A DNA stretch of 64,000 bases from Patescibacteria group bacterium (lineage in GTDB: Bacteria; Patescibacteriota; WWE3; JAMCXX01; JBBTUG01): NCBI GenBank assembly GCA_038063895.1, contig JBBTUG010000012.1, positions 78,165 to 142,164 on the forward strand, given 5' to 3'. The notes below the pieces were generated by a model. It saw nothing but the letters and a program-made list of their open reading frames with translations, did no database searches and had not been told where the DNA came from. Of this stretch, positions 1 through 64,000 are shown in pieces. A program made the position numbers and the translations under genes. How positions within the stretch are numbered: position 1 is the stretch's first letter; every line of letters starts with the position of its first letter.

Positions 1-699
1 ACTCGGATATAGCTCTATTATCTTTATCCCGTTCTTCTTTGCAAGAAGTGTTTTTCTCTTAAATAGTCGGTCGTATCTTTTTAATACTCCTTTTAGACCA
101 ACGAACTCTACCCAGTACTTCCCTTTAACTACAAAGTCGGCTGAAAATTTCCTTTGATTGGGATAATAAACATCCTTGAGGTGTTGAATATTATTTCTCG
201 TGAGAAAATCATCAATTATCTTTTCGCTTAGTGAGTTACAGATATGACCGTCTTTAGCCAACCACCTTTTCGCGAAAAGAACTGGATTCGGTTTAAACCC
301 GGAAGCTAAAATAGCTTTATTCCAGCTCCCAAAAACTCTTCTGAACGGCTGCCAATGGTTATAAAATTCACGTTTTGTGGGAATACGTCCAACTTTCTTC
401 CGAAAGGCTTTTATCTCGTTGATAAGTTGGTTCCTTGTGTATTTAATTTTAAATTTATACGGGGCGTTTCTCCCGCCCCTGCGACACGCATCCTTAAACT
501 GTTCTTCGGTTAGACTTTTGCGAAGTTTTATGATCCCGCGTTGCATTAAATAAAGGTGCTGTCTTCCGGTAAGTTTTATACCCTTTGTATAAACGAAGGC
601 AGTACCTAACCCTATCCCAAGCATCATAGCAACATCGCGATGGGATTTTCCAGCTCTGCGCAAAATACGTGCTTTTCTCTTAGTACTTGGTTTTAGCAC
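1..699 (-). CDS. Partial CDS running off the window edge: HTH + HEAR (homing-endonuclease-associated repeat) + C-terminal PD-(D/E)xK-like nuclease domain. Start probably the GTG at 699.
   Basis: Manual minus-strand translation gives ...TKREFYNHWQPFRRVFGSWNKAILASGFKPN (HEAR-type FGSWNxAL motif) followed by ...KFSADFVVKGKYWVEFVGLKGVLKRYDRLFKRKTLLAKKNGIKIIELYPS (D...E.VG...K nuclease-like). The open frame continues to position 1. It is not in the ORF track because there is no stop inside the window. Confidence 0.55.
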   Translation of the reverse strand, partial: MLKPSTKRKARILRRAGKSHRDVAMMLGIGLGTAFVYTKGIKLTGRQHLYLMQRGIIKLRKSLTEEQFKDACRRGGRNAPYKFKIKYTRNQLINEIKAFRKKVGRIPTKREFYNHWQPFRRVFGSWNKAILASGFKPNPVLFAKRWLAKDGHICNSLSEKIIDDFLTRNNIQHLKDVYYPNQRKFSADFVVKGKYWVEFVGLKGVLKRYDRLFKRKTLLAKKNGIKIIELYPS

Positions 700-772
700 T
701 ATTTCAATATACCAAAAATAAACCGAAAATGCTAGTTGTCTATATGCAAGATTTATGGTAACTTTTAAAGAG

Positions 773-848
773 CGGGGTGTAGTTCAACTAGCAGAACGCA
801 CGCATGGGGTGCGTGAGGCACCCGGGGCAGCACCGGGCACCCCGACCA
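773..848 (+). tRNA. tRNA-Pro(GGG)-like cloverleaf with encoded CCA but a non-canonical T-loop (GGCAGCA); possibly a degenerate tRNA or tRNA-like element
   Basis: Four perfect Watson-Crick stems: acceptor cggggtg/caccccg with C1:G72, D-stem gttc/gaac, anticodon stem cacgc/gcgtg, T-stem cccgg/ccggg. Anticodon loop is aU-GGG-gu with U33 and G37, discriminator A73, then CCA. The T-loop lacks the T54-Psi55 and A58 positions and the D-loop has A18 instead of G18. Confidence 0.5.
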
Positions 849-858
849 AGCCTACAAA

Positions 859-1998
859 ATGGACTTAATTTTCCAAGATAGTAAAAAACGAATAATCGAT
901 AAGAAAGAGGCTGTTCCTTTTACTTTAGATGATTCAGGTTTTTACCTGGTAGGCGTCGCCGCACGCGCCAAAGATGAAAAACAAGTAGGCGGTACCGACG
1001 ACGATGACCTTAGAATCGAGTTAGATAAAACAACGTTTCCCCAACTTACCAACTTAAATCGGTATTTAGATTCACCGGCTGCATTCTCTGGAGGCAAACT
1101 CAGAGACCGTAAGCAACATGTGCTCACATTAACGAACCTTCAGAAAGGTACCCATAACCTTACATTAATCCCGGACGGTTCTCCAACCTTGGAAGAAATT
1201 AATATCTGGAAGCTCCCTTCCCAAAGCACCCTCGAACTAAAAATGAATAATACCGCCGAGGATGGAAACCGTCGGCCTTGGGTGGTGTTTATCTTATTAA
1301 ACGCTTCCCTTGGAGAGTTTTCAGTCGATCTGACCCTAAAACGCCGATTTATTGATAGTGATGATGTAAAAATAGCTGTTGATGGTGTCATTATCAGAAA
1401 CAACCGAAGTGTTCTTCATAAATTTTGGTATTTCATAGCTTCTTTATTCGGCCAGGAAATTAAAAGCAACACGTTTAAAACCAAATTAGCTATCGGACTT
1501 CATTACATCGAGTTATGGGCAGATCGAATGCCAACCCTTAATTCAATCACGTTTAGGGATCTAATATTCCCCCAATCAGAAGAAAAAGACCCCGTAGAAA
1601 TTATCAAAGATAAGATTATAGCCATGGCTAGAGAATACGGTTTCGACCCTGAAATGATGCTTCGGGTAGCAAAAAAAGAATCTCAATTCAATCCCCGAGC
1701 CGTCTCTCCCGCTGGAGCTAAAGGACTTTTTCAACTAATGCCAATTACAATTGATCAAATTAATAATTTAGGTTACGAGGTTAGCGATGTTTTTAATGTT
1801 GATCAAAACATTAAAGGCGCAATGATTTACTTCCAGTGGCTTTCAGGGATGTACCCCAAGGATGAAGAGTACTGGGAAAAGATCATGGCTGCTTGGAATT
1901 GGGGGCAAGGAAACTTTCCCAAAGAAGGACCGCTAGGTGCGTGGAAACCCGTTCCAAACGAAACTATTAACTTTATAAATTACGTTTTAAATAGATGA
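859..1998 (+). CDS. Two-domain protein with no signal peptide: conserved N-terminal domain of unknown function (~250 aa, paralogous to 56940..58301) plus a C-terminal lytic transglycosylase / SLT lysozyme-like domain
   Basis: C-terminus has the classic SLT motif ...KKESQFNPRAVSPAGAKGLFQLMPIT...AYN-like. N-terminal region aligns with the ORF at 56940..58301 (MxLIFxD..KR.I, ARAK.EKQ.G, DSPAA.SGGK, AEDGxRRPW, KRxxDSDDxKIxVDG, FWYF, GLHYxExxADRMP). Confidence 0.8.
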   Translation: MDLIFQDSKKRIIDKKEAVPFTLDDSGFYLVGVAARAKDEKQVGGTDDDDLRIELDKTTFPQLTNLNRYLDSPAAFSGGKLRDRKQHVLTLTNLQKGTHNLTLIPDGSPTLEEINIWKLPSQSTLELKMNNTAEDGNRRPWVVFILLNASLGEFSVDLTLKRRFIDSDDVKIAVDGVIIRNNRSVLHKFWYFIASLFGQEIKSNTFKTKLAIGLHYIELWADRMPTLNSITFRDLIFPQSEEKDPVEIIKDKIIAMAREYGFDPEMMLRVAKKESQFNPRAVSPAGAKGLFQLMPITIDQINNLGYEVSDVFNVDQNIKGAMIYFQWLSGMYPKDEEYWEKIMAAWNWGQGNFPKEGPLGAWKPVPNETINFINYVLNR

Positions 1999-2618
1999 AA
2001 ATACCTCTCTTTCCGACATTTTTGTTGTTTTCGGTGATTACAGTAAGTTCAGTAACCTTTTGGTTTTATGTCGCGACATTGTATCAAACTTCAAACAAAG
2101 CCAGCGTCACCCCCAAGTCTAACTCTCTAACTCAGGAAGTAATAGTGAACTTAAAAGAGAAAGGGCAGGTAATACCAATTAGGATTAAATCCTACGTGAC
2201 AGATAACTTTGAAGGTAAAACAGACATATTTGTTAATTCGGACAGCACTATACTAACCTCACTACACGGACTACTTCAAAATTCATATGCTATTGACATC
2301 GAAAATAACGGAGATGAAGAGCTGGTTGTTGGTGTTGTCTCCGGGAAGTTAGGTAACACAACCTTCTACCGTTATCAGAATGATCAATTAATACCAGTAC
2401 CAACTCACACTGGAAAACAGGAAGGCTTATCCGGTACCACCTCCTACCACTTTCCTCGATTTAAAGACATCGACAGCGATGGGGTCTTGGAAATGCTTTC
2501 TTACCATACTGCTTTCCCATTCGACGAAATAGGGGGACTGGAAGTTTACAAGTTCAACGGAATGAAATTTATGAAAATTGATGAGTATGAGGAGACTACC
2601 CAAGATTTCTATTTGTAA
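1995..2618 (+). CDS. Membrane-anchored protein (N-terminal TM / signal anchor) with FG-GAP-like repeats; candidate partner or immunity protein for the upstream lysozyme-like gene
   Basis: N-terminus MKIPLFPTFLLFSVITVSSVTFWFYV is hydrophobic. DIENNGDEELVVGVV and DIDSDGVLEMLSY are D.D.DG..-type FG-GAP-like motifs. The ATGA start/stop overlap with the upstream gene indicates an operon. Confidence 0.6.
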   Translation: MKIPLFPTFLLFSVITVSSVTFWFYVATLYQTSNKASVTPKSNSLTQEVIVNLKEKGQVIPIRIKSYVTDNFEGKTDIFVNSDSTILTSLHGLLQNSYAIDIENNGDEELVVGVVSGKLGNTTFYRYQNDQLIPVPTHTGKQEGLSGTTSYHFPRFKDIDSDGVLEMLSYHTAFPFDEIGGLEVYKFNGMKFMKIDEYEETTQDFYL

Positions 2619-2647
2619 CTAACAACCGAATAAAGAATATTTAATAA

Positions 2648-3136
2648 ATGATCACCGACACCTATCCTCCATTCCTCGAAAAAATATTGTCCGGTCTTAA
2701 TGACAAAAAGGTTGAGGTGACTGATATGGAAATGGATCACATCGGCTATCAGACTGCATCCGGCCTCGAATATGAAAAGATGTTACCAGAGGTTGCCAAG
2801 CTTGGTCCGCAAATTCATGAGGCCGTTGTTCGGGGGCGGCGGGTCGCCATCTTTAAACTGAACGAGAAACTCAACTACCGAAATTACTTCATCAGCGCGA
2901 TAGAAGTAATTGAACCTTTAGCCGGGCAAGTGTGCAATTCAGGCTGGGAACATGCCGAATTCGTCATCGGAAACTCTTTTGAGACTTTTCTTAAGAAATA
3001 CCCAACGGTTGACTGGGACATCAGCGCGATAAATCAGGACACCTTCCCGATGATAAAACTTAAACTGGAAAACGGCCTCCAAGCCAAATTCCACCTCAAA
3101 CCTGTCTTAGAAATAATTCGGGATATTAAATCATGA
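2648..3136 (+). CDS. Hypothetical protein, possibly VOC/YecM-like metal-binding fold
   Basis: 162 aa ORF containing a DHIGYQTAS motif; 4-nt overlap with the downstream HD gene. The family assignment is weak. Confidence 0.4.
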   Translation: MITDTYPPFLEKILSGLNDKKVEVTDMEMDHIGYQTASGLEYEKMLPEVAKLGPQIHEAVVRGRRVAIFKLNEKLNYRNYFISAIEVIEPLAGQVCNSGWEHAEFVIGNSFETFLKKYPTVDWDISAINQDTFPMIKLKLENGLQAKFHLKPVLEIIRDIKS

Positions 3137-4134
3137 AATACTCGGATCGGGTTTACGGGCAATTCAACATTACCGAACCGGTGATTTTAGAACTGATTAA
3201 TTGCCCGGCCATTCAAAGATTGAAAAAGATCGATCAGGCCGGCTACAAACCGCTTTGGGCAAAGCCGGAAACCAGGGTCAATGGCACAGAAGCCAGCCGT
3301 TTCGCCCATTCCGTAGGTGTTTTTATTCTTCTCAACAAATATCAGGCTCCCTTAGAAGAGCAAATAGCCGGCTTAATCCACGATGTCTCTCATTCGGCAT
3401 TTTCCCACTGTATTGACTATGTTTTGGATTCCGGTTCGGAAAAAGAACACACCCACCAGGACAGGCTCTTTCCCAGTTTTGTCCGTAAATCGGGGATACC
3501 GAAAATACTCGAAAAATACGGGTTCGCTCTGGATTATATTTTAGATGACGGAAATTTTCCGTTAAAGGAAAAAGAGTTGCCGGATCTCTGTGCCGACCGG
3601 ATTGATTATTCGCTGAGAGAAGCCGTTATTTATAATGAGCTGGGTGAAAAAGACCGTAATTATCTTCTAGATTCATTAACCGTAAAAGATAACTACTGGG
3701 TATTCAGCAGTTTTGAGAGCGGAAAAAAATACGCAGAGCTGTTCTTCCAATTAAATACAATCTATTTCTCCGGCCTTCCATCGGCAGTAATGTTTCGGGC
3801 GGTTGGCGATTGCCTGAAATACGCCTTAAAAGTAGGTTACCTTTCGGAAAACGACCTCTACACTACCGATGAAAAGGTTCTGGGGAAAATTAGAAATAAG
3901 GTGGATTCGGACGGGAAATTGAGTGTACTTTGGGACCGGATGAACGGTGTCATCAAAGCCCACAATGACCCAAGCGATTATGAATCAACAGTTTTTTGTA
4001 AATCCAGAATAGTCGATCCTTTATTCCTTAATGGCACAAAAGTGCAAAGGTTATCGGAAACTAAGCCGGAGTGGAAAAAGGTCGTCGAGCGGGAATCGAA
4101 ACCAAAACAATATTTTTTGAAATTTGAAAGGTAA
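3133..4134 (+). CDS. HD-superfamily phosphohydrolase (COG1078 / dNTP triphosphohydrolase-like)
   Basis: RFAHSVGV...LIHDVSHSAFSH...CADRIDYSLRE matches the H..HD..H..D metal-binding pattern of dGTPase-like HD proteins. Confidence 0.75.
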   Translation: MKYSDRVYGQFNITEPVILELINCPAIQRLKKIDQAGYKPLWAKPETRVNGTEASRFAHSVGVFILLNKYQAPLEEQIAGLIHDVSHSAFSHCIDYVLDSGSEKEHTHQDRLFPSFVRKSGIPKILEKYGFALDYILDDGNFPLKEKELPDLCADRIDYSLREAVIYNELGEKDRNYLLDSLTVKDNYWVFSSFESGKKYAELFFQLNTIYFSGLPSAVMFRAVGDCLKYALKVGYLSENDLYTTDEKVLGKIRNKVDSDGKLSVLWDRMNGVIKAHNDPSDYESTVFCKSRIVDPLFLNGTKVQRLSETKPEWKKVVERESKPKQYFLKFER

Positions 4135-4168
4135 CCGGCTAATACTCAACTTCCCACGCTAGCAAAAA

Positions 4169-4468
4169 ATGGTCAAACAGCTAAAACAGCCTAAACGGAT
4201 TAACTGGCACTTCGTTTATCTTCTAAAATGCTCTGATCGAACGCTATACTGCGGCTCAACTAATAATTTTCAGCGGCGGCTGAGGGAACACAATAAAGGA
4301 ACAGCAGCCCGCTACACCCGCGGCCGGCTTCCGGTAAAACTGGTTTATCTTGAAAAGCACAGTACGCTCTTATCAGCCAGAGGACGAGAACAAGAAATCA
4401 AAGGTTGGACAAAAAGAAAGAAACTGACGTTGATTAAAGATAATGCTCATGAATCTTTAAATAGATAA
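4169..4468 (+). CDS. GIY-YIG nuclease family protein (UPF0213/YhbQ-like)
   Basis: WHFVYLLKCSDRTLYCGSTNNFQRRLREHN...ARYTRGRLPVKLVYLE...EIKGWTKRKKLTLI is the canonical small GIY-YIG layout. Confidence 0.8.
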   Translation: MVKQLKQPKRINWHFVYLLKCSDRTLYCGSTNNFQRRLREHNKGTAARYTRGRLPVKLVYLEKHSTLLSARGREQEIKGWTKRKKLTLIKDNAHESLNR

Positions 4469-4472
4469 AAAA

Positions 4473-4504
4473 AGCTCCGAGTCTTGCTTAGCAAGTCGGA
4501 GCTC
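4473..4504. terminator. Bidirectional intrinsic terminator hairpin between convergent genes
   Basis: Imperfect inverted repeat agctccgagtcttgc-ttag-caagtcggagct. On the minus strand it is followed by TTTTTTATCTAT (strong U-tract). On the plus strand it is followed by cattt (weaker). Confidence 0.55.
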
Positions 4505-4590
4505 ATTTAACCTGAATTTTGCGGGCGAAGATCAACCCTTCGACAAGCTCAGGATTGTGCTGAGCAAAGTCGAAGCACAAGGAACAAAAA

Positions 4591-4630
4591 TCAAGAAGCT
4601 CAAGACTTCAAGATTCAAGCTCCAAGAACC
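4591..4630. repeat. Degenerate short tandem repeats (TCAAGA)n in the 3' region of the GC-rich gene
   Basis: tcaagaagc/tcaagact/tcaagat/tcaagc/tccaagaacc: five units with period 6-9 nt. Confidence 0.6.
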
Positions 4631-4632
4631 AC

Positions 4633-5535
4633 CTACCGCACGAAACCGGACGCCGACCCACAGTCACCGCTGGCATCACCAAGCCATCTGCGGTAGAACC
4701 TGAGCCGACCGCCACTGAAGCAGAAGCACAGGCCGGACTCGAACTCCGCGCCGCCCCCGGATCGATACTCGTCACCCGAACAATCAATGGCCAGGTGCTC
4801 GTACTTCTCGAGGTTCTCGAGGCGCTTCGGGTTGGTGAGAAGAACGTGCCCCACCACCCAAGCGGGTAACGGAAACTCGGTCGTACCGCGCTCCATTTCC
4901 CAACGGGCGTTCCGTGGGCTGTAACCACCCCACTTTTGACCGGTTTGGGCGGCCAACACCAGAAAATCTCCTGGTTGTTCCTTCTCGAGCTTGGCAATGG
5001 CGTCAATTGCCAACTGCCGCATCCGTACCCGGTCAGCTGTCAACTCACCGGCGCGGTAGTTGTGAAACTGCCGCTGACGGGCGAGGTGAGCCAGAACCGT
5101 GCTCTCGAGCATTTGCCCGTAGCCCTCACCGTACGGATTCTCGATTCCGAGCTCCACCGCGACGCGGCTAAGCTTGGGAATGATGAACAAGCCGTCGGCG
5201 GCCTGAGGAACCGCAATTCCCTTGGCCACTTCAACAACGTGTGATGCGTCAAGGTAAGGGTAAAAGTCTTGCAAGACCTTCTGTTGATCAAAGATCGTCG
5301 TGGGACTCCAGCCCTTCGGGTAGAAGTAGCGGACCTCCGTCTTCTCCCTGGCGAACGGATTAGCCATCTCCCCGATAACCTTGACGAGTAACTCGCGGGG
5401 GATTGTGCCGTTGCCGATTCTGAGAAGAAAATCAAAGTTCTCCAACCACCTTTGAATCTCCGTCGGACCAAAATTGTGCTCGTCGAAGCGCTCGATTAAC
5501 GCCTTCAACGGGCCCCAGATAAATTGAGTAGCCAT
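4633..5535 (-). CDS. Hypothetical protein (300 aa) of unknown family encoded in a markedly GC-rich (~58-60%) segment; probably horizontally acquired
   Basis: Long ORF; several long antisense ORFs in the same segment are a typical high-GC artefact. Flanks are 38-45% GC. The C-terminal tail is low complexity (GGGAEFESGLCFCFSGG...). Confidence 0.6.
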   Translation of the reverse strand: MATQFIWGPLKALIERFDEHNFGPTEIQRWLENFDFLLRIGNGTIPRELLVKVIGEMANPFAREKTEVRYFYPKGWSPTTIFDQQKVLQDFYPYLDASHVVEVAKGIAVPQAADGLFIIPKLSRVAVELGIENPYGEGYGQMLESTVLAHLARQRQFHNYRAGELTADRVRMRQLAIDAIAKLEKEQPGDFLVLAAQTGQKWGGYSPRNARWEMERGTTEFPLPAWVVGHVLLTNPKRLENLEKYEHLAIDCSGDEYRSGGGAEFESGLCFCFSGGRLRFYRRWLGDASGDCGSASGFVR

Positions 5536-5649
5536 TTGGCCATCTCCTTTCTTTTCTCCTAAATTTTGGTGCTAATTAATAAGAGTGCTAAACCGAATAC
5601 CTGCCCTCCTTTCTTTATCTGCTGCCATATGAAAACAGATAGAACCGAC

Positions 5650-5682
5650 TATAGAATAATAAAAAAACGGGAATTTGTCAAC
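5650..5682 (-). promoter_or_regulatory. Candidate sigma70-like promoter for the GC-rich gene
   Basis: Minus strand reads TTGACA-aattcccgtttttttat-TATTCT about 110 nt upstream of the start at 5535. Confidence 0.3.
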
Positions 5683-5691
5683 TATAAGATA

Positions 5692-6144
5692 TTAGCGTTT
5701 TGACCACTGGGGTTTGCGGCGGGCGCGAAGGTGCCCGTACTTTTTTCTTTCCTTCATTCGGGAATCCCGGGTTAAAAGCTTCTCGGTCTTCAGTAAAGCC
5801 CTGAATTCGGGATTAAATTCGACCAAAGCCCGGGACAACCCGTGCGTAACGGCTTCCAGCTGGGAGTAAATTCCCCCGCCGCGAACTTTAATTGAGCCGG
5901 TAAATTTTCCCAAGACATCCGTAATTTGAAACGGCCGGAGATAAGAAGCCTCAGCCTGTTCCCGGGTCACGGAATGAAAATAAGCCGCAATCGGTAACCC
6001 GTTAACAACCATGCCCGCACCAGCCCCTTTGCCTTTTTCGAAAAGCCAAACCCGGGCCACCGAGGTTTTCCGCCGGCCCGTACCCGAGAAAAATTTTCCT
6101 TTGACAGGCTTCTCCGCCGTAACTGTTGTTTTTTCTTTAACCAT
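5692..6144 (-). CDS. rpsI: 30S ribosomal protein S9
   Basis: GRRKTSVARV...ends RKKYGHLRARRKPQWSKR. Confidence 0.9.
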   Translation of the reverse strand: MVKEKTTVTAEKPVKGKFFSGTGRRKTSVARVWLFEKGKGAGAGMVVNGLPIAAYFHSVTREQAEASYLRPFQITDVLGKFTGSIKVRGGGIYSQLEAVTHGLSRALVEFNPEFRALLKTEKLLTRDSRMKERKKYGHLRARRKPQWSKR

Positions 6145-6574
6145 TCGTCTCCTTCACGTTCGCGAATACTACCTTTTGCGGAATCTTATCGTCAACATAA
6201 AGATGCAATCGGGCGAGCCGGGTAGCCCGGAATTTATTATCCGGCAACATCCCCAAAACAGCCTTGCGCAAGACCTCTGTCGGACGGCGGACAAAAAGCT
6301 TTCCGTAAGTTTCCTTTTTTAAACCGCCGGGATAGCCGGAATAACGGTAATATGTTTTGTCCTTTTCTTTTGCTCCGGTTACCTTGATCTTACCAATATT
6401 AGTTACCACCACACAGTGACCCAAGTCCAGATAATTAACGTAACGGACCTCATTTTTCCCCATCAGTAATTTACTGATTTCAACCGCAAGCCGGCCCAAG
6501 ATACGCCCTCGGCCGTCGAGCAAATACCACTTCCGGGAAACTTCTTTGATCTTTAACGGCTTAGTTTTAATCAT
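6137..6574 (-). CDS. rplM: 50S ribosomal protein L13
   Basis: KWYLLDGRGRILGRLAVEISKLLMGK is the L13 N-terminal signature. Confidence 0.9.
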   Translation of the reverse strand: MIKTKPLKIKEVSRKWYLLDGRGRILGRLAVEISKLLMGKNEVRYVNYLDLGHCVVVTNIGKIKVTGAKEKDKTYYRYSGYPGGLKKETYGKLFVRRPTEVLRKAVLGMLPDNKFRATRLARLHLYVDDKIPQKVVFANVKETNG

Positions 6575-6576
6575 AG

Positions 6577-7047
6577 TTATTTGGTTGTCTTTTTCTTTAA
6601 CTTAGTTTTTTCCCCGAGAGCCGGACTTTTTACTTTTGCCGGTTTCTTTTCTTTAGCTTTGTTCTTTTTTGCCGGAGCTTCTTTTTTCGAAAGGGCAGTC
6701 ACCCATTCTAAACGGGCCATTTCCGCCCCATCCCCTCGGCGCGGCCCGAGCTTTATTAAACGGGTAAAACCGCTTTTCGTCGAGGAAAGGAGCGGGATGT
6801 CGTGAGTAAAAAAATGCGCGGCCGCTGCTTTTTCAGTGAAAGAGTTATAGAGCTGACGGCGGCTGGCTAACGTCTGGCGGCTGGCGGACGAAATTAGGGA
6901 CTCGAGCGGAGCCTGAAGGTATTTTGCCTTAGCCAAAGTCGTCGTCAACTTCCCGTTCTTAGCGAATGCGGTTATCAGATTTTTAAGAAGAAGGGCTCGG
7001 TGATCCGGCTTCCGATTTAGTTTTTTCTTATCGATTCGGTGGCGCAT
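6577..7047 (-). CDS. rplQ: 50S ribosomal protein L17 with a Lys/Ala-rich C-terminal extension
   Basis: MRHRIDKKKLNRKPDHRALLLKNL... is the L17 signature. Confidence 0.9.
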   Translation of the reverse strand: MRHRIDKKKLNRKPDHRALLLKNLITAFAKNGKLTTTLAKAKYLQAPLESLISSASRQTLASRRQLYNSFTEKAAAAHFFTHDIPLLSSTKSGFTRLIKLGPRRGDGAEMARLEWVTALSKKEAPAKKNKAKEKKPAKVKSPALGEKTKLKKKTTK

Positions 7048-7056
7048 GGCTGATTT

Positions 7057-7995
7057 TTATCCGGCCCGCCAACCCTGTTTCTTAAGAAGCTTGTCGACCT
7101 CGGAGACGGCCTTTTGCCCAAACCCGCGAAGTTTAAGTAATTCGTCGTCGCCCTTAGTCAGGAGCTCCTCAAGCGTCTTAATCTTGCCGGAAAGAATGGC
7201 GTTGGTCGTCCGGGTCGATAAACCTAAATCTTCAATCGGCATTTTTCTTTCCGACTCGGAGAGGGCTGTCGTTGTAAGCAGCGCCGGGGCGGCGGGAGTT
7301 TCTTCAATCACCCGCTCACCGCTAATAACTTTAAAGTATTCCAATATAATCATTGACGCTTTCTTTAGCGCGTCGGGGGCTGAAATCGTCCCATCAGTAG
7401 TAATCTCTAAAACCAGGCGGTCCAAATCAGTCTCGCGGCCAACCCGTGTCGGTTCCGTAGTATAGACGGCTGAAGTGACCGGGGAGTAAACGCTGTCGAG
7501 AACCAATACACCTATTTTTCCCGACGGGCGCTCTTCGGAAGCAACGTAACCGATTCCTTTTTCAGCGGTTAACTCAACGCAAAAGCGGGTCTTGCTGTCG
7601 GCCAAAGTCGCCAAGTGCAAATCCTTGTTAACGATCTCCGCATTTCCCAGCACTTCAAAGTCCCCCGCGGTCACGTCTTTAGGACCCTTAACGTCAACTT
7701 TTAAAGTAACGGGATTATCATCAAAAATTTTAATTCTTATCTTTTTGACGTTTAGGGAAAGCTGCACGGTATCTTCTTTCACTCCGGGAACGGAAGTAAA
7801 TTGGTGGGGTACCCCGTCGATCCGCATTTGGGTCACGGCAGCGCCGGGAAGCGAGGAAAGAAGAACCCGCCTAAGTGCGTTACCGATGGTGTCGGCATAA
7901 CCGGTCGGCAAAGGTTCAAAAACGAACTTACCGTAATTGGCTTTTTCCTCTTCGGTTTTTATCTTAAGTAAGTTAATTAACTGATCGATTACCAT
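7057..7995 (-). CDS. rpoA: DNA-directed RNA polymerase subunit alpha
   Basis: EPLPTGYADTIGNALRRVLLSSLPGAAVTQMRIDGV...; sits between rpsD and rplQ. Confidence 0.9.
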   Translation of the reverse strand: MVIDQLINLLKIKTEEEKANYGKFVFEPLPTGYADTIGNALRRVLLSSLPGAAVTQMRIDGVPHQFTSVPGVKEDTVQLSLNVKKIRIKIFDDNPVTLKVDVKGPKDVTAGDFEVLGNAEIVNKDLHLATLADSKTRFCVELTAEKGIGYVASEERPSGKIGVLVLDSVYSPVTSAVYTTEPTRVGRETDLDRLVLEITTDGTISAPDALKKASMIILEYFKVISGERVIEETPAAPALLTTTALSESERKMPIEDLGLSTRTTNAILSGKIKTLEELLTKGDDELLKLRGFGQKAVSEVDKLLKKQGWRAG

Positions 7996-8050
7996 AATTA
8001 TATTTAAATCAAAAAAAACCCGCCCGCCGTGCCGGAGGGGAAAATCCAGA

Positions 8051-8566
8051 CTACCTGCCTGAATAATACTCTAAAGCAAGGGTTTCGTCAATATCCGGCT
8101 CAATTTCCGTATTTTCAGGCAATCGGACGACCAAAACAGTCATTTTCTTCCGGTCAAGCTTTAACCATCCCGGCACTACGGCCTCTTCCGACAAGGAAAA
8201 ACGGGAAAGAGAAAGGGCATCGTCAACATTCAATAAATACGAAGCGGTCAAAACCCGGCGTCCGTTAACCTTAACCTTGCCGTGCCGGATCAGCTGTTTC
8301 GCATTGGCGCGGGAAGAAACCCCTATACGGTAAAGGACATTATCCAGCCTCCGCTCCAACAGGGTTAACAAAGAAACAACTCCGGATTTTTTTAGGCGCC
8401 GGAAAGCGACGACATAATTTTTAACCTGACGATCACGGATTAAGTAAGCCTGTTTTATTTTCCGGGCTTCTTTCAACCGCAGCGCGTATTCGGAAGGGCG
8501 GCGCATTCCCCGCCGTGATTTAACCGCTAAGTTGCCTGTTCGTTCTCTTGTAACTTGGTAAGCCAT
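8051..8566 (-). CDS. rpsD: 30S ribosomal protein S4
   Basis: LERRLDNVLYRIGVSSRANAKQLIRHGKVKVNGRRV is the S4 domain. Confidence 0.9.
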   Translation of the reverse strand: MAYQVTRERTGNLAVKSRRGMRRPSEYALRLKEARKIKQAYLIRDRQVKNYVVAFRRLKKSGVVSLLTLLERRLDNVLYRIGVSSRANAKQLIRHGKVKVNGRRVLTASYLLNVDDALSLSRFSLSEEAVVPGWLKLDRKKMTVLVVRLPENTEIEPDIDETLALEYYSGR

Positions 8567-8571
8567 AATAA

Positions 8572-8940
8572 TTAAACTCTTCGACGCTTTTTCGGCCGGC
8601 AGCCGTTGTGCGGCACCGGCGTAACGTCCGCGATAGAAGTAACCTGAAGTCCGCCGGTTTTCAACGATTTGATCGCTGCGTCCCGGCCCATCCCCGGCCC
8701 CTTAACAAAAACAGCTACTTCTTTAAGCCCGGCTTCGACCGCTTTCTTGGCCGCCGCAGAGGCCGCCGCTGAGGCAGCAAACGGGGTGGACCGGCGGGAA
8801 CCGGAAAAACCGACCGCGCCCGGAGTGGACCAGCAAAGAGTTTGTCCCTCACTATCCGTAATAGTTATCGTCGTATTGTTAAACCCACTGGTAATAAATA
8901 CTTTTCCGATACTGGATTTTAAAACTTTTTTCTTTTCCAT
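8572..8940 (-). CDS. rpsK: 30S ribosomal protein S11
   Basis: [30 protein letters not shown]...[14 protein letters not shown]. Confidence 0.9.
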
Positions 8941-8988
8941 AATCTTAATAGGTCCTTCGTCGAAGACTCCTCGGGATTAATTCGATCA

Positions 8989-9014
8989 CCGAAAAACTCA
9001 ACTGAGTTTTTCGG
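8989..9014 (-). other. Stable 11-bp stem-loop in the rpsM-rpsK intercistronic region; no U-tract, so not a terminator. Possible processing or regulatory hairpin.
   Basis: ccgaaaaactc/gagtttttcgg form a perfect inverted repeat with a 4-nt loop. Confidence 0.5.
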
Positions 9015-9020
9015 ATCTCA

Positions 9021-9392
9021 TCAAACTTTTCTAATTCCGCCGATTGCCGATCGCCGGCCTTTCTTCGTCCGGGCATTAGTTTTTGTCCGCTGGCCATATA
9101 CCGGAAGACCTTTAATGTGACGCAACCCCCGGTAGCTACTGATCTCTTTCAATCGTTTAATATTTGTCGCTTCAATCCGCCGCAATTCCCCTTCCACCGG
9201 AAACTTTTTTTCAATTATGTCTTTTATCCGGAGAACCTGCTCTTCGGTCAGGTTTTTCGCCCTAAGGTTAGGGTCTATTTTTGCCTCAGCTAAAACTACA
9301 TTCGACAGAGCCCGCCCGATCCCGTACATATAGGTCAGAGCAATTTCGATTCTTTTGTCGTTAGGAATGTCAACGCTGGAAATCCGTACCAT
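9021..9392 (-). CDS. rpsM: 30S ribosomal protein S13
   Basis: MVRISSVDIPNDKRIEIALTYMYGIGRALSN.... Confidence 0.9.
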   Translation of the reverse strand: MVRISSVDIPNDKRIEIALTYMYGIGRALSNVVLAEAKIDPNLRAKNLTEEQVLRIKDIIEKKFPVEGELRRIEATNIKRLKEISSYRGLRHIKGLPVYGQRTKTNARTKKGRRSAIGGIRKV

Positions 9393-9405
9393 ATTTTAAA
9401 ATTCC

Positions 9406-9519
9406 TTACCCCTGCCGCTGCTTATGTTTCGGGTTTTTACAGATAACCCTAACCACTCCGCCCCGGCGGACAATTTTACAATCTTTACAAATTTTCTTGA
9501 CCGAAGATCTGACTTTCAT
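9406..9519 (-). CDS. rpmJ: 50S ribosomal protein L36 (37 aa; below the ORF-track length cutoff)
   Basis: Manual translation gives [37 protein letters not shown] with the C..C...C zinc ribbon, between infA and rpsM. Confidence 0.85.
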
Positions 9520-9531
9520 ATCTTTAGTAAT

Positions 9532-9750
9532 TTAGCGATACCGGTAAGTAACCCGACCCCGCTTAGGGTCATAAGGCGTAACCACCAAACGCACCCGATC
9601 CCCAAGCAATATTTTTATAAAATGCAGTCTCATTTTTCCGGAGACGTGGGCTAAAACCTCGCGGCCGTCAACGAGTTCGACCCGAAACATCATATTTGGC
9701 AATGCCTCTTTAACTACCCCATCAATTTCACTAACTGCCTCTTTCACCAT
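9532..9750 (-). CDS. infA: Translation initiation factor IF-1
   Basis: [31 protein letters not shown]... Confidence 0.9.
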
Positions 9751-9763
9751 AGAATAGAATAGT

Positions 9764-10558
9764 TTAACAGATATCTAAAGTGTTTGTCAACACTATAGGA
9801 CCGCCCGACCCAATAGTGACAGTTTGTTCAAATAATCCGCCCAATTTCCCGTCTAGCGTCCTAATTGTCCAGCCGTCTTTCTCCACCGCTAAATTGAAAG
9901 ACCCTTCGGTGTAAATAACCTCAATGGCTAAGGTCATCCCTTCCTTCAAGTGCAGACCTGACCCTTTATTCCCAAAACAGGGAATCGCCGGATCTTCGTG
10001 TAACTCCCGCCCGATTCCGTGACCGACTAAGTCCCGGACAACATTATACCCATGGCTTTCGATTGTCTGCTGAATGACCGAGGAGACGTCACCCACGCGG
10101 TTGCCAACCTTACACTGACCGATTGCACTGTTCAGCGCCTCACGTCCGACGGCTAAAAAGGACAGCCTTTTCGAAAGGTCTTCTTTTGAAAACTCTGACT
10201 CATTCGCCACTGTCTTCCCACCGACCACAACCGTCCAGGAAATATCGGAGTGAAAACCTCGATAGTATACACCAAGATCGACCGAAAGCAAATCACCGTT
10301 TTTTAAAATCCGGCCGTTAGGGATCCCGTGAACAACCCCTTCATTAAGGTTAAGACAGGTAGAAAACTTATATCCCTCAAACCCTTTAAACGACGGGACG
10401 GCGCCGGCAGCCAATATTTTCTGCCCGGCCAACCGGTCAAGCTGCCGCAGAGTCATCCCCGCGTGCGCTTCCCCGATGACCTCTCTTAAAGCTTGGGCGG
10501 CGATCTTCCCGCCCGTTGCCATTATCTCAATTTCCTCGTCCGTCTTAATTGTTATCAT
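9764..10558 (-). CDS. map: Type I methionine aminopeptidase
   Basis: [31 protein letters not shown]...[11 protein letters not shown]. Confidence 0.9.
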
Positions 10559-11149
10559 TTATATTGATTCTGCCACTCGGCCAAGAATAAGGCGGTTGAC
10601 CGCTTCAGTCGATTGACTGTTATCAACCCGAGAAAGGATTCCCCGTTCTTCATAATATTTAATAATCGGCGAGATGGTCTCTTTGTAGGCGTTAAACCGG
10701 GACTGAATTATCGCAAGGGAGCTATCATCCGCCCGGACTTTACCGGTGACCGCTTTGTCGTTTTCCGCCCGGACCCGGAGACGATCTAAGGCAATCGCAT
10801 CCGGCGTATCCAAATAAAAAACGAGACGGATTTTCTGACTTTTATCACTAAGAAAAACATCCAGGAGTTTGGCCTGACCGGTGGTCCGCGGCCAGCCCTC
10901 GAGGACAAAGCCATGTCCGAGAGCGGTTTCCAGTTCCGGCTTTAGTAGCTTAAAAGCAATCGGGGTCGGAACCCATTTACCTTTTCCCCAGTAATTTTTA
11001 AAGGCGGAAATCCCAAGAGGAGTATTTTTTTCCAGCTCGTGCCGGAAAAGCCGGCCGGAGGAGATATGCGTCAGGTCCAAATCTTTGGCCAGCAAAGCGG
11101 CTTGGGTACTTTTCCCACACCCCGACAAACCCAAGATAATGAAGTTCAT
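10559..11149 (-). CDS. adk: Adenylate kinase
   Basis: MNFIILGLSGCGKSTQAALLAKDL... P-loop NMP kinase in the canonical position after secY/map. Confidence 0.8.
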   Translation of the reverse strand: MNFIILGLSGCGKSTQAALLAKDLDLTHISSGRLFRHELEKNTPLGISAFKNYWGKGKWVPTPIAFKLLKPELETALGHGFVLEGWPRTTGQAKLLDVFLSDKSQKIRLVFYLDTPDAIALDRLRVRAENDKAVTGKVRADDSSLAIIQSRFNAYKETISPIIKYYEERGILSRVDNSQSTEAVNRLILGRVAESI

Positions 11150-11198
11150 TTCCTCTTGATTCTAGCACAACTAAGCCGTAAATCAAAGGGAGAGGTGT

Positions 11199-12470
11199 CT
11201 AAGTTCCTTCCTGCCACGAGGCCAGGTAGGCTTTCTGCTCCGAGGTTAGAGAGTCGATTTGGATCCCCATCGCCTTGAGTTTTAAGGCGGCAATTTCAGC
11301 GTCGGCGTCGGCCGGGAGAGTGTAAACACCCGCTTGAAGTTTTCCTTTGTTTATCACCAGGTACTCGGCCGCCAAAGCCTGGTTGGCAAAGGACATATCC
11401 ATTACCTCGGCGGGATGGCCTTCGGCGGCAGCGAGGTTAACCAAACGGCCTTCTGCCAAAATATTTATTTTTCGGCCATCTTTTAAAGTGTACTCGTCAA
11501 CAAATTGCCGGATGTTCCGTTTCTTCACCGCCATTTTTTCCAGGGCCGGAATATTAAATTCGACATTGAAGTGGCCGGTGTTGCAAACAATTACACCATT
11601 TTTCATAGCATTAAAATCCTTTTCATTAATTACATTTTTATCCCCGGTGGCTGTAATAAAAATATCACCAATTTTGGCCGCCGGGAAAATCGGCATTACC
11701 CGGAAACCATCCATTACGGCCTCCAAGGCCTTTAGAGGATCAACTTCGGTGACAATTACGTTGGCCCCCATTCCTCGGGCTTTAGCAGCTACTCCCCGCC
11801 CGCACCAACCGTAACCGCAGGTTACAAAGGTCTTGCCCGCCAGTAAGACGTTGGTAGCCCTTAATATTCCATCCAAAGAGGACTGCCCTGTGCCATAGCG
11901 GTTATCAAAAAGGTGCTTGGTCAGGGAATCGTTCACAGCAATCACCGGTAATTTTAACGCCCCCGCGGCGTCCATCGCCTTCAGCCGGATTACCCCTGTG
12001 GTTGTTTCCTCGCTACTGCCGACCATAACGGATAGTTGCTTAGGACGGTGGCGGTGCAGGTCGGAAACCAAATCCGCCCCGTCATCCATCGTCAGGTTTG
12101 GTTTTTGGTCGAGAACTGCAGAAAGATGGCGGTAATAGGTTTTGGTGTCTTCGCCTTTAATAGCAAAAACGGGAATATTAAAATCCTTAACGAGAGAGGC
12201 CGCGACGTCATCTTGAGTTGAGAGAGGGTTGCTCGCACACAGAAACAGTTTCGCTCCCCCGGCTTGTAAAGTAAGCATGAGATTAGCCGTCTCCGCGGTT
12301 ACATGCAAACAGGCGCCAATAACTAACCTCTTCAGCGGTCTGGTTTTCTTAAAACGCTCACCAATCAGTTTTAGAACGGGCATCTCCCGACCCGCCCATT
12401 CGATTCTTAGTCGTCCTTTAACGGATAATTGTAAATCTTTAACGTCGTAAGTTTGCATTTCGATTTTCAA
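11199..12470 (-). CDS. ahcY: S-adenosyl-L-homocysteine hydrolase (adenosylhomocysteinase)
   Basis: NAD-binding [34 protein letters not shown] plus conserved HxTxE-type regions; 423 aa. Confidence 0.85.
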
Positions 12471-12472
12471 GA

Positions 12473-13498
12473 CTACTCATTATAGATGATTCGGGCCGAT
12501 AACTTAAAGTAGTTTTTTGCCTCTTTAACCAATTTCCCTCTTTCCTTTACAGACAAATTAAATGAGTCACTACGCATCAAAGCAACTTTTCCACGGATAA
12601 ATGCGCGATAAGCTTCATAAAAACGTAGGAGGCCAGAACTAACTATTTCGTAATCGGCAGTTTCTTTCAGGTAACTAGCAATTAAGATCTTAGCCATATC
12701 GCATCTGCCCAAGTATTTTAAATCCATCGATAGGAAAGCAATATCAGCAGCACAGTCTAGACAACTCAGCTCTTTGTTAAACTCAATAGCATCAAAAATT
12801 ACCGGAAAAGTCCGACTGCCTTTTCGACCAACGAAGATGTTTCCCGTGTGCAAATCGCCGTGACCATCTCTGATCCGTCCTTTTTTGACCCGATTATCAA
12901 ACAAGCTTCTATTGTTATCTAAAAATAAATGAACTGATTCTTTGAGTCTTTTGTAGTCGGGGGAAGAAATAAAAACGCCAACGAACTTTTCTGTTTGATC
13001 AAAATTCTGCTGCCAAAACTTTTTAACACTTCGGTAACCACCAAAACGGCCGGTCTTTTCAGCTTTTAAGACTTGATGAAAGTGAGCAAGCTGCTTACCC
13101 AATGCCACGAAAAACTTCCTTCCAACTTTCTTCCGTTTAAGCACAATCGAAAGCTTATCTTTTTCTTCGAGGCGAACCATCTTAAGAGCATAATCAACAA
13201 TATTTCCCGTATTTGAACCGAATAATACGGTCCCGTGTTTTTCGGTAACAGGTAAAACGTGAACATAGAGGTCAGGACTCAGAAGGCTATTCTTTGAAAG
13301 CTCTCCCAAACAAAAAAGCTTACGACTAGAGATCTTCTGATAATCACAAAAACCGAGGTCAACCGGTTTCTTGGTCTTATAGACAAAATCGTCAGTGAGA
13401 TAAAGTCTGGAAATTAGGGTATCAATTACTTCAAGAGTGTGTGTTGGCTCCTCAAACGAGTTCCTATTTATGAAACGGGTATAGTCGGTGGTAACCAC
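12473..13498 (-). CDS. Protein-kinase-like phosphotransferase (APH / 5-methylthioribose kinase-like)
   Basis: Catalytic loop [10 protein letters not shown] and DFG-like [12 protein letters not shown]; the gene sits in an AT-rich segment. Confidence 0.6.
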
Positions 13499-13507
13499 AA
13501 CTTGAAA

Positions 13508-13774
13508 TTAAAGCCCGGGGATGCCAAGGTCGCCTAAGTCGCCCTGGACTTTTTTCGCCGCTTTCTTTTGGACATCTTTCAGCGCCCGGTTAAGAACGTC
13601 TTTTACCCGATCGTTCTTTTCCCCGTCAATCACAATCTCCTCAACGTGCTGATCGCCGCGGATAATTATTTTAATTCCCTTTTCTTCAATTTCAGCCGTT
13701 ACCGCCGCCATTTTCCGGCGCATATCATCCGACTTTCTTTTTAATTCGTAAAGATTTTTTATTTTATCCAACAT
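13508..13774 (-). CDS. ybaB: YbaB/EbfC family nucleoid-associated DNA-binding protein
   Basis: About 88 aa, ...IIIRGDQHVEEIVIDGEKN...DLGDLGIPGL C-terminal GLPG-like tail. Confidence 0.7.
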   Translation of the reverse strand: MLDKIKNLYELKRKSDDMRRKMAAVTAEIEEKGIKIIIRGDQHVEEIVIDGEKNDRVKDVLNRALKDVQKKAAKKVQGDLGDLGIPGL

Positions 13775-13779
13775 AGGAA

Positions 13780-15060
13780 TTAGTGCAAAAATCCCTCATA
13801 ATCGCGGACGACCATCAGGGAATCGACTTGCCGCAACGTTTCCAAAATAACCGAAACTACGATCAGTATACTACTCCCGCCGATAGTCAGGGAGAAAACA
13901 TTGGTGTAACCCGAAAGGAGAGATGGAATAACCGCGACGGCTCCGAGGAAAACGGCGCCGGCTAAAGTTACCCGGACCAGCACCCAGCTTAAATAATCGG
14001 TTGTCGGCCGGCCGGGACGGATACCGGGAATAAAACCACCGTATTTTTTTATTTCGCCGGAGATTTTTTCGGGGTTAAACGTCACCGCCGTATAAAAATA
14101 AGTAAAGGCCACGACAGCGAGAAAATAGAAAACATTGTAAGAGAGACTGCTTTGGTCAAAAAAAGCCAGCATCTTCCGAGACAGGTCCTGCCAAAGTGGA
14201 TTGGCCAGGGAGCCTATGAAACGGGCGGCAATCGTGGGCAGTAAAATCAGGGAGAGAGCAAAGATAATCGGAATCATTCCCGCCTGGTTAACCCGGAGCG
14301 GCAAATAGGTCGATTGGGTCTGGTAGGTCAGACTGCCCCGGACCCGGCGGGCGTATTGAACCGGAATCCGCCGGACCCCTTCGTTAATAAAAACAACTGC
14401 CGCGATGAGTAAAACCGCCCCGCCGATAATAAAGCCGAAGGTCAGGAAATTTTCGGGGGTTAAAGTCGCTAAACTTTGGCCGACGGAAGTGACAACACCG
14501 GAAAGAATTGAGCCGAGGATGATCATCGAAATCCCGTTGCCGATCCCATACTCGGAAACCAGCTCTCCCAACCACATTAATAATACCGTTCCGGCAGTTA
14601 ACGTAATTATTAGAACCATCAGGGAAAACGGGTCCAAATTGTTAACAATCCCCTGGCTTTGAAAAAGCGCGTAGGTCGCGTAGCCCTGTAACGCGGACAA
14701 AGGCACGGCCAGAAAACGCGTGTACTGATTAATCCTTTCCCGCCCGTACTCACCCTCTTTCGACAGCTCCTCCAGTTTCGGAAAAACCATCGTCAGCAAC
14801 TGAATAATAATTGAAGCGTTAATGTACGGATTAAGGCCTAAAGCGGCAATCGAAAAATTCTGCAGCCCGCCGCCGGAAAATAAATTAAAGAAACCGAAAA
14901 TAGCGTACCGGTCGAGAAGCTGTTGCAGCGCGGGCAAATTAACGACGGGAATCGGCAGATGGGAAATTAAACGGAAAACAGCAAAGATAAATAGCGTGAA
15001 TAAGATGCGGCGGCGCACCTGAGGAACGGAAAAAATATTTCTAAACGCGGAAACCCACAT
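13780..15060 (-). CDS. secY: Preprotein translocase SecY
   Basis: 426 aa with 10 predicted TM helices, in the canonical position after rplO. Confidence 0.9.
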   Translation of the reverse strand: MWVSAFRNIFSVPQVRRRILFTLFIFAVFRLISHLPIPVVNLPALQQLLDRYAIFGFFNLFSGGGLQNFSIAALGLNPYINASIIIQLLTMVFPKLEELSKEGEYGRERINQYTRFLAVPLSALQGYATYALFQSQGIVNNLDPFSLMVLIITLTAGTVLLMWLGELVSEYGIGNGISMIILGSILSGVVTSVGQSLATLTPENFLTFGFIIGGAVLLIAAVVFINEGVRRIPVQYARRVRGSLTYQTQSTYLPLRVNQAGMIPIIFALSLILLPTIAARFIGSLANPLWQDLSRKMLAFFDQSSLSYNVFYFLAVVAFTYFYTAVTFNPEKISGEIKKYGGFIPGIRPGRPTTDYLSWVLVRVTLAGAVFLGAVAVIPSLLSGYTNVFSLTIGGSSILIVVSVILETLRQVDSLMVVRDYEGFLH

Positions 15061-15066
15061 TGTATC

Positions 15067-15504
15067 CTAAGTTAAGCTGCCGCCGGCAGCCTCAATTTTT
15101 TTCCGGGCCGCAGCGGAAGCTAAAAAACCTTTAAAATTCAGCTTTTTCTTTAAGTCACCCTGGCTAAGGATTTTAACTTTACCCTTGATGCTTTTTCGAA
15201 TAATCTTCAACCGCTGGAGATCCGCCACCGTAACGTCCTGTCCTGATTCCAGTTTGGCAAAACTTCTAAGGGAGATGGCAAAAGGCTGCGGACGGTGGGA
15301 ATGAAACTTAGGCAGTTGTGGCAACCGCCAGACTAAGGGCTGCTGACCGCCTTCGAAAGACTGCTTGACGGTCTCCCTCGCCCCCTGCCCTTTTTGTCCC
15401 CGCCCTGAAGTGTGGCGTCCCTTTCCGCTGCCGTAACCGCGACCAACTCTCTTTTTTGTCCGGCGCTTCGATCCTAGTTTTGGCAGACTATTTAAGTTAA
15501 TCAT
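15067..15504 (-). CDS. rplO: 50S ribosomal protein L15
   Basis: GRGYGSGKGRHTSGRGQKGQ. Confidence 0.9.
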   Translation of the reverse strand: MINLNSLPKLGSKRRTKKRVGRGYGSGKGRHTSGRGQKGQGARETVKQSFEGGQQPLVWRLPQLPKFHSHRPQPFAISLRSFAKLESGQDVTVADLQRLKIIRKSIKGKVKILSQGDLKKKLNFKGFLASAAARKKIEAAGGSLT

Positions 15505-16028
15505 TAGATTTTTTTACCTCCCGGAGCGCCAGTTTTCCAGCGAAGAGACTGCAAAGCCTTAAAAGTTGCCGCGATATTACTGGCCTTATTATTGGTGCCC
15601 AAAATCTTTGCCGTCACATCCCGGATACCCGCAAGATGCAAAATAGCCCTGACCGGACCGCCGGCGATAAGTCCTGTGCCCTTCGGAGCGGGTTTAAACA
15701 GTATTTGCGCGGCGCCTTCTTTGACTAGAACCGAGTGGGGAATACTGCCGCCGGAAACCACCGTAATAATGTTTTTCTTCGCCCGGCTAGTCGCTTTTTG
15801 GACGGCGGACGGAACTTCGGCGGCTTTGCCCAGTCCAACCCCGACCCGGCCCTTACGGTCGCCAATGGCCATTAACACCGCGAAACTAACCCGATTTCCG
15901 CCCTTCGTTTTTTTCGAAACGCGGTTCACCTGGATTACTTTCTCCTCAAATTCTTTTACTTGTTGGTCGTAAGCCGGTCTCATAAGATAATTAGAAAAGT
16001 AAACCACCCTTCCGGGCACCCTCGGCAA
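15504..16028 (-). CDS. rpsE: 30S ribosomal protein S5 (true start may be an internal Met; no L30 gene follows)
   Basis: EKVIQVNRVSKKTKGGNRVSFAVLMAIGDRKGRVGVGLGKAAEVPSAVQKA. Confidence 0.9.
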   Translation of the reverse strand: MPRVPGRVVYFSNYLMRPAYDQQVKEFEEKVIQVNRVSKKTKGGNRVSFAVLMAIGDRKGRVGVGLGKAAEVPSAVQKATSRAKKNIITVVSGGSIPHSVLVKEGAAQILFKPAPKGTGLIAGGPVRAILHLAGIRDVTAKILGTNNKASNIAATFKALQSLRWKTGAPGGKKI

Positions 16029-16377
16029 CTGCTTTTATACGCCCATGATAACGGAACTCCCCCCGATCAAAAACAACCTTATCAATCCCCGCTCCAAGCG
16101 CTTTTTTAGCTAAAGCGCCACCGACTAACTCCGCTTTTTGGAGTTTGGTTAATTTATCCTTGACCTCAAGACTACGGTCATCAGAACAGAGAAGGGTTCT
16201 CTGAGTTTTATCATCAATTAACTGCGCGTAAATATACTTGCTCGAACGGAAAACCGATAAACGGGGCCGGTCGCAGTGGCCGCGGATCGCTCCGCGGTTG
16301 CGCCGGGCTCTTTGCCGACTCCGAAGAATTGCATCTTTTGTTTCGCCGATGACTTCGATCATATTATTTGGCTCCAA
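15991..16377 (-). CDS. rplR: 50S ribosomal protein L18
   Basis: RPRLSVFRSSKYIYAQLIDD. Confidence 0.9.
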   Translation of the reverse strand: MEPNNMIEVIGETKDAILRSRQRARRNRGAIRGHCDRPRLSVFRSSKYIYAQLIDDKTQRTLLCSDDRSLEVKDKLTKLQKAELVGGALAKKALGAGIDKVVFDRGEFRYHGRIKAVAEGARKGGLLF

Positions 16378-16924
16378 AACCGGTGCCGACCTTACCTGCT
16401 TTACCGGCCTTTTTCCGTAAAATTTCGCCTGCGTACTTGATTCCTTTTCCTTTATACGGCTCGGGGGGACGGACGGCTCTTATTTTCGCCGCAACTTCCC
16501 CAACCAGTTGTTTATCAAGACCGTGAACTTTTATTTTTGTGTCTCCCTCCAAACTGAAGGAGATACTCTCCGGCGGCAGAATCTTCACCGGATGGGAAAA
16601 ACCGACGGTTAAAATCAGAGCCTCGCCGTCTTTTTTCGCCCGGTAACCGACCCCGGAAAGCTCCAGGCCGCGGATAAACCCGTCGGAAACCCCCGTCAGG
16701 GCGTTGGCCAATTTCGTCCGGTACAATCCCCAGAGGCTTCTAATATCCTGGGTGTCTTCCGAAATACTAAGAGTTATGCTCCCGTCGGTTAGAACCACGT
16801 TCAGGCTGGCGGGCAAGTTTAAAACCAATGTCCCCTTGCTCCCGCTAAGGGTTATAACCGAGTCCTCAATTTTACACTTAACTTCTGCGGGAAGTAATAC
16901 CGCTTTTTTTCCGATTCTTGACAT
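16364..16924 (-). CDS. rplF: 50S ribosomal protein L6
   Basis: MSRIGKKAVLLPAEVK... two-domain L6. Confidence 0.9.
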   Translation of the reverse strand: MSRIGKKAVLLPAEVKCKIEDSVITLSGSKGTLVLNLPASLNVVLTDGSITLSISEDTQDIRSLWGLYRTKLANALTGVSDGFIRGLELSGVGYRAKKDGEALILTVGFSHPVKILPPESISFSLEGDTKIKVHGLDKQLVGEVAAKIRAVRPPEPYKGKGIKYAGEILRKKAGKAGKVGTGFGAK

Positions 16925-16925
16925 A

Positions 16926-17318
16926 TTATTTTAAGATACACAACACTTCGCCACCCAAAGATTTGCGGTGGGCTTCTTTTCCGGAAAGGACCCCGCGGGA
17001 AGTAGAAACGATGACTACCCCTTCACGGGAAAGCTTCCGGAGCTGGTCACTTCCGCGGTATATCCGGCGGCCGGGTTTCGAGAGATGATCAATGCGGTTA
17101 AACAACGGTTGCTGGTTTTCCCCATACGCCAAGTCTAAATGAAGTTTTATTCGGGAACCTTCTTTAAATTTCTTCACTTGGGATAAATAACCGGTTTCCT
17201 TAAGAACCCCGGCAACCGTTTCGACGAAACGGGAATAAGGAATCTCTAAAGAAGCTTCTTTGACCGCAGCGGCATTTCGGAAGCGGGCGATAAAATCGCC
17301 GATTGGATCGTTTACCAT
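16926..17318 (-). CDS. rpsH: 30S ribosomal protein S8
   Basis: [16 protein letters not shown].... Confidence 0.9.
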
Positions 17319-17497
17319 GATGCTTTTCTCATTCCGGGCAACTCACCCTTTAAGGCCAACTCGCGAAAACAGATACGGCAAACACCGAATTTTCGGATAT
17401 ACGCACGGGGACGGCCGCAAAGTTTGCAGCGGTTGTAGGCGCGGACTTTATATTTCGGAGTTCTAAGTTGTTTCGCAATTAACGATTTTTTCGCCAT
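17312..17497 (-). CDS. rpsZ: 30S ribosomal protein S14 type Z (zinc-binding)
   Basis: 61 aa with CKLCGRP...CRIC. Confidence 0.9.
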
Positions 17498-17499
17498 AA

Positions 17500-18075
17500 T
17501 TACTCTTTCTTCGGTTTGGCAAAAGGCCAGCCCAAAAATTTTAACAGTAGATACCCCTCCTCATCCGTTCCGGCATTGGTCGTAACGTTAATACCTAAAG
17601 TTTTTATCCGGTCAACCCGATTCGGATTAATCTCCGGGAAAACCGTATGTTCCAAAAGTCCGAAGTTGTAGTTTCCTTTACCGTCAAAAGAAGCGCGGGG
17701 CAGGCCGTGAAAATCACGGACCCGGGGGAGGACGACGTGGATCAGCTTTTGGAGGAAACCCCACATCCGTTCCCCCCGCAACGTTACCACAAGGCCGATT
17801 GGCTCGCCAGCCCTTATTTTAAAACCGGCTTCGGCTTTCTTCGCGCGGCGGATAGCCGGCTGGAGACCGGTAATCGTTTTTAAATCGTCGCGGTAAGATG
17901 CTAGGAGCTTCGGATCGTCCTTCGCAACTCCGATACCCATATTCACAATGATTTTCACGGGTTTCGGACAGGCCATCGCCGTCTTTAACTTTAACTCCTG
18001 CATTAATTTATTTTTAACGTCTTTGTCGTAAAGACTTCTTAGTTCATTCATATTTCGGCCTGACACTTCCGGCAA
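17500..18075 (-). CDS. rplE: 50S ribosomal protein L5
   Basis: Position and length; GIGV..D conserved core. Confidence 0.85.
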
Positions 18076-18350
18076 ACCCGAATCTTGGCAGAGGAACTGA
18101 CTTTATAACCGATCCGGGTCGGCTGCTGACATTTAGGACAAAGCAACGCCACCTTGCCGACAGCTAGTGGCTTCTCAATTGCCTGAATTCCACCCTTGTT
18201 GCTTCCCGAAGCCTTAAGATGTTTTTTTACCGTATTCGCTCCGGCAACCAAAACCGAACCCGCCGAGCCATAAACATGGGTTACCTCCCCCGTTTTCCCC
18301 CGGTCTTTTCCTGACAATATTTTTACTTTATCGCCTTTGTGAATTTTCAT
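18048..18350 (-). CDS. rplX: 50S ribosomal protein L24
   Basis: MKIHKGDKVKILSGKDRGKTGEV (KOW motif). Confidence 0.9.
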   Translation of the reverse strand: MKIHKGDKVKILSGKDRGKTGEVTHVYGSAGSVLVAGANTVKKHLKASGSNKGGIQAIEKPLAVGKVALLCPKCQQPTRIGYKVSSSAKIRVCRKCQAEI

Positions 18351-18366
18351 ATTAATAACTTACTCT

Positions 18367-18735
18367 CTACCAAACCTCCGGCGCCAACGAAACTATTTTC
18401 GGATAATCCTTATCGCGCAACTCCCTCGCGACGGGACCGAAAATCCGGCTGCCCCGGGGATTACCGTCTTTATCAACTACCACCGCGGCGTTCTCATCGA
18501 AGCGGATATAGCTGCCGTCGCGGCGGCGACTTTCTTTCCGGAGACGGACGACCACCGCCCGAACAATTTCGTGATCCTTAACGATACCAGTCGGAATAGC
18601 CCCCCGGACGACGCAGGTAATTAACTCCCCCAAACCGGCCTCGAGTTTATTTGAGGCCTCCGGAATACCGACGACTTTCAATTTTTTGGCTCCGGAGTTG
18701 TCCGCGACGTTAAGAAGGGAATACCGTTGGATCAT
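18367..18735 (-). CDS. rplN: 50S ribosomal protein L14
   Basis: [23 protein letters not shown]. Confidence 0.9.
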
Positions 18736-18995
18736 TCTTTTTTACCCTTTCCGGCAGCGGGTGCGGCGACAACCTCAATCACTTTCCAAAACTTATCTCG
18801 GCTTAAAGGCCTGGTCTGCTCGATCACCACGACTGCGCCCAGTTCTAATTTCTCTTCGGTGTGGGCCTTAAATTTTTTCGTCGTTTTCTGCACCTTCTCG
18901 TAAAGAGGGTGTCTTTTGGACTTCTCTACGGCCACAACCACCGTTTTGTCCATCTTATTGGAAATAATTTTTCCGGTAAATTTTTTGTGAATCAT
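18732..18995 (-). CDS. rpsQ: 30S ribosomal protein S17
   Basis: [17 protein letters not shown]. Confidence 0.9.
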
Positions 18996-19231
18996 AAATA
19001 TTTTTTCGCGTTTTCTTTACTCAGGGAAATCTCGGCGAGAAACTTTCTCTCGGTCATAACTGTTTTTATCCGGGCTAAATTCCGGCGTAATTTCCGGACC
19101 ACGTTAGTATCTTTAACTTTTCCCGATTGACCGGCGACTTTCTGATTAAAAAGCCCGAGCTCAGACTTTAACAATTGGGTATTCAGCTCTTCATCGGTTT
19201 GTTTCCGAAGGTCGCCTGTTGTCTGATTCAT
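18992..19231 (-). CDS. rpmC: 50S ribosomal protein L29
   Basis: Position and size; LRKQTDEELNTQLLKSELGLFN. Confidence 0.85.
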   Translation of the reverse strand: MNQTTGDLRKQTDEELNTQLLKSELGLFNQKVAGQSGKVKDTNVVRKLRRNLARIKTVMTERKFLAEISLSKENAKKYL

Positions 19232-19237
19232 AATATT

Positions 19238-19645
19238 TTATTTCTCCCCGATAAATTTAGTCCGGATCGGCAACTTCTGCGACGCCCTTAAAAGGGCTTC
19301 TTCGGCAACTATCCGGGTAACCCCGCCTATCTCGAAGATAATTCGTCCGGGGCGGACGACTGCGGCGTAATGATCAACCGGGCCCTTACCGCCACCCATC
19401 CGGATCTCCGGCGGCCTTTTCGTGACAGGCTTGTCCGGGAAAATCCGAATCCAAAGACGGCCGCCGCGCTTCGTGAAGTGGGAAATTGTCTTTCGGGCTG
19501 ATTCAAGTTGCCGTGCGGTCAGCCAGCAATTCTCCATAACTTTCAATCCGTAATCGCCGAAAGCCAAAGACGTCCCCCGGCTGGCCGGTCCTTTCATTAT
19601 CCCACGCATCTGACGGCGGTACTTGGCTCTTTTTGGTTGCAGCAT
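19238..19645 (-). CDS. rplP: 50S ribosomal protein L16
   Basis: MLQPKRAKYRRQMRG. Confidence 0.9.
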   Translation of the reverse strand: MLQPKRAKYRRQMRGIMKGPASRGTSLAFGDYGLKVMENCWLTARQLESARKTISHFTKRGGRLWIRIFPDKPVTKRPPEIRMGGGKGPVDHYAAVVRPGRIIFEIGGVTRIVAEEALLRASQKLPIRTKFIGEK

Positions 19646-19646
19646 A

Positions 19647-20282
19647 TTATTTCCCCTCGACCTCCCCTAAGTAAACCCAAACCTTAACTCCGATAGTCCC
19701 GTAACTGGTAAAAACGGTCGAACGGGCATAATTGATGTTCGCCCGCAAAGTCTGGGAAGGAACCGAACCTTTAACTACCTTTTCCCGCCGGCTGATGGAT
19801 GATGGCCCGGAAAGAACGCCGGAACAGATAATCTTCACACCTTTGGCCCCGCGGGACATTACTTTCTCGGCCGTGTTATTCATTACCCGGCGGATCGGCA
19901 TCCGCATTTTTATCTGACGGACAACATCCTCACCCACGAGCTTACCGGAAAGCTCCGGCACCTTGACCTCTTCAACCACCAGGTCTATCTTCCGGTCGAG
20001 GAGCTTATTCAACCCGGCCTTCAGAATGTTTAAGGTAGAACCGCCCCGTCCTATGACCACTCCCGGTCGGGAAACCTTCAATATTACTTTTATCTTCTCC
20101 GCTTCCCGCTCAATCTCTAAATCGGCAATTCCTGAAGAAGCGGCGTTTTCTTCCAGATAACGGCGGATGTAAACGTCCGCTAAAGCCGTCCGTCCATATT
20201 CCTGGCCCCTAGCAAACCAGCGTGATTTCCACTCCTGACTGACGCCCAATCGAAAACCTAACGGATGAGTTTTTTGTCCCAT
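19647..20282 (-). CDS. rpsC: 30S ribosomal protein S3
   Basis: MGQKTHPLGFRLGVSQEWKSRWFA. Confidence 0.9.
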   Translation of the reverse strand: MGQKTHPLGFRLGVSQEWKSRWFARGQEYGRTALADVYIRRYLEENAASSGIADLEIEREAEKIKVILKVSRPGVVIGRGGSTLNILKAGLNKLLDRKIDLVVEEVKVPELSGKLVGEDVVRQIKMRMPIRRVMNNTAEKVMSRGAKGVKIICSGVLSGPSSISRREKVVKGSVPSQTLRANINYARSTVFTSYGTIGVKVWVYLGEVEGK

Positions 20283-20623
20283 TATTTTTTATTAACCTCC
20301 CCCAGACTGACGGAAATGTGGCTGGTTCTTTTTAAAATCGGGTGCCAAACGCCCCGGGAAACCGGTTGTCCACGCTTTAGCATTGGACCGCCATCAACAC
20401 GGATTTCAGTAATCTTCAATTCTTCTTTTGTTTTTCCACTCAACTGACGGGCGTTCGCTGCCGCCGAAAGGAGAACTTTAAGCAGAAAATGGGCAGCTTT
20501 CTTCGGAGTCGTCCGCAGCAGCTTCTCCGCTTCAACAACCGTCAGACCGCGGATAGCGTCCACGACCAAGACGGCTTTCTTCGGCGAAATTTTTATATTA
20601 CTTAATTTGGCGGTGGCTTTCAT
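20282..20623 (-). CDS. rplV: 50S ribosomal protein L22
   Basis: KISPKKAVLVVDAIRGLTVVEAEKLL. Confidence 0.9.
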   Translation of the reverse strand: MKATAKLSNIKISPKKAVLVVDAIRGLTVVEAEKLLRTTPKKAAHFLLKVLLSAAANARQLSGKTKEELKITEIRVDGGPMLKRGQPVSRGVWHPILKRTSHISVSLGEVNKK

Positions 20624-20625
20624 AA

Positions 20626-20919
20626 TTAAACTCTACCTTCTGACAAGGCCGACTTGGAGCCGCGCTTTCCGTGTTTCCTAAAAGTCCGGGTTAAAGAAAA
20701 TTCCCCGAGACGGTGACCAACCATTGCTTCAACGACATAAACCGGAAAATGAGCCCTGCCGTTGTGGACTCCAATCGTCAGACCGACCATCTCCGGACTG
20801 ATCATTGACGCCCGCGCCCAAGTTTTAATGGGTTCGCGCGAACCGCTCTTTTTAGCGGCCAAAACTTTTTTTAATAATTTTTCGTCCAAATAAGGACCTT
20901 TTTTTAGACTTCGGCTCAT
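20626..20919 (-). CDS. rpsS: 30S ribosomal protein S19
   Basis: [19 protein letters not shown]...[23 protein letters not shown]. Confidence 0.9.
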
Positions 20920-21746
20920 CTTAAACCTCCCCTTCGGGAAACAATATATTTATTAGTGTGGTGACGGCGGCGGGTTTTAACTCCCCGGGCCGGTTTTCCC
21001 CACGGTGTTTTCGGACCGGGCATCCCCAACCCCGAACGGCCTTCGCCGCCTCCGTGCGGGTGGCTGCCGGGATGTTGGGCCACACCTCTGACCGTCGGTC
21101 TGATTCCCCGCATCCGGCTTCTTCCGGCTTTCCCCAGCTTAACATTTTTCCGGTCGATATTTCCCAGTTGTCCGATTGTGGCCCGGCAAACAGCCAGAAA
21201 TTTTCGGACTTCCCCGGATGGCAACTTAACCTGGACGTAACCCTTCTCTTCACGGGCAGTCACCATCGCCGCCGTTCCGGCGCCGCGGACTATCTGCCCG
21301 CCCCGGCCGGGATGAAGCTCCAAATTATGAATCGCTACACCGACGGGAACTTTCTCTAAAGGCAAGTTGTTGCCTAATACCGGTTCTGCTTCAAGACCTG
21401 AAACAACTGTATCACCGACCTTTAATCCCAAGGGAGCAGGAATGTAACGCTTCTCGCCATCCTGATAGGCTAACAAAGCGATACTTACCCCACGGTTCGG
21501 ATCATACTCAAGCGCCGTAACCTTCGCGGTAATATTATCTTTATTCCGTAAAAAATCAACTACCCGGAAAAGATGCAAGGTTCCCCCACCCCGGTGGCGG
21601 ATCGTTACCCTGCCGGCGGCATTCCGTCCTCCGTGACTTTTAATTTTGAGTAACAGACTTTTCTCCGGCGCCTTTTTCGATAAATCAGCCCGGCTGATAT
21701 CCTGCCGGAAACGGAGACTGGAGGTCACGGGTTTATAAGTTTTCAT
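20916..21746 (-). CDS. rplB: 50S ribosomal protein L2
   Basis: [16 protein letters not shown]...HPHGGGEGR. Confidence 0.9.
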
Positions 21747-22057
21747 TTCTTTTCGCCTTTCTTCTCTTTTTCACCAATACCGAAATCCAGCTTCTGACCT
21801 TCTTTTAGCGTCACTATTACTTTCCGCAAAGAGGGCCCGCGGGCGGAATAACGGTACCTGGCTAACAAACGCTGCGAAACCGGCACCTTGGAACTGTTAA
21901 CCTTGACCACAGACACCTTGTACATTTTCTCCAAAGCCCTTTTAATCTCAGGCTTCCCGGCCTGCCGTCCGACCAAAAGAGAATACTTATTCTCCTTGAG
22001 CTGGCTGGAGCTCTTTTCGGTCTGCAATTGTTTAACTATTAAATCTTTAAGTTCCAT
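21743..22057 (-). CDS. rplW: 50S ribosomal protein L23
   Basis: Position and size; KYSLLVGRQAGKPEIKRALEKMYKVSVVKVN. Confidence 0.85.
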   Translation of the reverse strand: MELKDLIVKQLQTEKSSSQLKENKYSLLVGRQAGKPEIKRALEKMYKVSVVKVNSSKVPVSQRLLARYRYSARGPSLRKVIVTLKEGQKLDFGIGEKEKKGEKK

Positions 22058-22059
22058 AT

Positions 22060-22704
22060 TTACGCCGTTTTAGTGATAAATTTTTCCAGAGCGGTAAGAC
22101 TGACTTTCGAGAGAACGACTCTTTTTACCCGGGCCACGGAAAAAGCATTGAGTGAATCAACGGCCTCGATCTCGACCATTGGCAAATTTCTTCCGACCCG
22201 GACCAGATCTTCCTCGCCTTTGGTCCTGATAAAAAGAACTTTTCCCCCGAGATTCAAATCTCCCATTTTTTTAACCAAATCCTTGGTTTTAGACTCTTTC
22301 CCGAAAGAAAAATTATCCCAAACGTCAACTTTTCCCGCTTGGGCTTTAAGAGACAGAGCTGAAAGCAGTGCCCCTCTTTTCATTTTCGACGGCAGGTAAA
22401 GCGACCAATCTTTAGGTTTTGGTCCGTGAACAACTCCGCCGCCAACCCATTGCGGCGCCCGGATTGATCCTTGACGGGCCCGACCGGTACCTTTTTGCCG
22501 CCACGGTTTACGGCCGCCACCGGAAACCTCGCCCTTGGTTTTAGTTGAGGCATTACCAGCCCGCTGGTTGGCAAAATAGACCCTTAGATACTGGGCCAAA
22601 AGATCGGTATTTACCGGAACGTTGAATATCTTTTCCGGTAATTTGCTGTCCTCCGTTGTAACCGCCTCGGCCGGCTTAACTGCCGCCTTTTTTGTTTTTT
22701 CCAT
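22060..22704 (-). CDS. rplD: 50S ribosomal protein L4
   Basis: GGGRKPWRQKGTGRARQGS. Confidence 0.9.
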   Translation of the reverse strand: MEKTKKAAVKPAEAVTTEDSKLPEKIFNVPVNTDLLAQYLRVYFANQRAGNASTKTKGEVSGGGRKPWRQKGTGRARQGSIRAPQWVGGGVVHGPKPKDWSLYLPSKMKRGALLSALSLKAQAGKVDVWDNFSFGKESKTKDLVKKMGDLNLGGKVLFIRTKGEEDLVRVGRNLPMVEIEAVDSLNAFSVARVKRVVLSKVSLTALEKFITKTA

Positions 22705-22705
22705 A

Positions 22706-23143
22706 TTATTTAATTGAAAGGCTTACCTCTCCATTCCGTCCCCCCGGAACCGGGCCGCTAACACCGAGTTTCTTATTCTCTTGGTCTATTAATATTAGCT
22801 TCAAGCCCTTCACAGTAACATTATTGTTACCCATCCGGCCGGCCATCCGCTTGCCTTTATAAACGCGTCCCGGGGTGGTTGTTCCGCCGATAGAGCCCGG
22901 TCCCCGATGCCGGTCGGATTGTCCGTGAGTCGCCGGACCGCCTTTGAAGTGGTGAAGCTTAACAACCCCCTGAAAACCTTTACCCTTAGAAACACTGCGG
23001 ATCACCACTGGTGATCCGAGGGAAAGATCCGACCAAACGCGGTCATCCGTACCGATTAGGGAAAGAAGGGTTACCGGAACCACTTTCCCGTCCGGATTAA
23101 AAATCTGGGTCATTTCAATTTTTTTTGCTTTCAGTTTCAACAT
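22706..23143 (-). CDS. rplC: 50S ribosomal protein L3, unusually short (145 aa; about 60-75 aa of the usual middle region absent)
   Basis: N-terminus KKIEMTQIFNPDGKVVPVTLL and C-terminal SKGKGFQGVVKLHHFKGGPATHGQSDRHRGPGSIGGTTTPGRVYKGKRMAG are both L3-like. The segment that normally lies between them is replaced by about 22 residues. Confidence 0.85.
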   Translation of the reverse strand: MLKLKAKKIEMTQIFNPDGKVVPVTLLSLIGTDDRVWSDLSLGSPVVIRSVSKGKGFQGVVKLHHFKGGPATHGQSDRHRGPGSIGGTTTPGRVYKGKRMAGRMGNNNVTVKGLKLILIDQENKKLGVSGPVPGGRNGEVSLSIK

Positions 23144-23177
23144 ATTTTATCTGCGTAAATCTTTTCCTATCCAACAA

Positions 23178-23205
23178 AAAAGGCGCTTCCCTGGCGCCCA
23201 GTAAA
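23178..23205 (-). terminator. Short GC hairpin + U6 tract on the minus strand about 35 nt upstream of the rplC start codon; candidate leader attenuator
   Basis: Minus strand reads ggcgc-cagggaa-gcgcc-TTTTTTgttgg. The stem is only 5-6 bp. Confidence 0.4.
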
Positions 23206-23491
23206 GAATCCAAAGCCAGACTCAGCCTAGATCTACGGATCAGCGGTTATGAAATGCTTCCGGCGCCTTACCATCAGTATATTAACAAAACAGTACCCTG
23301 GCGGGCTACCGCCAAGATGGACAGATTATATCGGACAATGACGGCCTCGTCAAGCCTAAAGTAAAGCAGGTTAAGCCAGTAGATTAAGCTCGCACCATCT
23401 TGGAAGGTAGCCTATAATAGCAGAGCTGGGGGGGGCTAGCTCTACGCCAAATCGACCGAAGCCAGCTTCACTTGATTTTCGCTCGTCGGAA

Positions 23492-24211
23492 TTGGACAAT
23501 GCACTAGCTATGATTCTTGAACAGGAGTTACATCCGATACAAATGAATATTTTAAGGACGCTGCTTTTTATCCCGGCCGCCCGTTTTACCCAGCTCAACA
23601 ATCAAAAAATAGGCACTGACCAGTTTAACTTTCATCTAAAAAGACTGTTGGCTTTAAGCCTCGTCGAGAAACAAGGGGCAAGATATTATTCACTGACCAT
23701 CAAGGGAAAGGAGGCCGCCAACCAAATGGACACCGACACGGCCACCTTCGAGAAGCAGGCTAAAGTTGCTGTGTTGATCGTCGGCGTCCGTCGACAGCGT
23801 AATCGCCAAGAATTCTTAGTGCAAAAAAGATTAAAACAGCCCTATTACGGTTTCCATGGCTTTATCTCCGGCAAAGTTCGGTGGGGAGAAATATTGAAAG
23901 AAGCGGCGGCTAGAGAATTTAAAGAAGAAGCGGGGCTTTCGACAAGGCTGGAACTTAAAGGAATTAAGCATAAAATCGATTACGATCAAAGCGGTCTGCT
24001 CCTTGAGGATAAGTATTTTTTTGTCTTTCGGGCCAATAATCCCAGCGGGAAGTTGATCAATAAATTTGAGGGCGGCGAGAATTCGTGGCTGACAAGAGAA
24101 GACATACTTCGACTACCACAACTATTTGACGGAGTCGACGAGTCTCTAAAAATTATTTTGGGACGAAGACTATTATTTAGTGAAGACAAATATAACGTCA
24201 GCCACTATTAG
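23492..24211 (+). CDS. Winged-helix (MarR-like) DNA-binding domain fused to a C-terminal NUDIX hydrolase domain; encoded antisense between rpsJ and rplC
   Basis: Nudix box GFISGKVRWGEILKEAAAREFKEEAGL. N-terminal region IQMNILRTLLFIPAARFTQL...FHLKRLLALSLVEKQG...YSLTIKG is wHTH-like. Confidence 0.75.
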   Translation: MDNALAMILEQELHPIQMNILRTLLFIPAARFTQLNNQKIGTDQFNFHLKRLLALSLVEKQGARYYSLTIKGKEAANQMDTDTATFEKQAKVAVLIVGVRRQRNRQEFLVQKRLKQPYYGFHGFISGKVRWGEILKEAAAREFKEEAGLSTRLELKGIKHKIDYDQSGLLLEDKYFFVFRANNPSGKLINKFEGGENSWLTREDILRLPQLFDGVDESLKIILGRRLLFSEDKYNVSHY

Positions 24212-24264
24212 TCAAAGAAGGAAGAACCAAACACAGACCAAGGGAATCGGTGCTAGTCACCAAC

Positions 24265-24579
24265 TTACATTTTAATCTCAATTCCCACCCCGGCTGGGAG
24301 GGAGAGATTGGAGAGGCTTTCAATGGTTTTCGGAGTCGGTTCGTAAATATCAATCAGTCTTTTGTGGGTCCTGATTTCGAAAGCTTCGTGCGATCTTTTG
24401 TCAACGTGAGGACCGCGGATGACGGTCTGTCTTTCAATATCAGTGGGAAGAGGAATAGGACCAACCACTTTTGCCCCCGTACGGATGGCGGTCTCAATGA
24501 TACTTTCAGTCGTCCGGTCAATAACCCGGCTGTCATAGGCTTTTAAGCGAACTCGGATGCGTGATTCTTTCTTTGCCAT
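24265..24579 (-). CDS. rpsJ: 30S ribosomal protein S10
   Basis: [46 protein letters not shown]. Confidence 0.9.
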
Positions 24580-24635
24580 TTTCTGGTACCTTAAACTTTA
24601 GGGGGCATTTAAAAGAGCAGAGAACCGTCCCTGAA

Positions 24636-25826
24636 TTAGGCTACGACTTTTGATACGACACCCGCCCCGACGGTGTGGCCACCTTCGCGGATTGCAAACC
24701 TTAACCCCTCTTCGAGCGCAACCGGAGTAATCAGTTTTACTTTTGCCTTGACGTTATCACCGGGCATAACCATCTCGGTTCCGGCCGAAAGCATCGCCTC
24801 GCCAGTCACATCCGTTGTCCGGAAGTAGAACTGTGGCCGGTAGCCGGTGAAGAACGGAGTATGGCGGCCGCCCTCTTCTTTCGTCAGAATATAAATCTCA
24901 GCCTCAAACTCAGTGTGGGGCTTGACACTGCCGGGAGCGGCAAGAACCTGACCGCGCTCAACATCCGTCCGTTCAATTCCGCGGAGCAGAATCCCGACGT
25001 TGTCACCGGCCTGTCCCTCATCCATCGATTTTTTAAACATCTCCACTCCGGTAACAACGGTTTTCTGCGTTTCCCGGATACCGACAATTTCGATCTCTTC
25101 GTTCAGTTTAACACGGCCACGCTCAATCCTTCCGGTAACTACCGTTCCCCGGCCCATAATGGAGAAAATATCTTCAACCGGCATCAGGAAAGGCTTATCG
25201 AGCTCACGAACAGGCGTCGGGATGTACTCATCAACTGCGGCCATCAACTCTTCGATACTTTTTACCGCCGCCGGATCACCCTCAAGAGCTTTAAGAGCGC
25301 TACCGCGGATAACCGGAATCTTGTCACCCGGGAACTGGTATTTTGTCAGGAGCTCACGAATCTCGACTTCAACCAGGTCAAGCAACTCTTTATCATCAAC
25401 CATGTCACACTTGTTCATAAAAACGACAACTGCGGGAACGTTAACCTGGTGGGCTAAAAGGATGTGCTCCCGGGTTTGGGGCATCGGTCCGTCAGGAGCG
25501 GAGACGACTAAAATCGCGCCATCCATTTGGGCGGCGCCGGTAATCATGTTCTTAATATAATCCGCGTGACCAGGACAATCGATGTGGGCGTAGTGGCGCT
25601 TTTCGGTTTCGTACTCGACGTGGGCGATGGAGATCGTAATCCCGCGTTCACGCTCTTCCGGAGCGGCGTCGATTGAGTCGAAAGGACGGTAGCTTGCCCC
25701 GCCTTTACCGGCGAGAACTTTCGTAATCGCAGAAGTCAGAGTGGTTTTCCCATGGTCAACGTGACCAATGGTACCAACGTTTAAATGCGGTTTGTTCCTT
25801 TCGTATTTTTGTCTTGTTTCAGCCAT
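24636..25826 (-). CDS. tuf: Elongation factor Tu
   Basis: [19 protein letters not shown]...[26 protein letters not shown]. Confidence 0.95.
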
Positions 25827-25901
25827 AATTTCCTCAAAAAGCAGAGTCCTTACCGGACTCAGATAAGATTAAAGGTTAGCAGGTGTTTTGTCAATCCCTT
25901 T

Positions 25902-28031
25902 TTAGCGACCGGCTTCGGCACCGATAATTTTTTGTCCGACGTTATCGGGAACCTCCTGGTAGTGGCTGGGTTCCATGGCAAAAACCCCACGGCCCTGGGT
26001 TAAGGAACGGACGCTGGTCGCGTAACCGAACATCTCGGATAACGGAACCAGCGCATCAATAGCCCTGACGTTACCGCGGGATTCGGTTCCCGAAATAGTC
26101 GCCCGGCGAGAAGAAAGATCCCCGATAACTTCACCCATATATTCTTCCGGGACAGTCACCTCTAACTTCATAATCGGTTCGAGAAAAACGGGCGAAGCGC
26201 GGCGGGCCCCTTCGCGAGTGGCTTCTGAAGCGGCAATTTTAAAGGCCATTTCGGAGGAATCAACATCGTGGTAACTGCCGTCAAAAACCGTAATTTTCAG
26301 GTCGGTCAGAGGGTAGCCGGACAAAACTCCCTTGTCGAGGGCTTCCCGGACACCCTTTTCCACGGCCGGAACGAACTCAATGGGAATTGATCCACCTTTA
26401 ATTTTATTTTCAAATTCGAATCCTTGCCCAGGTGGGAGAGGCTCAAGACGGAGAAAGACGTGCCCGTACTGACCGCGCCCGCCAGACTGGTGGACGTACT
26501 TCCCCTCCTGCTCGACCAGTTTTCGGATCGTTTCCCGGTAGGCGACTTGCGGGCGGCCGACGTTAGCCTCAACTTTAAACTCCCGGCGCATCCGGTCAAC
26601 AATAATTTCCAAGTGCAACTCCCCCATTCCGGAGATAATAACCTGGCCGGTTTCCTGATCGGTGCGCACCTTAAAGGTCGGGTCTTCTTCGGCAAATTTC
26701 CGGATAGCCAAGCCCATTTTTTCCTGATCGACCTTGGTTTTTGGCTCAATCGCAACGGAAACAACCGGTTCGGGAAACTTAATGGATTCCAGAATAATAG
26801 GCTTACCGTCATCCGAGAGAGTATCACCCGTGAAAGTATCTTTGAGTCCGACGGCGGCGCCAATTTCTCCGGCGACCAAATCGGCTACCTCTTCACGGTC
26901 GTTAGCATGCATCAACAGTAATCGGCTAAGACGCTCCTTCAGGTCACGGCGGGTATTTTGAACATACGTCCCGGCCGTCAATTTACCGGAATAAACGCGG
27001 ATGTAGGTCAGACGGCCGACGTAAGGATCGGTCTGAACTTTAAAAGCTAGAGCCGCCAACGGGGCGTCGGGATCGGCGATGCGGGATTCCGCTTCACCGG
27101 TTTTAGGACTCGTACCGGTTACCGGGGGCAGATCCATCGGCGACGGCAGGTATTCAACAGCCGCATCCAAAATTGAACGGACCAGACCCTTCCGGGCATC
27201 GCCGCCCAGAACCGGGAAAAGTTTTCCGGAGGTAGTTCCCGCACGAAGAGCTCTCCGCAAAGTCATTGTACTGGCCGGTTCTCCGGCCAGATATTTTTCC
27301 ATCAACTCCTGATCAAAATCAGCCGCCTTCTCCAGCAGCAGGTCGCGGTACTTCTCGACCTGTTCTTTCATCTCAACCGGAATTTCCTCGACCTTCACTT
27401 CGGAACCGTTTTCATTACCGTAAACAAAGGACTTAAGCAGAACTAAATCAACGTAGCCCCTAAGTTCCGACTCGCGTCCGATCGGTAACTGGATGGCGAC
27501 AGCATTGGCGCCCAGCTTCTCACGGATTGAATTAAGGCTCATCACAAAATCGCCGCCGATGAGGTTCAGTTTATTAACGTAGCAAATCCGGGGAACGTGA
27601 TATTTATCGGCTTGGCGCCAGACGGTTTCGGATTGCGGTTCCACGCCACACTTGCCGTCAAAAACCACAACCGCCCCGTCCAAAACCCGCAGTGACCTCT
27701 CGACCTCAGCGGTAAAGTCGACGTGACCGGGCGTATCAATGATATTAATCCGGTGTGGGCCTAAGTCAGGCTCATCGACCGGTTGCCACAAACAAGTAGT
27801 TGCCGCCGAGGTAATAGTAATACCCCGTTCCCGTTCCTGGGCCATCCAGTCCATTTGGGTTGTCCCTTCATCAATATTCCCGATCTTGTGAATGATTCCC
27901 GTGAGGTAAAGAACGGTTTCGGTAGTGGTTGTTTTCCCGGCGTCAATGTGAGCGATAATCCCAATGTTACGGATTTTTGACAGCGGGATTAATTTTTCTT
28001 TTTCAACATCAAGCTTCGTCGGCATATTCAA
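25902..28031 (-). CDS. fusA: Elongation factor G (start at TTG 28031 or ATG 28025)
   Basis: [19 protein letters not shown]...DTPGHVDFT... 709 aa. Confidence 0.95.
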
Positions 28032-28043
28032 TATGAAGTAAAA

Positions 28044-28109
28044 CCACTAATACCCTTCACTAATTAACCGCTAATCGATTCGTGATCTATTCGTGGAGAA
28101 GATTCGTGG
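28044..28109. promoter_or_regulatory. 66-bp perfectly symmetric element with three CCAC(T/G)AAT octamers per arm around a central AATCGATT, copy B, in the rpsG-fusA intergenic region
   Basis: ccactaat-N5-tcactaat-N4-cgctaat-cg-attcgtga-N3-attcgtgg-N5-attcgtgg. Arm positions are mirror-symmetric about 28076/28077. About 90% identical to the copy at 32773..32838 in inverted orientation. Confidence 0.7.
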
Positions 28110-28122
28110 CGTTTGTTCCTTT

Positions 28123-28596
28123 TTAAGCTCCCCAACGGAAATGGGCAAAGGCTTTATTGGCTTCGGCCATCCGGTGCATTTCTTCTTTCTTTTTCATCGC
28201 CGCGCCGGTACCCTTCAAAATATCCTGCAATTCGGCCGCTAATTTTTCGGCCATCGGGATTCCTTTGCGCATCTGGGCGGAACGGACAATCCATCGCAAA
28301 GCCAGAGACTCCGCCCGTTCGTAGCGGACCGGGGAGGGCACCTGGTATGTGGCCCCGCCGACCCGGCGGGCTTTAACTTCCTGGGCGGGCGTCACGTTAT
28401 CCACCGCCGTTTTCAACATATTCTTAGCCTCAGTCTTATCCGTACTTAAAGAATTCAACGCCGAATAGACGATCCGCACCGCCGTCGATTTCTTCCCCTG
28501 AATCATCACGCGGTTAATCAGCTTGCTAACCAGCGGCGATTTGTAGAGGGACTCTAATTTTATTGGAACTCTTTTGACTTTTCCGCTTCTTGGCAT
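28123..28596 (-). CDS. rpsG: 30S ribosomal protein S7
   Basis: MPRSGKVKRVPIKL...QGKKSTAVRIVY. Confidence 0.9.
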   Translation of the reverse strand: MPRSGKVKRVPIKLESLYKSPLVSKLINRVMIQGKKSTAVRIVYSALNSLSTDKTEAKNMLKTAVDNVTPAQEVKARRVGGATYQVPSPVRYERAESLALRWIVRSAQMRKGIPMAEKLAAELQDILKGTGAAMKKKEEMHRMAEANKAFAHFRWGA

Positions 28597-28600
28597 AATT

Positions 28601-29032
28601 TTAACTTCCTTCCGTCTTTTTTAACTTACTTAATTTCGTACCGTATTTCGATCGGCCTCGGCGCCTTTTTTCAACACCACCCGTATCGTAGTGTCCGCGG
28701 ATAATCGTATATTTCACTCCCGGCAAATCCTGAATCCGTCCTCCCCGGACCATTACGACTGAGTGCTCCTGAAGATTGTGGCCCTCGCCGGGAATGTACG
28801 CAGTGACTTCGCGGCCGTTAGAGAGACGGACCCTAGCCACTTTCCGCAAAGCCGAATTAGGCTTCTTCGGAGTCATTGTTTTCACCTGAATCGCTACCCC
28901 GCGTTTAAAGGGCGAAGAAACTTTCCGGAAGCGGCGCTTTAAACTGGAGTAAACTTCCGTTAAGGCTTTTGTTTTTGAACGCTTTCTTTTCTTAGTTCTT
29001 TTATTATTGATCAGCTGTTGAATCGTTGGCAT
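28601..29032 (-). CDS. rpsL: 30S ribosomal protein S12 (with a Lys/Arg-rich N-terminal insertion)
   Basis: [60 protein letters not shown]. Confidence 0.9.
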
Positions 29033-29040
29033 AGTCCCTG

Positions 29041-32000
29041 TTAAAGAGTCCGGTCAATCCGTGCTCGCTCGCCGGTCGGAATCAGACGGCCGATAATGAC
29101 GTTCTCTTTTAAACCCCACAACCGGTCGACTTTTCCGGACAGGGCGGCTTCCGTTAAGACCCGAGTCGTTTCCTGGAAAGAAGCGGCGGCCAAGAAGCTT
29201 TCCGTCGCCAAAGAGGCTTTTGTAATTCCCAGCAGGATAATCTTGGCGGTAGCCGGTCGGCGGCCTTCAGCCAGTAAACGCTCATTTTCATCTTCAAAGA
29301 AGTAGCGGCTGACAATCTCGCCGGGAAGGAATTTACCGTCGCCGGGATTATCAATCCGGACCCGGGAGAACATTTGCCGGACGATAACTTCCACGTGCTT
29401 GTCGTTTAAGTTAACCCCTTGGGTCGAGTAAACTCTCTGGATTTCCGAAACGATATACTTTTTCGTGCCCTCGATCCCGACTACCTGAACCAGACGGGGG
29501 AGATTTAAATGCCCTTCGGTCAAAGCCTGACCCGGCCGGACCACGTCACCCTCGGAAATCAGTATCTCTGCGGTGGGATCAATATCGTAAGTAAATTCCT
29601 GGCTGCGGGAATTATCGTCTGCGGAGGTCAAAACAATCCTCCGGCTTTCTCCTTCGGTCACGATCTGAACCCGCCCCGTAACATCTGCCATCACCGCCAA
29701 AGTACTTGGATTACGGGCCTCAAAAACCTCTTCCACGCGCGGCAGACCTTGGGTAATATCCTTCCCGACAATTCCACCGGTGTGATAAGTCCGGAGAGTC
29801 AACTGGGTTCCCGGTTCTCCGATTGACTGGGCGGCTGTCACCCCAATCGCCGTTCCCACCAGCACCAGTTTCTTCGTCGCCAGATCCCGACCGTAACAGG
29901 AGGCACAGACTCCGTAATGAGCTTCACAAGTCATTGGGGAACGGGCAAAGATCCGCTCAATTCCGGCCGCGCCGATTTTCCCGGCAATCTCCTCGTCAAC
30001 CAAGGTTCCCGCCGGGAAAAGAACTTTCTTCCCGCTGGCGTCTTTCACTTCTTCCGCCAACACCCGACCGGCAACCCGCTCCAAAAAGTTCGACAGTACG
30101 GTCTCTTCACCCTTGATGATTTCTAAGCTCTGGGCGGTTCCGCAGTCTTCGATCCGCACCAGCACTTCCTGGGCCACATCAACCAACCGGCGGGTTAAGT
30201 AACCGGCGTCAGCGGTTTTAAGGGCGGTATCAACTAATCCCTTGCGGGCTCCGCGCGCACCGGCAAAGTATTCGAAACCGCTAAGGCCCTCGACGTAGTT
30301 GGACCGGATCGGCAGCTCGACGAGGTGTCCGGTCGGGTCGACAATTAAACCCCTCATTCCCGCAATCTGCTTTACCATGTCTCGGGTTCCCCGGGCACCG
30401 GAACTCACCATCATCTTGATCGGGTTGTCTTTTTCCAGATTGTCCCAAGTTAACTTATCAATCGTATTGGTCGCGTCAGTCCACACCTGTTCGGAAAGGC
30501 GCAGCTTTTCCCGTTTGGTGATCAGCCCCCGACGGAAGTTCCGGTCAATCTCCGCGGCCTTCATTGTCGACTGCTCAATAATCCCATATTTTTGGGGGGG
30601 AATCTTCCCATCCGTAATGGCCATCGACATTCCCGAAACCGTCGAAAAACGGAAACCCATATTTTTAAAGTCATCAATAAGACGGACGGTCCGGACGCGG
30701 CCTTCGTGAAGCAGCGACCGCTCAACTAGTTTCTTCAGGGCCCCGTTTTCTTTGTTAATCTCGTCGTTAAAGAATTCAAAAGCACTCGGCAAAATACTGT
30801 TGAAAATAATCCGGCCTAAAGTCGTTTCGATCAGCTCTCCGTTAATCCGGACCTTAACCGGCTCCCGGAGGTATACCCGTCCGATCTCGTAAGAGTAAAG
30901 CGCGTCTTCAATATCGGCGAAAATTTTCCCTGTGGCGCTACTTGGACGGGCGGTCGTTAAGTAATGCAAACCCACCAGCATTTCCCGGTTCGGAATGGTA
31001 ATCGGCACCCCACTGCTCGGGTAAAGAAGATTTTTGCTGGAAAGCATAATGTCGTTGGCCTCGCGGCGGGCGTTATCCGACAGCGGAATGTGAACAGCCA
31101 TCTGGTCTCCGTCAAAGTCGGCGTTGTAACCGCCGCAAACACACGGGTGGAGCTGAATGGCATAGCCATCAATCAGCTTCGGGTAGAAAGCCTGGATTCC
31201 CAGACGGTGGAGAGTCGGAGCGCGGTTTAAGAGAACCGGATGATCTTTAACAATGTTTTCCAAAATATCCCAAACTTCATCACTGCCGGAGTCCAAAACA
31301 TAGCGGGCGCTTTTTAAATTGGGCGCCAAACCGCGGACCATCACTTCCCGTAAGACGAAGGGCTTGAAAAGTTCCAAAGCCATATCTTTCGGTAAGCCAC
31401 ACTCTTCCAATTTAAGATGCGGCCCGACGACGATCACGCTCCGGCCGGAGTAATCAACCCTCTTTCCCAATAAATTACGGCGGAACCGGCCCTGCTTTCC
31501 TTTCAACAGATCGGAGAGGGAGCGCAATTTTTGTTTCCCGCGCATCGGCCGGACTTGGGTGTGCTGCTTGCTGCTGTCGATCAGGGCGTCAACCGCTTCC
31601 TGCAACATCCTTTTTTCATTGCGGATAATAATTTCCGGGGCGCCCAATTCAAGCAGTTTCTTTAAACGGTTGTTGCGGTTAATCACCCGGCGGTAGAGGT
31701 CGTTGTGGTCGGAGGTCGCAAACCGTCCGCCCTCCAGTTGCACCATCGGCCGCAAATCCGGCGGGATTACGGCGATATGACGGGTAATCATCCATTCCGC
31801 TTTAACTTCCGCCAACCGCATTCCCTCGACTAAACGAAGTCTTTTCGCGAGTTTAATCCGCCGCGGTCCGATTGCCTTCGCCAATTTCCGGTGCAGTGAT
31901 TTTGCAATCTCATCCAAATCAACCGCCTTTAATACCTGGTCCACAGCTTCCGCTCCCATCGCCACTTTCGTAAAACGGTCGAGGTAGTCACTCAGCTCGT

Positions 32001-32754
32001 TGTATTTCGCTTCCGGAATAACCGTGAGGTAATCGACACTCTTCAGATAAGTTTCCCATTCTTTAAAGCGGTCTTCGATCTTACCGAGCTCATTCGCGAG
32101 AGCTTCCCGTAGCTGGCTGATTTCTCGCCGAGCCGTCATCGTCAGTGATCGGCTTTTATTTTCCATTGCGTTTTTGTCGGCGGAACTTTTTTCCAAAGTC
32201 GCGATGGCTTTTTCAACTTCTCTCTCCCGTTCCTTAATCTTCCGTTCGGTTTCCTTTTCCGCTTTTTCCTTACTTTCAAGTTCTTTTTTGGCTAAGAGAC
32301 TTACCGCCTCGGCCCGGTGGACGGGATTGAAATTGACGACGAGGTAAGAAGCAAAGTAGATAACCGTTTCCAACTCCCGGGGAGAGACATCCAAAAGAAT
32401 GCCGGCCGGAGAAGGAATCCCGCGGAAATACCAGACATGGGCGCAGGGGGTTGACAGGGTAATATGCCCCATCCGCTCACGCCGCACCCGGGAATAGGTA
32501 ACCTCGACACCACACTTATCGCAGATAACGCCTTTATAACGGATCCGCTTGTATTTTCCGCAGTAGCATTCGAAGTCTTTGGTCGGGCCGAAAATCCGCT
32601 CATCAAATAAACCGTCTTTTTCGGCTTTAAAGGTCCGGTAATTTATTGTTTCCGGCTTGACCACTTCACCGTGCGACCACGAAAGAACGTCCTCAGGCGA
32701 GGCAACGCTGATCCGCAGAGCATCAAATTCTTTTAGACTTTCTAGAGTTTCCAT
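29041..32754 (-). CDS. rpoC: DNA-directed RNA polymerase subunit beta'
   Basis: 1237 aa; zinc-binding CxxC near the N-terminus, NADFDGD catalytic motif ([13 protein letters not shown]). Confidence 0.95.
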
Positions 32755-32772
32755 AGTAGTTTGGAACTAACG

Positions 32773-32838
32773 CCACGAATATTCTCCACAAATAGACCAC
32801 GAATCGATTAGTGGTTAATTCGTGAAGGAAATTAGTGA
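32773..32838. promoter_or_regulatory. 66-bp symmetric six-octamer element, copy A, immediately upstream of rpoC (between the PHP gene and rpoC)
   Basis: ccacgaat-N5-ccacaaat-N4-ccacgaat-cg-attagtgg-N3-attcgtga-N5-attagtga, symmetric about 32805/32806. The reverse complement aligns with copy B over about 85 nt including flanks. Confidence 0.7.
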
Positions 32839-32850
32839 CATTCCTTCCTT

Positions 32851-33921
32851 TTACTCCCTTACCGAGCTCCATTCTAAACTCGGTTTAGCAGCCTTTATCA
32901 TCTCCGCCGCCATTCCCACCGTCCGAGACGCCAACGCACTCCCGCTAAAAGCCATTAAATCCGCCTCGTTGTGTATATCACCTCCGCCGCTGGCAAGCAA
33001 GCCGTATTTTCCCGTTATTCCGGCTAAACTCTTCTGATCCGCCTTAATTTCATCCTTGCCCTCAGTCACGTTGACTCCGTAAACTACCTCAATTCCATCA
33101 AGTCGGTGTTCCCGAGCCAGCCGCTCAACCCACGCTTCGGTCAGTACTTTTTTACTAAATGTCCAGTGCGCTAAAATTGCCACTCCGCCAGAGCGACGAA
33201 TTAAAGATACCGCGTCATCCAACTGCAAAGAGTCGTTATAAGGGACATAGATCCCCTTAATTATTGCGCTCTCACCGAGCAACAAACGGAAGAGCTGTTC
33301 CTTCGCTGAGGCTTTGGTCAGCAGTTCCGCATCAGCACCGCTGCTTATCTCCTGATCGACCAGCTCTGCCAATCGGTTGCGATTAACCGGATTAATTAAC
33401 AATGCCTCGGCAATGTGCGGACGTCCGATCGAAGGTCCTTCTGATACCGCTAAGACGTCCTCAACCGTGATCACAAACCCAGTCCGCTCAAGGTTCCCAA
33501 TCATCAACCGGGCCCGGGCTAACCGTTCCTCCTGGCGCTCCCGACAATGATCCAGTAAACGTTTATTTCGCGGGTCAACAAACAGACCGACGATATGAAA
33601 GAGCGGCACCTCCTCGACCAACTCCCGGACGTGACTGACTGAAAGCTCAATCCCCACAATGAATTTGGTCGGATGCGCCTTTAACCCATTCAGTTCCTGA
33701 AGAGCCGATTCATCCGGCAGCGCATCGTGATCGGTGAAGGCCGCTACCCCCACATTATATTTTTGGCAGGCATTAAGAATCCCGCCATAACTTAAAGTGC
33801 CGTCGGAAGTCCTGGTGTGACAGTGCAGACTTTCCAACTCTTTATTGATTCGACTCATTCCCGGCCTCAGCATTTTTTTCGGCTGCCGGAGGTGCTGTCG
33901 GCTCACTGATTTCCGGCTCAA
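32851..33921 (-). CDS. PHP-domain (polymerase/histidinol-phosphatase-like) metal-dependent phosphoesterase. The listed start overlaps the rpoB 3' end; the likely true start is the Met at 33858.
   Basis: HCHTRTSDGTLS...AFTDHDAL is the PHP His-rich motif. The ORF-track start uses an upstream alternative start codon. Confidence 0.65.
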   Translation of the reverse strand: MSRKSVSRQHLRQPKKMLRPGMSRINKELESLHCHTRTSDGTLSYGGILNACQKYNVGVAAFTDHDALPDESALQELNGLKAHPTKFIVGIELSVSHVRELVEEVPLFHIVGLFVDPRNKRLLDHCRERQEERLARARLMIGNLERTGFVITVEDVLAVSEGPSIGRPHIAEALLINPVNRNRLAELVDQEISSGADAELLTKASAKEQLFRLLLGESAIIKGIYVPYNDSLQLDDAVSLIRRSGGVAILAHWTFSKKVLTEAWVERLAREHRLDGIEVVYGVNVTEGKDEIKADQKSLAGITGKYGLLASGGGDIHNEADLMAFSGSALASRTVGMAAEMIKAAKPSLEWSSVRE

Positions 33922-36900
33922 CCGGTTGCTTTTTCTCCACGGATATTGTCTCCACTTTTAAACCCAGTCCGTTCAGTTCCCGGACCAGCAACTTGAATGA
34001 TTCCGGAATCGTCGCTTCGGGAATCGGTTCGCCCTGGATAATCGCCTGGTATGCGCGGGTCCGGCCAACCAGATCATCCGATTTAATCGTCAGCATTTCC
34101 TGAAGAACATGGGCAGCGCCGTAAGCTTCAAGGGCCCAAACTTCCATCTCACCGAAACGCTGGCCGCCAAACTGCGCCTTGCCACCCAGAGGCTGCTGGG
34201 TAATCAGGCCGTAAGGACCGATAGAACGGGCGTGGGCTTTATCCTCAGCCATGTGGGTCAGTTTCAGGACATAAGCCTGACCGACAACGATCTCCTGATC
34301 AAAGTATTCGCCCGTGCGGCCGTCGATAAGTTTTGTTTTTCCGCTAACGGGGAGTCCCGCTTTTTTAAACTCTTCCTGTAGATAACTCATCTTGAAAGGT
34401 TCGAAGGCGGGAACAGCGTATGTCTTACCAAGCTTTTTTGCCGCCCAACCCAAGTGAGTTTCCAACAGCTGGCCGATGTTCATACGGGAAACGACGGAGG
34501 CGGGTGAGAGAATAAAATCAATCGGGGTACCGTCGGGCATATAGGGCATGTCTTCAACCGGAACGATTTTGGAAATAACACCCTTGTTACCATGCCGTCC
34601 CGCCAGTTTATCACCGACCGTAATCTTCCGGATCTGGGCCACGAAAGTCGATATCTCCTTGATAACTCCGGCTGACAACTCATCCCCCGCCGCCTTTTCC
34701 AGCACTTTGACTCCGATGACCGTACCATACTCTCCGTGCGGAACCCGCAGGGAGTTGTCTCTGACTTCCCTAGCTTTCTCACCGAAAATCGCCCGCAGCA
34801 ATCTCTCTTCCGCGGAAAGTTCTGTTTCCCCCTTCGGCGCGATTTTACCGACGAGAATATCTCCTGACTTAACCTGCGCTCCGACATAAACAATTCCGTT
34901 TTCGTCCAAATTCCGTAAAGATTCTTCCGAAACATTCGGGATATCGCGGGTAATTTCCTCGGGCCCCAGCTTAGTTTCCAAAACCTGAACGGTATGTTTG
35001 GAAATATGGATTGAGGAAAGGGCATCTTCTTTCAACAGCCTTTCGGAGATGATCAAAGCGTCCTCGTAACCGAACCCCTCCCAAAACATGTAAGCAATCC
35101 GCAAGTTAGTCCCCAAAGCTAACTCTCCCTGGTCAGTCGCCGGGCCGTCGGCTAAAACGTCGCCCTTCTTAACCTTTTGATCGGCGGAAACGATTGGCCG
35201 CTGATCGTAGCAAGTTTCCTGGTTGGACATAACATATTTCTGCAATTTATAGGAATCCTTCTTTCCGTTGGCTTTTTTAATTACGATATTTTCAGCATCC
35301 ACGTAACTGACCGTGCCGCCTTCTTTGGCGACAACCGCAACGCCGGAGTTAACCGCAATATCATGCTCCAAACCGGTTCCGACTAACGGAGCTTGGGGAC
35401 GGAGCAACGGCACTGCCTGCGCCTGTTGGTTAGTTCCGATAAGGGCCCGGGTAACGTCGTCGTGAGCTAGGAACGGAACTAGAGCGGCCGAAGCGCCGAC
35501 AATCTGCCGCGGCACAACGTCCATGTAGTTCGCGTTAACCGATTGGCCGATGAAAAATTCCGATCCGTGCCGGAGGGGCACCCGGTCTTCTTTAACGATG
35601 CCTTTTTCGTCAAACTCGATTGAGGCGTCCATAATCGTGTATTTCTCGTCGTCATAGGCGGCCAGGTAGACAACTTCATCGGTCACCTTCACCTTTTCGA
35701 CCCCACCGACAGTAACTTTTTCCAGGCGGCGGTAAGGGGTTTCCATAAAACCGAATTCGTTGATTTTGGCGTAGAGGGCTAAGTAGGAAATCAGACCGAT
35801 GTTCGGACCTTCAGGCGTCCGGACGGCACAAACCCGGCCGTAATGGCTGTAGTGAGCATCCCGGACCGAGAAAGATGCCCGTTCTTTAGTCAGGCCTCCG
35901 GGACCGACAACACTCATCCGGCGCAAGTGGTCGAGTCCGGCTAAGGGGTTAACCTGCTCCTGGAACTGAGAGAGTTGCCCCGAAGCAAAGAACGAATGAA
36001 TCCGGGCGGTAATTGGGCGGGGAGAAATTAAAACCCCGGGCGGACAAAGCCGTTCCCGCGGTTGGAGACTCATCCTCTCCTTCACGACCCGCTCTAACTG
36101 AAGAAACCCGTAGCGCATTTGTTGGGCAACCAACTCCCCGACGGCACGGACCCGGCGGTTACCAAGATGATCGATATCATCAAATTCGCCGATACCCCGG
36201 TCAAGTTCGATTACGGTCTGGATAATTTTAATCAGGTCCTCTTTTTGGAGAGTGTGATATTTTTCGAGGTTCGGAAAATTTAAGCCCAGCCGTTGATTCG
36301 CTTTAAAACGTCCGACCTTGCCGAGACTGAAACGCCGGGGGTTAAAGAAAACACTCTCGACGACTTGGCGGGCGTTTTCCAAAATTAAAGGGTCGCCAGG
36401 ACGGATCCGGCGGTAAACTTCCAAAATCGCTTCATCGTAAGAAGCCGCGCTGTCGCGTTTCAGGGTTTCTTCGATGTAGAAATGGTCAGGACCGGTATCG
36501 ACCGAGGCAAAAGCGTCTTTTATTTCCTGATTATTTTTTAAGCCGAAAAGGCGGAGCAGGGTTGTCACGGCCAGACGGCGGCGGCGATCAATCCGGACGG
36601 TAATAAAGCCGGTCTTGGCGGTTTCAAACTCCAGCCAGGCGCCGTTTTTCGGAAGAATTTTCGCCCCGGCCAGACGCTCGCCTGTTTCCGCATCCGTCTC
36701 CCCGACAAAAAACACGCCTTCCGAGCGTGTTAATTGGGAAACGACAACCCGCTCAACTCCGTTAATAATAAACGTGCCGTTTTCGGTAATCATCGGCAGT
36801 TCGCCCATGAAAACTTCCTGCTCTAAACTTTTTCCGGAGGGCGATTCAGTCAGGCGGGCTTTAACGTAAAGAGGCGCCTCGTAAGTGACGCCTTTATTGA

Positions 36901-37138
36901 TTGATTCGAAAACGTTGAGTTTGGGCTGCTCAAGACGGGGATCGGAAAAGGACAATTCCCAGCCACGGCCGGTATAGTCCTGGATCGGACTGATCTCTTT
37001 CAAAATTTCGGCAATCCCCTCACTAATAAACCAGTCGTAAGAAACTTTCTGGACGTCAGTAAGGTTGGGAAGGGTTAGGATTTCTTTTTTTTGGGAAAAG
37101 TAATGGCGCATAACTTTAAAGCTAACGGATAACTTCAA
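33842..37138 (-). CDS. rpoB: DNA-directed RNA polymerase subunit beta
   Basis: 1098 aa, conserved beta-subunit regions (e.g. GDKLAGRHGNKGVISKI, FGGQRFGEMEVWALEAYGAAH). Confidence 0.95.
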   Translation of the reverse strand: MKLSVSFKVMRHYFSQKKEILTLPNLTDVQKVSYDWFISEGIAEILKEISPIQDYTGRGWELSFSDPRLEQPKLNVFESINKGVTYEAPLYVKARLTESPSGKSLEQEVFMGELPMITENGTFIINGVERVVVSQLTRSEGVFFVGETDAETGERLAGAKILPKNGAWLEFETAKTGFITVRIDRRRRLAVTTLLRLFGLKNNQEIKDAFASVDTGPDHFYIEETLKRDSAASYDEAILEVYRRIRPGDPLILENARQVVESVFFNPRRFSLGKVGRFKANQRLGLNFPNLEKYHTLQKEDLIKIIQTVIELDRGIGEFDDIDHLGNRRVRAVGELVAQQMRYGFLQLERVVKERMSLQPRERLCPPGVLISPRPITARIHSFFASGQLSQFQEQVNPLAGLDHLRRMSVVGPGGLTKERASFSVRDAHYSHYGRVCAVRTPEGPNIGLISYLALYAKINEFGFMETPYRRLEKVTVGGVEKVKVTDEVVYLAAYDDEKYTIMDASIEFDEKGIVKEDRVPLRHGSEFFIGQSVNANYMDVVPRQIVGASAALVPFLAHDDVTRALIGTNQQAQAVPLLRPQAPLVGTGLEHDIAVNSGVAVVAKEGGTVSYVDAENIVIKKANGKKDSYKLQKYVMSNQETCYDQRPIVSADQKVKKGDVLADGPATDQGELALGTNLRIAYMFWEGFGYEDALIISERLLKEDALSSIHISKHTVQVLETKLGPEEITRDIPNVSEESLRNLDENGIVYVGAQVKSGDILVGKIAPKGETELSAEERLLRAIFGEKAREVRDNSLRVPHGEYGTVIGVKVLEKAAGDELSAGVIKEISTFVAQIRKITVGDKLAGRHGNKGVISKIVPVEDMPYMPDGTPIDFILSPASVVSRMNIGQLLETHLGWAAKKLGKTYAVPAFEPFKMSYLQEEFKKAGLPVSGKTKLIDGRTGEYFDQEIVVGQAYVLKLTHMAEDKAHARSIGPYGLITQQPLGGKAQFGGQRFGEMEVWALEAYGAAHVLQEMLTIKSDDLVGRTRAYQAIIQGEPIPEATIPESFKLLVRELNGLGLKVETISVEKKQPVEPEISEPTAPPAAEKNAEAGNESNQ

Positions 37139-37268
37139 ATACCAATGACAAAAAAAAGGCCGGCGCCCTACGGACGGTCGCTTTACCTAGTTACAAGCCC
37201 TATATTATCTCTTCAAGGCCAAGTTGTCAAGAGTTATTAACACCCTTGGAAACCTATAACGGTCGTGG

Positions 37269-38306
37269 TTAATTTGACAGGTACCGGCCGGCATTTAGGT
37301 TATGCTCTTCAAGCGTTTTAGCGTAGTGCATCCGGCCTTCCTTATCCGAAAGATAGAACCAGTAACCCGTCGCGGCGGGGCGGACCACTGCCGTCATTGT
37401 CGAGAAACCGGGATTACTAATCGGCGTTGGCGGCAGACCTTTATACTTCCGGGTGTTGTAAGGCGAATCAAGTTCTAGGTCCGTGGCTGTGATTTCTTTC
37501 GGCCACCACTCAATGGTGTTGAATTTTGAATTTTGACTTTTTCCTCCAGAGGTAGATCCGCCCTTGGCGGAGATTTTTGAATTTGTAATCGCATACTGCA
37601 AGGTCGCATCAACTTCTAAAGGCCAGTCGTTTTCCAGCCGTTTTAATAGGATGCCGGCGATAATCGGCCGGTCCTCAGCAAACCGGGCCTCCCGCTCAAG
37701 AATTGAGGCGAGGATAACGATGTCTTTTTCCGAGAGGGAACTTTTGGGAAGAGCTTTAATCTTCGCCGCAAAGTTATCCTGCATCATCCCAACCAGCCGT
37801 GCCGCTGTATACCACGCCGGGACAAGATACGTGTCGGGAAATAAGTATCCTTCCAAACTTTTCGTTTCATTTAAAAACTCCGCTATCGATAATGCGGATC
37901 CGCCTTGGGCGGAGAATTTTGAATTTATGTATTCCCCCATCTCCTCACGGCGCCAACCTTCGGGAAAAGTCAGCTTAATATCGGCGCGGCCATGCCCGAG
38001 AATTCCGACGACTTCAGTCAGACTGGCGTTTTGGGGCAAGGAAAAGACCCCGGCCTGGACAAAGGAACCCAAACCGCTCAGCCGGACATACAAACGCAAC
38101 AGGAGGGCTGAATTGATCAACTTTTTATTTTCCAGCTCCTGCGCGATTTTAGATAAAGGCTCTCCCTCACTGACTACGAATTCCACAGGCTCCGCCGGTC
38201 CCGGCTGCCTGTGGTCCAAAGCAGATTGGTAGAAACGAAAACCACCGATTATTAGCGAAACGGCAATTAGGAAAATAATGATCAGTAGCCTGACTGAAGT
38301 TTTCAT
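37269..38306 (-). CDS. mltG: Endolytic murein transglycosylase MltG (YceG family)
   Basis: N-terminal TM anchor; ...GYLFPDTYLV... YceG signature. Confidence 0.8.
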   Translation of the reverse strand: MKTSVRLLIIIFLIAVSLIIGGFRFYQSALDHRQPGPAEPVEFVVSEGEPLSKIAQELENKKLINSALLLRLYVRLSGLGSFVQAGVFSLPQNASLTEVVGILGHGRADIKLTFPEGWRREEMGEYINSKFSAQGGSALSIAEFLNETKSLEGYLFPDTYLVPAWYTAARLVGMMQDNFAAKIKALPKSSLSEKDIVILASILEREARFAEDRPIIAGILLKRLENDWPLEVDATLQYAITNSKISAKGGSTSGGKSQNSKFNTIEWWPKEITATDLELDSPYNTRKYKGLPPTPISNPGFSTMTAVVRPAATGYWFYLSDKEGRMHYAKTLEEHNLNAGRYLSN

Positions 38307-38390
38307 TATTTATTAAGGGTAGCATAACTCTTTCCTCTTTCCCAAGGTTTGCCTCCTTTCCCCTGACCGTGTTAGTTTTATACAGGACAG

Positions 38391-38663
38391 ATGAAAGGCG
38401 GTGATTAATTTCTGGAAAAAGTAATCGGTAAAATTATCCACTTTTACGACCGGCTTGGCGTCGCCATTGTTAAGTTGAGCGATAAACTTAACGCCGGGGA
38501 TAGTCTTCATATCTTAGGCAAACACACTGATTTCACCCAAGTTGCGGAATCGCTCCAGATTGAACACACGGCCGTGGAGGCCGCCGCGAAAGGAGAGGAG
38601 GTCGGAATTAAAGTCAAGGAAAAAGTTCATGAGGGCGATAAAGTATTCCGGGTTGGGGTTTAG
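38391..38663 (+). pseudogene. Small ORF encoding a stand-alone EF-Tu/IF2 'domain 2'-like beta-barrel, interrupted by an in-frame TAA after codon 5 (MKGGD*FLEKVIGK...). Probable pseudogene or fragment.
   Basis: Manual translation gives ...VIGKIIHFYDRLGVAIVKLSDKLNAGDSLHILGKHTDFTQVAESLQIEHTAVEAAAKGEEVGIKVKEKVHEGDKVFRVGV, which resembles translation-factor domain II. ATG at 38391 with an AGGA upstream; in-frame TAA at 38406. Confidence 0.4.
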
Positions 38664-38670
38664 GTGTTAA

Positions 38671-40242
38671 TTATTTTCGGTCAACGACGATAGTGATATG
38701 GTCCTTAATTCCCGGAACTTTCTGCCAGAATTTTAGGACCGGGAATACTTCCAAACGGGCGGCGTCGATTCCGGGTAGGGAGGTCAGGTAGGAGTTGGCT
38801 TCCGCAAAACCCTGTCCCGCTAGGTCTTCTTGGATTTTCGCTGTGTCCAACCGTGGGACGATATAACCTTTAACCTTTGCCGTAAACTTAAGCACCCCGC
38901 CCTCCGTCCGCACGCCCGTCACGGAAACACTTTTGTCCTGGGAGTAAAGTTCGTAATTAACCGGGACTAAGTCCTTAAGAATCTCGCCCAATAACTCATC
39001 CAGCGCCTGCGGCGAATAGGCAAGAGCGCTGGCCTGTTTCTCCAACTCCAGATTAAATTTATCCGCTTCGTCCCCAACATTTTTATCGAAAGTTTTTTTA
39101 ACCGTTGTTGCCACCAGCGCCCCTTCTTCCAGCTTCTGGTCCCCCACGAGGCGGGAACGCAAGTCCGCCTTCAGTTTTTCTTCCAAGTCCTGACTTAAGG
39201 CCTCAAGGATCTTTTGCTGATCGTCTTTGGTTATTACCTTGACCAACCGAACGGCCCCACCCGAAAAGGATTCCTTGTTTTGCGCAATAAAATCGGCGGT
39301 GGAAAGATCGCCAATACTGAAGGTTTGGTTGGGGGTAAGATTTCCGGCCGGACCGAGCACGACCGCGCTCACCGAGGCTTCCGCCTGGCCGAAGACAAAG
39401 CCCGGTTGAGGGGTGATCACGGAGGAACGGGCCGGGACGCTGATGTCCGAAGACAGCGAAAAAGCCAAATCCCCTCCCGATTCGACGGCAATCCGCCGGA
39501 GCACTGTTCCCTTCCGGATATTCCGGCTGGCTTCAGTTTTATTATAAATTGTAACTTTGCCGAGAGCTTTTTCCCCGGCTTCTTTCTTTCCGGTAGCCTC
39601 GCCCTCACCCTTGCCTTTGGCCGAAGCCGAAATTACAACGGCGGGAATAATCCTTTGTTTTACATCCGCTTTTTCCGCCGAAGTGGAAGCTTCAACTTCG
39701 ATGCTCTTCACCAGAGATTCGGAACTGACCGTCAAAGTCACGGTCGCGCGGGGAATGTAATTCAAAAGGAAGATAGTCAGCCCACCGATAGCCAGAAGAA
39801 TAAATACCCCGACAAAAAGCCATGGGAGGCGAAGCGAGGGGGGAAGGAATTTCGGCAATTGGGGCAACTTCGGCAGAGTAAATATTTTCGGAAAAGTTGT
39901 CTTCACTTTTTCTTGAGGCTCCGCAATGTCCTTGCCCGGAATAAACCCAAAAGCTGAAGGGGCGATTGACGCTGCCTCTCGGAAACCGGCGACCAGTTCT
40001 TCACTGACTGCATCCTGCGGAGTGAAGATCAGGTTTTTCTTTAGGATTTTCGCCTCTCTTAATAACAATTTGAGGTTAAGGCGGTTTTGCGTCCAAAGAA
40101 AAGCGGCACTTACCGGCAGGGAGATGTTTTCCTCCGGACAATTTTTTATCTTGTTGATAACGGAAAAAAGATTATCGTTAGGTTCTAAAAAAAGCGTCAA
40201 CGCTACTCCTTTCCCGATTTTCCTGCAACCCGGTAAAGCCAA
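38671..40242 (-). CDS. Hypothetical membrane protein (one TM helix around residues 150-175, large extracytoplasmic domain) encoded immediately after the pilM-like gene
   Basis: LPWLFVGVFILLAIGGLTIFLL TM segment; an alternative TTG start with AAAGGAG SD sits at 40200. Confidence 0.5.
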   Translation of the reverse strand: MALPGCRKIGKGVALTLFLEPNDNLFSVINKIKNCPEENISLPVSAAFLWTQNRLNLKLLLREAKILKKNLIFTPQDAVSEELVAGFREAASIAPSAFGFIPGKDIAEPQEKVKTTFPKIFTLPKLPQLPKFLPPSLRLPWLFVGVFILLAIGGLTIFLLNYIPRATVTLTVSSESLVKSIEVEASTSAEKADVKQRIIPAVVISASAKGKGEGEATGKKEAGEKALGKVTIYNKTEASRNIRKGTVLRRIAVESGGDLAFSLSSDISVPARSSVITPQPGFVFGQAEASVSAVVLGPAGNLTPNQTFSIGDLSTADFIAQNKESFSGGAVRLVKVITKDDQQKILEALSQDLEEKLKADLRSRLVGDQKLEEGALVATTVKKTFDKNVGDEADKFNLELEKQASALAYSPQALDELLGEILKDLVPVNYELYSQDKSVSVTGVRTEGGVLKFTAKVKGYIVPRLDTAKIQEDLAGQGFAEANSYLTSLPGIDAARLEVFPVLKFWQKVPGIKDHITIVVDRK

Positions 40243-41419
40243 GGGCGAGGGGCAAAAGATCCCAGTCGCCCAGAATATGACTACTGTGGTTTTCGAGGAA
40301 AGAATCGGTACTCGACAGACTGACCGGAATTATTTTCGGGCAATCTCTGAAAGGCAGGATAGAAGTCCAGGGAAAAGCCGCTAAGCGTCCTGACAGTTCC
40401 GGTAAAATACTGCCGCCGCCGGAGAGGACAAACCGGTTCGGAAAAGTTTTCACGCCGGAGAAATCGGAAAGCGCGGTTTCCAGTCCGGCCAACCACAGAC
40501 TGATAAAAGCGTGCACCGCGTCTTTAACAGCCGGCAAATGCTCCCCGGCGGGTTGACCCTGCAGATAACTTATTTTCTCCGTTTCCGCTTCGGAGTAAGA
40601 AACCATTAGACGGTCCCGGATTAACTGGGTTAGATGGCTGCCGCCGACACCCCAACTGCGGCTGCCGATCAGCTGTCCCCCAAAAACAACGGCAATGTCC
40701 GTTTTTTCGCCGCCGATATCTGCTAGCAGCGTGTTAATTTTTTTATCCGGACCGGCAATAACACGGGTAAGGGCGGAGAGTTGTCCGATGCATCGGTACT
40801 CGGAAATTTTTAGCAATTTCAGCAAGGCCCTAAGCCTTTCCAGGTAAACCCGGGGCGCGACCGTATTTCTTAGCGAAATTTCTAAGACCTTGCCGGTAAA
40901 GCCCAACGGCTCCTCAAGATCATAACCATCAACCTTGAAATTAGAAAGGCGGCTGTCAACAATCTCTGCCTCCAACTGCGTACTGCCGGAGATGTCCGTC
41001 AACTCCTTTTCCACTTCCAGAAAAGAGGCTTCCCGGACTTTTTGGGAGATTTTCGAAAGCTCGCTTTCCTCCAAAATACTTTCCGGTGCCTCACGGGTAA
41101 TCTTTATCTGGGTTAAAAACTCCTGGACAGCCGCGCCCGAAAGTCCGATGATAACTTTTTCCGGCTTAAGGCCGGCCGCCACAGATACCTCCTCAATAAC
41201 CTCTTCCGCTCTCCCGGCTACGGCGGCGATATCGATTAACATCCCCTCCCGGACCGCGTTCTCAGCCTGAAACTGCCTGCTGTAGCCCAAAAGGGAAAGT
41301 TTGGTTTCGGAGAGACGGGAAAAAACAGCAGCCTTAATGTAGCTGCTACCGAGGTCCAGAACAAGAAAAGACGGCTCCGATTCCGGGTTTTTGTGAAGAA
41401 TATTGGGCAGATTAAACAT
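40178..41419 (-). CDS. pilM: PilM-like actin-fold ATPase (type IV pilus assembly / FtsA-like); the ORF-track N-terminal extension to 41638 is probably not translated
   Basis: MFNLPNIL...FLVLDLGSSYIKAAVF (the phosphate-1 motif of actin-like ATPases). Confidence 0.6.
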   Translation of the reverse strand: MFNLPNILHKNPESEPSFLVLDLGSSYIKAAVFSRLSETKLSLLGYSRQFQAENAVREGMLIDIAAVAGRAEEVIEEVSVAAGLKPEKVIIGLSGAAVQEFLTQIKITREAPESILEESELSKISQKVREASFLEVEKELTDISGSTQLEAEIVDSRLSNFKVDGYDLEEPLGFTGKVLEISLRNTVAPRVYLERLRALLKLLKISEYRCIGQLSALTRVIAGPDKKINTLLADIGGEKTDIAVVFGGQLIGSRSWGVGGSHLTQLIRDRLMVSYSEAETEKISYLQGQPAGEHLPAVKDAVHAFISLWLAGLETALSDFSGVKTFPNRFVLSGGGSILPELSGRLAAFPWTSILPFRDCPKIIPVSLSSTDSFLENHSSHILGDWDLLPLALGFTGLQENRERSSVDAFFRT

Positions 41420-41423
41420 ATTC

Positions 41424-43173
41424 TTAACCTTCCACAGTCGCGTAAATCCGCCGGATACCCCGGCCGACAGCTTCCTCTTTATCAACCCGGAACTTAAGCA
41501 ACTGACCAGAAGAAGCGGCGTGCGGGCCGCCGCAAAGCTCCCGGGAAAAATCCCCGATTGAATAGAGAGTAACCGCATCGACCTTCTGGTATTTTTCTTC
41601 AAACATGGCCTCCGCTCCGGAGCGGACAGCCTTCGCAAAAGTAGTCGCCTCGGCTTTTACCGGTAAGTCTTTTTTAATCTGCTCGTTAACCAGCTCTTCC
41701 ACTTGTTTCAGCTCTTCGGGAGTAAGTTTCCGGTCAAAAGTAAAATCGTGCCGGAGGCGGGACGGGGAAATTTTCTGTCCGGCCTGGTGAACAGAGACCC
41801 CTAAAATCCGGCGGAGGGCGGCATTTAATAAGTGTGCTCCGGTGTGCGCGGTTTTTATTTTTTCCGGTTCGTACGATTCTTTCCGGGCGGCGGACCGTGC
41901 CCGGTCCTGCTGCTGGCTCATTTGCTGTTCAAACTTTTCTGTATTAACAGTTCGTCCGCGCTTACGTGCTTCGGAAAGCGTGAAAGACAGTGGCAGACCA
42001 AAGGTGTCAAACAATTTAAAGGCGTCAATATCCGCGCCCATTTTTTCAAGCTCCCGCCTACCCCGCTCCAGCGTCTGGGCAAAAACTTTTTCCTCTTCCA
42101 TCAAAACTTCAATAATCGAAGTTTTCGCGCTGCGCAGAGGCGGATAAATATCGCCGTAACGCTCAATAACTTTTTCCGCCAACTGACCTAAAAAGTGTCC
42201 GTGGATCTCCAGCTCCTCGGCCCGCTCTAGGGAGCGGCGGATAAGTTTCCTTAAAACGTAACCTCTTTCAACATTGGAGGGAACAATGCCTTCCGCGGCA
42301 ATAAAGGTCATCGCCCGGACGTGATCGGCAATTATCCGGAAAGCTTTGGTTAAAGAGGGATCTTGCCCGTAAGTCTTTTCCGCAATAGTTTCAATGGTTT
42401 GGATAATCGGGAAAAAAAGATCGGTTTCATAGTTGGAAGCAGTATTTTGTAAAATCGCCGTAATCCGGTCCAGCCCGGCCCCGGTATCAACGCTGAGAAA
42501 AGGCAGTTTTTCGTATTGGTTTTCTCCGGTCCGGTTATACTGCATAAATACTCCCGCGTTCCAAATTTCGTAAAACCGCCCGCACCCGCAGGTCGGTCCG
42601 CAGTCGGGCCCGCAGGCAAATTGAAGCCCGCGGTCGTAAAGGACTTCCGTACAGGGACCGCAGGGGCCGGTGGGTCCGGAAACCCAAAGATTCTCCCCGG
42701 CCGGACGGCGGAGGACCCGTTCTTTCGGCAAACCGGCAGAAGTCCAGTACTCAACTGTCTCATCGTCTGCCGGCAGATATTCATTTCCGGCAAAAACGGT
42801 AGCGTAAAGTTGCTCCGGGTCGAAACCGAAACCCTCGGCCTTATCCGTTAACAACTGCCAGGCAAATTCAACCGCTTCCCGTTTTCCGTACCCCCCAATT
42901 GACCAACTACCCATCATTTCGAAAAAAGTGTGATGATTAGAATCTCCAATGTTATCCAAATCTTCCGTCCGCAAACAGGGTTGAATATCAACTAACCTTT
43001 CGGAGGGGGGCGGCTTAATTCCCAAAAAATAAGGCTTCAATGGGGCCATTCCTGAATTGGTAAATAGCAAAGTGGGATCGTACTCAGGCACTAAAGATGC
43101 CTGAGGGATAATAAGGTGATCGCGCTTGGCGAAGAAGTTAAGAAAAGTTTCCCGAACCTGCTCACTGGTCATT
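41424..43173 (-). CDS. alaS: Alanyl-tRNA synthetase, short form (catalytic + editing domains; lacks the C-terminal C-Ala domain). Start taken at the Met at 43173.
   Basis: MTSEQVRETFLNFFAKRDHLIIPQASLVP...FTNSGM...; editing-domain HxxxH (AHTGAHLL) and CGGPH. Confidence 0.85.
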
Positions 43174-43354
43174 AACCAAAATATAACACTAAATATCCCC
43201 CCTTTCCATCCCTGCACGATACGTTTCGAAGATTGAGGACAAACCGAAACGAGCGCTGAGTTCGGCCAAATGCCCGTCCCCAGAATCAGATAGTATGTGC
43301 TAAACACACATTACGCGTCGGTAGCTTTTTTAGTACTTCCAATCTTTTTATAAG

Positions 43355-44506
43355 TTAGACCTGGTCGGGTTCTTCTGGTTCTCCCGATTGTAATAATTTG
43401 ATCTGTGGCAAAGCCTGGCCGGCGATACCTGTCATACTACCGTAGATACCCGAAACTCCTAATAGCAGCCTGTCAACCTGTATCTCTCTGAGTTTCCAGG
43501 ATCTTTCAGCCGACGCACGTTCTTTAGATATTTGTCCCTTCATCTCTAAATATGTTTCCGCCATTCTTTCAACTTGTTGTGCAAATTCATGACTCGTCAC
43601 GAAGTCGTACATTTCCTCGGCCGTACTTTGTTTTAGCGTAACTGTTGCTTTTTCTTTTGCCACATCGTAAAGATTTTTACGCAAAAGCGCCCCTAAGGGT
43701 TCTATAAGCTTTGGGCTAACAATCCAAACGCCGCCTTTTTCTCCTATTTCTTTTTTAAAATCAATCGGCAGGGCTTCGCTCACAATCACCCCTATATGGG
43801 CCTTATCTCGTTGTACATCTCCCTTTAACTTACTGATCCAGCTATCAGACCACGCTTTAGTTCTTTTACTTTCCCAGATTATTTTCCCGCATATTGTACC
43901 CCGGGCTGTTTTTATGGTATGCCGTATATCCCCACCCAATTCGCCTTTCTTAATCTCTTCTACCCCATCAGTGGGAAATAATCGCCTAAGCGTTTCTTCA
44001 AGATCAAGCTCTTGCACCTCACCCTGCAACTGCTGCGATCCTTGGTTTGCTTTTCGATTTGCGTCTTCGAGGGCTTTCGCTAGATCTGCCTTTTGCTTTT
44101 CGTATTCGGCAAACTTGAGTTTATCTTTCTCTATTTGTTCCTCCGTCGCTTTTAATCGTATCTTTTCGCGCTCTTCGTCCATTTGCCGTTGTTTTTCTAG
44201 CTCAAAGCTACGCCGGGCCTCATCTAATTCCCGTTTTTCCTTTCGTATTGCAAGTTCAGCATCCTCTGCCTTCTGCGCCCGGCCCTTTAAATTATTAATT
44301 TGTTCATCCTTGTCTTTCAGATCTTTAGAAAGTTGTTCTTTTGCTTTACTTTCTGCCGTTTCCGCCGCTTGTTTTCTCGCATCTTCGAGTTCCTGGAGGT
44401 GACGAGACTGAATAGACACAAGAATACGCTCTTCAGTTTGATGTGCTAGTGCTTCCGATACTTCAATCTCAAAACCGCACTTTTTGCACTTAATCGTTGT
44501 GTTCAT
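43355..44506 (-). CDS. DUF2130-family protein: N-terminal zinc ribbon, long coiled coil, C-terminal conserved domain
   Basis: MNTTIKCKKCGFEIEVSEALAHQ... followed by a Glu/Lys-rich coiled coil; 4-nt overlap with the upstream hsdS. Confidence 0.65.
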   Translation of the reverse strand: MNTTIKCKKCGFEIEVSEALAHQTEERILVSIQSRHLQELEDARKQAAETAESKAKEQLSKDLKDKDEQINNLKGRAQKAEDAELAIRKEKRELDEARRSFELEKQRQMDEEREKIRLKATEEQIEKDKLKFAEYEKQKADLAKALEDANRKANQGSQQLQGEVQELDLEETLRRLFPTDGVEEIKKGELGGDIRHTIKTARGTICGKIIWESKRTKAWSDSWISKLKGDVQRDKAHIGVIVSEALPIDFKKEIGEKGGVWIVSPKLIEPLGALLRKNLYDVAKEKATVTLKQSTAEEMYDFVTSHEFAQQVERMAETYLEMKGQISKERASAERSWKLREIQVDRLLLGVSGIYGSMTGIAGQALPQIKLLQSGEPEEPDQV

Positions 44507-45942
44507 AATTTTATCCTTAATTTTACTAGTTCCGTGTTAATCCACTCTTTCGCTTCCTTTTCGTTCTTCTCAATCGCCGTTTCCACGCCGTGCTTGGCGA
44601 TTTCAAGCAGAGCCTTTGACGAGTTCCCATCATTAAATGATTCTTCAACAAGTTTCTTGATTTCCTCTTGCTTATCGTTTTTCAAAAGGGGAATTATCGT
44701 TGCTGTGACTTGATCGGGTCGCCAATGATTAATAATCGATCCGCCGGCATCGCGTTCAATTTGTTTTTGGACGATCACGGAATTTAAAACAAGCGTCAGA
44801 TATTCCGGCAATACTTTTCGACTATCTACTATTAATCTCAAAATACCACCAGAAACTATCATTTTTTGCGATTCTTCGTTCAGATAATAGGCTAGGCCGG
44901 GCGTTGCGTCTTTTGAAAGCAATATCTCGCCTTTCTTCGGCTGATGAATTTTTAGTTCGTTGTACAATTCTTCGGATATAAACTGCTGATTGTTGTCGGA
45001 AAGCTCAAATTTAGAAATATTGCTCACGCGGACAAACGGCACGCCATTTTCTTTGTATGCGTCACTTCCTGGTTCAACGCTTTTTTTGATTTTCACTAAA
45101 TTCCCCAATTCATCAAACCCCCCTTTGTATTTTTTTACTGCAGCAATAAGTTCATCATATTTTGGCTGGAAATATTCCGCGTCGGCGCGCTCGGCGTACT
45201 TTACGCCAGAAAGTTTAACGACAAATACTAAGTCGTCTTCAACTTGATAATCCTTTAATCCCAATTCTTCCAAAAGCAGGTTTTCAGCGTTTGAATAATG
45301 TTGAGCTGCTACGATTTTATATTTTCTTGAGCTCTTTATAAGAGAATCAATTTTCTGCTGAAAAGAAATACTAGTAATCGGAATAGTAATATTTTCAACT
45401 TCCCTGCAATTTAGATTTACCTGCTCGGTTTGACGGCTTTGTTGCCAGAGCTGATACCGTCCATATTTTCCTCTTAAAAAAGATTCTAGGTAAGAAGAAA
45501 GGATAGTATCCAAGGGTCTAATCAAGGCTATATTCTGATTTATATTCATCTTTGGATCATCGACGAAAACCCGAGCGGTTCTCCCTACGATTTCATAGGA
45601 AGCACCTATTATAGTAACCAGAACATCCCTCTCTTTTGGTTCAGAGTATTTTCTACTTTCACCCACCGGTAAATTATCAGCGAATTCAAATTTAATCTCC
45701 CCGTCTCTAAGAGAATCGGTCTTTATAAACTTAATATCTGTACCGTCTTGTCTACAAATCCGCCGTTTTGGAGTTGTCCCCGTTAAAACAGGCCGGGATA
45801 CTAATTCCTTTAGTATTTTGGAACGTAAACCAGAATCACTAATGACTTTTTTGATTGACAAATATTCCGGTTGGTAATATTCCGCATCCAGCCGTAAGGA
45901 ACCTTCGAGTTGGGATTTTTGGATAACTGAATAGTTCATCAC
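44503..45942 (-). CDS. hsdS: Restriction-modification specificity subunit (HsdS-like, two target-recognition domains)
   Basis: LEGSLRLDAEYYQPEY at the N-terminus and the repeated conserved coiled region (...ELKIHQPKKGEILLSKDATPGLAYY...). Confidence 0.85.
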   Translation of the reverse strand: MMNYSVIQKSQLEGSLRLDAEYYQPEYLSIKKVISDSGLRSKILKELVSRPVLTGTTPKRRICRQDGTDIKFIKTDSLRDGEIKFEFADNLPVGESRKYSEPKERDVLVTIIGASYEIVGRTARVFVDDPKMNINQNIALIRPLDTILSSYLESFLRGKYGRYQLWQQSRQTEQVNLNCREVENITIPITSISFQQKIDSLIKSSRKYKIVAAQHYSNAENLLLEELGLKDYQVEDDLVFVVKLSGVKYAERADAEYFQPKYDELIAAVKKYKGGFDELGNLVKIKKSVEPGSDAYKENGVPFVRVSNISKFELSDNNQQFISEELYNELKIHQPKKGEILLSKDATPGLAYYLNEESQKMIVSGGILRLIVDSRKVLPEYLTLVLNSVIVQKQIERDAGGSIINHWRPDQVTATIIPLLKNDKQEEIKKLVEESFNDGNSSKALLEIAKHGVETAIEKNEKEAKEWINTELVKLRIKL

Positions 45943-46565
45943 AGGGGTTTGATTTTTGAGTATTTCAAAATTTCTATATAGGAAAGAAAAGCCTTGCCCG
46001 TGTTTGTTATCATAATATTACCTTCTTCATCGTTGGCTATTAAACCAGAGTTGAATAAGAAGCTTAGATAGTCTCCTATGTTGTAGTTTTTATGTATTGG
46101 GTATTGATTTTGTAGCCCTTGAAAAAACCCATTTTGCCCAGTGTTTGTTAAATGAGTGACTCTATTTAAAAACTCTAATAATCTTATCTGACTTCCAAAT
46201 ATAAAGTTGTAGATTCTTTCGAAACCTAAATAGACTTGCGTATTAGCCAGTTCATTCTGGAGTTTCCTTTCGTTATCCCCTAAACTCTTGATTTTTTCTT
46301 CATACTCATCTTTAATTTTGTTTAGGTTGGTATCCACTGATTTATTAAGGTCTTCTTCCTGTAACTCTTTTGTTTTTTTATTTTGTTCTTCGATTTGGTC
46401 CCCAATATCAATCTGCGTATCGCCAGGCCCTTTAATACTTTTAATTCCAGCAATCAGGTTTCTGATACTCGATCTAAAGTAAATTAGTGAGCAGGAAACA
46501 ATGAAGGGCCAGGTAATTGCTTTTGTGTAATCCAATAAAAGTTTCCAATCCATTTCTACCTCCAA
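45939..46565 (-). CDS. Hypothetical protein encoded between the MTase and S genes: N-terminal TM helix, central coiled coil, C-terminal domain of unknown function
   Basis: AITWPFIVSCSLIYF TM segment; translationally coupled (overlaps) on both sides within the R-M operon. Confidence 0.6.
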   Translation of the reverse strand: MEVEMDWKLLLDYTKAITWPFIVSCSLIYFRSSIRNLIAGIKSIKGPGDTQIDIGDQIEEQNKKTKELQEEDLNKSVDTNLNKIKDEYEEKIKSLGDNERKLQNELANTQVYLGFERIYNFIFGSQIRLLEFLNRVTHLTNTGQNGFFQGLQNQYPIHKNYNIGDYLSFLFNSGLIANDEEGNIMITNTGKAFLSYIEILKYSKIKPL

Positions 46566-48517
46566 AAACTAAATTTTTGCTCCTTGGCGAATTTAATAAA
46601 GGCTTCGGCGATTTCGTCTAAGTCGTGGTCAAGAACCTTGCGAAAGTTGGCGTCGTGGACGTGATTTCCGTCTGCGTCTTTCTTGTAAAGATAATCACCG
46701 GAGTTGTCTTTCCCCGGCCTCTTGGAGACAGCCATAAAAATTGGGTAGTCGGGTAGCGGTTCTCCCGTTTCTCCGCCCCATTTCTGCAAAAACAAAACAG
46801 ATGTCTTTGTTCCGGTATGGGGCTTAAAGGTATTGCCATGGAGTCCGACCACTGCCAAAATCCGCGCTTTTTCGAATAGATATTCGCGAATGTATTCCAT
46901 ATTGGTGTTATTTAAGACGCCTTGGGGTAGCACAATGGCTATTCGTCCTCCGGGTCGTACCATATCCAAAGCCCGCTCAATAAATAAAATGTGCCTTTCG
47001 ACTTTATTAACTAACTTTCCCTTCTTTTTTCCAAAATCATATTGGCGAAGTATCCCGGTGTCCTTGATTTCACCGGCGAAAGGGGGGTTAGTCAAAAGTA
47101 AATCAAAATTAAAATTGTGAAACGTTTTTCTATTTTCTTCGTTGTCCGATGAATTAACGCTTTCCAATAACCTTGTTTGGAGCTTGGCTCGTGCATCCAA
47201 AAGATTACCGCTTTCACCTTGCCACTCTCGGGGATCCAGCGAATTAAGTTTAAACATGTGTGACCTCCCGTCGCCGGCAATCAGCATCAAAGCCCGGGAA
47301 ACTTTGGAGATTTCCTCGGCAAAGTCAATTCCCCAGAGATGTTCTTTTGAATACTCTTTAACCGACTCGTCAACCCGGCCTAAGTACTTTTCCTTTATCC
47401 AGTTCATCGTTTGGATAAGAAAACCGCCGGAACCGGCGGCCGGATCGATTATGTATTCACTACTCTTTGGGTTTAGCATTTTAACCGCCATGGCAATAAC
47501 GTGACGGGGTGTGAAATATTGACCCTTCTTACCCTTGGCCACTTCCGGAATCAAATACTCAAAGGCTTCGTCCACGATGGATAAATCGGAACCAAACAAG
47601 CGCGCTTTCTCTAATTCCGCTACAACAATCGACAGGTGTTCAGGGGAAAGGTTAATATTTTCCTGCTCCAAAAACGTCCCCGGCCATTTTTTAATTGCTT
47701 GTTTAAAGAGATTGTTAATAACGGAGTAGGTTTTGGCTTGGTCTTTGTACTTGCGGAAAAATACTTCTTTGTCTGAACGATTCAGCCGGGCTTCATTTTC
47801 GTCGAAAAGTTTCGCGTAAACGAGCTTAAAGACCTCGGTAAAAACATCCACGCCGGCGTTAGCCAGAACAAGCTCCTCCATTTGTTCGATGATTTCTTTG
47901 AGATTGGCGCTTTTATCGGTATATTCAAAAAGAGTTTTTTTAGACTCTAAAAGATCGTCGATCGTTTTTCCGGCAGAGGGCAAGTCCGGCAGAGTATCAT
48001 TGAATTCTTTGGGGTAGGGACGGTACAAAATAATTCTTTTTACCCCGTTGGACCAAAGGCCAATCTCCGCCCCTTCCGCCGAAAGGTAGCTTTTAAGCTG
48101 CTCAATGCCTCTACTCTCGGTTGGGCTTTTAACTTCAATAATAATGTAGGGAGTAATTTTGTCCGGTTTATAGACAACCACGTCCGCGGCCTTCGCGTGG
48201 ATTTCTCGGCCAAAGTGGACGCTTTTTTCGGTGTCGATTCGGTCAAGCGGATACTGGTAGTAAGTGTTGAGTTTATGGATCCATAACTGGCGGACAATTT
48301 CTTCCGGTTTCCCGGTTTGTTTCCGGTCGTCAAAAACGAATTTTTGACCGCCCGATTTTAAATCTTTCACATAAAAACGGTGGGGCTCGTCTTCAGTTAT
48401 GTGTAAAACTTCCGCGATTTCTACCTCGCTAAACTCCCTTAATCCGTAGACTGTATCACTATCTCCAAAAACTTTGTCTATGATTTCACTTGATTTGTTG
48501 GGCTTAATTGTTGGCAT
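46556..48517 (-). CDS. Restriction-modification fusion protein: N-terminal PD-(D/E)xK nuclease-like domain + N6-adenine DNA methyltransferase (HsdM-type). Start taken at the Met at 48517.
   Basis: Nuclease-like D...EVK (DVVVYKPDKITPYIIIEVKSP). MTase motif I IIDPAAGSGGFL and motif IV LLTNPPFAGE. Confidence 0.8.
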   Translation of the reverse strand: MPTIKPNKSSEIIDKVFGDSDTVYGLREFSEVEIAEVLHITEDEPHRFYVKDLKSGGQKFVFDDRKQTGKPEEIVRQLWIHKLNTYYQYPLDRIDTEKSVHFGREIHAKAADVVVYKPDKITPYIIIEVKSPTESRGIEQLKSYLSAEGAEIGLWSNGVKRIILYRPYPKEFNDTLPDLPSAGKTIDDLLESKKTLFEYTDKSANLKEIIEQMEELVLANAGVDVFTEVFKLVYAKLFDENEARLNRSDKEVFFRKYKDQAKTYSVINNLFKQAIKKWPGTFLEQENINLSPEHLSIVVAELEKARLFGSDLSIVDEAFEYLIPEVAKGKKGQYFTPRHVIAMAVKMLNPKSSEYIIDPAAGSGGFLIQTMNWIKEKYLGRVDESVKEYSKEHLWGIDFAEEISKVSRALMLIAGDGRSHMFKLNSLDPREWQGESGNLLDARAKLQTRLLESVNSSDNEENRKTFHNFNFDLLLTNPPFAGEIKDTGILRQYDFGKKKGKLVNKVERHILFIERALDMVRPGGRIAIVLPQGVLNNTNMEYIREYLFEKARILAVVGLHGNTFKPHTGTKTSVLFLQKWGGETGEPLPDYPIFMAVSKRPGKDNSGDYLYKKDADGNHVHDANFRKVLDHDLDEIAEAFIKFAKEQKFSFWR

Positions 48518-48524
48518 AAAACAT

Positions 48525-49163
48525 CTAGCTAACCTGACTCCATCGGTTATTCTTAAATAAAGAAACAACCTTGCCGATTAGTTTCATTTCCTCGGTTATG
48601 GGAATTATTGGATAGTTCGGGTTCTCCGGTTTTAAGTAAACGTATGGTGGCGTGTCCGTGGAAACAAAACGTTTAATGGTGGTTTCTCCATTTATATCCG
48701 CCAAGACCACGTTCCCCGAAACAAATTCCTTGTCCGCTTTTACTAGAACCAAATCTTCATCTTCTATCCCCGCGTTAATCATGGAATCTCCATGAACTTT
48801 TAGAACAAAAACTTCGTCGTCGAGCTGTTCTAAGTCGTTAGAGACCTTCCGCCAGTTTCCGGATATTTCTATTGCTTCCGCTGGTTTACCTGCCGTTGTG
48901 GTTCCAAAAATCGGAACTAGAGATGGACGGGAAAGCTCTTTATACCCTAATGGTAAGACGGTAACACCTCTGGCGGTGGCTTCGTTCCTCTTTATTAATT
49001 TATGGTTCTCCAATTTGGACAGTAGATCAAGGATAGATTGATTTGAGGAAACATTGAGTTTATCTTTCATTTCTTCGAAAGTTGGGGGATAACCGGTAAC
49101 ATCAATAAAGTTGTATATCACCTCAAGAAGCTCTCTTTGTCTTTTTGTGACAGCCTTTTTCAT
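48525..49163 (-). CDS. lexA: LexA repressor (S24 peptidase with N-terminal wHTH)
   Basis: N-terminal LexA DNA-binding domain (KRQRELLEVIYNFIDVTGYPPTFEEM...), Ser-Lys dyad region (VHGDSMINAGIEDEDLVLVK...TIKRF). Confidence 0.85.
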   Translation of the reverse strand: MKKAVTKRQRELLEVIYNFIDVTGYPPTFEEMKDKLNVSSNQSILDLLSKLENHKLIKRNEATARGVTVLPLGYKELSRPSLVPIFGTTTAGKPAEAIEISGNWRKVSNDLEQLDDEVFVLKVHGDSMINAGIEDEDLVLVKADKEFVSGNVVLADINGETTIKRFVSTDTPPYVYLKPENPNYPIIPITEEMKLIGKVVSLFKNNRWSQVS

Positions 49164-49411
49164 ACACTAGTATGTTACCCGACTGTTTAGTCAGTTGTCA
49201 ATAGGTGATGTTCACGAAGAAGGGATGTGGCGATTAACATAAAGATAAAACCTAAACTAAAAAAAGCAGAAAGCTGGCGGCGGGTAAGGTTTTATAAGGT
49301 GCGAAGTCACGTTTACCGTGACGAAGATGTCTTAGATAATTCCAAGACGATTGTCCCACCGCCAACTTTCTGCCTTTCAATAATTAGTACCCTATCTTAC
49401 CATTTTAACAC

Positions 49412-49472
49412 AAATGTCCTATAATGTCAACTATAAGGGTATATTAGGAGTGGGGTTAAACTGTGATAAAAT
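49412..49472 (+). promoter_or_regulatory. Candidate promoter(s) for tRNA-Cys
   Basis: TTACCA-17 nt-TATAAT at about 49398-49426, and an extended -10 TGtGATAAAAT about 15 nt upstream of the tRNA 5' end. Confidence 0.4.
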
Positions 49473-49485
49473 GGAAATTGAAAGG

Positions 49486-49560
49486 GGCGCGGTGGCGAAG
49501 TGGAAACGCTGGAGTCTGCAAAACTTCGATGCGAGGGTTCGATTCCCTCCCGCGCCTCCA
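49486..49560 (+). tRNA. tRNA-Cys(GCA) with encoded CCA
   Basis: Acceptor GGCGCGG/CCGCGCC, U8, D-loop with GG, anticodon stem ggagt/acttc, loop cU-GCA-aa, T-arm gaggg-TTCGATT-ccctc, discriminator U, CCA. Confidence 0.9.
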
Positions 49561-49570
49561 TCGGAAAAAC

Positions 49571-50086
49571 TTACCTCTTAACTTTAAAAAACCTTTTCTG
49601 GTTTTTCGATGGCGACTCGGGGCCGGGGGAAGCTTGTTTCTTTATTTGATTAGTCACTGCCTCAGTCACTTCTTCAATTCCCTTGGCGACTTTTTCTCTG
49701 CCGGCGGTAAACGCTTTGCTGATCTCCCCAGTCACCGGTTCGGAAAATTCCGTAACCTCCTCAACCACCGAACCGACAGTTGCTTCAATTTTCTCTTTCA
49801 GCGGAGCGAGCTCTTCCTGCACCCGTTCAAAAACCGGGGCCACGGTTTCTTTAAGCTCGGTCACTAAGGGTTCTAAGTCTTCTTTGATTTGGCCATATGC
49901 GTCGTCAAACTGTTCTTTCACTTCACCGTACTTTTCTTTTAGTTCCTTACCCTTAATTTTAAGTCTTTTCCGAGTCCGCTCGCCGTTGTCCGGGGCGAAC
50001 AAAACCCCGAGTACCGCTCCAAGCGACGCTCCTAAAATAATTCCGAAAAGAAACTTGCCGCCTTTCTTACAATTATTTTGGCACAT
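49571..50086 (-). CDS. YtxH-like (DUF948) membrane-anchored protein
   Basis: N-terminal FLFGIILGASLGAVLGVLFAPDNGERTRKRL followed by a Glu/Lys-rich helical region. Confidence 0.6.
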   Translation of the reverse strand: MCQNNCKKGGKFLFGIILGASLGAVLGVLFAPDNGERTRKRLKIKGKELKEKYGEVKEQFDDAYGQIKEDLEPLVTELKETVAPVFERVQEELAPLKEKIEATVGSVVEEVTEFSEPVTGEISKAFTAGREKVAKGIEEVTEAVTNQIKKQASPGPESPSKNQKRFFKVKR

Positions 50087-50088
50087 CT

Positions 50089-50421
50089 TTATTCCTCCTC
50101 CTCACTGCCTTTTTTAACCATCTTCTTAATATTCTTTACGGCCTGAAAAATTTTTAGCCCTTCGGTAAACCCTTCCACTGCTCCGGAAAGGCCGACGATC
50201 GGGCGAGCAACAGCCGCGGACAATTCGCTGACGGTATCAAGAATCCGGTTGACTTTTAAAACCGAACCCCGGACCTCTTTTAAAACCAGAACGATGTAGA
50301 CCCCGACAAAAAGGACATTAATAGTTAACAGAAGGAGAATTAATACGAGCAGTGTTTGGGTATCCATCTCGGGCAGTTTTCCTCTCAGAAGAAGTATCCC
50401 ATGAGGAGTTCGGGGTGTCAA
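50089..50421 (-). CDS. Small TM protein, YtxG/DUF948-like (likely start at the internal Met, MDTQTLL)
   Basis: TM helix LLVLILLLLTINVLFVGVYIVLVL. Confidence 0.5.
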   Translation of the reverse strand: MTPRTPHGILLLRGKLPEMDTQTLLVLILLLLTINVLFVGVYIVLVLKEVRGSVLKVNRILDTVSELSAAVARPIVGLSGAVEGFTEGLKIFQAVKNIKKMVKKGSEEEE

Positions 50422-50437
50422 TTAACCGATAAAAAAA

Positions 50438-51385
50438 TTAGGGAAAGTTTTTATAGACGACTTGACCTTCCTCGCCCAAGGGTCCGAGATCCTTGCCGTT
50501 GACGACCGCCCTGACCGAACCGCCGTTGCCGGCCCGCACCCGGATTGAATTCCGGGAACGGAAGGTTTTCTCAAATCCGGAAAGCGCCAGCCCTTTGTAA
50601 AGAGTGGTTTCGCCTTCGGTTATATCCAGCCAGGAGGCCTGCGGACCGATCTTTAAAATTACTTCTGATCCGTAAATCTCAGGAGCCGCCGGAGAACTGG
50701 CCTCCTTCGTTAACGCGGTCTCGCTTTGCCCGGAGCCTGACGTGCCTTCTTCCACGATAATCGTCCGGGTGATTTTTCGCTCTTTCCCGAGTTTATTAAC
50801 CGCCAGAAAATTGATGACATTAACTCCGGGCGAAAGACTAAGCGTTTCCGCAAACTGACCATTTTCCCCCAGGCTTATTTTTTGGCCGTTGATACTAAGA
50901 ACTGCATCCCGGTCGGCCTTTCCGGAAACCCGCAAAGTTGACGAAGAAGTTTTAAGATCAGTAGCGAGGCCATCAAGATTTAAAAGCGGCGCTTCGGCAA
51001 AAGAGCGGTAGGCGAAAGCCAGATAGAGAAAAAAAGCCAAGACTAAAACCACCGTAAAGACGCCCACGACAATTCCGGGGGTAATCGAAAAGGGAGAAGA
51101 TAAGGGGCTGATTTCCAGAGTCCTTTTTTTCCCTTTTTCCTCATCGTATTCCCGCCGCCAAAAGGCGAGAATCTGTTCGACGTTCAGCCCTAGGTACTCC
51201 GCATAATTTTTTAGAAAGCCTTTTAGGTGAACTGGGGAGGAAAAAATTTCGTAAGTTCCCTCTTCCAGTGCCTGCAAAAAACGAGGGTGGATTTTCAAAT
51301 CTTGCTGCGCCTGTTCGAGAGTTAAACCTTTCTGCTCCCGGACTTTTTTTAAGATGGAGGCGACGGTCCGCATATTAGAAACCAT
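50438..51385 (-). CDS. rodZ: RodZ-like cytoskeleton protein (XRE-type HTH + TM + C-terminal DUF4115-like domain)
   Basis: HTH LKKVREQKGLTLEQAQQDLKI, TM IVVGVFTVVLVLAFFLYLAF, C-terminal beta-rich domain. Confidence 0.65.
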   Translation of the reverse strand: MVSNMRTVASILKKVREQKGLTLEQAQQDLKIHPRFLQALEEGTYEIFSSPVHLKGFLKNYAEYLGLNVEQILAFWRREYDEEKGKKRTLEISPLSSPFSITPGIVVGVFTVVLVLAFFLYLAFAYRSFAEAPLLNLDGLATDLKTSSSTLRVSGKADRDAVLSINGQKISLGENGQFAETLSLSPGVNVINFLAVNKLGKERKITRTIIVEEGTSGSGQSETALTKEASSPAAPEIYGSEVILKIGPQASWLDITEGETTLYKGLALSGFEKTFRSRNSIRVRAGNGGSVRAVVNGKDLGPLGEEGQVVYKNFP

Positions 51386-51398
51386 AATTTATTTCCAT

Positions 51399-53669
51399 TT
51401 AGGAAGGAAAATCTTCTTCAATCCCGTCCGGGGAAGTTGGAGGGGTGGCCTCCGGCTGTTGGGCGCTGCTCTTTCCTAGTACCTGCTCCGGATCGTGGAT
51501 CAGGACATCGCGGGGCTTGGCGCCCTCCCCCGGACTGACAATCCCCCGCGCCTCGAGCTCATCTATCAACCTTGCCGCTCGGGCGTAACCGACCCGGAGT
51601 CGGCGCTGGAAAAGAGAAGCCGAAGCTTTCCCTTCCTGGCAAACCGTCCGGACGGCTTCGGCGAAAAGTTCGTCTTCGCCGCCGCCTTCATGGGTATTTT
51701 TTATCGGAGCGACATCAGTAATCTCCTCCTGGTATTGCGGGGTGAAGTTGCTTTGCTTTAGAAAATCGATTAATTTTTTCAACTCCCCCGGCGACACATA
51801 AACGCCCTGCAACCGTTTCGGCTTACTCGCTTCCGGCGGGACATAAAGCATATCCCCCCGGCCCAAAAGCTTTTCGGAACCGGCCTGGTCGATAATTACC
51901 CGGGAGTCGATTTGGCTGACGGTATTAAAAGCAATCCGGCAGGGAATATTCGCTTTAATAAGTCCGGTAATAACCCGGACATCCGGGCGCTGGGTCGACA
52001 AGATTAAATGAATCCCCGTCGCACGGGATAGTTGGGCCAGGCGGCAGATGGCTTTTTCCGCCTCGACCGGAGCCAGCGCCATCATATCCGCCAGCTCATC
52101 GACCATGATAATGACGTAGGGCAAAGCTTGGAAACCGGACAACTCATTATAACCGCCCAAATCGCGGACCTTGGCGCTTTGAAAGAGCCGGTACCGTCGG
52201 TCCATCTCCCCAATCGCCCACTTTAAAGCCGCCAGAACTTTCTCCGGATCGTTAATCACCGGAGTTAAAAGATGCGGGATCCCGTTGTACTCCGAAAGTT
52301 CCACCCGCTTGGTGTCGACAAGAATTAATTTGACCTCGGAGGGCGAGGCGCGGAAGAGAAGGCTGGATAAAAAAGCGTGCATCATCGTACTTTTACCGGA
52401 ACCGGTAGCACCGGCAACAAGAGCGTGAGGCATCCGGCCGATATCTGCCACAAAAGCATCCCCGGCGACATCCTGACCTAAAGCGACCGTCAGTTTCGAT
52501 TTTGAATTCTTCATCGGAGCGGAGGACAAAATACTTTTTAACGTGACTACGGAGGAAGATATATTCGGAACCTCAATCCCAATCAAGGACTTTCCCGGAA
52601 TCGGAGCTTCAATCCTGACAGAGCCGGTGGGAGAAGCCAAAGCCAGCGCCAAATCATTCTGCAGGCTTTTTATCTGGATAATTTTTGTCCCTTGGGCCGA
52701 TTCCAACGCGTACTGGGTTACCGCCGGACCTTTGTTTATCTCCACCACCTTCGCCCGGATCCCGAAAGAATCGAGCGCCTGTTCGATTAAAGCCGCGTTT
52801 TGGTTGGTATCACCCCGGTTGGCGTCAGCCCCAACGGCCTCGGAAAGAAGGGATAAGGGCGGGTATTCCCAAACCTCCGCCAGCTCGGGAATCTTCGGTC
52901 CGGTTTTTTTCTCTCTCGGAACAACCGGCACCGGCAGGAGGCTTTCTGCAGTTACCGGTTCCGCCGGCAAAGGCAGAATCTCGAGGGCATTTTCCTTTTT
53001 CCCTTCGGTTTTTTTCGGTTCCGGTTTTTCCGCCCGGGCCGGCTCCTCTTCCTCCCACGTTTCTTCAGTTTTTATTGCTACTCTTTTCGGCAGACGAAGA
53101 CCTTGTTGGGGAAGGAAGCCTGAAACCAGAGTCGTAACCCGGAGGGCTATATTCGAAAAAAAGAGAAATATTTTGTCCAGTGGAGTATTAAAAGTCACCA
53201 CCCAGGAAAAGGCCAGACCGGCAATGGCAATAAAAAAAGCGCCAAGACTGGAAAAGTACCGGCGGAGAGAACTAGAAAGCATAAACCCAAAGTAGCCGCC
53301 GCCCTGACCCAAAGCTGCGGCCTCCTTAGCCCGCTCCAAAGGGATAAAAAGATGCGCCAGACTGACAAAGGAAAGGGTAAAAATCAGCAGACCCAAAAGA
53401 TGGTTGAGGCGGAGACCCGGCAAACGGAAAGATCTCATCAGCAGAAGTCCGGAAAGACCTAAAAGGGGCGGGACGAGAAAAATTCCCAAACCGAAAAAGG
53501 AATTTAGGGCGTCCTGGAGACGGTTATTAAATTCCGCGGCCTGCGCAAAAAAAGAAATTAAGGTTAATACGGAAAGCAAAAGCAGCGTAATCGACGTTAA
53601 AGAAAGAATACTTTCCGGAGAAATTTTCAGCTTAAAATGACGGTAACCACGGCGGCGACGGGCAACCAT
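51399..53669 (-). CDS. ftsK: DNA translocase FtsK/SpoIIIE
   Basis: N-terminal TM segments; Walker A AGATGSGKST; gamma domain wHTH at the C-terminus. Confidence 0.9.
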   Translation of the reverse strand: MVARRRRGYRHFKLKISPESILSLTSITLLLLSVLTLISFFAQAAEFNNRLQDALNSFFGLGIFLVPPLLGLSGLLLMRSFRLPGLRLNHLLGLLIFTLSFVSLAHLFIPLERAKEAAALGQGGGYFGFMLSSSLRRYFSSLGAFFIAIAGLAFSWVVTFNTPLDKIFLFFSNIALRVTTLVSGFLPQQGLRLPKRVAIKTEETWEEEEPARAEKPEPKKTEGKKENALEILPLPAEPVTAESLLPVPVVPREKKTGPKIPELAEVWEYPPLSLLSEAVGADANRGDTNQNAALIEQALDSFGIRAKVVEINKGPAVTQYALESAQGTKIIQIKSLQNDLALALASPTGSVRIEAPIPGKSLIGIEVPNISSSVVTLKSILSSAPMKNSKSKLTVALGQDVAGDAFVADIGRMPHALVAGATGSGKSTMMHAFLSSLLFRASPSEVKLILVDTKRVELSEYNGIPHLLTPVINDPEKVLAALKWAIGEMDRRYRLFQSAKVRDLGGYNELSGFQALPYVIIMVDELADMMALAPVEAEKAICRLAQLSRATGIHLILSTQRPDVRVITGLIKANIPCRIAFNTVSQIDSRVIIDQAGSEKLLGRGDMLYVPPEASKPKRLQGVYVSPGELKKLIDFLKQSNFTPQYQEEITDVAPIKNTHEGGGEDELFAEAVRTVCQEGKASASLFQRRLRVGYARAARLIDELEARGIVSPGEGAKPRDVLIHDPEQVLGKSSAQQPEATPPTSPDGIEEDFPS

Positions 53670-53710
53670 AACACGGGTATTATCACATACTCAGACAGAG
53701 GAGGCAAAAG

Positions 53711-55420
53711 TTAAATATCTAGAATAACCGGAAGGACTAAAGGGTGGCGGAGGGTTTGGCGGGAAACAAATTTCATCAATTCTTTCCGCAGACAGCGGAT
53801 AGCTTCCGTCCGGTTGCTCCTGACTAACGGTTCGTTCTCCGCAAAAAAACGCTTAACTTCTGTTTCCACTTTCGCGAAAAGAGCCTCCCCGCGGTCTTCC
53901 TGGGTAAAACCACGGCTTAAGGCTTCGACTTTAACCGGAGTGAACCCGTCTTTGAGAACCACCGAAACGACCAACACGCCGTCATTAGCTAAGAGCTGAC
54001 GGTCCCGCATAATTTTTCCGCCCAAGTCCTCAACCCCGGAGCTGTCAACGTAGACGCCGGTTAACGGAATTTTTTCTCCCCGCAAGGCTTTCTGCCCGGA
54101 CGTAAAGCGCAAAAATTGACCCGCCTCCATCTTAAAAACATCTTCGGGATGGACCCCTAACGGCTCAACCATCTTCGTGTACGCCTGAGCATGGCGTAAG
54201 GTGCCCCCGATCGGAATAAAGTAGCGGGGGGAAAGCAACGAGGCCAGCATTAATAAGTCGCCGCGGGAACCGTGACCGGAAGTATGCAAATTTTCCTGGG
54301 TGTCGTAGTAATAAACATCCGCCCCCAATCCGGTTAACCGGTCAACTAGACTATCAACGTGCTCTTTGGCGCCGGGAGGGGCCGGGTCGCCGGAAAAAAC
54401 CACCGAGGCTCCGGGAAGGATGGAAACGAAGCGGTAATCACGGCGGGCTAACTTTGCTAAAACCGAGTTAGGCTGGCCGTAGCAGCCGGTCACGATATAA
54501 AGAATCTGGGATTGCGGAAAATCCATTGCTTGTTCCGCCTTGATCCAGGTTTTCTTCACCAAATGCAGATAACCGAGGCGTCCGGCCACCAGCGTATTCC
54601 GCTCAATCGAGCGGCCGAGGAAGCAAACCCGACGGCCAAGTTTTTCGGCGACGTTGATCGCCTGCTGCATCCGAGAAATATTGGAAGAGATGGTCGTTAA
54701 AAATATCTGCCGTTTGGCTTGGGAAAATATATTGAAAAATTCGCCGCCGATTTCCATCTCGGAACGGGTGTAGCCGTCGGTCGAGGCTCCGAGCGAGTCC
54801 GTAAAAAGGGCTAGGGGGCGGCCGTCGGCCAGGGTTAACATCCGGGCCACATCAAACGGCTTATCCATCACCGGGGTCCAGTCGAATTTAAAATCGGCGA
54901 CGTGGAAAATTTTTCCCACCGGCGTTTCGATGCACAGCGCCGTCGAATCCGGCACAGAATGATTAATCCGGAAGGGACTAATCTTAAAAGGCCCTAGGGT
55001 TACGGAGTCTTTTTCAGGATCGAGCACCCGGATATCGCGGTCGTGCAAATTAAAATCCTCCAATTTAGCTTTAATAAATCCGGCAACGAGTTTTGAAGCA
55101 TAGACGGGAACGTGTAAATCTTCGAGAAAATAAGGCAGGGCGCCGAAGTGGTCTTCGTGGCCGTGAGTTATTACAACTCCTAAAACATTATTGCGCCGCT
55201 CAAACAGATAGGAGAAATCGGGGAGGACAATTTCGACGCCGGGCATATCCGAATCAGGAAAATCGATCCCACAATCAACGACGAGAATCTGCCCGTTGTA
55301 TTCGTACAGGTGCATATTTTTATTTACGTCGCCCGCCCCGCCCAAAGAGAGGTAACGTAGCTCATTCGCCGGATAAGTTTTGTGTTTCTTTTCTTTAAAT
55401 TGCATAACTATAACCCGCAT
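53711..55420 (-). CDS. rnj: Ribonuclease J (metallo-beta-lactamase / beta-CASP)
   Basis: VVITHGHEDHFGALPYF. Confidence 0.85.
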   Translation of the reverse strand: MRVIVMQFKEKKHKTYPANELRYLSLGGAGDVNKNMHLYEYNGQILVVDCGIDFPDSDMPGVEIVLPDFSYLFERRNNVLGVVITHGHEDHFGALPYFLEDLHVPVYASKLVAGFIKAKLEDFNLHDRDIRVLDPEKDSVTLGPFKISPFRINHSVPDSTALCIETPVGKIFHVADFKFDWTPVMDKPFDVARMLTLADGRPLALFTDSLGASTDGYTRSEMEIGGEFFNIFSQAKRQIFLTTISSNISRMQQAINVAEKLGRRVCFLGRSIERNTLVAGRLGYLHLVKKTWIKAEQAMDFPQSQILYIVTGCYGQPNSVLAKLARRDYRFVSILPGASVVFSGDPAPPGAKEHVDSLVDRLTGLGADVYYYDTQENLHTSGHGSRGDLLMLASLLSPRYFIPIGGTLRHAQAYTKMVEPLGVHPEDVFKMEAGQFLRFTSGQKALRGEKIPLTGVYVDSSGVEDLGGKIMRDRQLLANDGVLVVSVVLKDGFTPVKVEALSRGFTQEDRGEALFAKVETEVKRFFAENEPLVRSNRTEAIRCLRKELMKFVSRQTLRHPLVLPVILDI

Positions 55421-55423
55421 CTA

Positions 55424-56041
55424 TCATATCAAACTCATCTGATTCTCGTCGTCTTTTTTCTTCCCTACGACTTTCATCTCACTCTTATCCATCTTCAAAA
55501 TCGCAGGGATTCGGCGGAACTCGGCCTTAAGCTGGAGCAGAACCTTTTCCGACCGAAGCGCGGCCGCCGGGTGATAAAGCGGATAAATTATTTTTCCGGA
55601 CACATAAAACGGTTTGCCGTGGTCGCGGGAAATTTTGCCGTCAGGCAGAAAATGTTCGAGAGCATAACGGCCGAGGGGGATAATCATCTTCGGGCCGATG
55701 GCCTTCAGCTGCTCGATTAAAAAAGCTTTACAGGTCCGGACTTCATCCACCATCGGATTGCGGTTTTCCGGAGGCCGGCATTTAACTACGTTGCTGATCC
55801 AAACTTTTTCCCGCCGGGTTCCGATCGAACGCAGCAGCATCTCCAAAAGATCCCCCGCCCGGCCGACGAAGGGTTTGCCTTGCTGATCTTCGTTGTAGCC
55901 CGGACCCTCACCAACAAAACAAATCTGGGCGTTCGAGTCGCCGACGCCCGGAACAGCGTAGTGTCGGGTCCGGTAAAGGCGGCAAAGTTTGCAGCGAATT
56001 ATTTGGCGGGCAAGCTGTTCCAGCAGTTTCTCTTTATGCAT
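55424..56041 (-). CDS. Uracil-DNA glycosylase, family 4
   Basis: CKLCRL...AQICFVGEGPGYNEDQQGKPFVGRAGDLL. Confidence 0.85.
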   Translation of the reverse strand: MHKEKLLEQLARQIIRCKLCRLYRTRHYAVPGVGDSNAQICFVGEGPGYNEDQQGKPFVGRAGDLLEMLLRSIGTRREKVWISNVVKCRPPENRNPMVDEVRTCKAFLIEQLKAIGPKMIIPLGRYALEHFLPDGKISRDHGKPFYVSGKIIYPLYHPAAALRSEKVLLQLKAEFRRIPAILKMDKSEMKVVGKKKDDENQMSLI

Positions 56042-56110
56042 TTGGAAAAAGTTTCTTCAGCGATTCAACAAGGAGGATAGCACAGATGAAAAAAGTTAAA
56101 AAGGCAGAAA
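55975..56110. repeat. Direct repeat copy R1 (~135 bp; UDG 5' end plus upstream region), about 85% identical to 58405..58540
   Basis: ttgcatttggaaaaagttt(ct/aa)tcagcgattcaa(c/g)aaggag(g/a)atagcacag is shared nearly exactly; similarity extends into the first ~25 UDG codons. Confidence 0.8.
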
Positions 56111-56127
56111 AGTGGAAAAGGTAACTT

Positions 56128-56958
56128 CTACAGCCTATGCAGTATCCGGTCACACTCCCCAACACCAACCTCTTGACCGTGCTCGGTCAATAAAGCTTGT
56201 TCCGTAAGACACTCTAATACGGGATAGTAGAAGTGAACGTCCGGTTCCCATTCTTTGTTAGTTAAGACCAAGTCGTAGAGATTGATTAAGGCGGTGTACT
56301 CTTGGGGAAAGAGGTGGTTGACCTTAACCGGCGAGGCTCCGTCCAATTTCCAAACATCCTTCCAGCGGAGAAGATCCCGCTCCATTTTACCGTTACCGGA
56401 AAGGGAGTACTCATGAACGATCTCCTCTTTTATATCACCGTCTAAATCCCGGATTTCGATTTTATTGCTGTTCTCGATCAGCTTTAGGATCAGCTTGAAC
56501 CGCCCCTTCCCGTACGAGTAAAGATAAAAAGGATGAACCCCGGCGGTCCCGGTATTGGCGTACTGGACCAAGAAATAACTATCCCCACCGGTGCTGCTAC
56601 CGCCGAGGTTGTCAAACCGAAACCAGTCAAGGTATTCTCCGGGCACGGGAAAGTAGTTGTCTCTTAGATAAGGCTTACCCTCGGGCAACCATTCGATAAA
56701 ATTATTTTGATAGTCGATCAGGGCTAGTCCGGACAGGTTGGCAATAAGATTATAGACGGAGGCGACTTGCCGGTTCTCACCGAGATTGCTAGTCATTTCG
56801 ATACTTAACGATTTGGCCGGATAATTTCGCAGCAAAAGGTAGCGGCGCGTATCTTCAATTCCTAAAACCTTTCGCTGTGAACGTTCTTTAAGCGCCCAGA
56901 CAGTTACCGCTAACACCAACAGGGCCAGGCTTAAATAAATTATTTTCCTTCTGCCCAT
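56128..56958 (-). CDS. Membrane-anchored FG-GAP-like protein, paralogous in architecture to 1995..2618; partner of the upstream lysozyme-like gene
   Basis: N-terminal anchor IIYLSLALLVLAVTVWAL; IRDLDGDIKEEIVHEYSL FG-GAP-like motif; 19-nt overlap with the upstream gene. Confidence 0.6.
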   Translation of the reverse strand: MGRRKIIYLSLALLVLAVTVWALKERSQRKVLGIEDTRRYLLLRNYPAKSLSIEMTSNLGENRQVASVYNLIANLSGLALIDYQNNFIEWLPEGKPYLRDNYFPVPGEYLDWFRFDNLGGSSTGGDSYFLVQYANTGTAGVHPFYLYSYGKGRFKLILKLIENSNKIEIRDLDGDIKEEIVHEYSLSGNGKMERDLLRWKDVWKLDGASPVKVNHLFPQEYTALINLYDLVLTNKEWEPDVHFYYPVLECLTEQALLTEHGQEVGVGECDRILHRL

Positions 56959-58301
56959 ACCGTCTCTCCTTGACTGTCAGTTCCTTCCAGATGAACCTTC
57001 CAGGTATCAAGAGTGTAGTTTTCAGCTTGGGCGGAAGCGTTGTAATAATAGACAGCCTCACGCCAAGACAGCCACCAGCGCCGGTAAGGAGGGTTGAGCG
57101 ACTCGGTTTCCGGCCCGCTGAATTGTTGAGCCTTGTGGTAGAGCCAACGGACACCCCAAAAAATACTTTCCTGCGGTGTGGTCACTTTAATCGGTAGTCG
57201 TTCCGGCGGGTAGCTATAGCTGAGATGTTTATAGACAGCTTCATTAATGAACTCGTTGGCGGCGTTTTTAAATTTCTCTTCCGGTTTCATGTGTTGGGGG
57301 GTCTTATTTCTCTCATCCCAAACCTGCATGACGTCCGGAAAAGACGGATAGCCGGTGGAGGACTTGCCGTAACCCATCCGACTCTCAATGTAGATCATGG
57401 CTTTGACCAGATCGGGATTGAGCGGATCGGGTGGCGGAAAATTTTGAGTGAGGAAGAAATTATTCCAAAAGCGAGTTGCCTGCTCAATCGCCGTATCATA
57501 CTTGTTATAGCGGTTATCCTTATACTCTCTTATCTTACCCGCCGTTTCGGAAAGATCCAGTTCGACGTAGTCAACGTAGGGCATTCGGTCGGCGTAGATT
57601 TCAACGTAATGCAAACCTTGAGGTAAGTTCGTTCTAAAGCTGGCAGTTGTCTGTTTATTCAACAGCAGAGAACCGGCAAAGTACCAGAAACGGTAAAACC
57701 ACTCCCGCGGTAACGATTCTTTAGGCTTCTCTTTTAGTTCCCTAAAGTTGGTTTTGACCTCGCCGTCAACCACGATTTTAAGGTCATCGCTATCCCTGTA
57801 TCTTTTCTTGACGATCGCATTAACAGTTAAGGCCGCGAGCGGTATGTTATCAAGGATAAAGGCTAGCCACGGACGGCGGTCCCCATCCTCCGCCGAGCTT
57901 TTGACCCCTATTGACGCAGCTGGTCCTGGCTCCAAGGTGTAGACTTCCAAGCTTTCAAACGTGGCCGTACCGGGAGGGTTTTCCGCGGAAAGAGTTACCT
58001 GATGATCTCCGTCTTTGAGGAAAGTCAGAAAATAGGTGGTCTGGGAGAGGTTGTAGGACTTACCGCCGGAAATCGCGGCCGGCGAGTCAACGAAACGGCT
58101 GGGATTTCCCAACTTGGGATAAATCTTAGCGTCGATCTGGATGGTTAAATCTTCATCATCGGTGGCGTTCGGTCCCAGCTGTTTTTCGCCCTTGGCTCGA
58201 GCCGTGAGTTTAAGGAGGTATAAAGAGGAAGAACTAGAGAACGTAATCTTTTCGTTTCCCTTAATTGTTCTTTTATTCTTATCCGCAAAGATGAGTTCCA
58301 T
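56940..58301 (-). CDS. Two-domain protein with no signal peptide: conserved N-terminal domain shared with 859..1998 plus a divergent C-terminal lysozyme-like (GH23-like) domain
   Basis: N-terminal alignment to the 859..1998 product (MELIFADKNKRTI...ARAKGEKQLG...DSPAAISGGK...AEDGDRRPW...KRYRDSDDLKIVVDG...RFWYF...GLHYVEIYADRMP). C-terminal IYIESRMGYG...DVMQVW resembles the E-S...G.MQ. lysozyme-like catalytic region. Confidence 0.75.
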   Translation of the reverse strand: MELIFADKNKRTIKGNEKITFSSSSSLYLLKLTARAKGEKQLGPNATDDEDLTIQIDAKIYPKLGNPSRFVDSPAAISGGKSYNLSQTTYFLTFLKDGDHQVTLSAENPPGTATFESLEVYTLEPGPAASIGVKSSAEDGDRRPWLAFILDNIPLAALTVNAIVKKRYRDSDDLKIVVDGEVKTNFRELKEKPKESLPREWFYRFWYFAGSLLLNKQTTASFRTNLPQGLHYVEIYADRMPYVDYVELDLSETAGKIREYKDNRYNKYDTAIEQATRFWNNFFLTQNFPPPDPLNPDLVKAMIYIESRMGYGKSSTGYPSFPDVMQVWDERNKTPQHMKPEEKFKNAANEFINEAVYKHLSYSYPPERLPIKVTTPQESIFWGVRWLYHKAQQFSGPETESLNPPYRRWWLSWREAVYYYNASAQAENYTLDTWKVHLEGTDSQGETVWAEGK

Positions 58302-58404
58302 TTCGCCTTACTTTCGGTACCTGATTCTAGATTAAGGTACGTAGCTGAAGGTTGTCAAGATAAACTTTTAAGTGAAGCCGCACTGATTAGAAAACTCGGG
58401 TTCC

Positions 58405-58540
58405 TGGCCCGGGGCAGTCAGCAAGTCTGGTAGCGGACCACCTGTTTGGCAATCTGCTCGAGGAGTTTTTCTTTTTGCATTTGGAAAAAGTTTAATCAGC
58501 GATTCAAGAAGGAGAATAGCACAGCGGTAGGAAGTTAAAA
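58405..58540. repeat. Direct repeat copy R2 (see 55975..56110)
   Basis: Aligned by eye to R1; located between the HD-like gene's 3' end and the lysozyme-like gene's start. Confidence 0.8.
58418..58480 (-). pseudogene. Truncated duplicate of the UDG 5' end (MQKEKLLEQIAKQVVRYQTC*), inside direct-repeat copy R2
   Basis: 20 codons homologous to the UDG N-terminus MHKEKLLEQLARQIIRCKLC, then TGA. Confidence 0.75.
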
Positions 58541-58547
58541 AGAAGAA

Positions 58548-59162
58548 TTAATAACCTAGTTTACTAAGGGCTAGGTGATACCAGGGTTTAGCTACCTCTT
58601 CGGCGTTTGGCGAGGTAATTCGGTTGTACATCCAATCAAATTTTTCTTTTACCTTTTCTTTACCTCTCACCGCGACCTGCTCCGTTACGAAGTGATCGAC
58701 TTGGGTTTCTAAGAAGCTGACGCTGTCTGCATCTTTAAGAAGATTTTGATCGGGGTTACCACCAATCTCGTGTTTAGAAATGAGCATCGCGACTCTGGCA
58801 ATTAACTCTACCGGAGCCTCAATTCCGATAAGAAAATCTGACATGATTTTCGCGCCTGTCTCTTGGTGATAAATAAGATGCCCTTTATCCTGGAAGCCTT
58901 TTTCTGACTTGTCAATTTTGTTGTAAGTCGAATCACGATAGGCCCTCTCAATATCGTGGGCATACGCCGCGATTAAAAGAGCTTCGTCCGCCTCGGGCTT
59001 AAGCTGTTTAAGCCAATAAACGGTGCGGTCAAAATGCCGCAGACCTTGCGCCTTTCCGGCTTTCTGGTGTACCTCATCAACAAAATTCCTGACTAACGGA
59101 AAATAAATCTCAACCACAACATGATTATACAATATAAATAGGTCGGAATAACGGTTAGGCAC
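58548..59162 (-). CDS. Hypothetical protein, possibly an HD-like hydrolase
   Basis: Contains ...AAYAHDIER... H..D-like motif; family assignment uncertain. Confidence 0.35.
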   Translation of the reverse strand: MPNRYSDLFILYNHVVVEIYFPLVRNFVDEVHQKAGKAQGLRHFDRTVYWLKQLKPEADEALLIAAYAHDIERAYRDSTYNKIDKSEKGFQDKGHLIYHQETGAKIMSDFLIGIEAPVELIARVAMLISKHEIGGNPDQNLLKDADSVSFLETQVDHFVTEQVAVRGKEKVKEKFDWMYNRITSPNAEEVAKPWYHLALSKLGY

Positions 59163-59196
59163 TTTATCAAATGGTTAAACCGGATTACAATTTAAC

Positions 59197-59577
59197 TTGA
59201 TGAGCAAAGGCCACCATAAAAGCAAACTGCAGATAGCAATAGATCGGGCTTGGAAATTTTACGAAGAATGGCGGGGACACGAACCAGTAACACCGGCTTT
59301 CGGAGAAAAAGTCTACGCCTCACGACTCGGCTGGGACCATATCCTTAATCCCTCGCACCGAAGGAGTAAGGCAGATAAGATTCGTCGGCTTGATGCCTTG
59401 CCTCTTGCTAAGAAACTTCTCACCGTGGCAACAACTTACCAGGAGTATCGGTACGCCGATGGATTTCACTACTACGCCTTACAAGCTGAACTGGGTGGGA
59501 AGAGGATAAAGGTTATCGTAAGTTCAAAAAAGAAAAGTGGAAGGAAATACTTCCTTTCGGTGATTATCTTAAGGTAG
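59197..59577 (+). CDS. Hypothetical basic protein (126 aa)
   Basis: ORF only; Lys/Arg-rich; no recognisable motif. Confidence 0.35.
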   Translation: MMSKGHHKSKLQIAIDRAWKFYEEWRGHEPVTPAFGEKVYASRLGWDHILNPSHRRSKADKIRRLDALPLAKKLLTVATTYQEYRYADGFHYYALQAELGGKRIKVIVSSKKKSGRKYFLSVIILR

Positions 59578-59678
59578 AGTGTCTTTCACTTTGGCGACGT
59601 GCCGTTATGAGGTCAGGGTCAAGCCCTTCACCCTACCAATGACATTCTATACTGCAACCCAGGAAGTGTCAAACAAAA

Positions 59679-60728
59679 TCACCAACTCGGCAGAAAGTCC
59701 TTAATATTTGTGTCGTTCAGTATGAATTTTGACTCCGTCCCAGCGGATTCGACTATTTTCCGCGCGGCCTTCCGGCAGATGCCGTGAATTGTCCGGTCCA
59801 GCGTTCTGATCCCGGCGTCGTACCCCAGGGGGCGAATGATTTTCGGCCAAAGATCATCCGCAATCGTAATTTGCTCCTTGTCTAAACCCGATTCCCTTAG
59901 GCCCTTCGGCAGCAAGTAGTCGCGGCCGATAACCTTCTTCTCTTCATCGGTATAGGCCGGCATTTCGATAATTTCCAGCCGGTCAATGACCGCGGTGGAA
60001 ATTCCACCGGTGTTGTTCCCGCTGCAGATAAACAGAGCTCCCGAAAGATCGAAAGGATAACCGAGAAAATAATCGGTAAAAGCGTTATTTTGTTCGGGGT
60101 CCAGTAGTTCCAACAGAACACCCATAATTGATGCTCTGCCGGCCTCTGCCACCCGGTCAATTTCATCTAAAAGAATTACCGGATTCCGAACGCCGACCCG
60201 GGCGAGGTTGCGGATAATAAGACCCGGCTCCGCTCCCGGCAGGTAACGGGGTAGGCCGCGGAGCTGCGTTACCTCCCCCATCCCTCCCATCGCAATCCGG
60301 ATAAACGGCCGGGCAAGCGCTTCCGCAATTGAGGAAGCCACTGAAGTTTTTCCGATGCCGGGCAAACCGACAAAGCACAGAACCGTCGCCCCGATTTTTT
60401 TCTTTCCTCGGTTAAGATTGAGCACGGCGATGTACTCCAGCAGCCGATCTTTAATTTTTGGCATGCCGTAATGGTTCTTATCCAAAACAGCCCGGGCGTT
60501 GCTCAGATCGAGATTATCCGGCGACTCTGCCACCCACGGCAGACTGACCACCCACTCGAGATAATGCGAAACGCTTTCGTACTCCAACCCGTAGCCGCTC
60601 GCTTCCGTCATCCGGGAGAGCCGTTCCAACATCCCTTCTAAATGCAAACGCAAATCTGGAGGAATGCCGTTAACGGCAATCTTCGCTTGTAATTTTAAAA
60701 TTTCCGTTTTATTTGATTTATTTTCCAT
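59679..60728 (-). CDS. Lon-like AAA+ ATPase module lacking both the N-terminal LAN domain and the C-terminal S16 protease domain (truncated Lon or stand-alone Lon-like ATPase)
   Basis: Lon hallmark YLEWVVSLPW, Walker A GLPGIGKTS, Walker B ILLDEIDRV, sensor-2 GIRTLDRTIHGICRKAA. The ORF ends right after the AAA+ alpha-helical subdomain. Confidence 0.7.
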   Translation of the reverse strand: MENKSNKTEILKLQAKIAVNGIPPDLRLHLEGMLERLSRMTEASGYGLEYESVSHYLEWVVSLPWVAESPDNLDLSNARAVLDKNHYGMPKIKDRLLEYIAVLNLNRGKKKIGATVLCFVGLPGIGKTSVASSIAEALARPFIRIAMGGMGEVTQLRGLPRYLPGAEPGLIIRNLARVGVRNPVILLDEIDRVAEAGRASIMGVLLELLDPEQNNAFTDYFLGYPFDLSGALFICSGNNTGGISTAVIDRLEIIEMPAYTDEEKKVIGRDYLLPKGLRESGLDKEQITIADDLWPKIIRPLGYDAGIRTLDRTIHGICRKAARKIVESAGTESKFILNDTNIKDFLPSW

Positions 60729-61647
60729 CTATAGTTCCCTGTAACAACGTTCCGCTACTTACCGGCGTAACTACGAGCGCTTGGCCCCGAATTTTTCCGG
60801 AGAGCTTCCCGCCAATATCCGGACCAAAAACAGTTGTCAGCAACTGACCAAGATTATCATGACTGGCGGCAAAAAAGAAAAACTGCCCCTGGTGGGGTAA
60901 TCGCCGCCACGCCTCGGAGAACGGGGTGGTCAGGGACAGGTTGAGATGTTTCTTCGCCTGAGTTTGAACCGTTAACTGCGCCAACTCGGGGGAATCAGTG
61001 ACCAGCAGGTATTCTCCGATGATTAAGGGCGAGAAACCCTGCGTTTCAAGGCTATTCTTTACCTCATCCACCTTTTGCTCCACAAAACTTTTCGCTTTTA
61101 TTTTTCCCAGGAAAGCGGAGCTACTCCCGGATTTGAAAAAAGCGAAATCCGGCTCGAGGTATGTCTGGGCTTCCGCCAAAGTCAGGCCGGTAATCTTTTG
61201 GAATTTTAGGCTCTGTCCTTCCGGAATAATCTTCGAAACAAAGTCAGCGAAACTCCGGCCAAAGACGGCCGAATCGGCCGTATCCGGGACGAGCTCGGCG
61301 AGGGATAATTTAGCCCAGGGCAGATCAGGAGCGGCAAAATGAAAATTTTGCAACAATACGGCATTTTCCGGCCGTCCGGACGGAAGTTTAGAAGCACGGA
61401 ATGAGCCCGACCGAAACCAGTAGAAACCAGTCCCGGCGATTGAAAAGACTAAAATCAGCAGGAGAAAAAAGAAAAGCCGCCCTCTTAAACTAAAAACGGA
61501 AGTGACGGAAACTACGAGTGGTGGTGTTTTAACGGGAAAACTGTTGTCCGGAGTTTGCTCTAAGGCCAAACCACAGTGGTAACAAAAACAGGCGGTTGGA
61601 GACTCAATCGTACTTCCGCAGTGGGCGCAGATGCGGTATCGCAGCAT
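60718..61647 (-). CDS. Membrane protein with N-terminal Cys4 zinc ribbon, one TM helix and an extracytoplasmic domain (anti-sigma-factor-like topology)
   Basis: CAHCGSTIESPTACFCYHCG, then FFFLLLILVFSIAGTGFYWF. Confidence 0.5.
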   Translation of the reverse strand: MLRYRICAHCGSTIESPTACFCYHCGLALEQTPDNSFPVKTPPLVVSVTSVFSLRGRLFFFLLLILVFSIAGTGFYWFRSGSFRASKLPSGRPENAVLLQNFHFAAPDLPWAKLSLAELVPDTADSAVFGRSFADFVSKIIPEGQSLKFQKITGLTLAEAQTYLEPDFAFFKSGSSSAFLGKIKAKSFVEQKVDEVKNSLETQGFSPLIIGEYLLVTDSPELAQLTVQTQAKKHLNLSLTTPFSEAWRRLPHQGQFFFFAASHDNLGQLLTTVFGPDIGGKLSGKIRGQALVVTPVSSGTLLQGTIDGK

Positions 61648-61679
61648 AATGTGGAATAGAGCTTGAAATCAAAAGTCAA

Positions 61680-63923
61680 CTAACGCCGGCGGTCGCTTCC
61701 GGGAGACCGGTAGGGCTGGTATTCTCTTTTTTTAAAAAACGGGGTTCGGTAACCGGAAGTAGAGCTTCCTGAACGCTGTCCACTTTCATGACCTCCGGCA
61801 AATTCTTCTCCGGCCGGACGCGGCTCAAGAGCTTTCTTCGAGAGATTAACACGGCCCTGCTCGTCAATCCCGACCACTTTCACCTTAACCGGATCACCAA
61901 CCTTAAGATAGTCCTCCACCCGCTCAACCCGGTGGTAAGCGATCTCACTGATGTGAATTAAACCTTCCTTGCCGGGGAATATCTCGGCAAAAGCACCGAA
62001 GTCCATCAGACGGGTAACCCGGCCGTCGTAAACCTCACCAACCTTAGCCTCTTTGACAATCCCTTCAATCATCGCGCGGGCGCGGGCTGAAACCGCGTCC
62101 TCTTTTGCGGAAATGTAAACTGAGCCATCATCTTCGATATCAATTTCAGCCCCAGTCTCTTCAATAATTCGCTTGATGATCCGCCCGCCGGGACCGATAA
62201 CTTCACCGATTTTCTTCGGATCAATTTTAATCACCGTGATCCGCGGGGCGTACTGCGAAAGGGTTTCGCGTGGCTTGCCGAGGATCTCCGCCATAATGTC
62301 CAAAACCTTTAACCGGGCCTGTTTTGACCGTTCGATAATATCCGCGAGCACGGGAATGGGCAGGCCGTGGTGAAGTTTAGTGTCCATCTGCAAAGCCGTC
62401 CAGCCCTCCCGGGTCCCGGTCAGTTTAAAATCGAGAAAACCGTCAAAATCTTCGACCCCGGCGATATCCGTTAAAATAATGTATTTGCTTTCGGCCGGGT
62501 CGGTGACTAAACCGATGGCAATACCGGCAACCGCCGACTTAACCGGAACACCAGCGTCCATTAGGGCTAAACTGGAACCGCAAGTGGAAGCCATTGAGGT
62601 TGAACCGTTTTGGGAAAGGATTTCACTGACCACCCGAATGACGTAAGGAAACTCATCTTTTCCGGGAACCACCGGACGCAGTGCTTTTTCCGCCAGCATT
62701 CCGTGACCGAGTTCCCGCCGTCCCGGACCCCGGAGCGGATTGGTCTCGCCGGTCGAATACGGCGGGGCGTTGTAATGATGCATATAGCGTTTCGTCTCCT
62801 CGCCCGTCATCGTCTGAATTAATTGTTCGAGGGAGCTGGAGCCTAAAGTAGCAATTGTGAGCGCTTGAGTCAGACCCCGGGTAAAAATAGCGCTGCCGTG
62901 GGTCCTAGGTAGAACACCGACCCGACCGCTGATCGGCCGGATTTCATCCAATTTCCTTCCATCCGGACGGCGGCCGTCATTGAGAATAAGGGAACGGACC
63001 AATTCTTTTTCGATCAGATCCAGAGATTCATCCATGTTCACTTTGGTGTACTTTCCCTGAAACTGTGCGTAGGTTTCGTCCTTCAGCCGCTTTTTGTAGT
63101 CAACATAGTCCAATTTATCCAAGGGGGTGGAAAGCATTTCCTTCACCCGCGTTCCGGCAAAGCTTTGGACCTCTGCGACCATATCCGCGTCGAGCTTATC
63201 GGAAACATAAACTTTTTTCTCCACCCCGACCGCGGCTGAAAAATCCCGGATAAAATCAAGCAACGGTTTGACTTGCTCCTGTCCGAACTTAAACGCCGCC
63301 AACAGTTTTTCCTCGGGAACCATTTTTGCTTCGCCCTCGGTTGCCACAACCCGGTCGCCTAAATAAGAAACAACTAAATCCAGATCAAAAGCGTTGGCCT
63401 CGGACGCGCGGGTGGAAGGCCGCAGATTAGGATTGAGGACAAATTCACCATCCTTAAGAACAACCCGAACCGTGCCTAGTGGCCCGTTCCAGGGAACGTC
63501 GGAAGCAGACAGCGCCGCCGAAGCGGCTACAAGCGCGAGAACTTCCGGGTCGCCTTCCGGATCGACGGAAAGCGCGGTTACAATAACCTGAACCTCTTCT
63601 TTATAATCTTTGGGAAATAAGGGACGGATCGCGTGATCGATTAAACGGGCGGATACGGTTGCCTCATCAGTCGGCTTTGTCTCCCGCTTAATAAAGCGGG
63701 AACTTTTAATAAAACCGCCAGCATAAAGCTTCTCTTCAAAATCAACCCGCAACGGGAAGTAATCGACCTCATTTTTAAGTTCGTTAGCAACGACAGTGGC
63801 CAGGATAACAGTTTCACCGTAAGTCGCTAAAACCGCCCGGTTGGCCTGAAAAGCAATCTCGCCCGTCTCAAGACTTAAAGGGCGGCCGGCAAATTCAATT
63901 TGTTTTTTTACAATTTTAACCAT
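61680..63923 (-). CDS. pnp: Polynucleotide phosphorylase (two RNase PH domains + KH + S1)
   Basis: MVKIVKKQIEFAGRPLSLETGEIAFQANRAVLATYGETVILATVV...; C-terminal KH/S1 and a Gly/Arg-rich tail. Confidence 0.9.
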   Translation of the reverse strand: MVKIVKKQIEFAGRPLSLETGEIAFQANRAVLATYGETVILATVVANELKNEVDYFPLRVDFEEKLYAGGFIKSSRFIKRETKPTDEATVSARLIDHAIRPLFPKDYKEEVQVIVTALSVDPEGDPEVLALVAASAALSASDVPWNGPLGTVRVVLKDGEFVLNPNLRPSTRASEANAFDLDLVVSYLGDRVVATEGEAKMVPEEKLLAAFKFGQEQVKPLLDFIRDFSAAVGVEKKVYVSDKLDADMVAEVQSFAGTRVKEMLSTPLDKLDYVDYKKRLKDETYAQFQGKYTKVNMDESLDLIEKELVRSLILNDGRRPDGRKLDEIRPISGRVGVLPRTHGSAIFTRGLTQALTIATLGSSSLEQLIQTMTGEETKRYMHHYNAPPYSTGETNPLRGPGRRELGHGMLAEKALRPVVPGKDEFPYVIRVVSEILSQNGSTSMASTCGSSLALMDAGVPVKSAVAGIAIGLVTDPAESKYIILTDIAGVEDFDGFLDFKLTGTREGWTALQMDTKLHHGLPIPVLADIIERSKQARLKVLDIMAEILGKPRETLSQYAPRITVIKIDPKKIGEVIGPGGRIIKRIIEETGAEIDIEDDGSVYISAKEDAVSARARAMIEGIVKEAKVGEVYDGRVTRLMDFGAFAEIFPGKEGLIHISEIAYHRVERVEDYLKVGDPVKVKVVGIDEQGRVNLSKKALEPRPAGEEFAGGHESGQRSGSSTSGYRTPFFKKREYQPYRSPGSDRRR

Positions 63924-64000
63924 AAATTAACAGACCCGGATCTTATGGGGAAGGTAACAGGTTACTATATCAGGCCCGCTCTTATTTTTCAAGGCCGATT

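Follow-up and report, generated by a model that had tools for sequence, protein, structure and literature searches.

Paired-gene cassettes of a Patescibacteria genome as copies of a CPR module: a proposed muralytic unit of two parts, coupled to the membrane, rather than a polymorphic toxin with its immunity protein

Two cassettes of paired genes, A and B, are found towards the two ends of a 64,000-nt stretch of Patescibacteria DNA (the window, in which all positions below are counted; cassette A, 859-2618; cassette B, 56128-58301). They are real copies of an uncharacterised module that is found almost only in bacteria of the candidate phyla radiation (CPR), and the evidence speaks more for a muralytic unit that has two parts and is coupled to the membrane than for a toxin-immunity pair of the polymorphic kind. 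A sequence-only reading of the window had described them as paralogous two-gene cassettes, and the shared fold of the N-terminal domain (N-domain) together with the catalytic folds confirms this description. The parts of the two cassettes are as follows.

859..1998, plus strand: A1, signal-less enzyme of 379 aa, with a tandem CBM-like N-domain and an SLT/GH23 lytic transglycosylase domain
859..1557, plus strand: N-domain of A1, residues 1-233, two predicted beta-jelly-roll sandwiches (1-119 and 125-233)
1591..1986, plus strand: SLT catalytic domain of A1, residues 245-376, with the invariant catalytic Glu274 (codon 1678-1680)
1995..2618, plus strand: A2, partner of 207 aa, an N-terminal hydrophobic helix (about residues 4-29) and then an FG-GAP-like domain (DIDSDG)
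56940..58301, minus strand: B1, signal-less enzyme of 453 aa, with the same N-domain as A1 and a divergent GH23 lysozyme-like domain (B-type)
57555..58301, minus strand: N-domain of B1, residues 1-249
56949..57515, minus strand: B-type GH23-like catalytic domain of B1, residues 263-451, with the conserved Glu306-Ser307 (Glu codon 57384-57386)
56128..56958, minus strand: B2, partner of 276 aa, a hydrophobic N-terminal segment (residues 6-23, anchor or signal peptide) and an FG-GAP-like domain (DLDGD)

A1 belongs to SLT/GH23 (PF01464): it scores above the curated Pfam cut-off, has a lysozyme-like fold and carries the Glu in an E-S motif. The C-terminal domain of B1 gave nothing significant by hmmsearch against Pfam, PHROGs, NCBIfam and PDB, or by hhalign against the SLT and Hydrolase_2 profiles. 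A fold search alone resolved its identity, and its modelled structure is a GH23-like lysozyme fold. A homologue search with this domain alone retrieved five proteins, B1 itself being absent from them, and a profile derived from the loci retrieved about 80. The catalytic Glu is intact and invariant in the GH23-type domains, which would cleave the MurNAc-GlcNAc backbone of peptidoglycan.

The N-domain matched nothing among the Pfam, NCBIfam and PDB sequences, and neither it nor the B-type catalytic domain has a Pfam entry. In both A1 and B1, structural models predict a tandem CBM-like beta-jelly-roll, and such modules probably hold glycan or wall polymer. Its family comprises about 330 clusters, almost all from CPR bacteria. 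The domain lies at the extreme N-terminus in every case, and conserved acidic motifs of the calcium-binding type (DDxDL and DSDDxK) are present. No signal peptide was found anywhere in the family, and no hydrophobic N-terminal segment was found in the enzymes of 79 species-representative genomic loci. Several paralogous cassettes occur per genome, for example at five loci in CAYHYS01.

Only wall-glycan-cleaving domains are joined to the N-domain, and they form five classes: GH23 SLT, SleB-like Hydrolase_2 (PF07486), GH23-like B-type, T4 and T5. Class T4 is DUF1402-like and looks lysozyme-like by weak profile matches, and class T5, which has no database match, was placed by motif alone. A weak Tse3-muramidase/DUF1402 signature is seen in one sister class. 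Nucleases, deaminases and pore formers were not found attached to the N-domain in the best 150 cluster representatives, and a catalytic domain is absent in 3 of about 120 complete representatives. It had been claimed that a conserved N-terminal module carries exchangeable wall-degrading domains, and the five classes behind one N-domain bear this out. The opposite case, a known housekeeping family with an invariant C-terminus, is not what was found, since the N-domain matches no family and the C-terminus varies.

The linkage between enzyme and partner is seen at several levels. The reading frames of A1 and A2 overlap by ATGA, and those of B1 and B2 by 19 nt with a Shine-Dalgarno sequence for B2, so that the translational coupling read from the sequence stands. 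Read-through of UGA linking A1 to A2 is ruled out by sequence, because the frames differ. Across the 79 loci, nearly all short forms of the enzyme are followed by an overlapping ORF with an N-terminal transmembrane helix (TM). Long forms have a single TM right after the catalytic domain and then a domain of 150-430 aa, and long SLT forms also carry SH3_3 modules. Among the best 150 of about 330 cluster representatives, a TM is present in 61 of the 68 long forms and in 1 of the 51 short forms. Long forms make up about 57% of the complete representatives (68 long versus 51 short), and the order enzyme, single TM helix, ectodomain in one fused chain is found in more than half of the representatives.

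The partners of both cassettes have fused homologues. A2, whose orthologues sit downstream of SLT-type enzymes, matches the C-terminal parts of the fused proteins P0241, P0231 and P0319 (E 7e-9 to 5e-8). B2 matches those of P0200 (E 1e-33), P0204, P0341 and P0158, with a TM between enzyme and matching part in all. The FG-GAP_3 (PF13517) score of A2 is 26.7 bits against a cut-off of 26.9, and the same profile gave zero matches in B2, in which the DLDGD motif is present. Related partners score 16-26 bits, and some fused relatives carry a precomputed PF13517 match. Partners are 134-306 aa long with a large folded ectodomain, and the ectodomain types in the family are FG-GAP-like, PD40-like and DUF218, the last being an envelope-biogenesis type of domain that forms one partner class. 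Partner families map one-to-one onto catalytic classes. The downstream membrane protein had been called variable and cognate, and strict co-variation with the catalytic class is indeed seen. Separate and fused forms occur together in each of the three largest partner families (the SleB-like, SLT and main B-type sets). In a partner-seeded search, the enzyme gene lies directly upstream in 8 of 9 testable loci, which leaves one orphan partner, and no arrays were seen.

From these features we tentatively propose, at slightly less than an even chance, that the product of each cassette is an enzyme in two parts, coupled to the membrane, which cuts the glycan strands of the cell wall, the partner being a membrane subunit and not an antidote. 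The first part (A1 or B1) would be made without a signal peptide and grip glycan or wall polymer with its two CBM-like modules, and its GH23 domain with the intact Glu would cut the glycan backbone of peptidoglycan. The second part (A2 or B2), translationally coupled, would supply one hydrophobic helix and an FG-GAP-like extracytoplasmic domain. It may be a constitutive membrane subunit, because more than half of the family is a single chain of enzyme, TM and ectodomain; as such it would be a tether, and would probably also gate or regulate the access of the signal-less enzyme to the wall, either the cell's own or that of a host. The membrane would be crossed by a TM-domain-dependent, Sec-independent route, as in M4Lys and Enc34 ORF39. 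Enzyme and partner would be inherited as one unit, occasionally fused or split, and each catalytic class would keep its own partner family for this reason. Some observations fit this proposal less easily. The K+R bias would place the enzyme on the cytoplasmic side in fused forms (N>C in 34, C>N in 10). In the split forms, including those of the window, the enzyme has no tether and the partner shows few residues to the cytoplasm, so that it is not evident how the two would associate physically. An effector-immunity pair would be expected to show the same strict pairing by class. Cysteine is strongly depleted in the short forms (0.12% versus 0.60%) but not in the enzyme part of the long forms, which makes it an ambiguous marker of location.

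The surroundings of the cassettes contain the following features.

773..849, plus strand: tRNA-Pro(GGG)-like gene, cloverleaf by manual folding, 10 nt upstream of A1 and conserved left neighbour of cassette A
55424..56041, minus strand: live UDG gene, its start covered by repeat copy 1
55967..56103, no strand assigned: direct repeat copy 1, covering the first ~25 codons of the live UDG gene together with the region upstream of it
58406..58542, no strand assigned: direct repeat copy 2, a remnant of the UDG start that is no longer alive (MQKEKLLEQIAKQVVRYQTC*) and lies upstream of B1

The tRNA-Pro(GGG)-like gene can be aligned to the tRNA-Pro(GGG) of L005 and to the sequence of a sister species, L105; ARAGORN and Rfam gave nothing significant on the A1 leader and missed this gene. 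The position of cassette A, from tRNA-Pro(GGG) to rpsI-rplM-rplQ, is kept in the window, in L024 and in Amesbacteria. Neighbours of the two cassettes are recA, recX, RNase Y, ribosomal proteins, UDG, RNase J and FtsK. No secretion-system genes flank either cassette, and no phage genes or virB genes were found near them. A VirB1-type hydrolase of a T4SS was also considered: no virB lies near the cassettes, and the T4SS of Patescibacteria has been described with other architectures (PMC12102498). A defence system was rejected, a PADLOC search of A1, A2, B1 and B2 having given no defence-protein match. The GC content of the cassettes is about 3 points under that of the flanks (A: 0.40 versus 0.485). 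Because of this low GC and the repeat around cassette B, some mobility of the cassettes is likely. The repeats of ~135 bp that were said to bracket cassette B are real (137 nt), but the cassette exchange read from them is weakly backed, because the sister species L104 carries cassette B at the same site and the repeat was not found there. Cassette B lies at this site in a species whose B1 is 76% identical. Thus, the repeat was rejected as an insertion footprint in the plain sense, and it is then a local duplication confined to this lineage or else a footprint that the sister species has lost.

The sequence-only reading had suggested that the cassettes might be a polymorphic effector-immunity module. 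In such a module the hydrolase would be exported in a contact-dependent manner against the wall of a competitor or host, and the downstream extracytoplasmic protein would be its immunity protein or inhibitor. A signal-less muralytic enzyme coupled to a gene for an extracytoplasmic protein, the strict pairing of class and partner family, the several paralogous cassettes per genome (the five loci of CAYHYS01), the low GC, the repeat around cassette B and the Tse3-like signature of one sister class would all suit it. However, we consider it quite unlikely. About 57% of the complete representatives fuse the enzyme to the supposed immunity protein across a TM, the TM is present in every fusion, and fused homologues of this kind exist for A2 as well as for B2. 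The N-domain is CBM-like; it cannot be recognised as a trafficking domain and is not tied to any secretion system. To our knowledge, no T6SS or T7SS has been described in CPR bacteria. The attached domains cleave glycans only and do not show varied toxin activities, and the DUF218 partner class also counts against immunity. Secretion genes are absent nearby, synteny with housekeeping genes is kept (for cassette A in several lineages), and orphan partners are rare (1 of 9) and form no arrays. A domesticated or prophage-type lysis cassette is improbable to the same degree. Here, a cytoplasmic endolysin would be freed by the holin-like TM helix of the partner, leading to autolysis or to lysis-based release of contents as in type-10 secretion. 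The make-up of the enzyme is endolysin-like (no signal peptide; CBM-like and SH3_3 binding modules; a lysozyme-like domain), PHROG matches to lytic tail proteins and endolysins occur and are confined to the SLT part, a single-TM protein adjoins the enzyme, and phages offer precedents for both split (holin/endolysin) and fused (M4Lys/Enc34) forms. Against this, phage genes are missing nearby, PADLOC gave no match, and the partners with their large folded ectodomains do not resemble holins. BFVD matches were of the generic jelly-roll kind with TM-scores <=0.21, so that there is no close viral structural relative and a phage origin was rejected. CPR genomes are about 1 Mb in size, and up to five cassettes in such a small genome, conserved across CPR classes with stable synteny, argue against killing.

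Two further readings concern where the enzyme works. It is very unlikely that the enzyme stays in the cytoplasm as the inner glycan-cleaving output of a one-component transmembrane device, with an outer sensor and a TM helix, acting on imported wall fragments or lipid-linked glycans. The lack of a signal peptide throughout the family and the positive-inside bias of the fused forms would agree with this, and so would the domain order, since anti-sigma factors and PknB-type kinases also have an N-terminal cytoplasmic output, a TM and a C-terminal sensor. However, we know of no substrate in the cytoplasm on which enzymes of the GH23 or SleB type would act. The binding modules (CBM-like, SH3_3) and the acidic motifs of calcium type are typical of extracellular proteins, the short forms are strongly depleted in cysteine, and in split forms nothing couples sensor to output. 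The other reading, unlikely as well, is a contact-gated, CPR-specific wall-breaching device. The ectodomain would recognise the host surface, and the TM helix would gate the passage of the CBM-lysozyme, released or translocated without Sec, onto the host wall where the cells attach. Differing host wall chemistries might then account for the catalytic classes and for the multiple cassettes per genome.

For the way in which a signal-less enzyme might reach the wall, the nearest precedent is found in phage lysins that end in a TM domain. Two such proteins of lysozyme fold, M4Lys of phage BSPM4 and Enc34 ORF39, are signal-less and need their C-terminal TM domain to lyse, with neither Sec nor holin (PMC7143992, PMC8943055). 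Fused relatives of A1/A2 and B1/B2 show this order too, the enzyme first and then the TM. In contrast to these lysins, the present family is chromosomal, nearly all CPR and multi-copy, has CBM-like modules in front and an ectodomain of 150-430 aa after the TM, and in the window two coupled genes encode what is one chain in the fused forms. No sequence relation or close structural relation to phage proteins was found (BFVD). Likewise, the cassettes differ from the phage holin-endolysin cassette in having no phage context, and their partners of 207 and 276 aa with ectodomains are not small holins. Compared with GH23 lytic transglycosylases and goose-type lysozymes (Slt70, MltC, MltE and MltF; PF01464), the window enzymes have no signal peptide or lipobox and add a dedicated TM partner and an N-terminal tandem CBM-like module absent from databases, and the B1 domain stays below all sequence-profile thresholds.

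In SleB-YpeB of Bacillus spores, too, a bicistronic unit encodes a wall-lytic enzyme together with the N-terminally anchored partner that the enzyme needs. SleB differs by its signal peptide and PG_binding_1 domain, and YpeB by its PepSY domains; no PG_binding_1 was found in the window enzymes, which are GH23-type, and no PepSY in their partners. A sister class of the family shares the catalytic Pfam domain of SleB, Hydrolase_2 (PF07486), without a signal peptide, and its partners gave no PepSY match either. The muramidase effector-immunity pairs Tse3-Tsi3 (T6SS) and TelC-TipC (T7SS) also join a signal-less wall-targeting enzyme to an adjacent cognate extracytoplasmic protein, and polymorphic toxins resemble the cassettes in their exchangeable C-terminal domains behind a constant N-terminal region. 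The cassettes differ from them in lacking a trafficking domain and a secretion system, in frequent TM-joined fusion, in glycan cleavage as the only activity and in housekeeping synteny. LytA-type autolysins are cellular wall hydrolases with wall-binding repeats and no signal peptide, and their route to the wall is unclear. They share with the present enzymes the signal-less hydrolase with binding modules; however, LytA is an amidase, its repeats bind choline, and no dedicated membrane partner goes with it.

CPR bacteria (Patescibacteria) are a large and mostly uncultured share of bacteria, and their growth, division and host attachment are poorly understood. The family described here is nearly confined to them, is multi-copy in very small genomes and is missing from domain databases. 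It combines three features that are at odds under standard rules, namely wall-binding and wall-cutting modules, the lack of a signal peptide, and linkage to a single-pass protein that faces outward. An answer would reveal either that cells have a route for a folded muralytic enzyme that depends on a TM helix and not on Sec, so far seen only in a few phage lysins and without explanation, or that lysozyme-like enzymes can have a role in the cytoplasm. Since fused and split variants exist in nature, the question of the enzyme's route can be tested directly. If the contact-gated reading were true, the module would represent a new way to move a folded enzyme across a membrane, and it would give a molecular handle on how episymbionts open their hosts.

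Cassettes A and B are paralogues within an uncharacterised family that is almost confined to bacteria of the candidate phyla radiation (CPR). The paralogous two-gene cassettes observed in the sequence-only reading were confirmed, and the positions that it gave for the four ORFs were borne out exactly:

859-1998, + strand: A1, enzyme ORF of 379 aa
1995-2618, + strand: A2, partner ORF of 207 aa
56940-58301, - strand: B1, enzyme ORF of 453 aa
56128-56958, - strand: B2, partner ORF of 276 aa

A1 and A2 overlap by ATGA, and B1 and B2 by 19 nt, with the Shine-Dalgarno sequence AAGGAGA preceding B2. Sequences identical to A1 and B1 have been deposited from 'Patescibacteria group bacterium' MAGs. The rest of the window is an ordinary CPR/Patescibacteria chromosome, which also holds a ribosomal-protein operon with rpoA, RNase J, FtsK, UDG, PNPase and LexA, as well as very long ORFs of rpoB/rpoC size. 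A restriction-modification block of low GC (43355-48568, - strand, 0.40-0.41) looks like an island; it encodes a DUF2130 protein, a Methylase_S specificity subunit, an N6_Mtase+HSDR_N fusion and a 208-aa ORF with no Pfam match, and adjoins LexA (48525-49163) and tRNA-Cys (49486-49560).

A1 and B1 share 40% identity across the first ~247 residues (E 2e-55), and a second, weaker alignment shows that this N-domain, which comprises two CBM-like beta-jelly-roll modules, is itself internally duplicated. Both halves carry the conserved acidic motifs DDxDL and DSDDxK, which are probably of the structural-calcium-binding kind found in such modules. A signal peptide is impossible in A1 and B1, because the reading frames are already closed at 14 and 2 codons before the ATG and because residues 2-7 are part of sandwich 1, as its first strand, in the predicted structure (pLDDT 97). 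Searched with a profile, 1.84 billion cluster representatives yielded an N-domain family of 330 clusters (236 at E <=1e-10), and in nearly all full-length matches the domain starts at residue 1 or at most ~25 residues from it. The named sources are almost all CPR lineages, including Amesbacteria, Daviesbacteria, Gottesmanbacteria, Roizmanbacteria, WWE3, Magasanikbacteria, Falkowbacteria, Yanofskybacteria, Kuenenbacteria and others; a few MAGs carry other labels.

Local HMMs served to assign catalytic classes in 79 species-representative loci and in the best 150 cluster representatives. In this set, five classes cover all complete N-domain proteins but four, and no toxin domains of any other kind were seen behind the N-domain:

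SLT: class behind the N-domain, that of A1
SleB-like Hydrolase_2: class behind the N-domain
B-type: divergent GH23 lysozyme-like catalytic domain of B1
T4: Pfam DUF1402 at 3.7e-7, with weak matches to Tse3-cat (T6SS Tse3 muramidase) and SLT
T5: without Pfam match

Three of the four proteins outside these classes have simply lost the catalytic domain. Family members without it are P0245, P0299 and P0306, in which the N-domain is followed by a TM helix and an FG-GAP-like ectodomain, and L041, with N-domain, TM helix and a short catalytic remnant. P0245 looks like a deletion derivative of P0241, an SLT form with enzyme, TM helix and ectodomain in one chain (long form). An SH3_3 wall-binding-type domain is inserted between N-domain and SLT in the long forms P0211, P0241 and P0231.

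Across the 79 loci, nearly all short enzymes (375-445 aa) have behind them an ORF of 134-306 aa whose product carries a hydrophobic helix at its N-terminus; the two genes usually overlap by 4 nt. By clustering, partner families map one-to-one onto catalytic classes. One family is common to 25 Hydrolase_2 enzymes, and another, common to SLT enzymes, includes A2 and, through transitive links, B2. FG-GAP_3-like proteins are the partners of B-type enzymes, and behind the T4 (DUF1402-like) enzyme there is always a DUF218 protein (Pfam 5e-28) of SanA/ElyC type with an N-terminal anchor. The T4 loci, of Parcubacteria type, are L034, L037, L039, L042, L043 and L059. On FG-GAP_3, A2 scores 26.7 bits, below the cut-off of 26.9, and B2 has the motif but no profile match. 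Profile comparison relates the A2-type family to the B2-type family (hhalign probability 65%, E 6e-5). In a metagenome search seeded with the A2-type partner, an N-domain+SLT gene stood directly upstream in eight of the nine loci with enough upstream sequence. The partner in the remaining locus is an orphan (L097:2992-3594), preceded by a divergent GNAT acetyltransferase gene and no enzyme gene.

Enzyme and partner appear to make up a single unit together with the TM helix, because fused relatives join enzyme, TM helix and partner homologue. Enzymes of 550-940 aa carry a single TM helix directly behind the catalytic domain and then a domain of 150-430 aa, a C-terminal part homologous to the partners that are encoded separately. 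For A2 the match is to residues ~530-720 of P0241, P0231 and P0319 (E 7e-9 to 5e-8), and B2 matches the fused P0200 (1e-33), P0204 (3.5e-32), P0341 (4e-27) and P0158 (3e-26). The intervening TM helix is present in all fused matches of A2 and B2, the three apparent exceptions being N-terminally truncated records. Among the best 150 representatives, a TM helix follows the catalytic domain in 61 of 68 long forms and in 1 of 51 short forms. Split and fused members occur together in each of the three largest partner families; therefore, fusion or fission occurred repeatedly. These fusions bear on the earlier proposal of toxin-immunity modules, which is only partly supported: modularity and cognate pairing stand, and the immunity role is not supported. 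In effector-immunity pairs the antidote is not covalently tied to the toxin across a membrane, unlike in the fused forms here, and an effector-immunity pair is a less well supported explanation.

The most likely reading of the unit is a membrane-coupled muralytic enzyme. In A1 or B1 with its partner, the CBM-like modules would hold glycan, the GH23 domain would cut the held glycan, and the TM helix and ectodomain of the partner would serve as tether and as gate or regulator. The partner N-terminus has signal-anchor form (N-in, C-out), and the K+R bias in fused forms assigns the enzyme to the inside (N>C in 34, C>N in 10), where a truly cytoplasmic enzyme beneath a transmembrane sensor would lie. 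However, the enzyme make-up points to an extracellular wall hydrolase, at odds with such placement, and the sensor explanation is less well supported. So is a lysis cassette. No secretion-system, phage or defence signatures were found for the cassettes. The only precedent found for a signal-less enzyme with a TM helix is a small group of phage lysins, M4Lys and Enc34 ORF39, whose lysozyme-fold domain requires a C-terminal TM domain to reach the wall, without Sec or holin and by an unknown mechanism (PMC7143992, PMC8943055).

Overall, the family seems to be passed on mainly by vertical descent, in two-gene units, with some turnover. Cassette A is flanked by a tRNA-Pro(GGG) gene on one side and, on the other, by the ribosomal cluster with its rpsI-rplM-rplQ end, and this placement between tRNA-Pro and rpsI is found in the window, in L024 (enzyme 56% identical) and in Amesbacteria. 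The tRNA lies 13 nt before the enzyme ATG in the sister species L105. Its counterpart in the window is:

773-849, + strand: tRNA-Pro(GGG)-like gene, a cloverleaf with encoded CCA, 10 nt upstream of the A1 ATG

ARAGORN and Rfam did not detect this gene. Its T-loop is GGCAGCA, and the usual tRNA T-loop is TTCRANY. Its acceptor, D and anticodon arms can be aligned both with a genuine Amesbacteria tRNA-Pro(GGG) (L005:513-586) and with the same position in the sister species (L105:1-96); a change in the anticodon stem is compensatory. An HNH_repeat (PF18780) gene (1-~760, - strand) lies divergently upstream of tRNA-Pro and A1, likewise at L001:5095-5805, with recA, recX and RNase Y beyond it. GC is 0.40 in cassette A, and 0.40-0.42 over the stretch 859-4134 (A1, A2 and two further genes, one YecM-like and one with an HD domain), compared with 0.485 in the window as a whole. 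In L105 a different gene (Exo_endo_phos) follows the partner, and therefore the interval from tRNA-Pro to rpsI seems to be a variable region.

Cassette B lies between DUF4202 and UDG, both in the window and in a species with a 76% identical B1. The direct repeats around it, earlier taken to point to cassette insertion or exchange, are real (137 nt; 55967-56103 and 58406-58542; 75% identical), but they tell little about how the cassette arrived because the segment is absent from the sister species L104. The repeat is made up of sequence from upstream of UDG and the first codons of that gene, and its copy upstream of B1 (58406-58542) is a dead, truncated remnant of the UDG start (MQKEKLLEQIAKQVVRYQTC*). 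In L104, ~70 nt of the B1 leader are nevertheless conserved, among them a TTGACA box (at about 58354-58359 in the window). Over the family, GC of the cassettes is on average 3 points below the flanks in 40 of 51 loci, and up to five cassettes of three classes occur in one genome.

Modular muralytic enzymes with a membrane partner are a kind already known; new in this family are the N-terminal domain and the GH23 subfamily. Since natural split and fused forms give a direct test, the family is worth experimental follow-up.

Follow-up and report, generated by a model that had tools for sequence, protein, structure and literature searches.

Known leaders of ribosomal protein (r-protein) operons are mostly limited to well-studied phyla. 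The S10 leader of E. coli, the subject of work by Zengel and Lindahl, reportedly combines L4-mediated attenuation with translational control. Among leader peptides, TnaC is a stalling peptide that ends in Pro-stop, a context that slows termination. We know of no leader-peptide attenuator for an r-protein operon. In B. subtilis, the infC-rpmI-rplT leader works as an L20-dependent switch between a terminator and an antiterminator (PMC1865079). An L4 r-leader candidate that precedes rplC, rplD, rplW and rplB in Archaeoglobi was rated uncertain by its authors (Eckert and Weinberg 2020, PMC7247131).

The locus described here lies in a 64-kb stretch of Patescibacteria DNA, analysed as a whole and referred to below as the window. 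In the window, rpsJ is the final gene of a fusA-tuf-rpsJ unit and rplC, which lacks a Shine–Dalgarno sequence, opens the operon rplC-rplD-rplW-rplB-rpsS-rplV-rpsC. An earlier note, drawn from the sequence of the window alone, had claimed that the two genes are split by an antisense gene for a winged helix (wHTH) and a Nudix domain, convergent with rpsJ. Both points were borne out, as a plus-strand reading frame (23492-24211) sits between them and faces rpsJ across a short gap.

22706-23143, minus strand: rplC (L3, a short form of 145 aa)
23510-24211, plus strand: wHTH-Nudix gene, 233 aa from ATG 23510
24212-24264: 53 nt that separate the stop codons of the Nudix gene and rpsJ, two convergent genes
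24265-24579, minus strand: rpsJ (S10), from its ORF and a Pfam Ribosomal_S10 match (E 3.2e-32)

A scan of both strands of the 53-nt gap found no terminator-like site, and the relative L011 has 1 nt between the two stop codons. The split order recurs in the window and L009 and in the independent assemblies L011 and L010 with L102. The wHTH-Nudix frame is open from TTG 23492 and its start is publicly annotated at 23543; ATG 23510 is the most likely start because homologues have 230-233 aa, and this choice leaves ~366 nt of non-coding sequence up to rplC. The description of this gap as a structured leader of ~350 nt was overstated. The gap is composite and holds the promoter and palindromic operator of the Nudix gene, a G8-loop hairpin, the rplC promoter and, past that promoter, a leader of ~175 nt (23318-23144), which carries no thermodynamic signal (MFE -49.4 kcal/mol, z = +0.07 against shuffles). 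Two ORFs that overlap the leader and promoters (23125-23364, plus strand; 23371-23601, minus strand) have no Pfam matches and were set aside as spurious. Searches for known RNAs in the gap (Rfam at the gathering threshold and E<=10; ARAGORN) gave no match, nor did Rfam at either threshold detect an r-leader in the region.

The minus-strand elements upstream of rplC are the following.

23353-23325, minus strand: strong sigma70-type promoter of the rplC operon
23353-23348, minus strand: its -35 box TTGACG, followed by a 17-nt spacer
23330-23325, minus strand: its -10 box TATAAT
23295-23318, minus strand: 5'-proximal leader hairpin of 10 bp
23233-23274, minus strand: candidate leader ORF, translated as MVRRRKHFITADP and then stop
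23262-23269, minus strand: segment 1, AAGGCGCC
23198-23230, minus strand: hairpin P3 (CUAG..GAGUC-loop-GAUUC..CUGG), from RNAalifold on the window, L092 and L093
23199-23182, minus strand: terminator-like hairpin GGGCGCC-AGGGAA-GCGCC (segments 2 and 3)
23181-23176, minus strand: U6 following the hairpin, 32 nt before the rplC ATG

The arrangement TTGACG-17-TATAAT is an 11/12 match and one of three such sites on both strands of the 64 kb. In L011 and L093-L095 the hexamers and their spacing are identical while the spacer sequence varies. The independent rplC promoter on which the earlier note had made its proposal depend is, given this rare match, its conserved hexamers and its variable spacer, very likely, and transcription is predicted to start at ~23318. 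A weaker candidate, TGGATA-18-TAAAAT (23173-23144), ends at the ATG, is not conserved and was rejected as the rplC promoter. The distance from the U-run to the rplC ATG is only 13 nt in L093 and 32 nt in the window, leaving no space for a further promoter, so that rplC depends on read-through.

A GC hairpin and a U-run follow the promoter and precede the first start codon, the layout expected of an attenuator. The hairpin and U6 had been placed about 35 nt before rplC, close to the 32 nt measured. The likeness of this spacing to that in the S10 leader is not kept, as the distance runs from 13 to ~115 nt in relatives. The hairpin itself is weak (6 bp, -9.6 kcal/mol, z = -0.39), and the region contains six terminator-like sites against 2.8 +/- 2.2 expected. 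It is conservation in relatives, and not the window alone, that lifts the promoter and hairpin beyond chance.

A profile built from six leaders matched only upstream of rplC (the window, L092, L093-95, L011, L096 and L102; E 1e-22 to 1e-28), with no other match at E<1 in 441 kb. These six leaders, which may stem from two or three independent lineages, occupy an equal place in the 5' UTR directly before the r-protein operon and share an ATG, three GGCGC-type segments and the U-run. The terminator motif is kept in all six and has no other copy in the 441 kb. The proposal of an attenuator-like cis leader upstream of rplC, for which absence of conservation had been named as the refuting result, therefore withstood the comparison with relatives. 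A JGI metagenome scan with L3 returned no further leaders, its matches being mostly to distant taxa, and in L101 just 25 nt lie upstream of rplC. In the wider clade, a GC hairpin with a U-run precedes rplC in L012, L058, L085, L097, L099, L013 and L019 as well. Such a hairpin was found in the rpsJ-rplC spacer of 3/63 sampled loci that carry both genes, and these three are the window's nearest neighbours in EF-Tu identity.

The leaders fall into two subgroups whose middle parts could not be aligned with each other (MAFFT). Kept across both are the two ends of the ORF (ATG and stop codon), segment 1, both arms of the terminator and the U-run. Segment 1 has complements in both terminator arms: the 5' arm GGCGCC, which would give a 1:2 antiterminator, and the 3' arm with two further U, GCGCCUU, which would give a 1:3 pairing. 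This double complementarity of the GGCGC core is found in 6/6 leaders, five of them with AGGCGC and L093 with GGGCGC at the aligned position. The three segments can thus pair as 1:2, 1:3 or 2:3, and by computation the three forced states lie within ~0-10 kcal/mol of one another in all six leaders. RNAalifold, run on three sequences per subgroup, chose 1:3 in subgroup 1 and 2:3 in the other; compensatory pairs numbered one and five, and the GGCGC pairs hardly vary, which gives no usable covariation. The 3' strand of P3 continues into the terminator 5' arm, and its changes are one-sided only. A hairpin related to the 5'-proximal one occurs in L093, and it is missing where a second promoter lies nearer the ATG (L096, L102). 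A boxA-like GCUCAUUAC in P3 of L092 and L093 was rejected, being absent from subgroup 2 and buried in a predicted helix.

The conserved ATG lies immediately 5' of segment 1 and opens the candidate leader ORF, in which segment 1 forms codons 3-5 and includes Arg codons. The ORF finishes with Asp-Pro-stop within the conserved CUGAUCCGUAG. With 13-18 codons, it is the sole ATG ORF common to 6/6 leaders, and the distances from ATG to stop (39, 39, 48, 54, 54 and 54 nt) all stay in frame. A Pro-stop end, in which Pro is encoded by CCG or CCU, is found in 5/6 leader ORFs against a background of 8.3%; the ORF of L011 ends in Phe-stop. In 6/6 leaders the stop codon falls 29-35 nt before the terminator arm. 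Further, L011, L096 and L102 each have a -10 box whose end is exactly 7 nt from the ORF's ATG, a leaderless geometry that resembles that of the Nudix gene. Apart from the Pro-stop end, the peptide sequence is not conserved among the six leaders, and substitutions are not enriched at third positions (L096 and L102 differ at 3 first, 4 second and 2 third codon positions). The conservation of UCCNUAG could have RNA-level reasons, and the features of the ORF were noticed post hoc.

The explanation that we favour, tentatively and at somewhat less than even confidence, is that the rplC leader works as a transcription attenuator specific to this clade and that the Nudix gene is a passenger. The rplC operon would be transcribed from its own sigma70-type promoter through the leader, in which segment 1 (23269-23262) could pair with either arm of the GGGCGCC/GCGCC hairpin. 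If segment 1 were paired with a terminator arm, the hairpin and U6 (23199-23176) would be unable to form and the polymerase would enter rplC. If segment 1 were held away, the hairpin would form and transcription would end. From the sequence, we infer termination at the hairpin, use of the alternative pairings and translation of the leader ORF.

As for the input, the Pro-stop end of the leader ORF suggests ribosome sensing through translation of these 13-18 codons, which is the input that we prefer, though at well below even odds. A ribosome pausing at Pro-stop would sit between segments 1 and 2 and block the antiterminator, such that abundant idle ribosomes would shut down r-protein mRNA. When free ribosomes are scarce, the leader ORF would stay empty, and pairing of segment 1 with the terminator arm would allow the operon to be read. 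Like attenuators of the trpL type, the leader has a short ORF that overlaps the first alternative pairing segment upstream of an intrinsic terminator, and the Pro-stop end recalls TnaC. Unlike the trpL type, the ORF has no runs of cognate-amino-acid codons. Further, trpL and TnaC serve biosynthetic or catabolic operons whereas the leader in the window precedes an r-protein operon, and the tna operon reportedly uses Rho whereas the terminator predicted here is intrinsic.

The main rival to ribosome sensing is autogenous feedback, in which a protein of the operon, with L4 as the candidate by analogy with the E. coli S10 leader, would bind the leader and promote termination, block rplC translation or do both. 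We consider this slightly less probable than ribosome sensing. The leader stands directly before rplC-rplD in a promoter-leader-terminator layout, and the 1:3 closing helix, which encloses two hairpins, would be a plausible junction for a protein to bind. Similarly, the S10 leader of E. coli has ~170 nt from the operon promoter and a hairpin with a U-run ~30 nt before the first cistron, in an operon that contains rplC and rplD. It is not known to have an antiterminator, whereas the leader in the window has three mutually complementary segments, lies before rplC and not rpsJ, shows neither sequence nor Rfam similarity to the S10 leader and varies among relatives in its hairpin-to-start spacing. 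A functional parallel for L4 feedback is the switch that L20 runs in the B. subtilis infC leader of ~200 nt, where a terminator likewise faces a competing structure (PMC1865079). That leader belongs to another operon, has no homology to the present one and has L20 as its known ligand, whereas a leader ORF is found in the window. The Archaeoglobi L4 candidate also lies directly upstream of an operon that starts with rplC and leaves rpsJ outside (PMC7247131); it is, however, archaeal, and the window matches no Rfam family, a search that would cover the candidate if Rfam lists it. Indeed, the absence of any Rfam r-leader match, even at E<=10, speaks against L4 feedback, as does the central domain, the expected r-protein site, which differs between the two leader subgroups. 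L4 feedback also leaves the conserved ATG, the retained frame and the Pro-stop end unexplained.

Slightly less probable still is a constitutive leaky terminator or insulator without sensing, which would fix the ratio of the highly expressed fusA-tuf-rpsJ unit to the downstream genes or stop read-through and antisense transcription. In L012, L058, L085, L097 and L099, a hairpin with a U-run lies between rpsJ and rplC without the extended leader. The weakness of the hairpin in the window fits a leaky terminator, and read-through transcripts would reach the hairpin site because the minus strand has no terminator from rpsJ to the leader. On the other hand, a near-consensus promoter lies only ~135-145 nt upstream (window, L011 and L093), and unregulated termination just behind it would be wasteful. 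Further, a plain terminator would need neither segment 1 nor the ATG, yet both are conserved.

The stretch from promoter to terminator could also be a stand-alone gene beside rplC, for a small RNA or a micro-protein of 13-18 aa, but this is improbable. Its own promoter and terminator-like end would delimit a product of ~100-145 nt with a conserved ATG ORF inside, and its spacing to rplC varies from 13 to ~115 nt. However, it was found solely at the position immediately before rplC, the peptide is not conserved and Rfam offers no match. A stand-alone small RNA was rejected, since L093 and the window have no promoter space before rplC and rplC transcripts must cross the leader.

The remaining question posed by the earlier note was whether the wHTH-Nudix protein controls itself or the r-protein operon. 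The elements that bear on it are listed here.

23413-23418, plus strand: TATAAT adjoining the G8-loop hairpin
23422-23443: hairpin AGAGCT-G8CT-AGCTCT with a G8/C8 loop, as seen in the sequence
23458-23500, plus strand: control region of the Nudix gene
23458-23469: palindrome GAAGC-CA-GCTTC, which abuts the -35 box
23472-23477: -35-like TTGATT of the Nudix gene, followed by a 17-nt spacer
23495-23500: -10-like GACAAT of the Nudix gene, 9 nt before the ATG, a leaderless-like geometry
23870-23938: Nudix box GKVRWGEILKEAAAREFKEEAGL, residues 121-143, with the motif GX5EX7REUXEEXGU intact

The C-terminal domain of the encoded protein is NUDIX (PF00293, E 3.9e-15 in Pfam; Nudix fold at ~residues 85-201), with MTH1/MutT as its nearest folds (Foldseek, E ~1e-9). 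The N-terminal domain has a weak DUF7347 match, and the AlphaFold model (mean pLDDT 89.5) places a winged helix of the H-H-H-beta-beta type at residues 9-62. This confirms a domain order opposite to that of NrtR. Like NrtR (PMC2330246), the gene fuses Nudix and winged-helix domains and has a palindromic operator-like site at its promoter. It differs from NrtR in the N-terminal position of its wHTH, its intact Nudix box, a fold nearer MutT/MTH1 than ADP-ribose pyrophosphatase, the sequence of its operator and the lack of NAD genes nearby.

A 14-bp palindrome abuts the -35 of the Nudix gene in 10/12 relatives examined. The pattern TGAAG-N4-CTTCAC-TTGAtt recurs in L001-L007, L011 and L103 ahead of the genes of this family, and in the palindrome-bearing relatives the -10 lies 6-9 nt before the ATG. 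L096 retains the CTTCAC half-site alone, and L010 has the window's gene order with no palindrome. The hairpin with the G8/C8 loop and the plus-strand TATAAT, both singled out in the earlier note, are present in the window but neither is kept in L011. The hairpin is probably incidental, or an insulator between divergent promoters, and the TATAAT was rejected as the Nudix -10 in favour of GACAAT at 23495-23500. To judge from its sequence context, the wHTH-Nudix gene forms an autonomous cassette with its own promoter and operator-like palindrome, is probably autoregulated and, rather than regulating the ribosomal operon, is carried there as a passenger.

Of the two targets proposed for the protein, itself is the one favoured by the palindrome at its own -35. 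The exact palindrome occurs once in the window, and a second operator was sought across the 64 kb with no exact copy found and one-mismatch matches at chance level (5 against 3.9 expected). The leader occurs with the Nudix gene, with a remnant that retains the wHTH alone (L096) and with no such gene (L093). The gene itself occurs in both leader subgroups and is missing from L093 alone. It is inverted between rpsJ and rplC in the window's lineage, and the usual site of the family is directly after rpsI (L001, L003, L005, L008 and L103/L104). Nothing found ties the gene to rplC control. Its role as a ligand-responsive regulator of the r-protein operon is thus the least probable of all the explanations, as the intact Nudix box and DNA-binding domain, the position divergent from the rplC promoter and the repeated occurrence beside r-protein clusters (post-rpsI in five or six relatives) are set against a sole palindrome ~105 bp from the rplC -35, a leader and promoter that exist without the gene or with a truncated wHTH, the lack of the palindrome in L010 and a usual post-rpsI site that is downstream of r-protein genes, not upstream.

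Collectively, these comparisons recast the "universal" rpsJ-rplC junction as a transcriptional seam in this clade. The fusA-tuf-rpsJ unit behaves separately from the rplC operon, as it does in archaea, and at such a seam a foreign cassette can be tolerated without harm. Of interest in its own right is the wHTH-Nudix family, with its widely shared palindrome, leaderless-type promoter and usual post-rpsI position, which could be a new nucleotide-responsive autoregulator.

CPR/Patescibacteria have minimal genomes with few recognisable regulators, and to our knowledge almost nothing is known about how they balance ribosome production. The rplC leader, read from its sequence, probably throttles r-protein production. 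Made up of a promoter, ~100 nt of core sequence and a terminator, it is a compact and tractable candidate that would control at least seven r-protein genes, from rplC to rpsC, with two sharply distinct models for its input, namely r-protein binding and leader-ORF translation. If the latter is true, ribosome supply would feed back directly on the synthesis of r-protein mRNA, with no need for an r-protein repressor.

In a JGI sample, rpsJ and rplC were co-directional in all 63 loci that carry both genes, with a median spacer of about 16 nt, which bears out the view that the two are normally adjacent. In the window, from a Patescibacteria (CPR) MAG, the junction is split. The assignments for the ribosomal and elongation factor genes rest on ORF calls and Pfam.

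25902-28031, minus strand: fusA
24636-25826, minus strand: tuf
24265-24579, minus strand: rpsJ
23492-24211, plus strand: wHTH-Nudix ORF, in the break between rpsJ and rplC
23458-23500, plus strand: control region of the Nudix gene, palindrome to -10
23353-23325, minus strand: rplC promoter TTGACG-17-TATAAT, 11/12 match
22706-23143, minus strand: rplC, then rplD, rplW, rplB, rpsS, rplV and rpsC

The gap between rpsJ and rplC holds no Rfam family and no tRNA. The same order, with the Nudix gene alone on the plus strand, was found again in independent assemblies of relatives: in L011, whose Nudix protein is 67% identical to that of the window, and in L010 and L102 taken together. These two contigs come from a single genome and join at a perfect palindrome, ATGGAGCCCCACGGCT..AGCCGTGGGGCTCCAT, carried by both contig ends (L010 1-26, L102 1-28); the palindrome, with the Nudix gene on one side and the rplC promoter on the other, marks an assembly break point. 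In L096, rpsJ and rplC are co-directional and 760 nt apart, and the sole ORF between them (1458-1670, minus strand) encodes a 70-aa wHTH-only protein that shares 59% identity with the N-terminus of the window protein and lacks the Nudix domain. Either this is a free-standing wHTH or the gene is decaying. L093 has no Nudix gene, and its rpsJ lies 292 nt upstream of rplC in the same orientation; L097-L100 show the ordinary arrangement with about 100 nt between the two.

At 145 aa, the L3 protein of the window is short: compared with a typical 223-aa L3 (Gottesmanbacteria P0191), residues 27-106 or so are missing. A short L3 of 140-150 aa is common to the closest relatives, including proteins named WWE3. 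Three short-L3 relatives (L013, L019 and L021) have no rpsJ upstream of rplC, so breaks of the junction have occurred at least twice in this group. Unrelated ORFs, apparently for membrane or surface proteins, stand there in all three. The split junction itself amounts to an ordinary rearrangement, at a transcriptional seam that either existed already or arose along with it.

The position, orientation and wHTH-then-Nudix order of the intervening gene are as the earlier note described them. Pfam gives a NUDIX match at E 3.9e-15 and a weak winged-helix match; the start is placed at ATG 23510 because homologues have 230-233 aa. An AlphaFold model from 30 homologues (mean pLDDT 89.5) shows helix-helix-helix-beta-beta at residues 9-62 followed by a Nudix fold, and the closest solved folds are MTH1/MutT. 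Since its domain order is reversed relative to NrtR and its Nudix box GX5EX7REUXEEXGU is intact, the protein is not an NrtR.

The gene is an autonomous cassette. In L001, L003, L005, L008 and L103/L104 (about 3000-4700 in each), S4-rpoA-L17-L13-S9 is immediately followed on the same strand by a member of the family; in the window, S9 (5692-6144) is followed by a different gene. The family thus recurs at the edges of r-protein clusters. A 14-bp palindrome, TGAAG-N4-CTTCA, stands upstream of 10 of the 12 members examined (window, L011, L001-L007, L103); L096 keeps one half-site, and L010 shows no copy in the 54 nt of upstream sequence available. For L001-L007, L011, L096 (half-site) and L103, the location given is about 130 nt ahead of the Nudix start. 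Where present, it abuts a -35-like TTGAtt, and a -10-like box ends 6-9 nt before the ATG, a layout typical of an autoregulated, near-leaderless gene; the palindrome is a likely autoregulatory operator. The window copy (23458-23469) is the single exact match in 64 kb, some 105 bp away from the rplC -35. The protein had been proposed as a regulator of the r-protein operon or of itself: self-regulation is plausible from the palindrome at its own -35 and the single copy, whereas nothing points to control of the rplC operon.

The stop codons of rpsJ and the Nudix gene are 53 nt apart in the window (24212-24264) and 1 nt apart in L011 (2779-2781). As no terminator was found on either strand between them, the convergent transcripts must overlap, and expression of the Nudix gene may suffer from strong transcription of tuf-rpsJ. 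Further, the minus strand shows no terminator-like site from rpsJ to the rplC promoter, so tuf-rpsJ read-through could run antisense through the Nudix gene; the condition in the earlier note that convergence makes such read-through impossible does not apply neatly here.

The rplC promoter is one of three 11/12 matches when both strands of the window are scanned. L011 and L093-95 have the same hexamers at the same spacing but a different spacer sequence. Nearer the leader core, L011, L096 and L102 carry another promoter-like site, TTGCC(C/G)-17-TAAAGT/TATGAT. Elsewhere in the window, at 49397-49430, each strand carries a near-consensus promoter-like site (TTACCA-17-TATAAT, plus; TTGACA-17-TAAAAT, minus), about 60 nt upstream of tRNA-Cys (49486-49560).

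The hairpin with U6 (23199-23176), the G8-loop hairpin (23422-23443) and the plus-strand TATAAT (23413-18) reported for the gap are all present. Six distinct leaders were compared (window, L092, L093, L011, L096, L102). All share a core: an ATG, segment 1 (AGGCGC; GGGCGC in L093), a middle part of 60-70 nt that varies, then GGGCGCC-loop-GCGCC (segments 2 and 3) and a U-run. The ATG-to-terminator distance is 76-88 nt in all six. A profile of the core matched these leader sites only in 441 kb of fetched sequence, with one site in the window, so conservation of the leader among relatives is confirmed. The terminator lies 13 nt (L093), 32 nt (window) or up to about 115 nt (L096) before the rplC ATG; 13 or 32 nt leaves no space for another promoter, and rplC transcripts must therefore cross the hairpin.

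Segment 1 can pair with either terminator arm because GGCGCC is self-complementary, and the forced 1:2, 1:3 and 2:3 states were computed to differ by about 0-10 kcal/mol. RNAalifold returned 1:3 pairing with two internal hairpins for one subgroup and the 2:3 terminator for the other. The structural case has weak points: shuffled versions fold as well as the window leader itself (z = +0.07), its hairpin has 6 bp only (-9.6 kcal/mol, z = -0.39), and there is no covariation to count because the paired segments scarcely vary. The case depends on the conservation of sequence and position across some six leaders, which fall into two subgroups.

The conserved ATG starts the sole ATG ORF common to all six leaders. 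The candidate products, each ending at a stop codon, are:

window: MVRRRKHFITADP
L092: MVRRRKHLLIADP
L093: MRENGGRRNGLIITDP
L011: MRRRAYMSFGMAAWRSTF
L096: MVRRAEKAVGQVRRRQLP
L102: MVRRADGVVGQTGRKQLP

The ORFs measure 39, 48 or 54 nt and so differ by whole codons. Five of six end in Pro-stop (CCG or CCU; background 8.3%), and in every leader 29-35 nt separate the stop from the terminator arm. L011, L096 and L102 have 7 nt between the end of the -10 box and the leader ATG, the geometry seen at the Nudix gene. The missing Shine-Dalgarno sequence ahead of the ORF carries no weight, since many genes here, rplC included, lack one. The peptide sequence is not conserved across the six, with substitutions at all codon positions. 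As these features were noticed after the fact, they are no more than suggestive of a translated ORF.

The most economical reading of the rplC leader is a promoter-proximal attenuator. Pairing of segment 1 with a terminator arm would allow read-through into rplC; with segment 1 sequestered, the hairpin would form and transcription would stop before the gene. For the input, ribosome occupancy of the leader ORF is a tentative, rather doubtful proposal, slightly preferred because it would explain both the kept features (ATG, frame, Pro-stop, stop-terminator spacing) and the non-kept central domain. The classical alternative would be an r-protein that binds the leader, on the model of L4 at the E. 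coli S10 leader. L20 at the B. subtilis infC leader (PMC1865079) offers a second analogy, and an L4 leader candidate is described upstream of rplC in Archaeoglobi (PMC7247131). A constitutive leaky terminator is possible.

GC hairpins with a U-run also precede rplC in seven further, more distant relatives, without the extended leader:

L012, 2448-2500
L097, 1355-1412
L099, 2445-2500
L058 and L085, in the rpsJ-rplC spacer
L013 and L019, upstream of rplC

These hairpins are strong (e.g. AAGCGCC-loop-GGCGCUU, z = -2 to -3.3) and lie 10-25 nt before rplC. Among the 63 sampled loci, 3 have a spacer hairpin, and those are the nearest to the window by EF-Tu identity. From these hairpins, a terminator-like rpsJ-rplC seam seems to characterise the wider clade; the dedicated rplC promoter and extended leader belong to the window's subclade. 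In addition, the 3' end of rpsD (7996-8091, minus strand) contains a promoter-like TTGACG-17-TATTAT, followed by a GC-rich stretch and T8 about 15 nt before the rpoA ATG, which may be a second promoter-and-terminator module within the r-protein supercluster.

The leader would belong to a known kind, the attenuator in an r-protein operon leader, and has no homology to any curated Rfam family. A full-text search on the exact phrase 'ribosomal protein leader' with Patescibacteria returned no paper, and by that search no such attenuator leader has been described in this phylum.

Follow-up and report, generated by a model that had tools for sequence, protein, structure and literature searches.

MITEs and other dispersed palindromic repeats, such as Correia/NEMIS, ERIC, RUP and REP/REPIN doublets, are short, non-coding and built of inverted arms. 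They are present in several copies per genome, lie in either orientation in intergenic or intercistronic spaces, where they are co-transcribed, are missing from the orthologous sites of relatives, and occur both as solo arms and as inverted doublets. REP and MITE sequences are species-specific, and in the RAYT-mobilised REP/REPIN system the unit is a short hairpin with a conserved 5' tetranucleotide, the RAYT gene being flanked by REPs. The ends of some transposons are likewise composite: the Mu L1-3/R1-3 and Tn7 TnsB sites are multiple subterminal transposase-binding sites of ~20 bp, with three direct units per end that are inverted between the ends. The stoperators of cluster A mycobacteriophages, on the other hand, are repressor sites dispersed over short intergenic regions, each a single asymmetric 13-bp sequence oriented with transcription. 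Finally, MraZ operators, which lie upstream of mraZ and are recognised by an oligomer, consist of three GTG(G/T) boxes 6 nt apart (PMC12957436; PMC5282649), and we also saw such GTG boxes upstream of E. coli mraZ.

Features of these systems recur in a pair of elements found in the window, by which we mean the whole 64,000-nt stretch of Patescibacteria DNA analysed here, and in related arrays elsewhere. A preliminary description had placed two related palindromic elements on either side of rpsG-rpsL-rpoC, and both are indeed there (Table 1). Copies A and B are ~86-bp elements with a 66-bp core, in which six CAC[G/T]AAT boxes are arranged around the centre AATCGATT; read on the opposite strand, the left arm of copy A becomes three ATTNGTGG boxes. 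The box positions are mirror-symmetric about the CG of AATCGATT, with periods of 13 and 11 on one side and 11 and 13 on the other. The described array of six octamer boxes per element and its mirrored spacing thus stand, except that two of the twelve boxes are deviant, CCACAAAT in copy A and CCGCTAAT in copy B. Over the core, copy A and the reverse complement of copy B are identical at 58 of 66 positions (88%), which agrees with the ~90% identity in inverted orientation reported before, and the homology reaches ~86-90 nt (76/90). The two have 39 of 42 box positions and 19 of 24 non-box positions in common. The spacers of left and right arms differ, and each arm type recurs in the other copy; such common spacer sequence points to copying rather than to independent sites. 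Within a copy, self-complementarity (48/66 in A, 44/66 in B) is found at 36/42 and 34/42 box positions, respectively, and at 12/24 and 10/24 of the remaining ones. In other words, the near-perfect palindrome of the preliminary description is a property of the boxes and not of the spacers. Copy A has clear GGAA...TTCC ends, which in copy B have become degenerate, and no target-site duplication is definable, the flanks being TTT/TTTT at copy A with no match at copy B. Stop codons in all three frames were considered as an element feature and rejected, as they fail for the window copies. A search of the window revealed no other cluster, even with one mismatch per box or with the arm profile, as had been stated; against an expectation of 6.8 +/- 2.3, YCACKAAT was counted 15 times in the window, with 10 of the 15 occurrences inside the two elements.

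Table 1. Positions of the two elements, their arms and the adjoining genes in the window
Feature	Position	Strand	Remarks
Element copy A, ~86 bp	32763..32848	.	GGAACTAACG + 66-bp core + CATTCCTTCC
Element copy B, ~86 bp	28034..28119	.	orientation inverted relative to copy A
Copy A core	32773-32838
Copy B core	28044-28109
Copy A left arm	32774..32804	+	CACGAAT (32774), CACAAAT (32787), CACGAAT (32798)
Copy A right arm	32807..32837	+	ATTAGTG (32807), ATTCGTG (32818), ATTAGTG (32831)
Copy B first arm	28045..28075	+	CACTAAT (28045), CACTAAT (28058), CGCTAAT (28069)
Copy B second arm	28078..28108	+	ATTCGTG at 28078, 28089 and 28102
rpoC, 1237 aa	29041..32754	-	Pfam RNA_pol_Rpb1_1-5; start codon 8 nt from copy A end
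PHP-domain gene, between rpoB and rpoC	32851..33858	-	stop codon (from 32851) abuts copy A
rpsG (S7)	28123..28596	-	stop codon 3 nt from copy B
fusA (EF-G)	25902..28025	-	start ATG 28025 set by alignment with relatives

Copy A occupies the 96-nt spacer that separates the PHP-domain gene from rpoC; it does not lie directly downstream of rpoB, as that PHP-domain gene is in between. Copy B occupies the 97-nt rpsG/fusA spacer. Both copies are identical in all five samples of the same species. In the closest relatives, the gene order rpoB-PHP-rpoC-rpsL-rpsG-fusA-tuf-rpsJ is the same, but the spacer between the PHP gene and rpoC is 10 nt in L110/L111, and that between rpsG and fusA is 3 nt in L110 and 11 nt in L112 (S7 identity to the window is 78% for L110/L111 and 83% for L112). 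In the more distant L113 and L115, the spacers measure 19-44 nt. Conservation in related genomes, a check named in the preliminary description, gave a negative answer: none of these relatives has box arrays, the orthologous spacers of L110/L111 and L112 included. Nor were arrays found in 604 kb of 80 other str-operon loci, a background taken from an S7 metagenome scan in which relatives are only ~50% identical. Since the spacers are 3-11 nt at both sites in the closest relatives, both copies are ~86-nt insertions, with filled (window) and empty (same-synteny relatives) sites seen between species only, not between strains.

There is also a third family member in the same genome, half copy C, located ~29 kb away in the recA/recX spacer (L120:7880-7920). 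Its boxes and its 4- and 6-nt spacers are those of copies A and B, and one arm profile recovers all three at E of 1e-9 or better, so that the family numbers at least three copies in the ~83 kb of this genome inspected. With empty orthologous sites, a third copy and copied spacers, the evidence favours the MITE-like palindromic repeat that had been offered as the first alternative. We consider it probable that both elements arose as recent insertions of a small, non-coding repeat of this kind that spreads by copy-and-paste and is specific to this Patescibacteria lineage, with the boxes as putative protein-binding units. The copy unit would be ~86 bp long, with two inverted arms of three ATT[C/A]GTG / CAC[G/T]AAT boxes each and GGAA...TTCC ends, and its copies would have inserted, in one orientation or the other, into very short intercistronic gaps of housekeeping operons (PHP gene>rpoC, rpsG>fusA and, as a half copy, recA>recX). 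We infer that such mobility would be by transposition and that the boxes, presumably the conserved functional units instead of a hairpin, would most likely be bound in trans by an oligomeric DNA-binding protein, which may be either the mobilising enzyme or a MraZ/AbrB-type host factor.

The likeness to MITE-type repeats has its limits. Here no target-site duplication or partner transposase has been identified, the arms are three short boxes with unconserved spacers and not continuous inverted repeats or hairpins, and the box sequence, unlike the species-specific REP/MITE sequences, recurs across several phyla and phages. The arms also differ from the REP/REPIN unit in being direct triplets, and there is no Y1 transposase among the annotated proteins next to the arrays. 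More generally, we found no cognate transposase in the window, in L118-L121 or in any array-bearing locus examined, and no other protein family is common to array neighbourhoods. BLAST searches of PLSDB plasmids and GenBank phages with the elements or the consensus returned no match; full-text literature searches gave the heptamer strings only as primers or CRISPR noise, and nothing relevant on MITEs in Patescibacteria or heptamer repeats in Planctomycetes. Nonetheless, in a Limisphaerales genome (L020) and in a planctomycete (L025), two element copies have interior sequence in common, between the arms or adjacent to them, as is the case in MITE families. Four of the five CPR elements seen are in translation or transcription operons (those in the window; L026 between rpsJ and rplC), and this bias could be a hint of function or reflect a preference for highly transcribed DNA.

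Exact triple arrays of the same heptamers are found at 42, 19 and 67 viral-contig loci, compared to 7-8 for shuffled heptamers, and also at 24 MAG loci from many phyla. Unexpectedly, this wider class comprises hundreds of arrays; its hosts are Planctomycetota, Verrucomicrobiota, Acidobacteriota and Chloroflexota MAGs together with phage contigs, some of them Mu-like. Exactly three boxes are present in 92% of the arrays, and 514 of 560 periods (92%) are 10 bp, corresponding to 6-nt gaps, whereas the periods in the window are 11 and 13. The consensus is ATYCGTGT-nn-ATYCGTGT-nn-ATYCGTGG, the canonical array being (ATTCGTGNNN)x3, and some subtypes have the core GCG instead of GTG. Arrays occur solo or as inverted pairs, around 2 to ~200 nt or whole genes; in 25 inverted pairs from other genomes, with 2-101 nt between the arms, self-complementarity is 94% in boxes and 54% in spacers. 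The genes flanking the arrays are functionally unrelated, and array orientation relative to them is approximately random, with no significant bias. An apparent gene-orientation bias in one count is partly an artefact, since GTG codons within arrays had been called as ORF starts. Neighbouring arrays are only modestly co-oriented (39 vs 22, p = 0.04), and KOPS- or Chi-like polarity found no support, as the arrays correlate with neither GC skew nor gene strand. When the 842 ORFs of 85 array-bearing loci were compared all against all by BLAST, no protein family was present in more than four loci, and among 150 small ORFs of array-rich phage loci Pfam showed no enriched family and no match to MraZ or AbrB. 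Two neighbours were considered as a common partner, an HNH-repeat protein next to recA and a sigma-r4/HARE-HTH protein next to the L013 element, but they turned out to be unrelated.

As in Mu and Tn7 ends, the arrays have three direct units per arm, inverted between arms, and a cargo of variable size between the arms, which ranges up to a whole gene in phage contigs and may be as short as 2 nt. However, their boxes are 7-8 bp at a 10-13-bp period, no DDE transposase is nearby, and the "cargo" in the phage contigs consists of ordinary phage genes. Some phage contigs, such as L127, L203 and L253, carry 6-7 arrays each and in this respect recall stoperators, with many copies of one short, candidate protein-binding motif in phage intergenic spaces; the arrays differ in being triplets, often in palindromic pairs, and in being common in bacterial chromosomes too. 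The arrays also resemble MraZ operators. Both the window arms and the wider class are direct box triplets with a GTG core, and the wider class fits three direct GTG(G/T) boxes well, down to the exactly-three-box, 10-bp-period layout and the GTGT-GTGT-GTGG order, as in Mycoplasma genitalium. Unlike MraZ operators, the arrays are scattered over phage genomes and unrelated intergenic regions and are not placed upstream of mraZ; they frequently form inverted double triplets and add a conserved ATY[C/A] 5' of GTG. In the window, moreover, the gaps are 7 and 9 nt rather than 6, and the fourth box base is G or A: read on the GTG strand, the arms are GTGG/GTGG/GTGG and GTGG/GTGA/GTGA in copy A, and GTGG/GTGG/GTGA and GCGG/GTGA/GTGG in copy B. 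Recognition by an oligomer would be the natural reading for the arrays as well, and phased boxes for an oligomeric DNA-binding protein are plausible, a view strengthened by the MraZ-like three-box arrays in many genomes. Since the architecture of the wider class is that of MraZ operators, the arrays could be MraZ-type binding or decoy sites. It is tempting to speculate, though only tentatively, that dispersed AT[T/C]NGTG(K) triple-box arrays make up an undescribed class that spans several phyla, with the window elements as its CPR branch. Such arrays may form a genome-wide and phage-borne binding or decoy network for MraZ or a MraZ/AbrB-like oligomer, or else be the termini of a novel type of mobile element using such a protein.

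The preliminary description preferred an operator for coordinated control of rpoC and fusA-tuf. In its lineage-specific form, an oligomeric DNA-binding protein (MraZ, or another of AbrB/SpoVT or winged-helix type) would bind the inverted triplets and regulate transcription of these genes, the element having spread by carrying ready-made operators. Consistent with this, boxes are kept and spacers are not, the arms on the opposite strand are three GTG(G/A) boxes in direct repeat, the wider class has the box type and 6-nt gaps of MraZ operators and of the region upstream of E. coli mraZ, and CPR copies cluster in translation and transcription operons. However, the nearest relatives lack the element at both orthologous positions, which the preliminary description had itself named as a refuting outcome. 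Another family member is in recA/recX, the gaps between GTG boxes here depart from 6 nt, and a GCG core appears in some array subtypes. The sites are intra-operonic, at stop and start codons, and a consensus scan of both elements found no sigma-70-like promoter in or beside them; phmmer with an E. coli MraZ query detected no mraZ in the window or any fetched locus. We therefore regard such an operator as unlikely, and a shared operator for RNA polymerase and elongation factors, attractive as the idea is, as unsupported at this locus.

Less likely still is an RNA-level element, in which the co-transcribed palindrome would act as a long imperfect hairpin for RNase III-type processing, mRNA stabilising or attenuation, as in REP/BIME or Correia. 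All copies lie between co-directional genes and so must be transcribed, and a fold of -34.5 kcal/mol (z = -5.6 vs shuffles) is obtained for the mRNA strand of copy A, but neither strand of copy B folds better than its shuffled versions (z -0.4 and -0.3). The two copies have opposite orientations in the transcript, and therefore G-U pairs in one are C-A mismatches in the other. Because the spacers are not symmetric, the 33-bp stem proposed earlier can be drawn for just one strand of copy A, and there only if G-U pairs are allowed, and with only one copy folding well the RNase III idea is weak. It is further at odds with copy C, a half element without a partner arm, with the non-complementary spacers, with the lack of a terminator-like tail in a consensus scan of the elements, and with the independence of wider-class orientation from gene direction. 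With Rfam, neither the window nor 20 array-bearing loci gave a match above the gathering threshold; the only matches, with E up to 10, were at chance level. As the copies are co-transcribed with the operon, copy A, not copy B, can according to the folding model form a stable RNA hairpin just before rpoC, which we regard as a side effect. The suggestion that the elements are remnants of an inversion or recombination bracketing rpoC-rpsL-rpsG draws on the copies being mutually inverted around a 4.6-kb segment. It can be rejected with near certainty because relatives without the elements keep the same gene order and orientation; moreover, each copy is itself symmetric and a third one exists far outside the segment.

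The MITE-like repeat thus remains the reading we favour, and it means that ~86-nt repeat insertions are tolerated in a reduced CPR genome even where operon junctions are closest packed and best conserved. Furthermore, the boxes tie the element to a large, apparently undescribed three-box, 10-bp-period class common to several phyla and their phages. Should a single conserved oligomeric protein recognise all these arrays, either MraZ-type regulators would have a far broader role, or a new mechanism of mobilisation would be at work.

The window's ribosomal protein S7 carries the NCBI name "Patescibacteria group bacterium" (CPR), and the genes at the locus run rpoB, a PHP-domain gene, rpoC, rpsL, rpsG, fusA, tuf and rpsJ, all on the minus strand. 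Two spacers of this cluster do contain the six-box elements reported in the preliminary description. Each element consists of two inverted arms of three CAC[G/T]AAT boxes (ATT[C/A]GTG on the other strand), and the box layout is indeed mirror-symmetric (periods 13, 11, a central CG, then 11, 13). Copy A and the reverse complement of copy B are identical at 58 of 66 core positions; their similarity extends to about 86-90 nt (76/90), with GGAAC(T/A)AACG flanking the core at one end and its mirror image, in weaker form, at the other. In the 64 kb, YCACKAAT is found 15 times (6.8 +/- 2.3 expected), with 10 of the 15 inside the two copies. As previously noted, the window holds no further copy, either with one mismatch allowed per box or in an arm-profile search. 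The term "near-perfect palindrome", on the other hand, overstates the symmetry: self-complementarity is 48/66 in copy A and 44/66 in copy B, and most of it comes from the boxes (36/42 and 34/42 positions, versus 12/24 and 10/24 for all other positions).

Members of the repeat family in the window genome (window positions, except for L120, a fetched locus)
Feature	Position	Context
Copy A core	32773-32838	located in the 96-nt PHP-rpoC spacer
Copy B core	28044-28109	located in the 97-nt rpsG-fusA spacer
Third family member	L120:7880-7920	80-nt recA/recX spacer

The element is not conserved at orthologous positions. The nearest relatives in the protein collection have S7 proteins 83% (P0002) and 78% (P0003) identical to that of the window. 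The contig of the latter (L110, GCA_041643115.1) and its Logan twin L111 have exactly the same gene order, PHP gene included, with spacers of 10 nt (PHP-rpoC) and 3 nt (rpsG-fusA). The rpsG-fusA spacer is 11 nt in the P0002 relative (L112), and remoter relatives have 19-44 nt at the two junctions. No box arrays are present at any of these loci, nor in the str-operon loci of 80 further bacteria (604 kb). Given these short, box-free spacers, both copies are, by parsimony, ~86-nt insertions in the window's lineage. The PHP-domain phosphoesterase-like gene itself (32851-33858, minus strand), which lies between rpoB and rpoC and overlaps the rpoB end, is older than the insertion, since L110/L111 share it. 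Other samples yielded five assemblies of this species (L001-L005), all with identical copies. Their short-read contigs all break off at one common position, about 408 nt into fusA, which suggests a strain-variable or repeated segment there. In another CPR genome a different ~100-nt palindrome (TGCACATTTTCGATACTTTCA ... TGAAAGTATCAAAAATGCACA) fills a 161-nt rpsG-fusA spacer (L117:6683-6843), so that this junction has been hit independently by another repeat. Elsewhere in the window, an ORF encoding a NUDIX domain and, N-terminally, a winged-helix-like region (23492-24211, plus strand) lies inside the S10 operon, on the opposite strand at the rpsJ/rplC junction, where L110 has only a 322-nt gap. 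A low-GC island (~43300-49600; 0.40-0.44 vs about 0.50) contains large ORFs resembling a type I restriction-modification system, and beside it are a LexA-like gene (48525-49163) and tRNA-Cys (49486-49560).

Fetching DNA around the window's end genes gave about 19 kb more of the same genome and with it a third copy, ATTAGTG-GTTA-ATTCGTG-GAGAGA-ATTCGTGGC-TTTATTTCC. It is a single arm whose boxes, 4- and 6-nt spacers and terminal motif are those of copies A and B; no partner arm is recognisable in the recA/recX spacer. About 1.2 kb away, beside recA, is a gene (window 1-699, minus strand; L120:9095-9805) encoding an HTH, a homing-endonuclease-associated repeat (PF18780) and a nuclease-like C-terminus; no connection between this gene and the repeat could be shown. 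Copies A and B agree at 19 of 24 spacer positions; left- and right-arm spacers differ, and each type is reproduced in the other copy. Hence A and B descend from one two-armed sequence and are not independently evolved operators. In this ancestral sequence complementarity was kept by the boxes but not by the spacers, a signature of selection acting on the boxes and not on a stem.

The empty orthologous sites, the third copy in recA/recX and the common descent of the copies leave the operator for coordinated rpoC and fusA-tuf control, initially the preferred explanation, without support. The boxes are most probably protein-binding units. The long hairpin in the transcript, also proposed earlier, holds for one copy. 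One arm has CACGAAT-type and the other CACTAAT-type boxes, which allows G-U pairs on one strand and gives C-A or G-A mismatches on the other; because the copies are inverted relative to transcription, only the copy A mRNA folds well (-34.5 kcal/mol, z = -5.6), and for copy B the folding of both strands stays at the level of shuffled sequence (z = -0.4 and -0.3). If a hairpin in the RNA influences rpoC at all, this is most probably incidental. What the insertions relative to relatives and the at least three family members in the genome support best is a MITE-like dispersed repeat, at first listed as an alternative, and we consider this reading fairly probable. Among known genomic elements, dispersed palindromes of the MITE or REPIN type come closest to it, but two of their usual hallmarks are missing: no target-site duplication could be defined, and no transposase was identified in the window or the array-bearing loci. 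It matches no Rfam family, and no similar sequence was found in cultured phages and plasmids.

A scan of 185,579 species genomes with a degenerate pattern (centre plus one arm) matched 24 loci, 13 of them in Planctomycetota or Verrucomicrobiota and the rest in Chloroflexota, Acidobacteriota, Bacteroidota and two CPR-like MAGs, among others. Nearly all matches also agree in features beyond those that the pattern required: the free position is C or A, the period is 10 bp, a mirror-image arm is present, and the outer end reads AAC/GTT. One locus (L026) has two full elements in the rpsJ/rplC spacer with the same G-arm/T-arm asymmetry as the window copies. A relaxed heptamer revealed more arrays within the same 8-kb loci, including two about 140-bp elements with a conserved interior (L020) and a repeat of >115 nt in two copies (L025). 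The L020 locus, from Limisphaerales, also bears two Acido-Lenti-1 RNA matches (RF01687; 596-640 and 3653-3697). In IMG/VR, exact triples of CACGAAT N3, CACTAAT N3 and CACGGAT N3 were found at 42, 19 and 67 loci, compared with 8 and 7, mostly simple tandem runs, for two shuffled-heptamer controls. Among the genuine phage contigs, some have 6-7 arrays within 10-14 kb, alongside genes for terminase, portal, Mu Gam, Mu F, GemA and Gp27. Overall, the arrays with exactly three CAC[G/T][A/G]AT boxes and a 10-bp period number in the hundreds; they are spread, solo or in inverted pairs, over phage contigs and MAGs from several phyla (L006-L029, L122-L182, L198-L263; e.g. L127:2929-10872, L253:2593-10705, L028:515-4742).

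The consensus over 239 unique arrays is tttAAC-CACGRAT-nnA-CACGRAT-nnA-CACGRAT. Exactly three boxes are present in 245 of the 266 arrays with at least three, and the period is 10 bp in 514 of 560 cases; the background rate for threefold repeats of any heptamer at this period is 2 per 604 kb. The arms of inverted pairs, 2-101 nt apart, are 94% complementary in boxes versus 54% in spacers, and some pairs bracket single phage genes. Flanking genes have no functional relation, array orientation relative to them is near random (147 vs 115, and 15 vs 15), and no protein family is common to the array neighbourhoods. Taken together, box versus spacer conservation, orientation and contexts point to a DNA-level, sequence-specific, putative protein-binding unit and not to an RNA structure. 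At L139:3335-7060 the box is CGCAGAT/ATCTGCG in both arms of all units; the boxes of one element therefore vary together in sequence, and not every array has a GTG core. A Caldilineaceae MAG has a palindromic array of 9-bp period (CACAAAG-AA x3, then TCTTTGT-GT x3; L007:3421-3480), which may represent a related box family with different spacing.

On the other strand the class consensus reads ATYC-GTGT-nn-ATYC-GTGT-nn-ATYC-GTGG, that is, three GTG(G/T) boxes 6 nt apart. The MraZ site of M. genitalium is AAAGTGT-N3 three times followed by AAAGTGG (PMC12957436), that of Mollicutes is (AAAGTGKN3)3 (PMC5282649), and the region upstream of E. coli mraZ, checked here, shows the same pattern (GTGG-gaaatt-GTGG-ggcaaa-GTGG). 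The likeness is one of architecture only: class arrays are not at mraZ promoters, no mraZ is present in the fetched loci, some class subtypes have a GCG instead of a GTG core, and the gaps in the window copies are 7 and 9 nt. MraZ is reported to cope with changed spacing when its concentration is high and to bind a site lengthened by one nucleotide (PMC5282649, PMC12957436); membership among MraZ sites is nonetheless not established. To us the greatest interest lies in the three-box class that crosses phyla and in its formal identity with MraZ operators.

Follow-up and report, generated by a model that had tools for sequence, protein, structure and literature searches.

A lexA-led gene module encoding a putative Type IIB-like restriction-modification enzyme in a member of the Patescibacteria

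Which kind of restriction-modification system is encoded by the AT-rich gene block found next to lexA in the 64-kb stretch of DNA analysed here (hereafter the window), and which of the neighboring genes belong to it? A preliminary description had recognized a defence island of four co-directional open reading frames between positions 43355 and 48568, coding for a nuclease-methyltransferase fusion, a 208-aa protein (p208), HsdS and a DUF2130 protein, and had read the fusion and HsdS as a BcgI-like Type IIB or other non-canonical enzyme. Our analysis bears out the four reading frames, all located on the minus strand, their domain assignments (Pfam HSDR_N_2 and N6_Mtase, Methylase_S, DUF2130) and the AT-rich nature of the region, whose GC content of 0.33-0.45 and GC3 of 0.36-0.49 lie below the values of about 0.50-0.53 (GC) in the flanks and of 0.536 ± 0.064 (GC3). 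The limits of the island need to be redrawn. The position of lexA directly upstream and of a tRNA-Cys gene nearby (49486-49560, on the strand opposite to that of lexA and the RM genes) had been correctly noted, but lexA had been treated as an outsider, whereas its GC3 of 0.418 places it inside the low-GC block. Since this block includes lexA, and since the DUF2130 gene does not appear to be part of the unit, the interval originally drawn omits lexA and its promoter (48525-49201) and includes a gene that lies outside. We consider it probable, taken as a whole, that the functional unit is a Type IIB-like module consisting of lexA, the gene for a combined restriction and modification (RM) subunit, a cargo gene and hsdS, which would be read in this order on the minus strand (44503-49201), with the DUF2130 gene outside.

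The genes of this region are tightly packed. The operon's first gene, lexA (48525-49163, minus strand, 212 aa), is followed by the RM gene (46556-48517, minus strand), whose most likely start is the ATG at 48517, 7 nt past the lexA stop codon; this yields a protein of 653 aa, the same as in NCBI record P0122, and not one of 670 aa starting from a TTG at 48568 as had initially been proposed. The most likely start of p208 (45939-46553, minus strand) is the ATG at 46553, which is preceded by GGAGG 7 nt upstream, is placed 2 nt past the RM stop codon and gives a protein of 204 aa. Overlaps of 4-10 nt had been reported for all four genes; they are present at the p208/hsdS (GTGATG) and hsdS/DUF2130 (ATGA) junctions, but the RM gene and p208 are separated by the 2-nt gap instead of overlapping by 10 nt.

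The RM protein is matched over its full length by the PADLOC profile PDLC03034 (E = 9e-176), and more than 7800 homologues share its architecture. It combines an N-terminal PD-(D/E)xK endonuclease domain (HSDR_N_2, PF13588, E = 1e-20; 47978-48307, minus strand) with an N6-adenine DNA methyltransferase domain (N6_Mtase, E = 6e-37; 46568-47578, minus strand). The sequence motifs previously pointed out in this protein are all present: motif I (DPAAGSGG, at residue 358) and motif IV (NPPF, at residue 477) of the methyltransferase, both of which are kept in 26 relatives, and the D...ExK signature of the nuclease. Its best match by sequence among proteins in the PDB is the Type IIB enzyme RM.BsaXI (E = 5e-30, 108 bits), with the best HsdM following at 2e-16; RM.BsaXI is also the best match by fold, over the full length (E = 4e-18); the AF2 model of the RM protein is poor (pLDDT 63.5). 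In the structural alignment, the two proteins share about 21% identity. In the sequence comparison, residues E97, D112, E128 and K130 of the window protein (653-aa numbering) align with E73, D90, E105 and K107 of BsaXI, whose catalytic role was established by mutagenesis (PMC11997821). None of the four residues varies among 26 family members of 45-100% identity, a pattern that speaks for a functional active site. The partner of this protein would be HsdS (44503-45942, minus strand, 479 aa), which is matched by the PADLOC profile Specificity_I (E = 5e-37) and by Pfam Methylase_S in two stretches, and which has two target-recognition domains (TRDs). Single-chain RMS fusions occur in the RM family (locus L027 and plasmid pAQ6 of PCC 7002), and a Klebsiella plasmid carries RM and S pairs without HsdR. 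In agreement with the preliminary description, neither a helicase nor HsdR was found among the window's reading frames of at least 396 aa, those scanned against Pfam being all housekeeping or unassigned (rpoB, rpoC, alaS and FtsK were recognized by sequence and synteny), and the 43 large reading frames within ±10 kb of 31 related loci show no recurrent helicase family. Collectively, these data support the view that the large protein and HsdS form a motor-less, BcgI/BsaXI-like Type IIB enzyme and not a Type I system.

Gene order across related loci indicates that lexA is the conserved first gene of this module and not an incidental neighbor. The encoded protein possesses the Pfam domains LexA_DNA_bind and Peptidase_S24, scores 152 bits against NCBIfam TIGR00498 (cut-off 111), and keeps the Ala-Gly cleavage site, the serine of the GDSM motif and the lysine of the KRF motif. 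In all 17 LexA-bearing loci of the Patescibacteria type (L005-L014, L016, L019-L021, L030, L031 and L127), as in the window, lexA lies directly upstream of the RM gene; in 16 of the 17 the two genes overlap or are at most 8 nt apart, too close for the RM gene to have a promoter of its own, and in L014 one small reading frame lies between them. Pairwise identities of LexA and RM co-vary (r = 0.72) with the same clade split, and these congruent clades are out of step with the taxon labels of the MAGs, while the genes upstream of lexA vary from locus to locus. Judged from these comparisons, the RM gene of candidate-phyla-radiation (CPR) bacteria is almost always the second gene of a lexA-led operon. 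In non-CPR relatives, RadC or an XRE regulator occupies the position of lexA, which suggests a functional slot for a leader gene. The preliminary description had named lexA only as the upstream neighbor and made no connection between the RM operon and the SOS repressor.

The lexA promoter (49172-49201, minus strand), as found by a promoter scan, consists of a -35 hexamer TTGACA, a spacer with the palindrome GACTAAACAGTC, and a -10 hexamer TAACAT. The layout TTGACA...GACyawwtrGTC(GGG)TATAAT is common to 16 lexA-RM loci, although several of them carry a degenerate left half-palindrome. A regular expression for the palindrome has nine matches in 560 kb, six of which are at lexA promoters, and the sequence in the lexA promoter is the sole exact match in the 64-kb window. 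The palindrome is thus likely a LexA operator; a LexA motif for Patescibacteria has been published (Sanchez-Osuna et al., 2017, as cited in PMC8565304).

The closest cassette, L127, delineates the module further. It is 84.6% identical to the window at the nucleotide level over a homologous stretch that reaches from the -35 hexamer (49201) to the hsdS stop codon (44503), beyond which neither flank is related. Within hsdS, conservation extends over the N-terminal 82 nt and the C-terminal 786 nt, and TRD1 is the part that has been exchanged. The L127 cassette consists of lexA, RM and S only and lacks p208, so that the 208-aa protein, previously viewed as a candidate add-on, is better described as variable cargo. 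In 20 loci, the interval between RM and S holds 32 co-directional reading frames, including NYN, DUF3800, DUF4145, DUF5677, PemK/MazF, Fic and NucS-like genes and many unknowns. These comparisons show the RM-S slot to be a hot spot for exchangeable accessory genes, with p208 as one alternative of many. The p208 protein has a hydrophobic helix at its N-terminus, a winged helix at its C-terminus and a coiled coil; it has no match among the families of Pfam, PADLOC, NCBIfam and PHROG, and an exhaustive search retrieved 1282 representatives at E ≤ 1e-3. The fold matches of its AF2 model (pLDDT 85.6) are winged-helix regulators, at weak E-values of about 0.07. With respect to the proposed co-occurrence of this gene with restriction-modification genes, the picture is divided: its closest relatives also fill the RM-S slot (L039, L040, L043, L082), whereas the contexts of 76 more distant relatives are heterogeneous and share no constant partner. 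Our best guess is that p208, riding on the operon, acts as an independent accessory or regulatory factor.

The DUF2130 gene (43355-44506, minus strand, 383 aa; PF09903, E = 1e-54) codes for a protein that has a CxxC motif and a coiled coil as well as a PD-(D/E)xK domain, and whose residues D193, E212 and K214 do not vary across 33 homologues; the family is listed within the PD-(D/E)xK superfamily (PMC3424549). It had been considered part of a four-gene unit, a view that finds no support: the gene is present at none of the 31 related RM loci, and the homology to L127 stops at the hsdS stop codon. Nor did the suggested co-occurrence with restriction-modification genes in other genomes materialize, as none was found next to DUF2130 genes in any of seven other contexts. 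Three of five other CPR loci carry the gene near rpoB, as does the window, and rpoB, PDDEXK_1 and YceG are recurrent neighbors of CPR DUF2130 genes. In all likelihood, this is an RmuC-like coiled-coil nuclease gene that abuts the cassette without being a member of the module. Its low GC3 (0.393) and its start overlapping the hsdS stop codon make co-transcription with the cassette likely in this genome, even if fortuitous.

Several other explanations of this locus have to be weighed. The large protein could be an HsdM whose HsdR_N-like domain is mere decoration; the Type I system to which it belongs would then be orphan or split, with an HsdR encoded elsewhere or with a methyltransferase that serves an epigenetic or regulatory role by itself. 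The best PADLOC profile of the protein is indeed labelled MTase_I ('Type I methyltransferase', in REBASE naming), S matches Specificity_I, the methyltransferase core matches HsdM structures too, and our view is limited to 64 kb of the genome. We regard this explanation as distinctly unlikely, given the invariant nuclease tetrad, the sequence E-value of BsaXI, which lies 14 orders of magnitude ahead of that of any HsdM, and its full-length alignment, the lack of an HsdR-like gene in the window or recurring within ±10 kb of the 31 relatives, and the single-chain RMS fusions. That the locus is a reduced methylation-associated defence system (MADS; mad1-8; bioRxiv 10.1101/2023.03.30.534895) seems extremely improbable. 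The best-named matches are NCBIfam MAD2 (313 bits) and MAD5 (158 bits), the PADLOC mad2 and mad5 profiles match too, and the two gene orders are alike: a regulator gene comes first, a MAD2-like methyltransferase of equal overall length second, and further genes separate M from a MAD5-like S. The scores, however, fall far short of the curated cut-offs of 720 and 400, the leader is LexA rather than the mad1 regulator, and MAD6, MAD7 and MAD8, which are mandatory in the authors' model, are absent here.

As to the composition of the module, a defence system of RM, p208, HsdS and DUF2130, in which DUF2130 and the 208-aa protein act as effectors or abortive-infection add-ons, would be in keeping with the tight packing and overlapping stop and start codons, with the invariant D...ExK motif and low GC3 of DUF2130, and with the RM-S location of the closest p208 relatives. 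It is nevertheless very unlikely in view of the DUF2130-free RM loci, the seven DUF2130 contexts devoid of restriction-modification genes, the distant p208 relatives without a fixed partner, and the three-gene L127 cassette that ends with hsdS. More weight, though still on the unlikely side, is due to the possibility that the adjacency of lexA has no regulatory meaning, the RM-S genes either inserting preferentially behind a resident CPR lexA or having been fixed there once and inherited. In its favor, the genes before lexA differ between loci, LexA scores above the equivalog cut-off of the housekeeping repressor, and compact CPR genomes commonly have short intergenic gaps. Against it stand the near-contiguity of lexA and RM in 16 of 17 loci, the clades congruent between LexA and RM that do not follow MAG taxon labels, the presence of RadC or an XRE regulator in the position of lexA outside the CPR, and the homology to L127, which starts at the lexA promoter and not behind lexA, between flanks unrelated on both sides.

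The lexA-led Type IIB-like module that we favor shares traits with known systems. With BcgI and BsaXI, which represent the 'RM + S' group of Type IIB enzymes (Shen et al., 2025; PMC11997821), the predicted enzyme has in common a single polypeptide in which a helical connector links an N-terminal PD-(D/E)xK nuclease to an N6-adenine methyltransferase, a separate S subunit with two TRDs, the E-D-ExK tetrad and the lack of a translocase. It is only distantly related to BsaXI, a protein of 916 aa with a C-terminal 'paddle' for which the 653-aa RM protein is too short. The A subunit of BcgI, at 637 aa, is close to it in size. In the papers on BcgI and BsaXI considered here, no operon was found that is headed by lexA and holds cargo between its RM and S genes, and we found no description of such a LexA-led arrangement around this known kind of enzyme. 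Accessory genes are embedded in Type I systems, as exemplified by PrrC in EcoprrI and the 'restriction-linked ORFs' of Campylobacter hsd loci. Such systems resemble the window locus in their HsdS-type S, their HsdM-like core and the variable, often toxin-like genes between hsd genes, but the window locus lacks the HsdR motor and has its nuclease fused to the methyltransferase. In Type II operons controlled by a C protein, the gene for a small DNA-binding repressor directly precedes the restriction gene and shares its transcript, and the repressor's operator lies in its own promoter. Here, too, a DNA-binding repressor gene leads the restriction gene and a candidate operator lies in the repressor's promoter, but the leader is a complete LexA, whose self-cleaving peptidase domain responds to RecA.

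These observations lend themselves to a model in which the 653-aa protein would serve as a combined restriction and modification subunit (PD-(D/E)xK endonuclease, helical connector, gamma-class N6-adenine methyltransferase) that partners the two-TRD specificity subunit. By analogy to BsaXI and BcgI, two RM chains and one S chain would form a complex that recognizes a bipartite site and, dependent on SAM, methylates one adenine per half-site; unmethylated DNA would be cut at fixed distances from the site, and, as in these two enzymes, on both of its sides, with a need for Mg2+ but without ATP or a translocase. Transcription would proceed from the lexA promoter, with the palindrome as candidate LexA operator. 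As the genes are packed with gaps of at most 7 nt or overlaps, LexA would set a self-limited, low level of the enzyme, and RecA-stimulated cleavage of LexA would relieve this repression. With a full LexA as leader, control of this restriction-modification module would consequently answer to DNA damage and not to gene dosage alone.

In the window, which is part of a Patescibacteria (CPR) metagenome-assembled genome (MAG), the locus consists of five closely packed genes on the minus strand, flanked by FtsK/YtxH-type genes and alaS-rpoBC: lexA (48525-49163, 212 aa), the gene for a nuclease-methyltransferase fusion, here RM (46556-48517, 653 aa), a middle gene that we refer to as p208 (45939-46553, 204 aa), hsdS for the specificity subunit S (44503-45942, 479 aa), and a DUF2130 gene (43355-44506, 383 aa). 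The start codon of RM is most probably the ATG placed 7 nt past the lexA stop codon, which yields 653 aa in agreement with the public record, and that of p208 is most probably an ATG having GGAGG 7 nt 5' of it. The preliminary description had all genes downstream of lexA overlapping one another; stop and start codons do overlap at the p208/S and S/DUF2130 junctions, but the start of p208 had to be revised to the ATG at 46553. Its remarks on an AT-rich island that is situated directly 3' of lexA and near tRNA-Cys are borne out, with the addition that lexA itself belongs to the five-gene block that is richer in AT than its flanks.

The tRNA-Cys gene is found upstream of the block on the opposite strand. 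Integration at this tRNA was considered and rejected, as the window contains neither an integrase nor flanking direct repeats; an internal duplication in hsdS is the sole notable outcome of a direct-repeat search around the cassette, and a tRNA is not regularly adjacent to the module at the 16 related loci checked. An Rfam search of the window returned tRNA only. Between tRNA-Cys and the lexA promoter lies a strong promoter-like site on the minus strand (TTGACA-17-TAAAAT with a TG, 49430-49402), and 3' of it a highly structured element within 49255-49430 (minus strand) that has a 24-bp closing stem and ends in U7. This element, which is without an Rfam match (RNA fold -70.2 kcal/mol, z=-9.1), is a candidate for a small RNA or, alternatively, for a terminator of unusual size.

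The RM protein combines an HSDR_N_2 domain (residues 88-197 of the 670-aa frame obtained when reading from a TTG; Pfam E=1e-20) with an N6_Mtase domain (331-667; E=6e-37), and a PADLOC profile labelled MTase_I spans its full length (E=9e-176). Among all solved structures, its best relative is the Type IIB enzyme RM.BsaXI (E=5e-30), with the best Type I HsdM reaching 2e-16. A fold search likewise ranks BsaXI first, with a match along the entire protein; the low-confidence AF2 model (pLDDT 63.5) was used for this ranking only. The catalytic nuclease residues of BsaXI, E73, D90, E105 and K107, are conserved across Type IIB enzymes (PMC11997821); in our HMMER alignment they correspond to E97, D112, E128 and K130 of the window protein, and this tetrad is invariant in 26 RM relatives (45-100% identity), in which methyltransferase motifs I and IV are kept as well. 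HsdS contains Methylase_S in two stretches according to Pfam, Specificity_I profiles of PADLOC span it entirely, and an S gene is positioned 3' of RM in 30 of the 32 related loci. The window locus thereby possesses three hallmarks of the Type IIB RM+S group: a nuclease and an N6-adenine methyltransferase in a single chain, the tetrad, and a separate S subunit with two target-recognition domains (TRDs). Plain RM+S pairs lacking HsdR occur in the same family on a Klebsiella plasmid, and the family includes fusions of RM and S into one chain that parallel single-chain Type IIB enzymes, namely L027:9968-13765 (1265 aa; L-numbers denote related loci fetched for comparison) and L124:6977-10516 (1180 aa) on plasmid pAQ6 of Picosynechococcus PCC 7002.

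Two known kinds of system were weighed against this assignment. A Type I system, to which the MTase_I and Specificity_I profile names might point, should include an HsdR that unites an SF2 helicase motor and a nuclease and is encoded together with hsdM and hsdS. The window proteins include neither ResIII nor Helicase_C, no ATP-dependent translocase was found in the 64-kb window or as a recurrent gene in the 10 kb on either side of the related loci (the 43 large ORFs in this range contain no recurrent helicase family), and the annotated loci L005-L007 are devoid of HsdR or helicase genes; hence, judged by these 64 kb, the window system is probably not of Type I, and the preliminary description was correct in noting that no HsdR is nearby. 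The second kind, MADS, is brought into play by profile matches of 313 bits for MAD2 and 158 bits for MAD5, both of which fall under the NCBIfam cut-offs of 720 and 400, respectively. Since MAD6, MAD7 and MAD8, required for MADS in its source definition, are absent along with all other mad genes at the locus, MADS was rejected too. With its similarity to BsaXI in sequence and fold, its invariant tetrad, the RMS fusions in its family and the lack of a helicase in the window, the BcgI-like Type IIB reading proposed earlier is the best-supported one. The window RM+S pair adds a new member to this Type IIB-like group and is ordinary in kind. We infer its stoichiometry and its cleavage geometry, by which both strands would be cut on either side of a bipartite site to release a short fragment.

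Within hsdS, a 27-nt direct repeat (81% identity; 45157-45183 and 45862-45888, 705 nt apart) probably stems from the conserved regions that occur in duplicate around the two target-recognition domains. In TRD1, the window HsdS is wholly different from that of L127, the closest relative of the cassette. As to carriage by phages, viral contigs hold only RM relatives of 40-47% identity and no CPR-type module.

The DUF2130 protein (PF09903, E=1e-54), in which an N-terminal CxxC is followed by a long coiled coil and then by a C-terminal domain, had been put forward as an accessory factor of the restriction system. Residues D193, E212 and K214 (D...ExK) of the C-terminal domain are invariant in 33 sequences, consistent with the listing of DUF2130 in the PD-(D/E)xK superfamily (PMC3424549), and this motif made the protein an attractive candidate for a missing restriction nuclease. 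We nevertheless rejected that role on gene context, and the accessory role did not survive the co-occurrence check: DUF2130 is found in none of the 31 RM loci, and R-M genes stand beside none of the seven other DUF2130 contexts. Five other CPR loci with DUF2130 homologues (53-57% identity) are without R-M genes and represent the same chromosomal region as that of DUF2130 in the window, with PDDEXK_1, rpoB, YceG, S7 and EF-G as recurrent neighbors. The gene recurs in the rpoBC/str-operon region of CPR genomes (L003, L121, L122 and window 29041-44506), and a 275-aa PDDEXK_1 gene is often close to it; this recurrence gives a hint that the uncharacterised DUF2130 nuclease has a housekeeping function in DNA processing. 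Solitary homologues (33-36% identity) are also encoded on conjugative plasmids, L126 (Mesorhizobium pMLa) and L125 (Granulicella pACIX903), next to relaxase, ParA, DUF736 and zincin-like genes, and others occur in the phage-like Helicobacter heilmannii records BK070121-BK070128. In this genome, the low GC3 of the DUF2130 gene (0.393) and its ATGA overlap with hsdS make co-transcription with the cassette probable. The junction itself looks fortuitous, as the TTATGA used in the S/DUF2130 overlap also ends hsdS in L127. Tight packing alone is consequently a poor guide to operon-system membership in compact genomes.

The linkage of the restriction genes to lexA is a moderately surprising and testable regularity. 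We searched the neighborhoods of close homologues and 31 genome loci, using the window proteins as queries against their ORFs. In all LexA-bearing loci, the window and 16 other distinct ones, lexA is positioned directly 5' of RM, and every such locus with a taxon label is labelled Patescibacteria. The window LexA consists of a LexA winged-helix domain and an S24 peptidase and passes the NCBIfam equivalog cut-off (TIGR00498, 152 bits versus 111); 16 sequences retain the Ala-Gly site at which LexA is cleaved, together with the Ser/Lys dyad (the GDSM serine and the KRF lysine). Pairwise identities of LexA and RM co-vary (r=0.72) and yield the same clades, which do not track the taxon labels of the MAGs; the closest RM clade alone (73-82% identity) extends over loci with several different CPR labels. 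L127, whose RM is 93% identical, resembles the window by 84.6% at the nucleotide level in a stretch that runs precisely from the -35 hexamer (49201) to the hsdS stop codon (44503); both flanks are unrelated, and L127 has no gene between RM and S. Taken together, the adjacency, the common promoter layout, the LexA/RM co-variation and these limits of homology indicate that lexA-RM-S is a discrete module.

The lexA and RM genes are separated by 1-8 nt or overlap, the exception being L014, the sole locus in which an ORF parts them. Its 394-nt gap contains a 127-aa hydrophobic ORF without a family match (L014:8242-8625). The RM protein of L014 groups with those of L012 and L031 (76-80% identity) and is only 59-65% identical to the subclade of the window, a split that LexA does not display, which suggests that the RM gene of L014 was replaced through recombination. 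Among RM relatives lacking LexA, its position is taken by an XRE regulator at one locus and at five by RadC, either complete with UPF0758_N and JAB or reduced to the N-terminal half: L015:9326-9997, L017:9282-9962, L022:3195-3899, L018:116-1087 and L033:9511-9933 (full in three, UPF0758_N only in two). The RadC-type gene abuts RM directly in L015, L017 and L033. These RadC-associated loci stem from WOR-3, Caldisericum, Altarchaeum and one Parcubacteria genome.

The promoter layout is common to 16 of 16 lexA-RM loci and comprises TTGACA, the palindrome GACyawwtrGTC, TATAAT and a very short leader. Conserved between the -35 and -10 elements and often directly followed by GGG, the palindrome is nearly exclusive to this site, with six of its nine regex occurrences in 560 kb at the lexA promoter position; no additional LexA box in promoter position was found in the window. 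We infer that LexA would repress the operon through this candidate operator and that DNA damage would release the repression. A consensus DnaA box (TTATCCACA or its complement) is present 20-60 nt 5' of the lexA -35 element in 8 of the 16 lexA-RM loci, exactly in L005, L006, L008, L011, L014, L019, L030 and L031; L009 and L013 have it with one mismatch, and the lexA promoters of the window and of L127 have none. By chance, about 0.0008 exact matches would be expected per locus in 100 nt.

Between RM and S, 20 loci contain a total of 32 co-directional ORFs, with the other loci lacking an insert. This cargo slot holds genes for DUF3800 (4), NYN (4, including L039), DUF4145, DUF5677, a PemK/MazF toxin, Fic, a NucS-like/DUF5655 protein, PD-(D/E)xK-like proteins without an assigned family and small hydrophobic coiled-coil proteins. 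The p208 protein has no significant match in Pfam, NCBIfam, PADLOC or PHROGs, and a word-index homology search recovered only itself, yet it is a member of an uncharacterised family with about 1300 representatives. In its AF2 model (pLDDT 85.6), the N-terminus forms a hydrophobic helix that is conserved, the coiled coil is modelled with lower confidence, and the C-terminus folds into a winged helix that only weakly resembles MarR/PadR/ArsR regulators, with no fold match at E<=0.001. Co-occurrence of p208 with restriction genes holds for its closest relatives, which sit in the RM-S slot as well (L039, L040, L043 and L082), but not for 76 more distant ones, whose mixed contexts (integrases, TIR, AAA_15/21, Hypoth_Ymh and XRE genes) reveal no fixed partner. 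p208 is therefore best described as one among many alternative riders on the operon. Overall, the observation of the preliminary description is confirmed in part, and its interpretation is partly supported.

The form of the operon, in which lexA is the leader gene and RM and S are separated by a slot of variable cargo, seems not to have been described. Our literature search for LexA together with CPR/Patescibacteria and restriction gave no match within a coverage that did not extend to Sanchez-Osuna et al. (2017). That a motor-less BcgI-like enzyme is hard-wired behind lexA across its closest clade suggests a tie between restriction and the SOS circuit in small CPR genomes, serving either dosage control or a damage-induced defence. 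The CPR lineage is largely without CRISPR and is thought to depend mainly on restriction-modification for its defence; to our knowledge, almost nothing has been tested of these restriction-modification systems. Annotation labels such as 'N-6 DNA methylase' or 'Type I M' conceal numerous probable restriction enzymes that make up one large family, and the variable RM-S slot is a practical place to search for new accessory or abortive-infection genes.

We tentatively propose, as a possibility rather than the likely case, that lexA-RM-[cargo]-S is a self-contained, exchangeable CPR module with LexA as its own controller and with a damage-gated, two-layered defence as its function. LexA would keep the restriction, methylation and cargo genes (those for NYN, DUF3800, Fic, MazF-like, winged-helix and other proteins) at a low level. 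DNA breaks, including any that the enzyme introduces into invading DNA, would activate RecA, upon which all of these genes would be released together. If the proposal is true, the RM-S slot would offer a ready-made list of CPR defence genes that await characterisation, and both the RadC genes that take the place of lexA in other phyla and the DnaA boxes at many CPR promoters would indicate that this enzyme family is more widely coupled to replication and damage signals.
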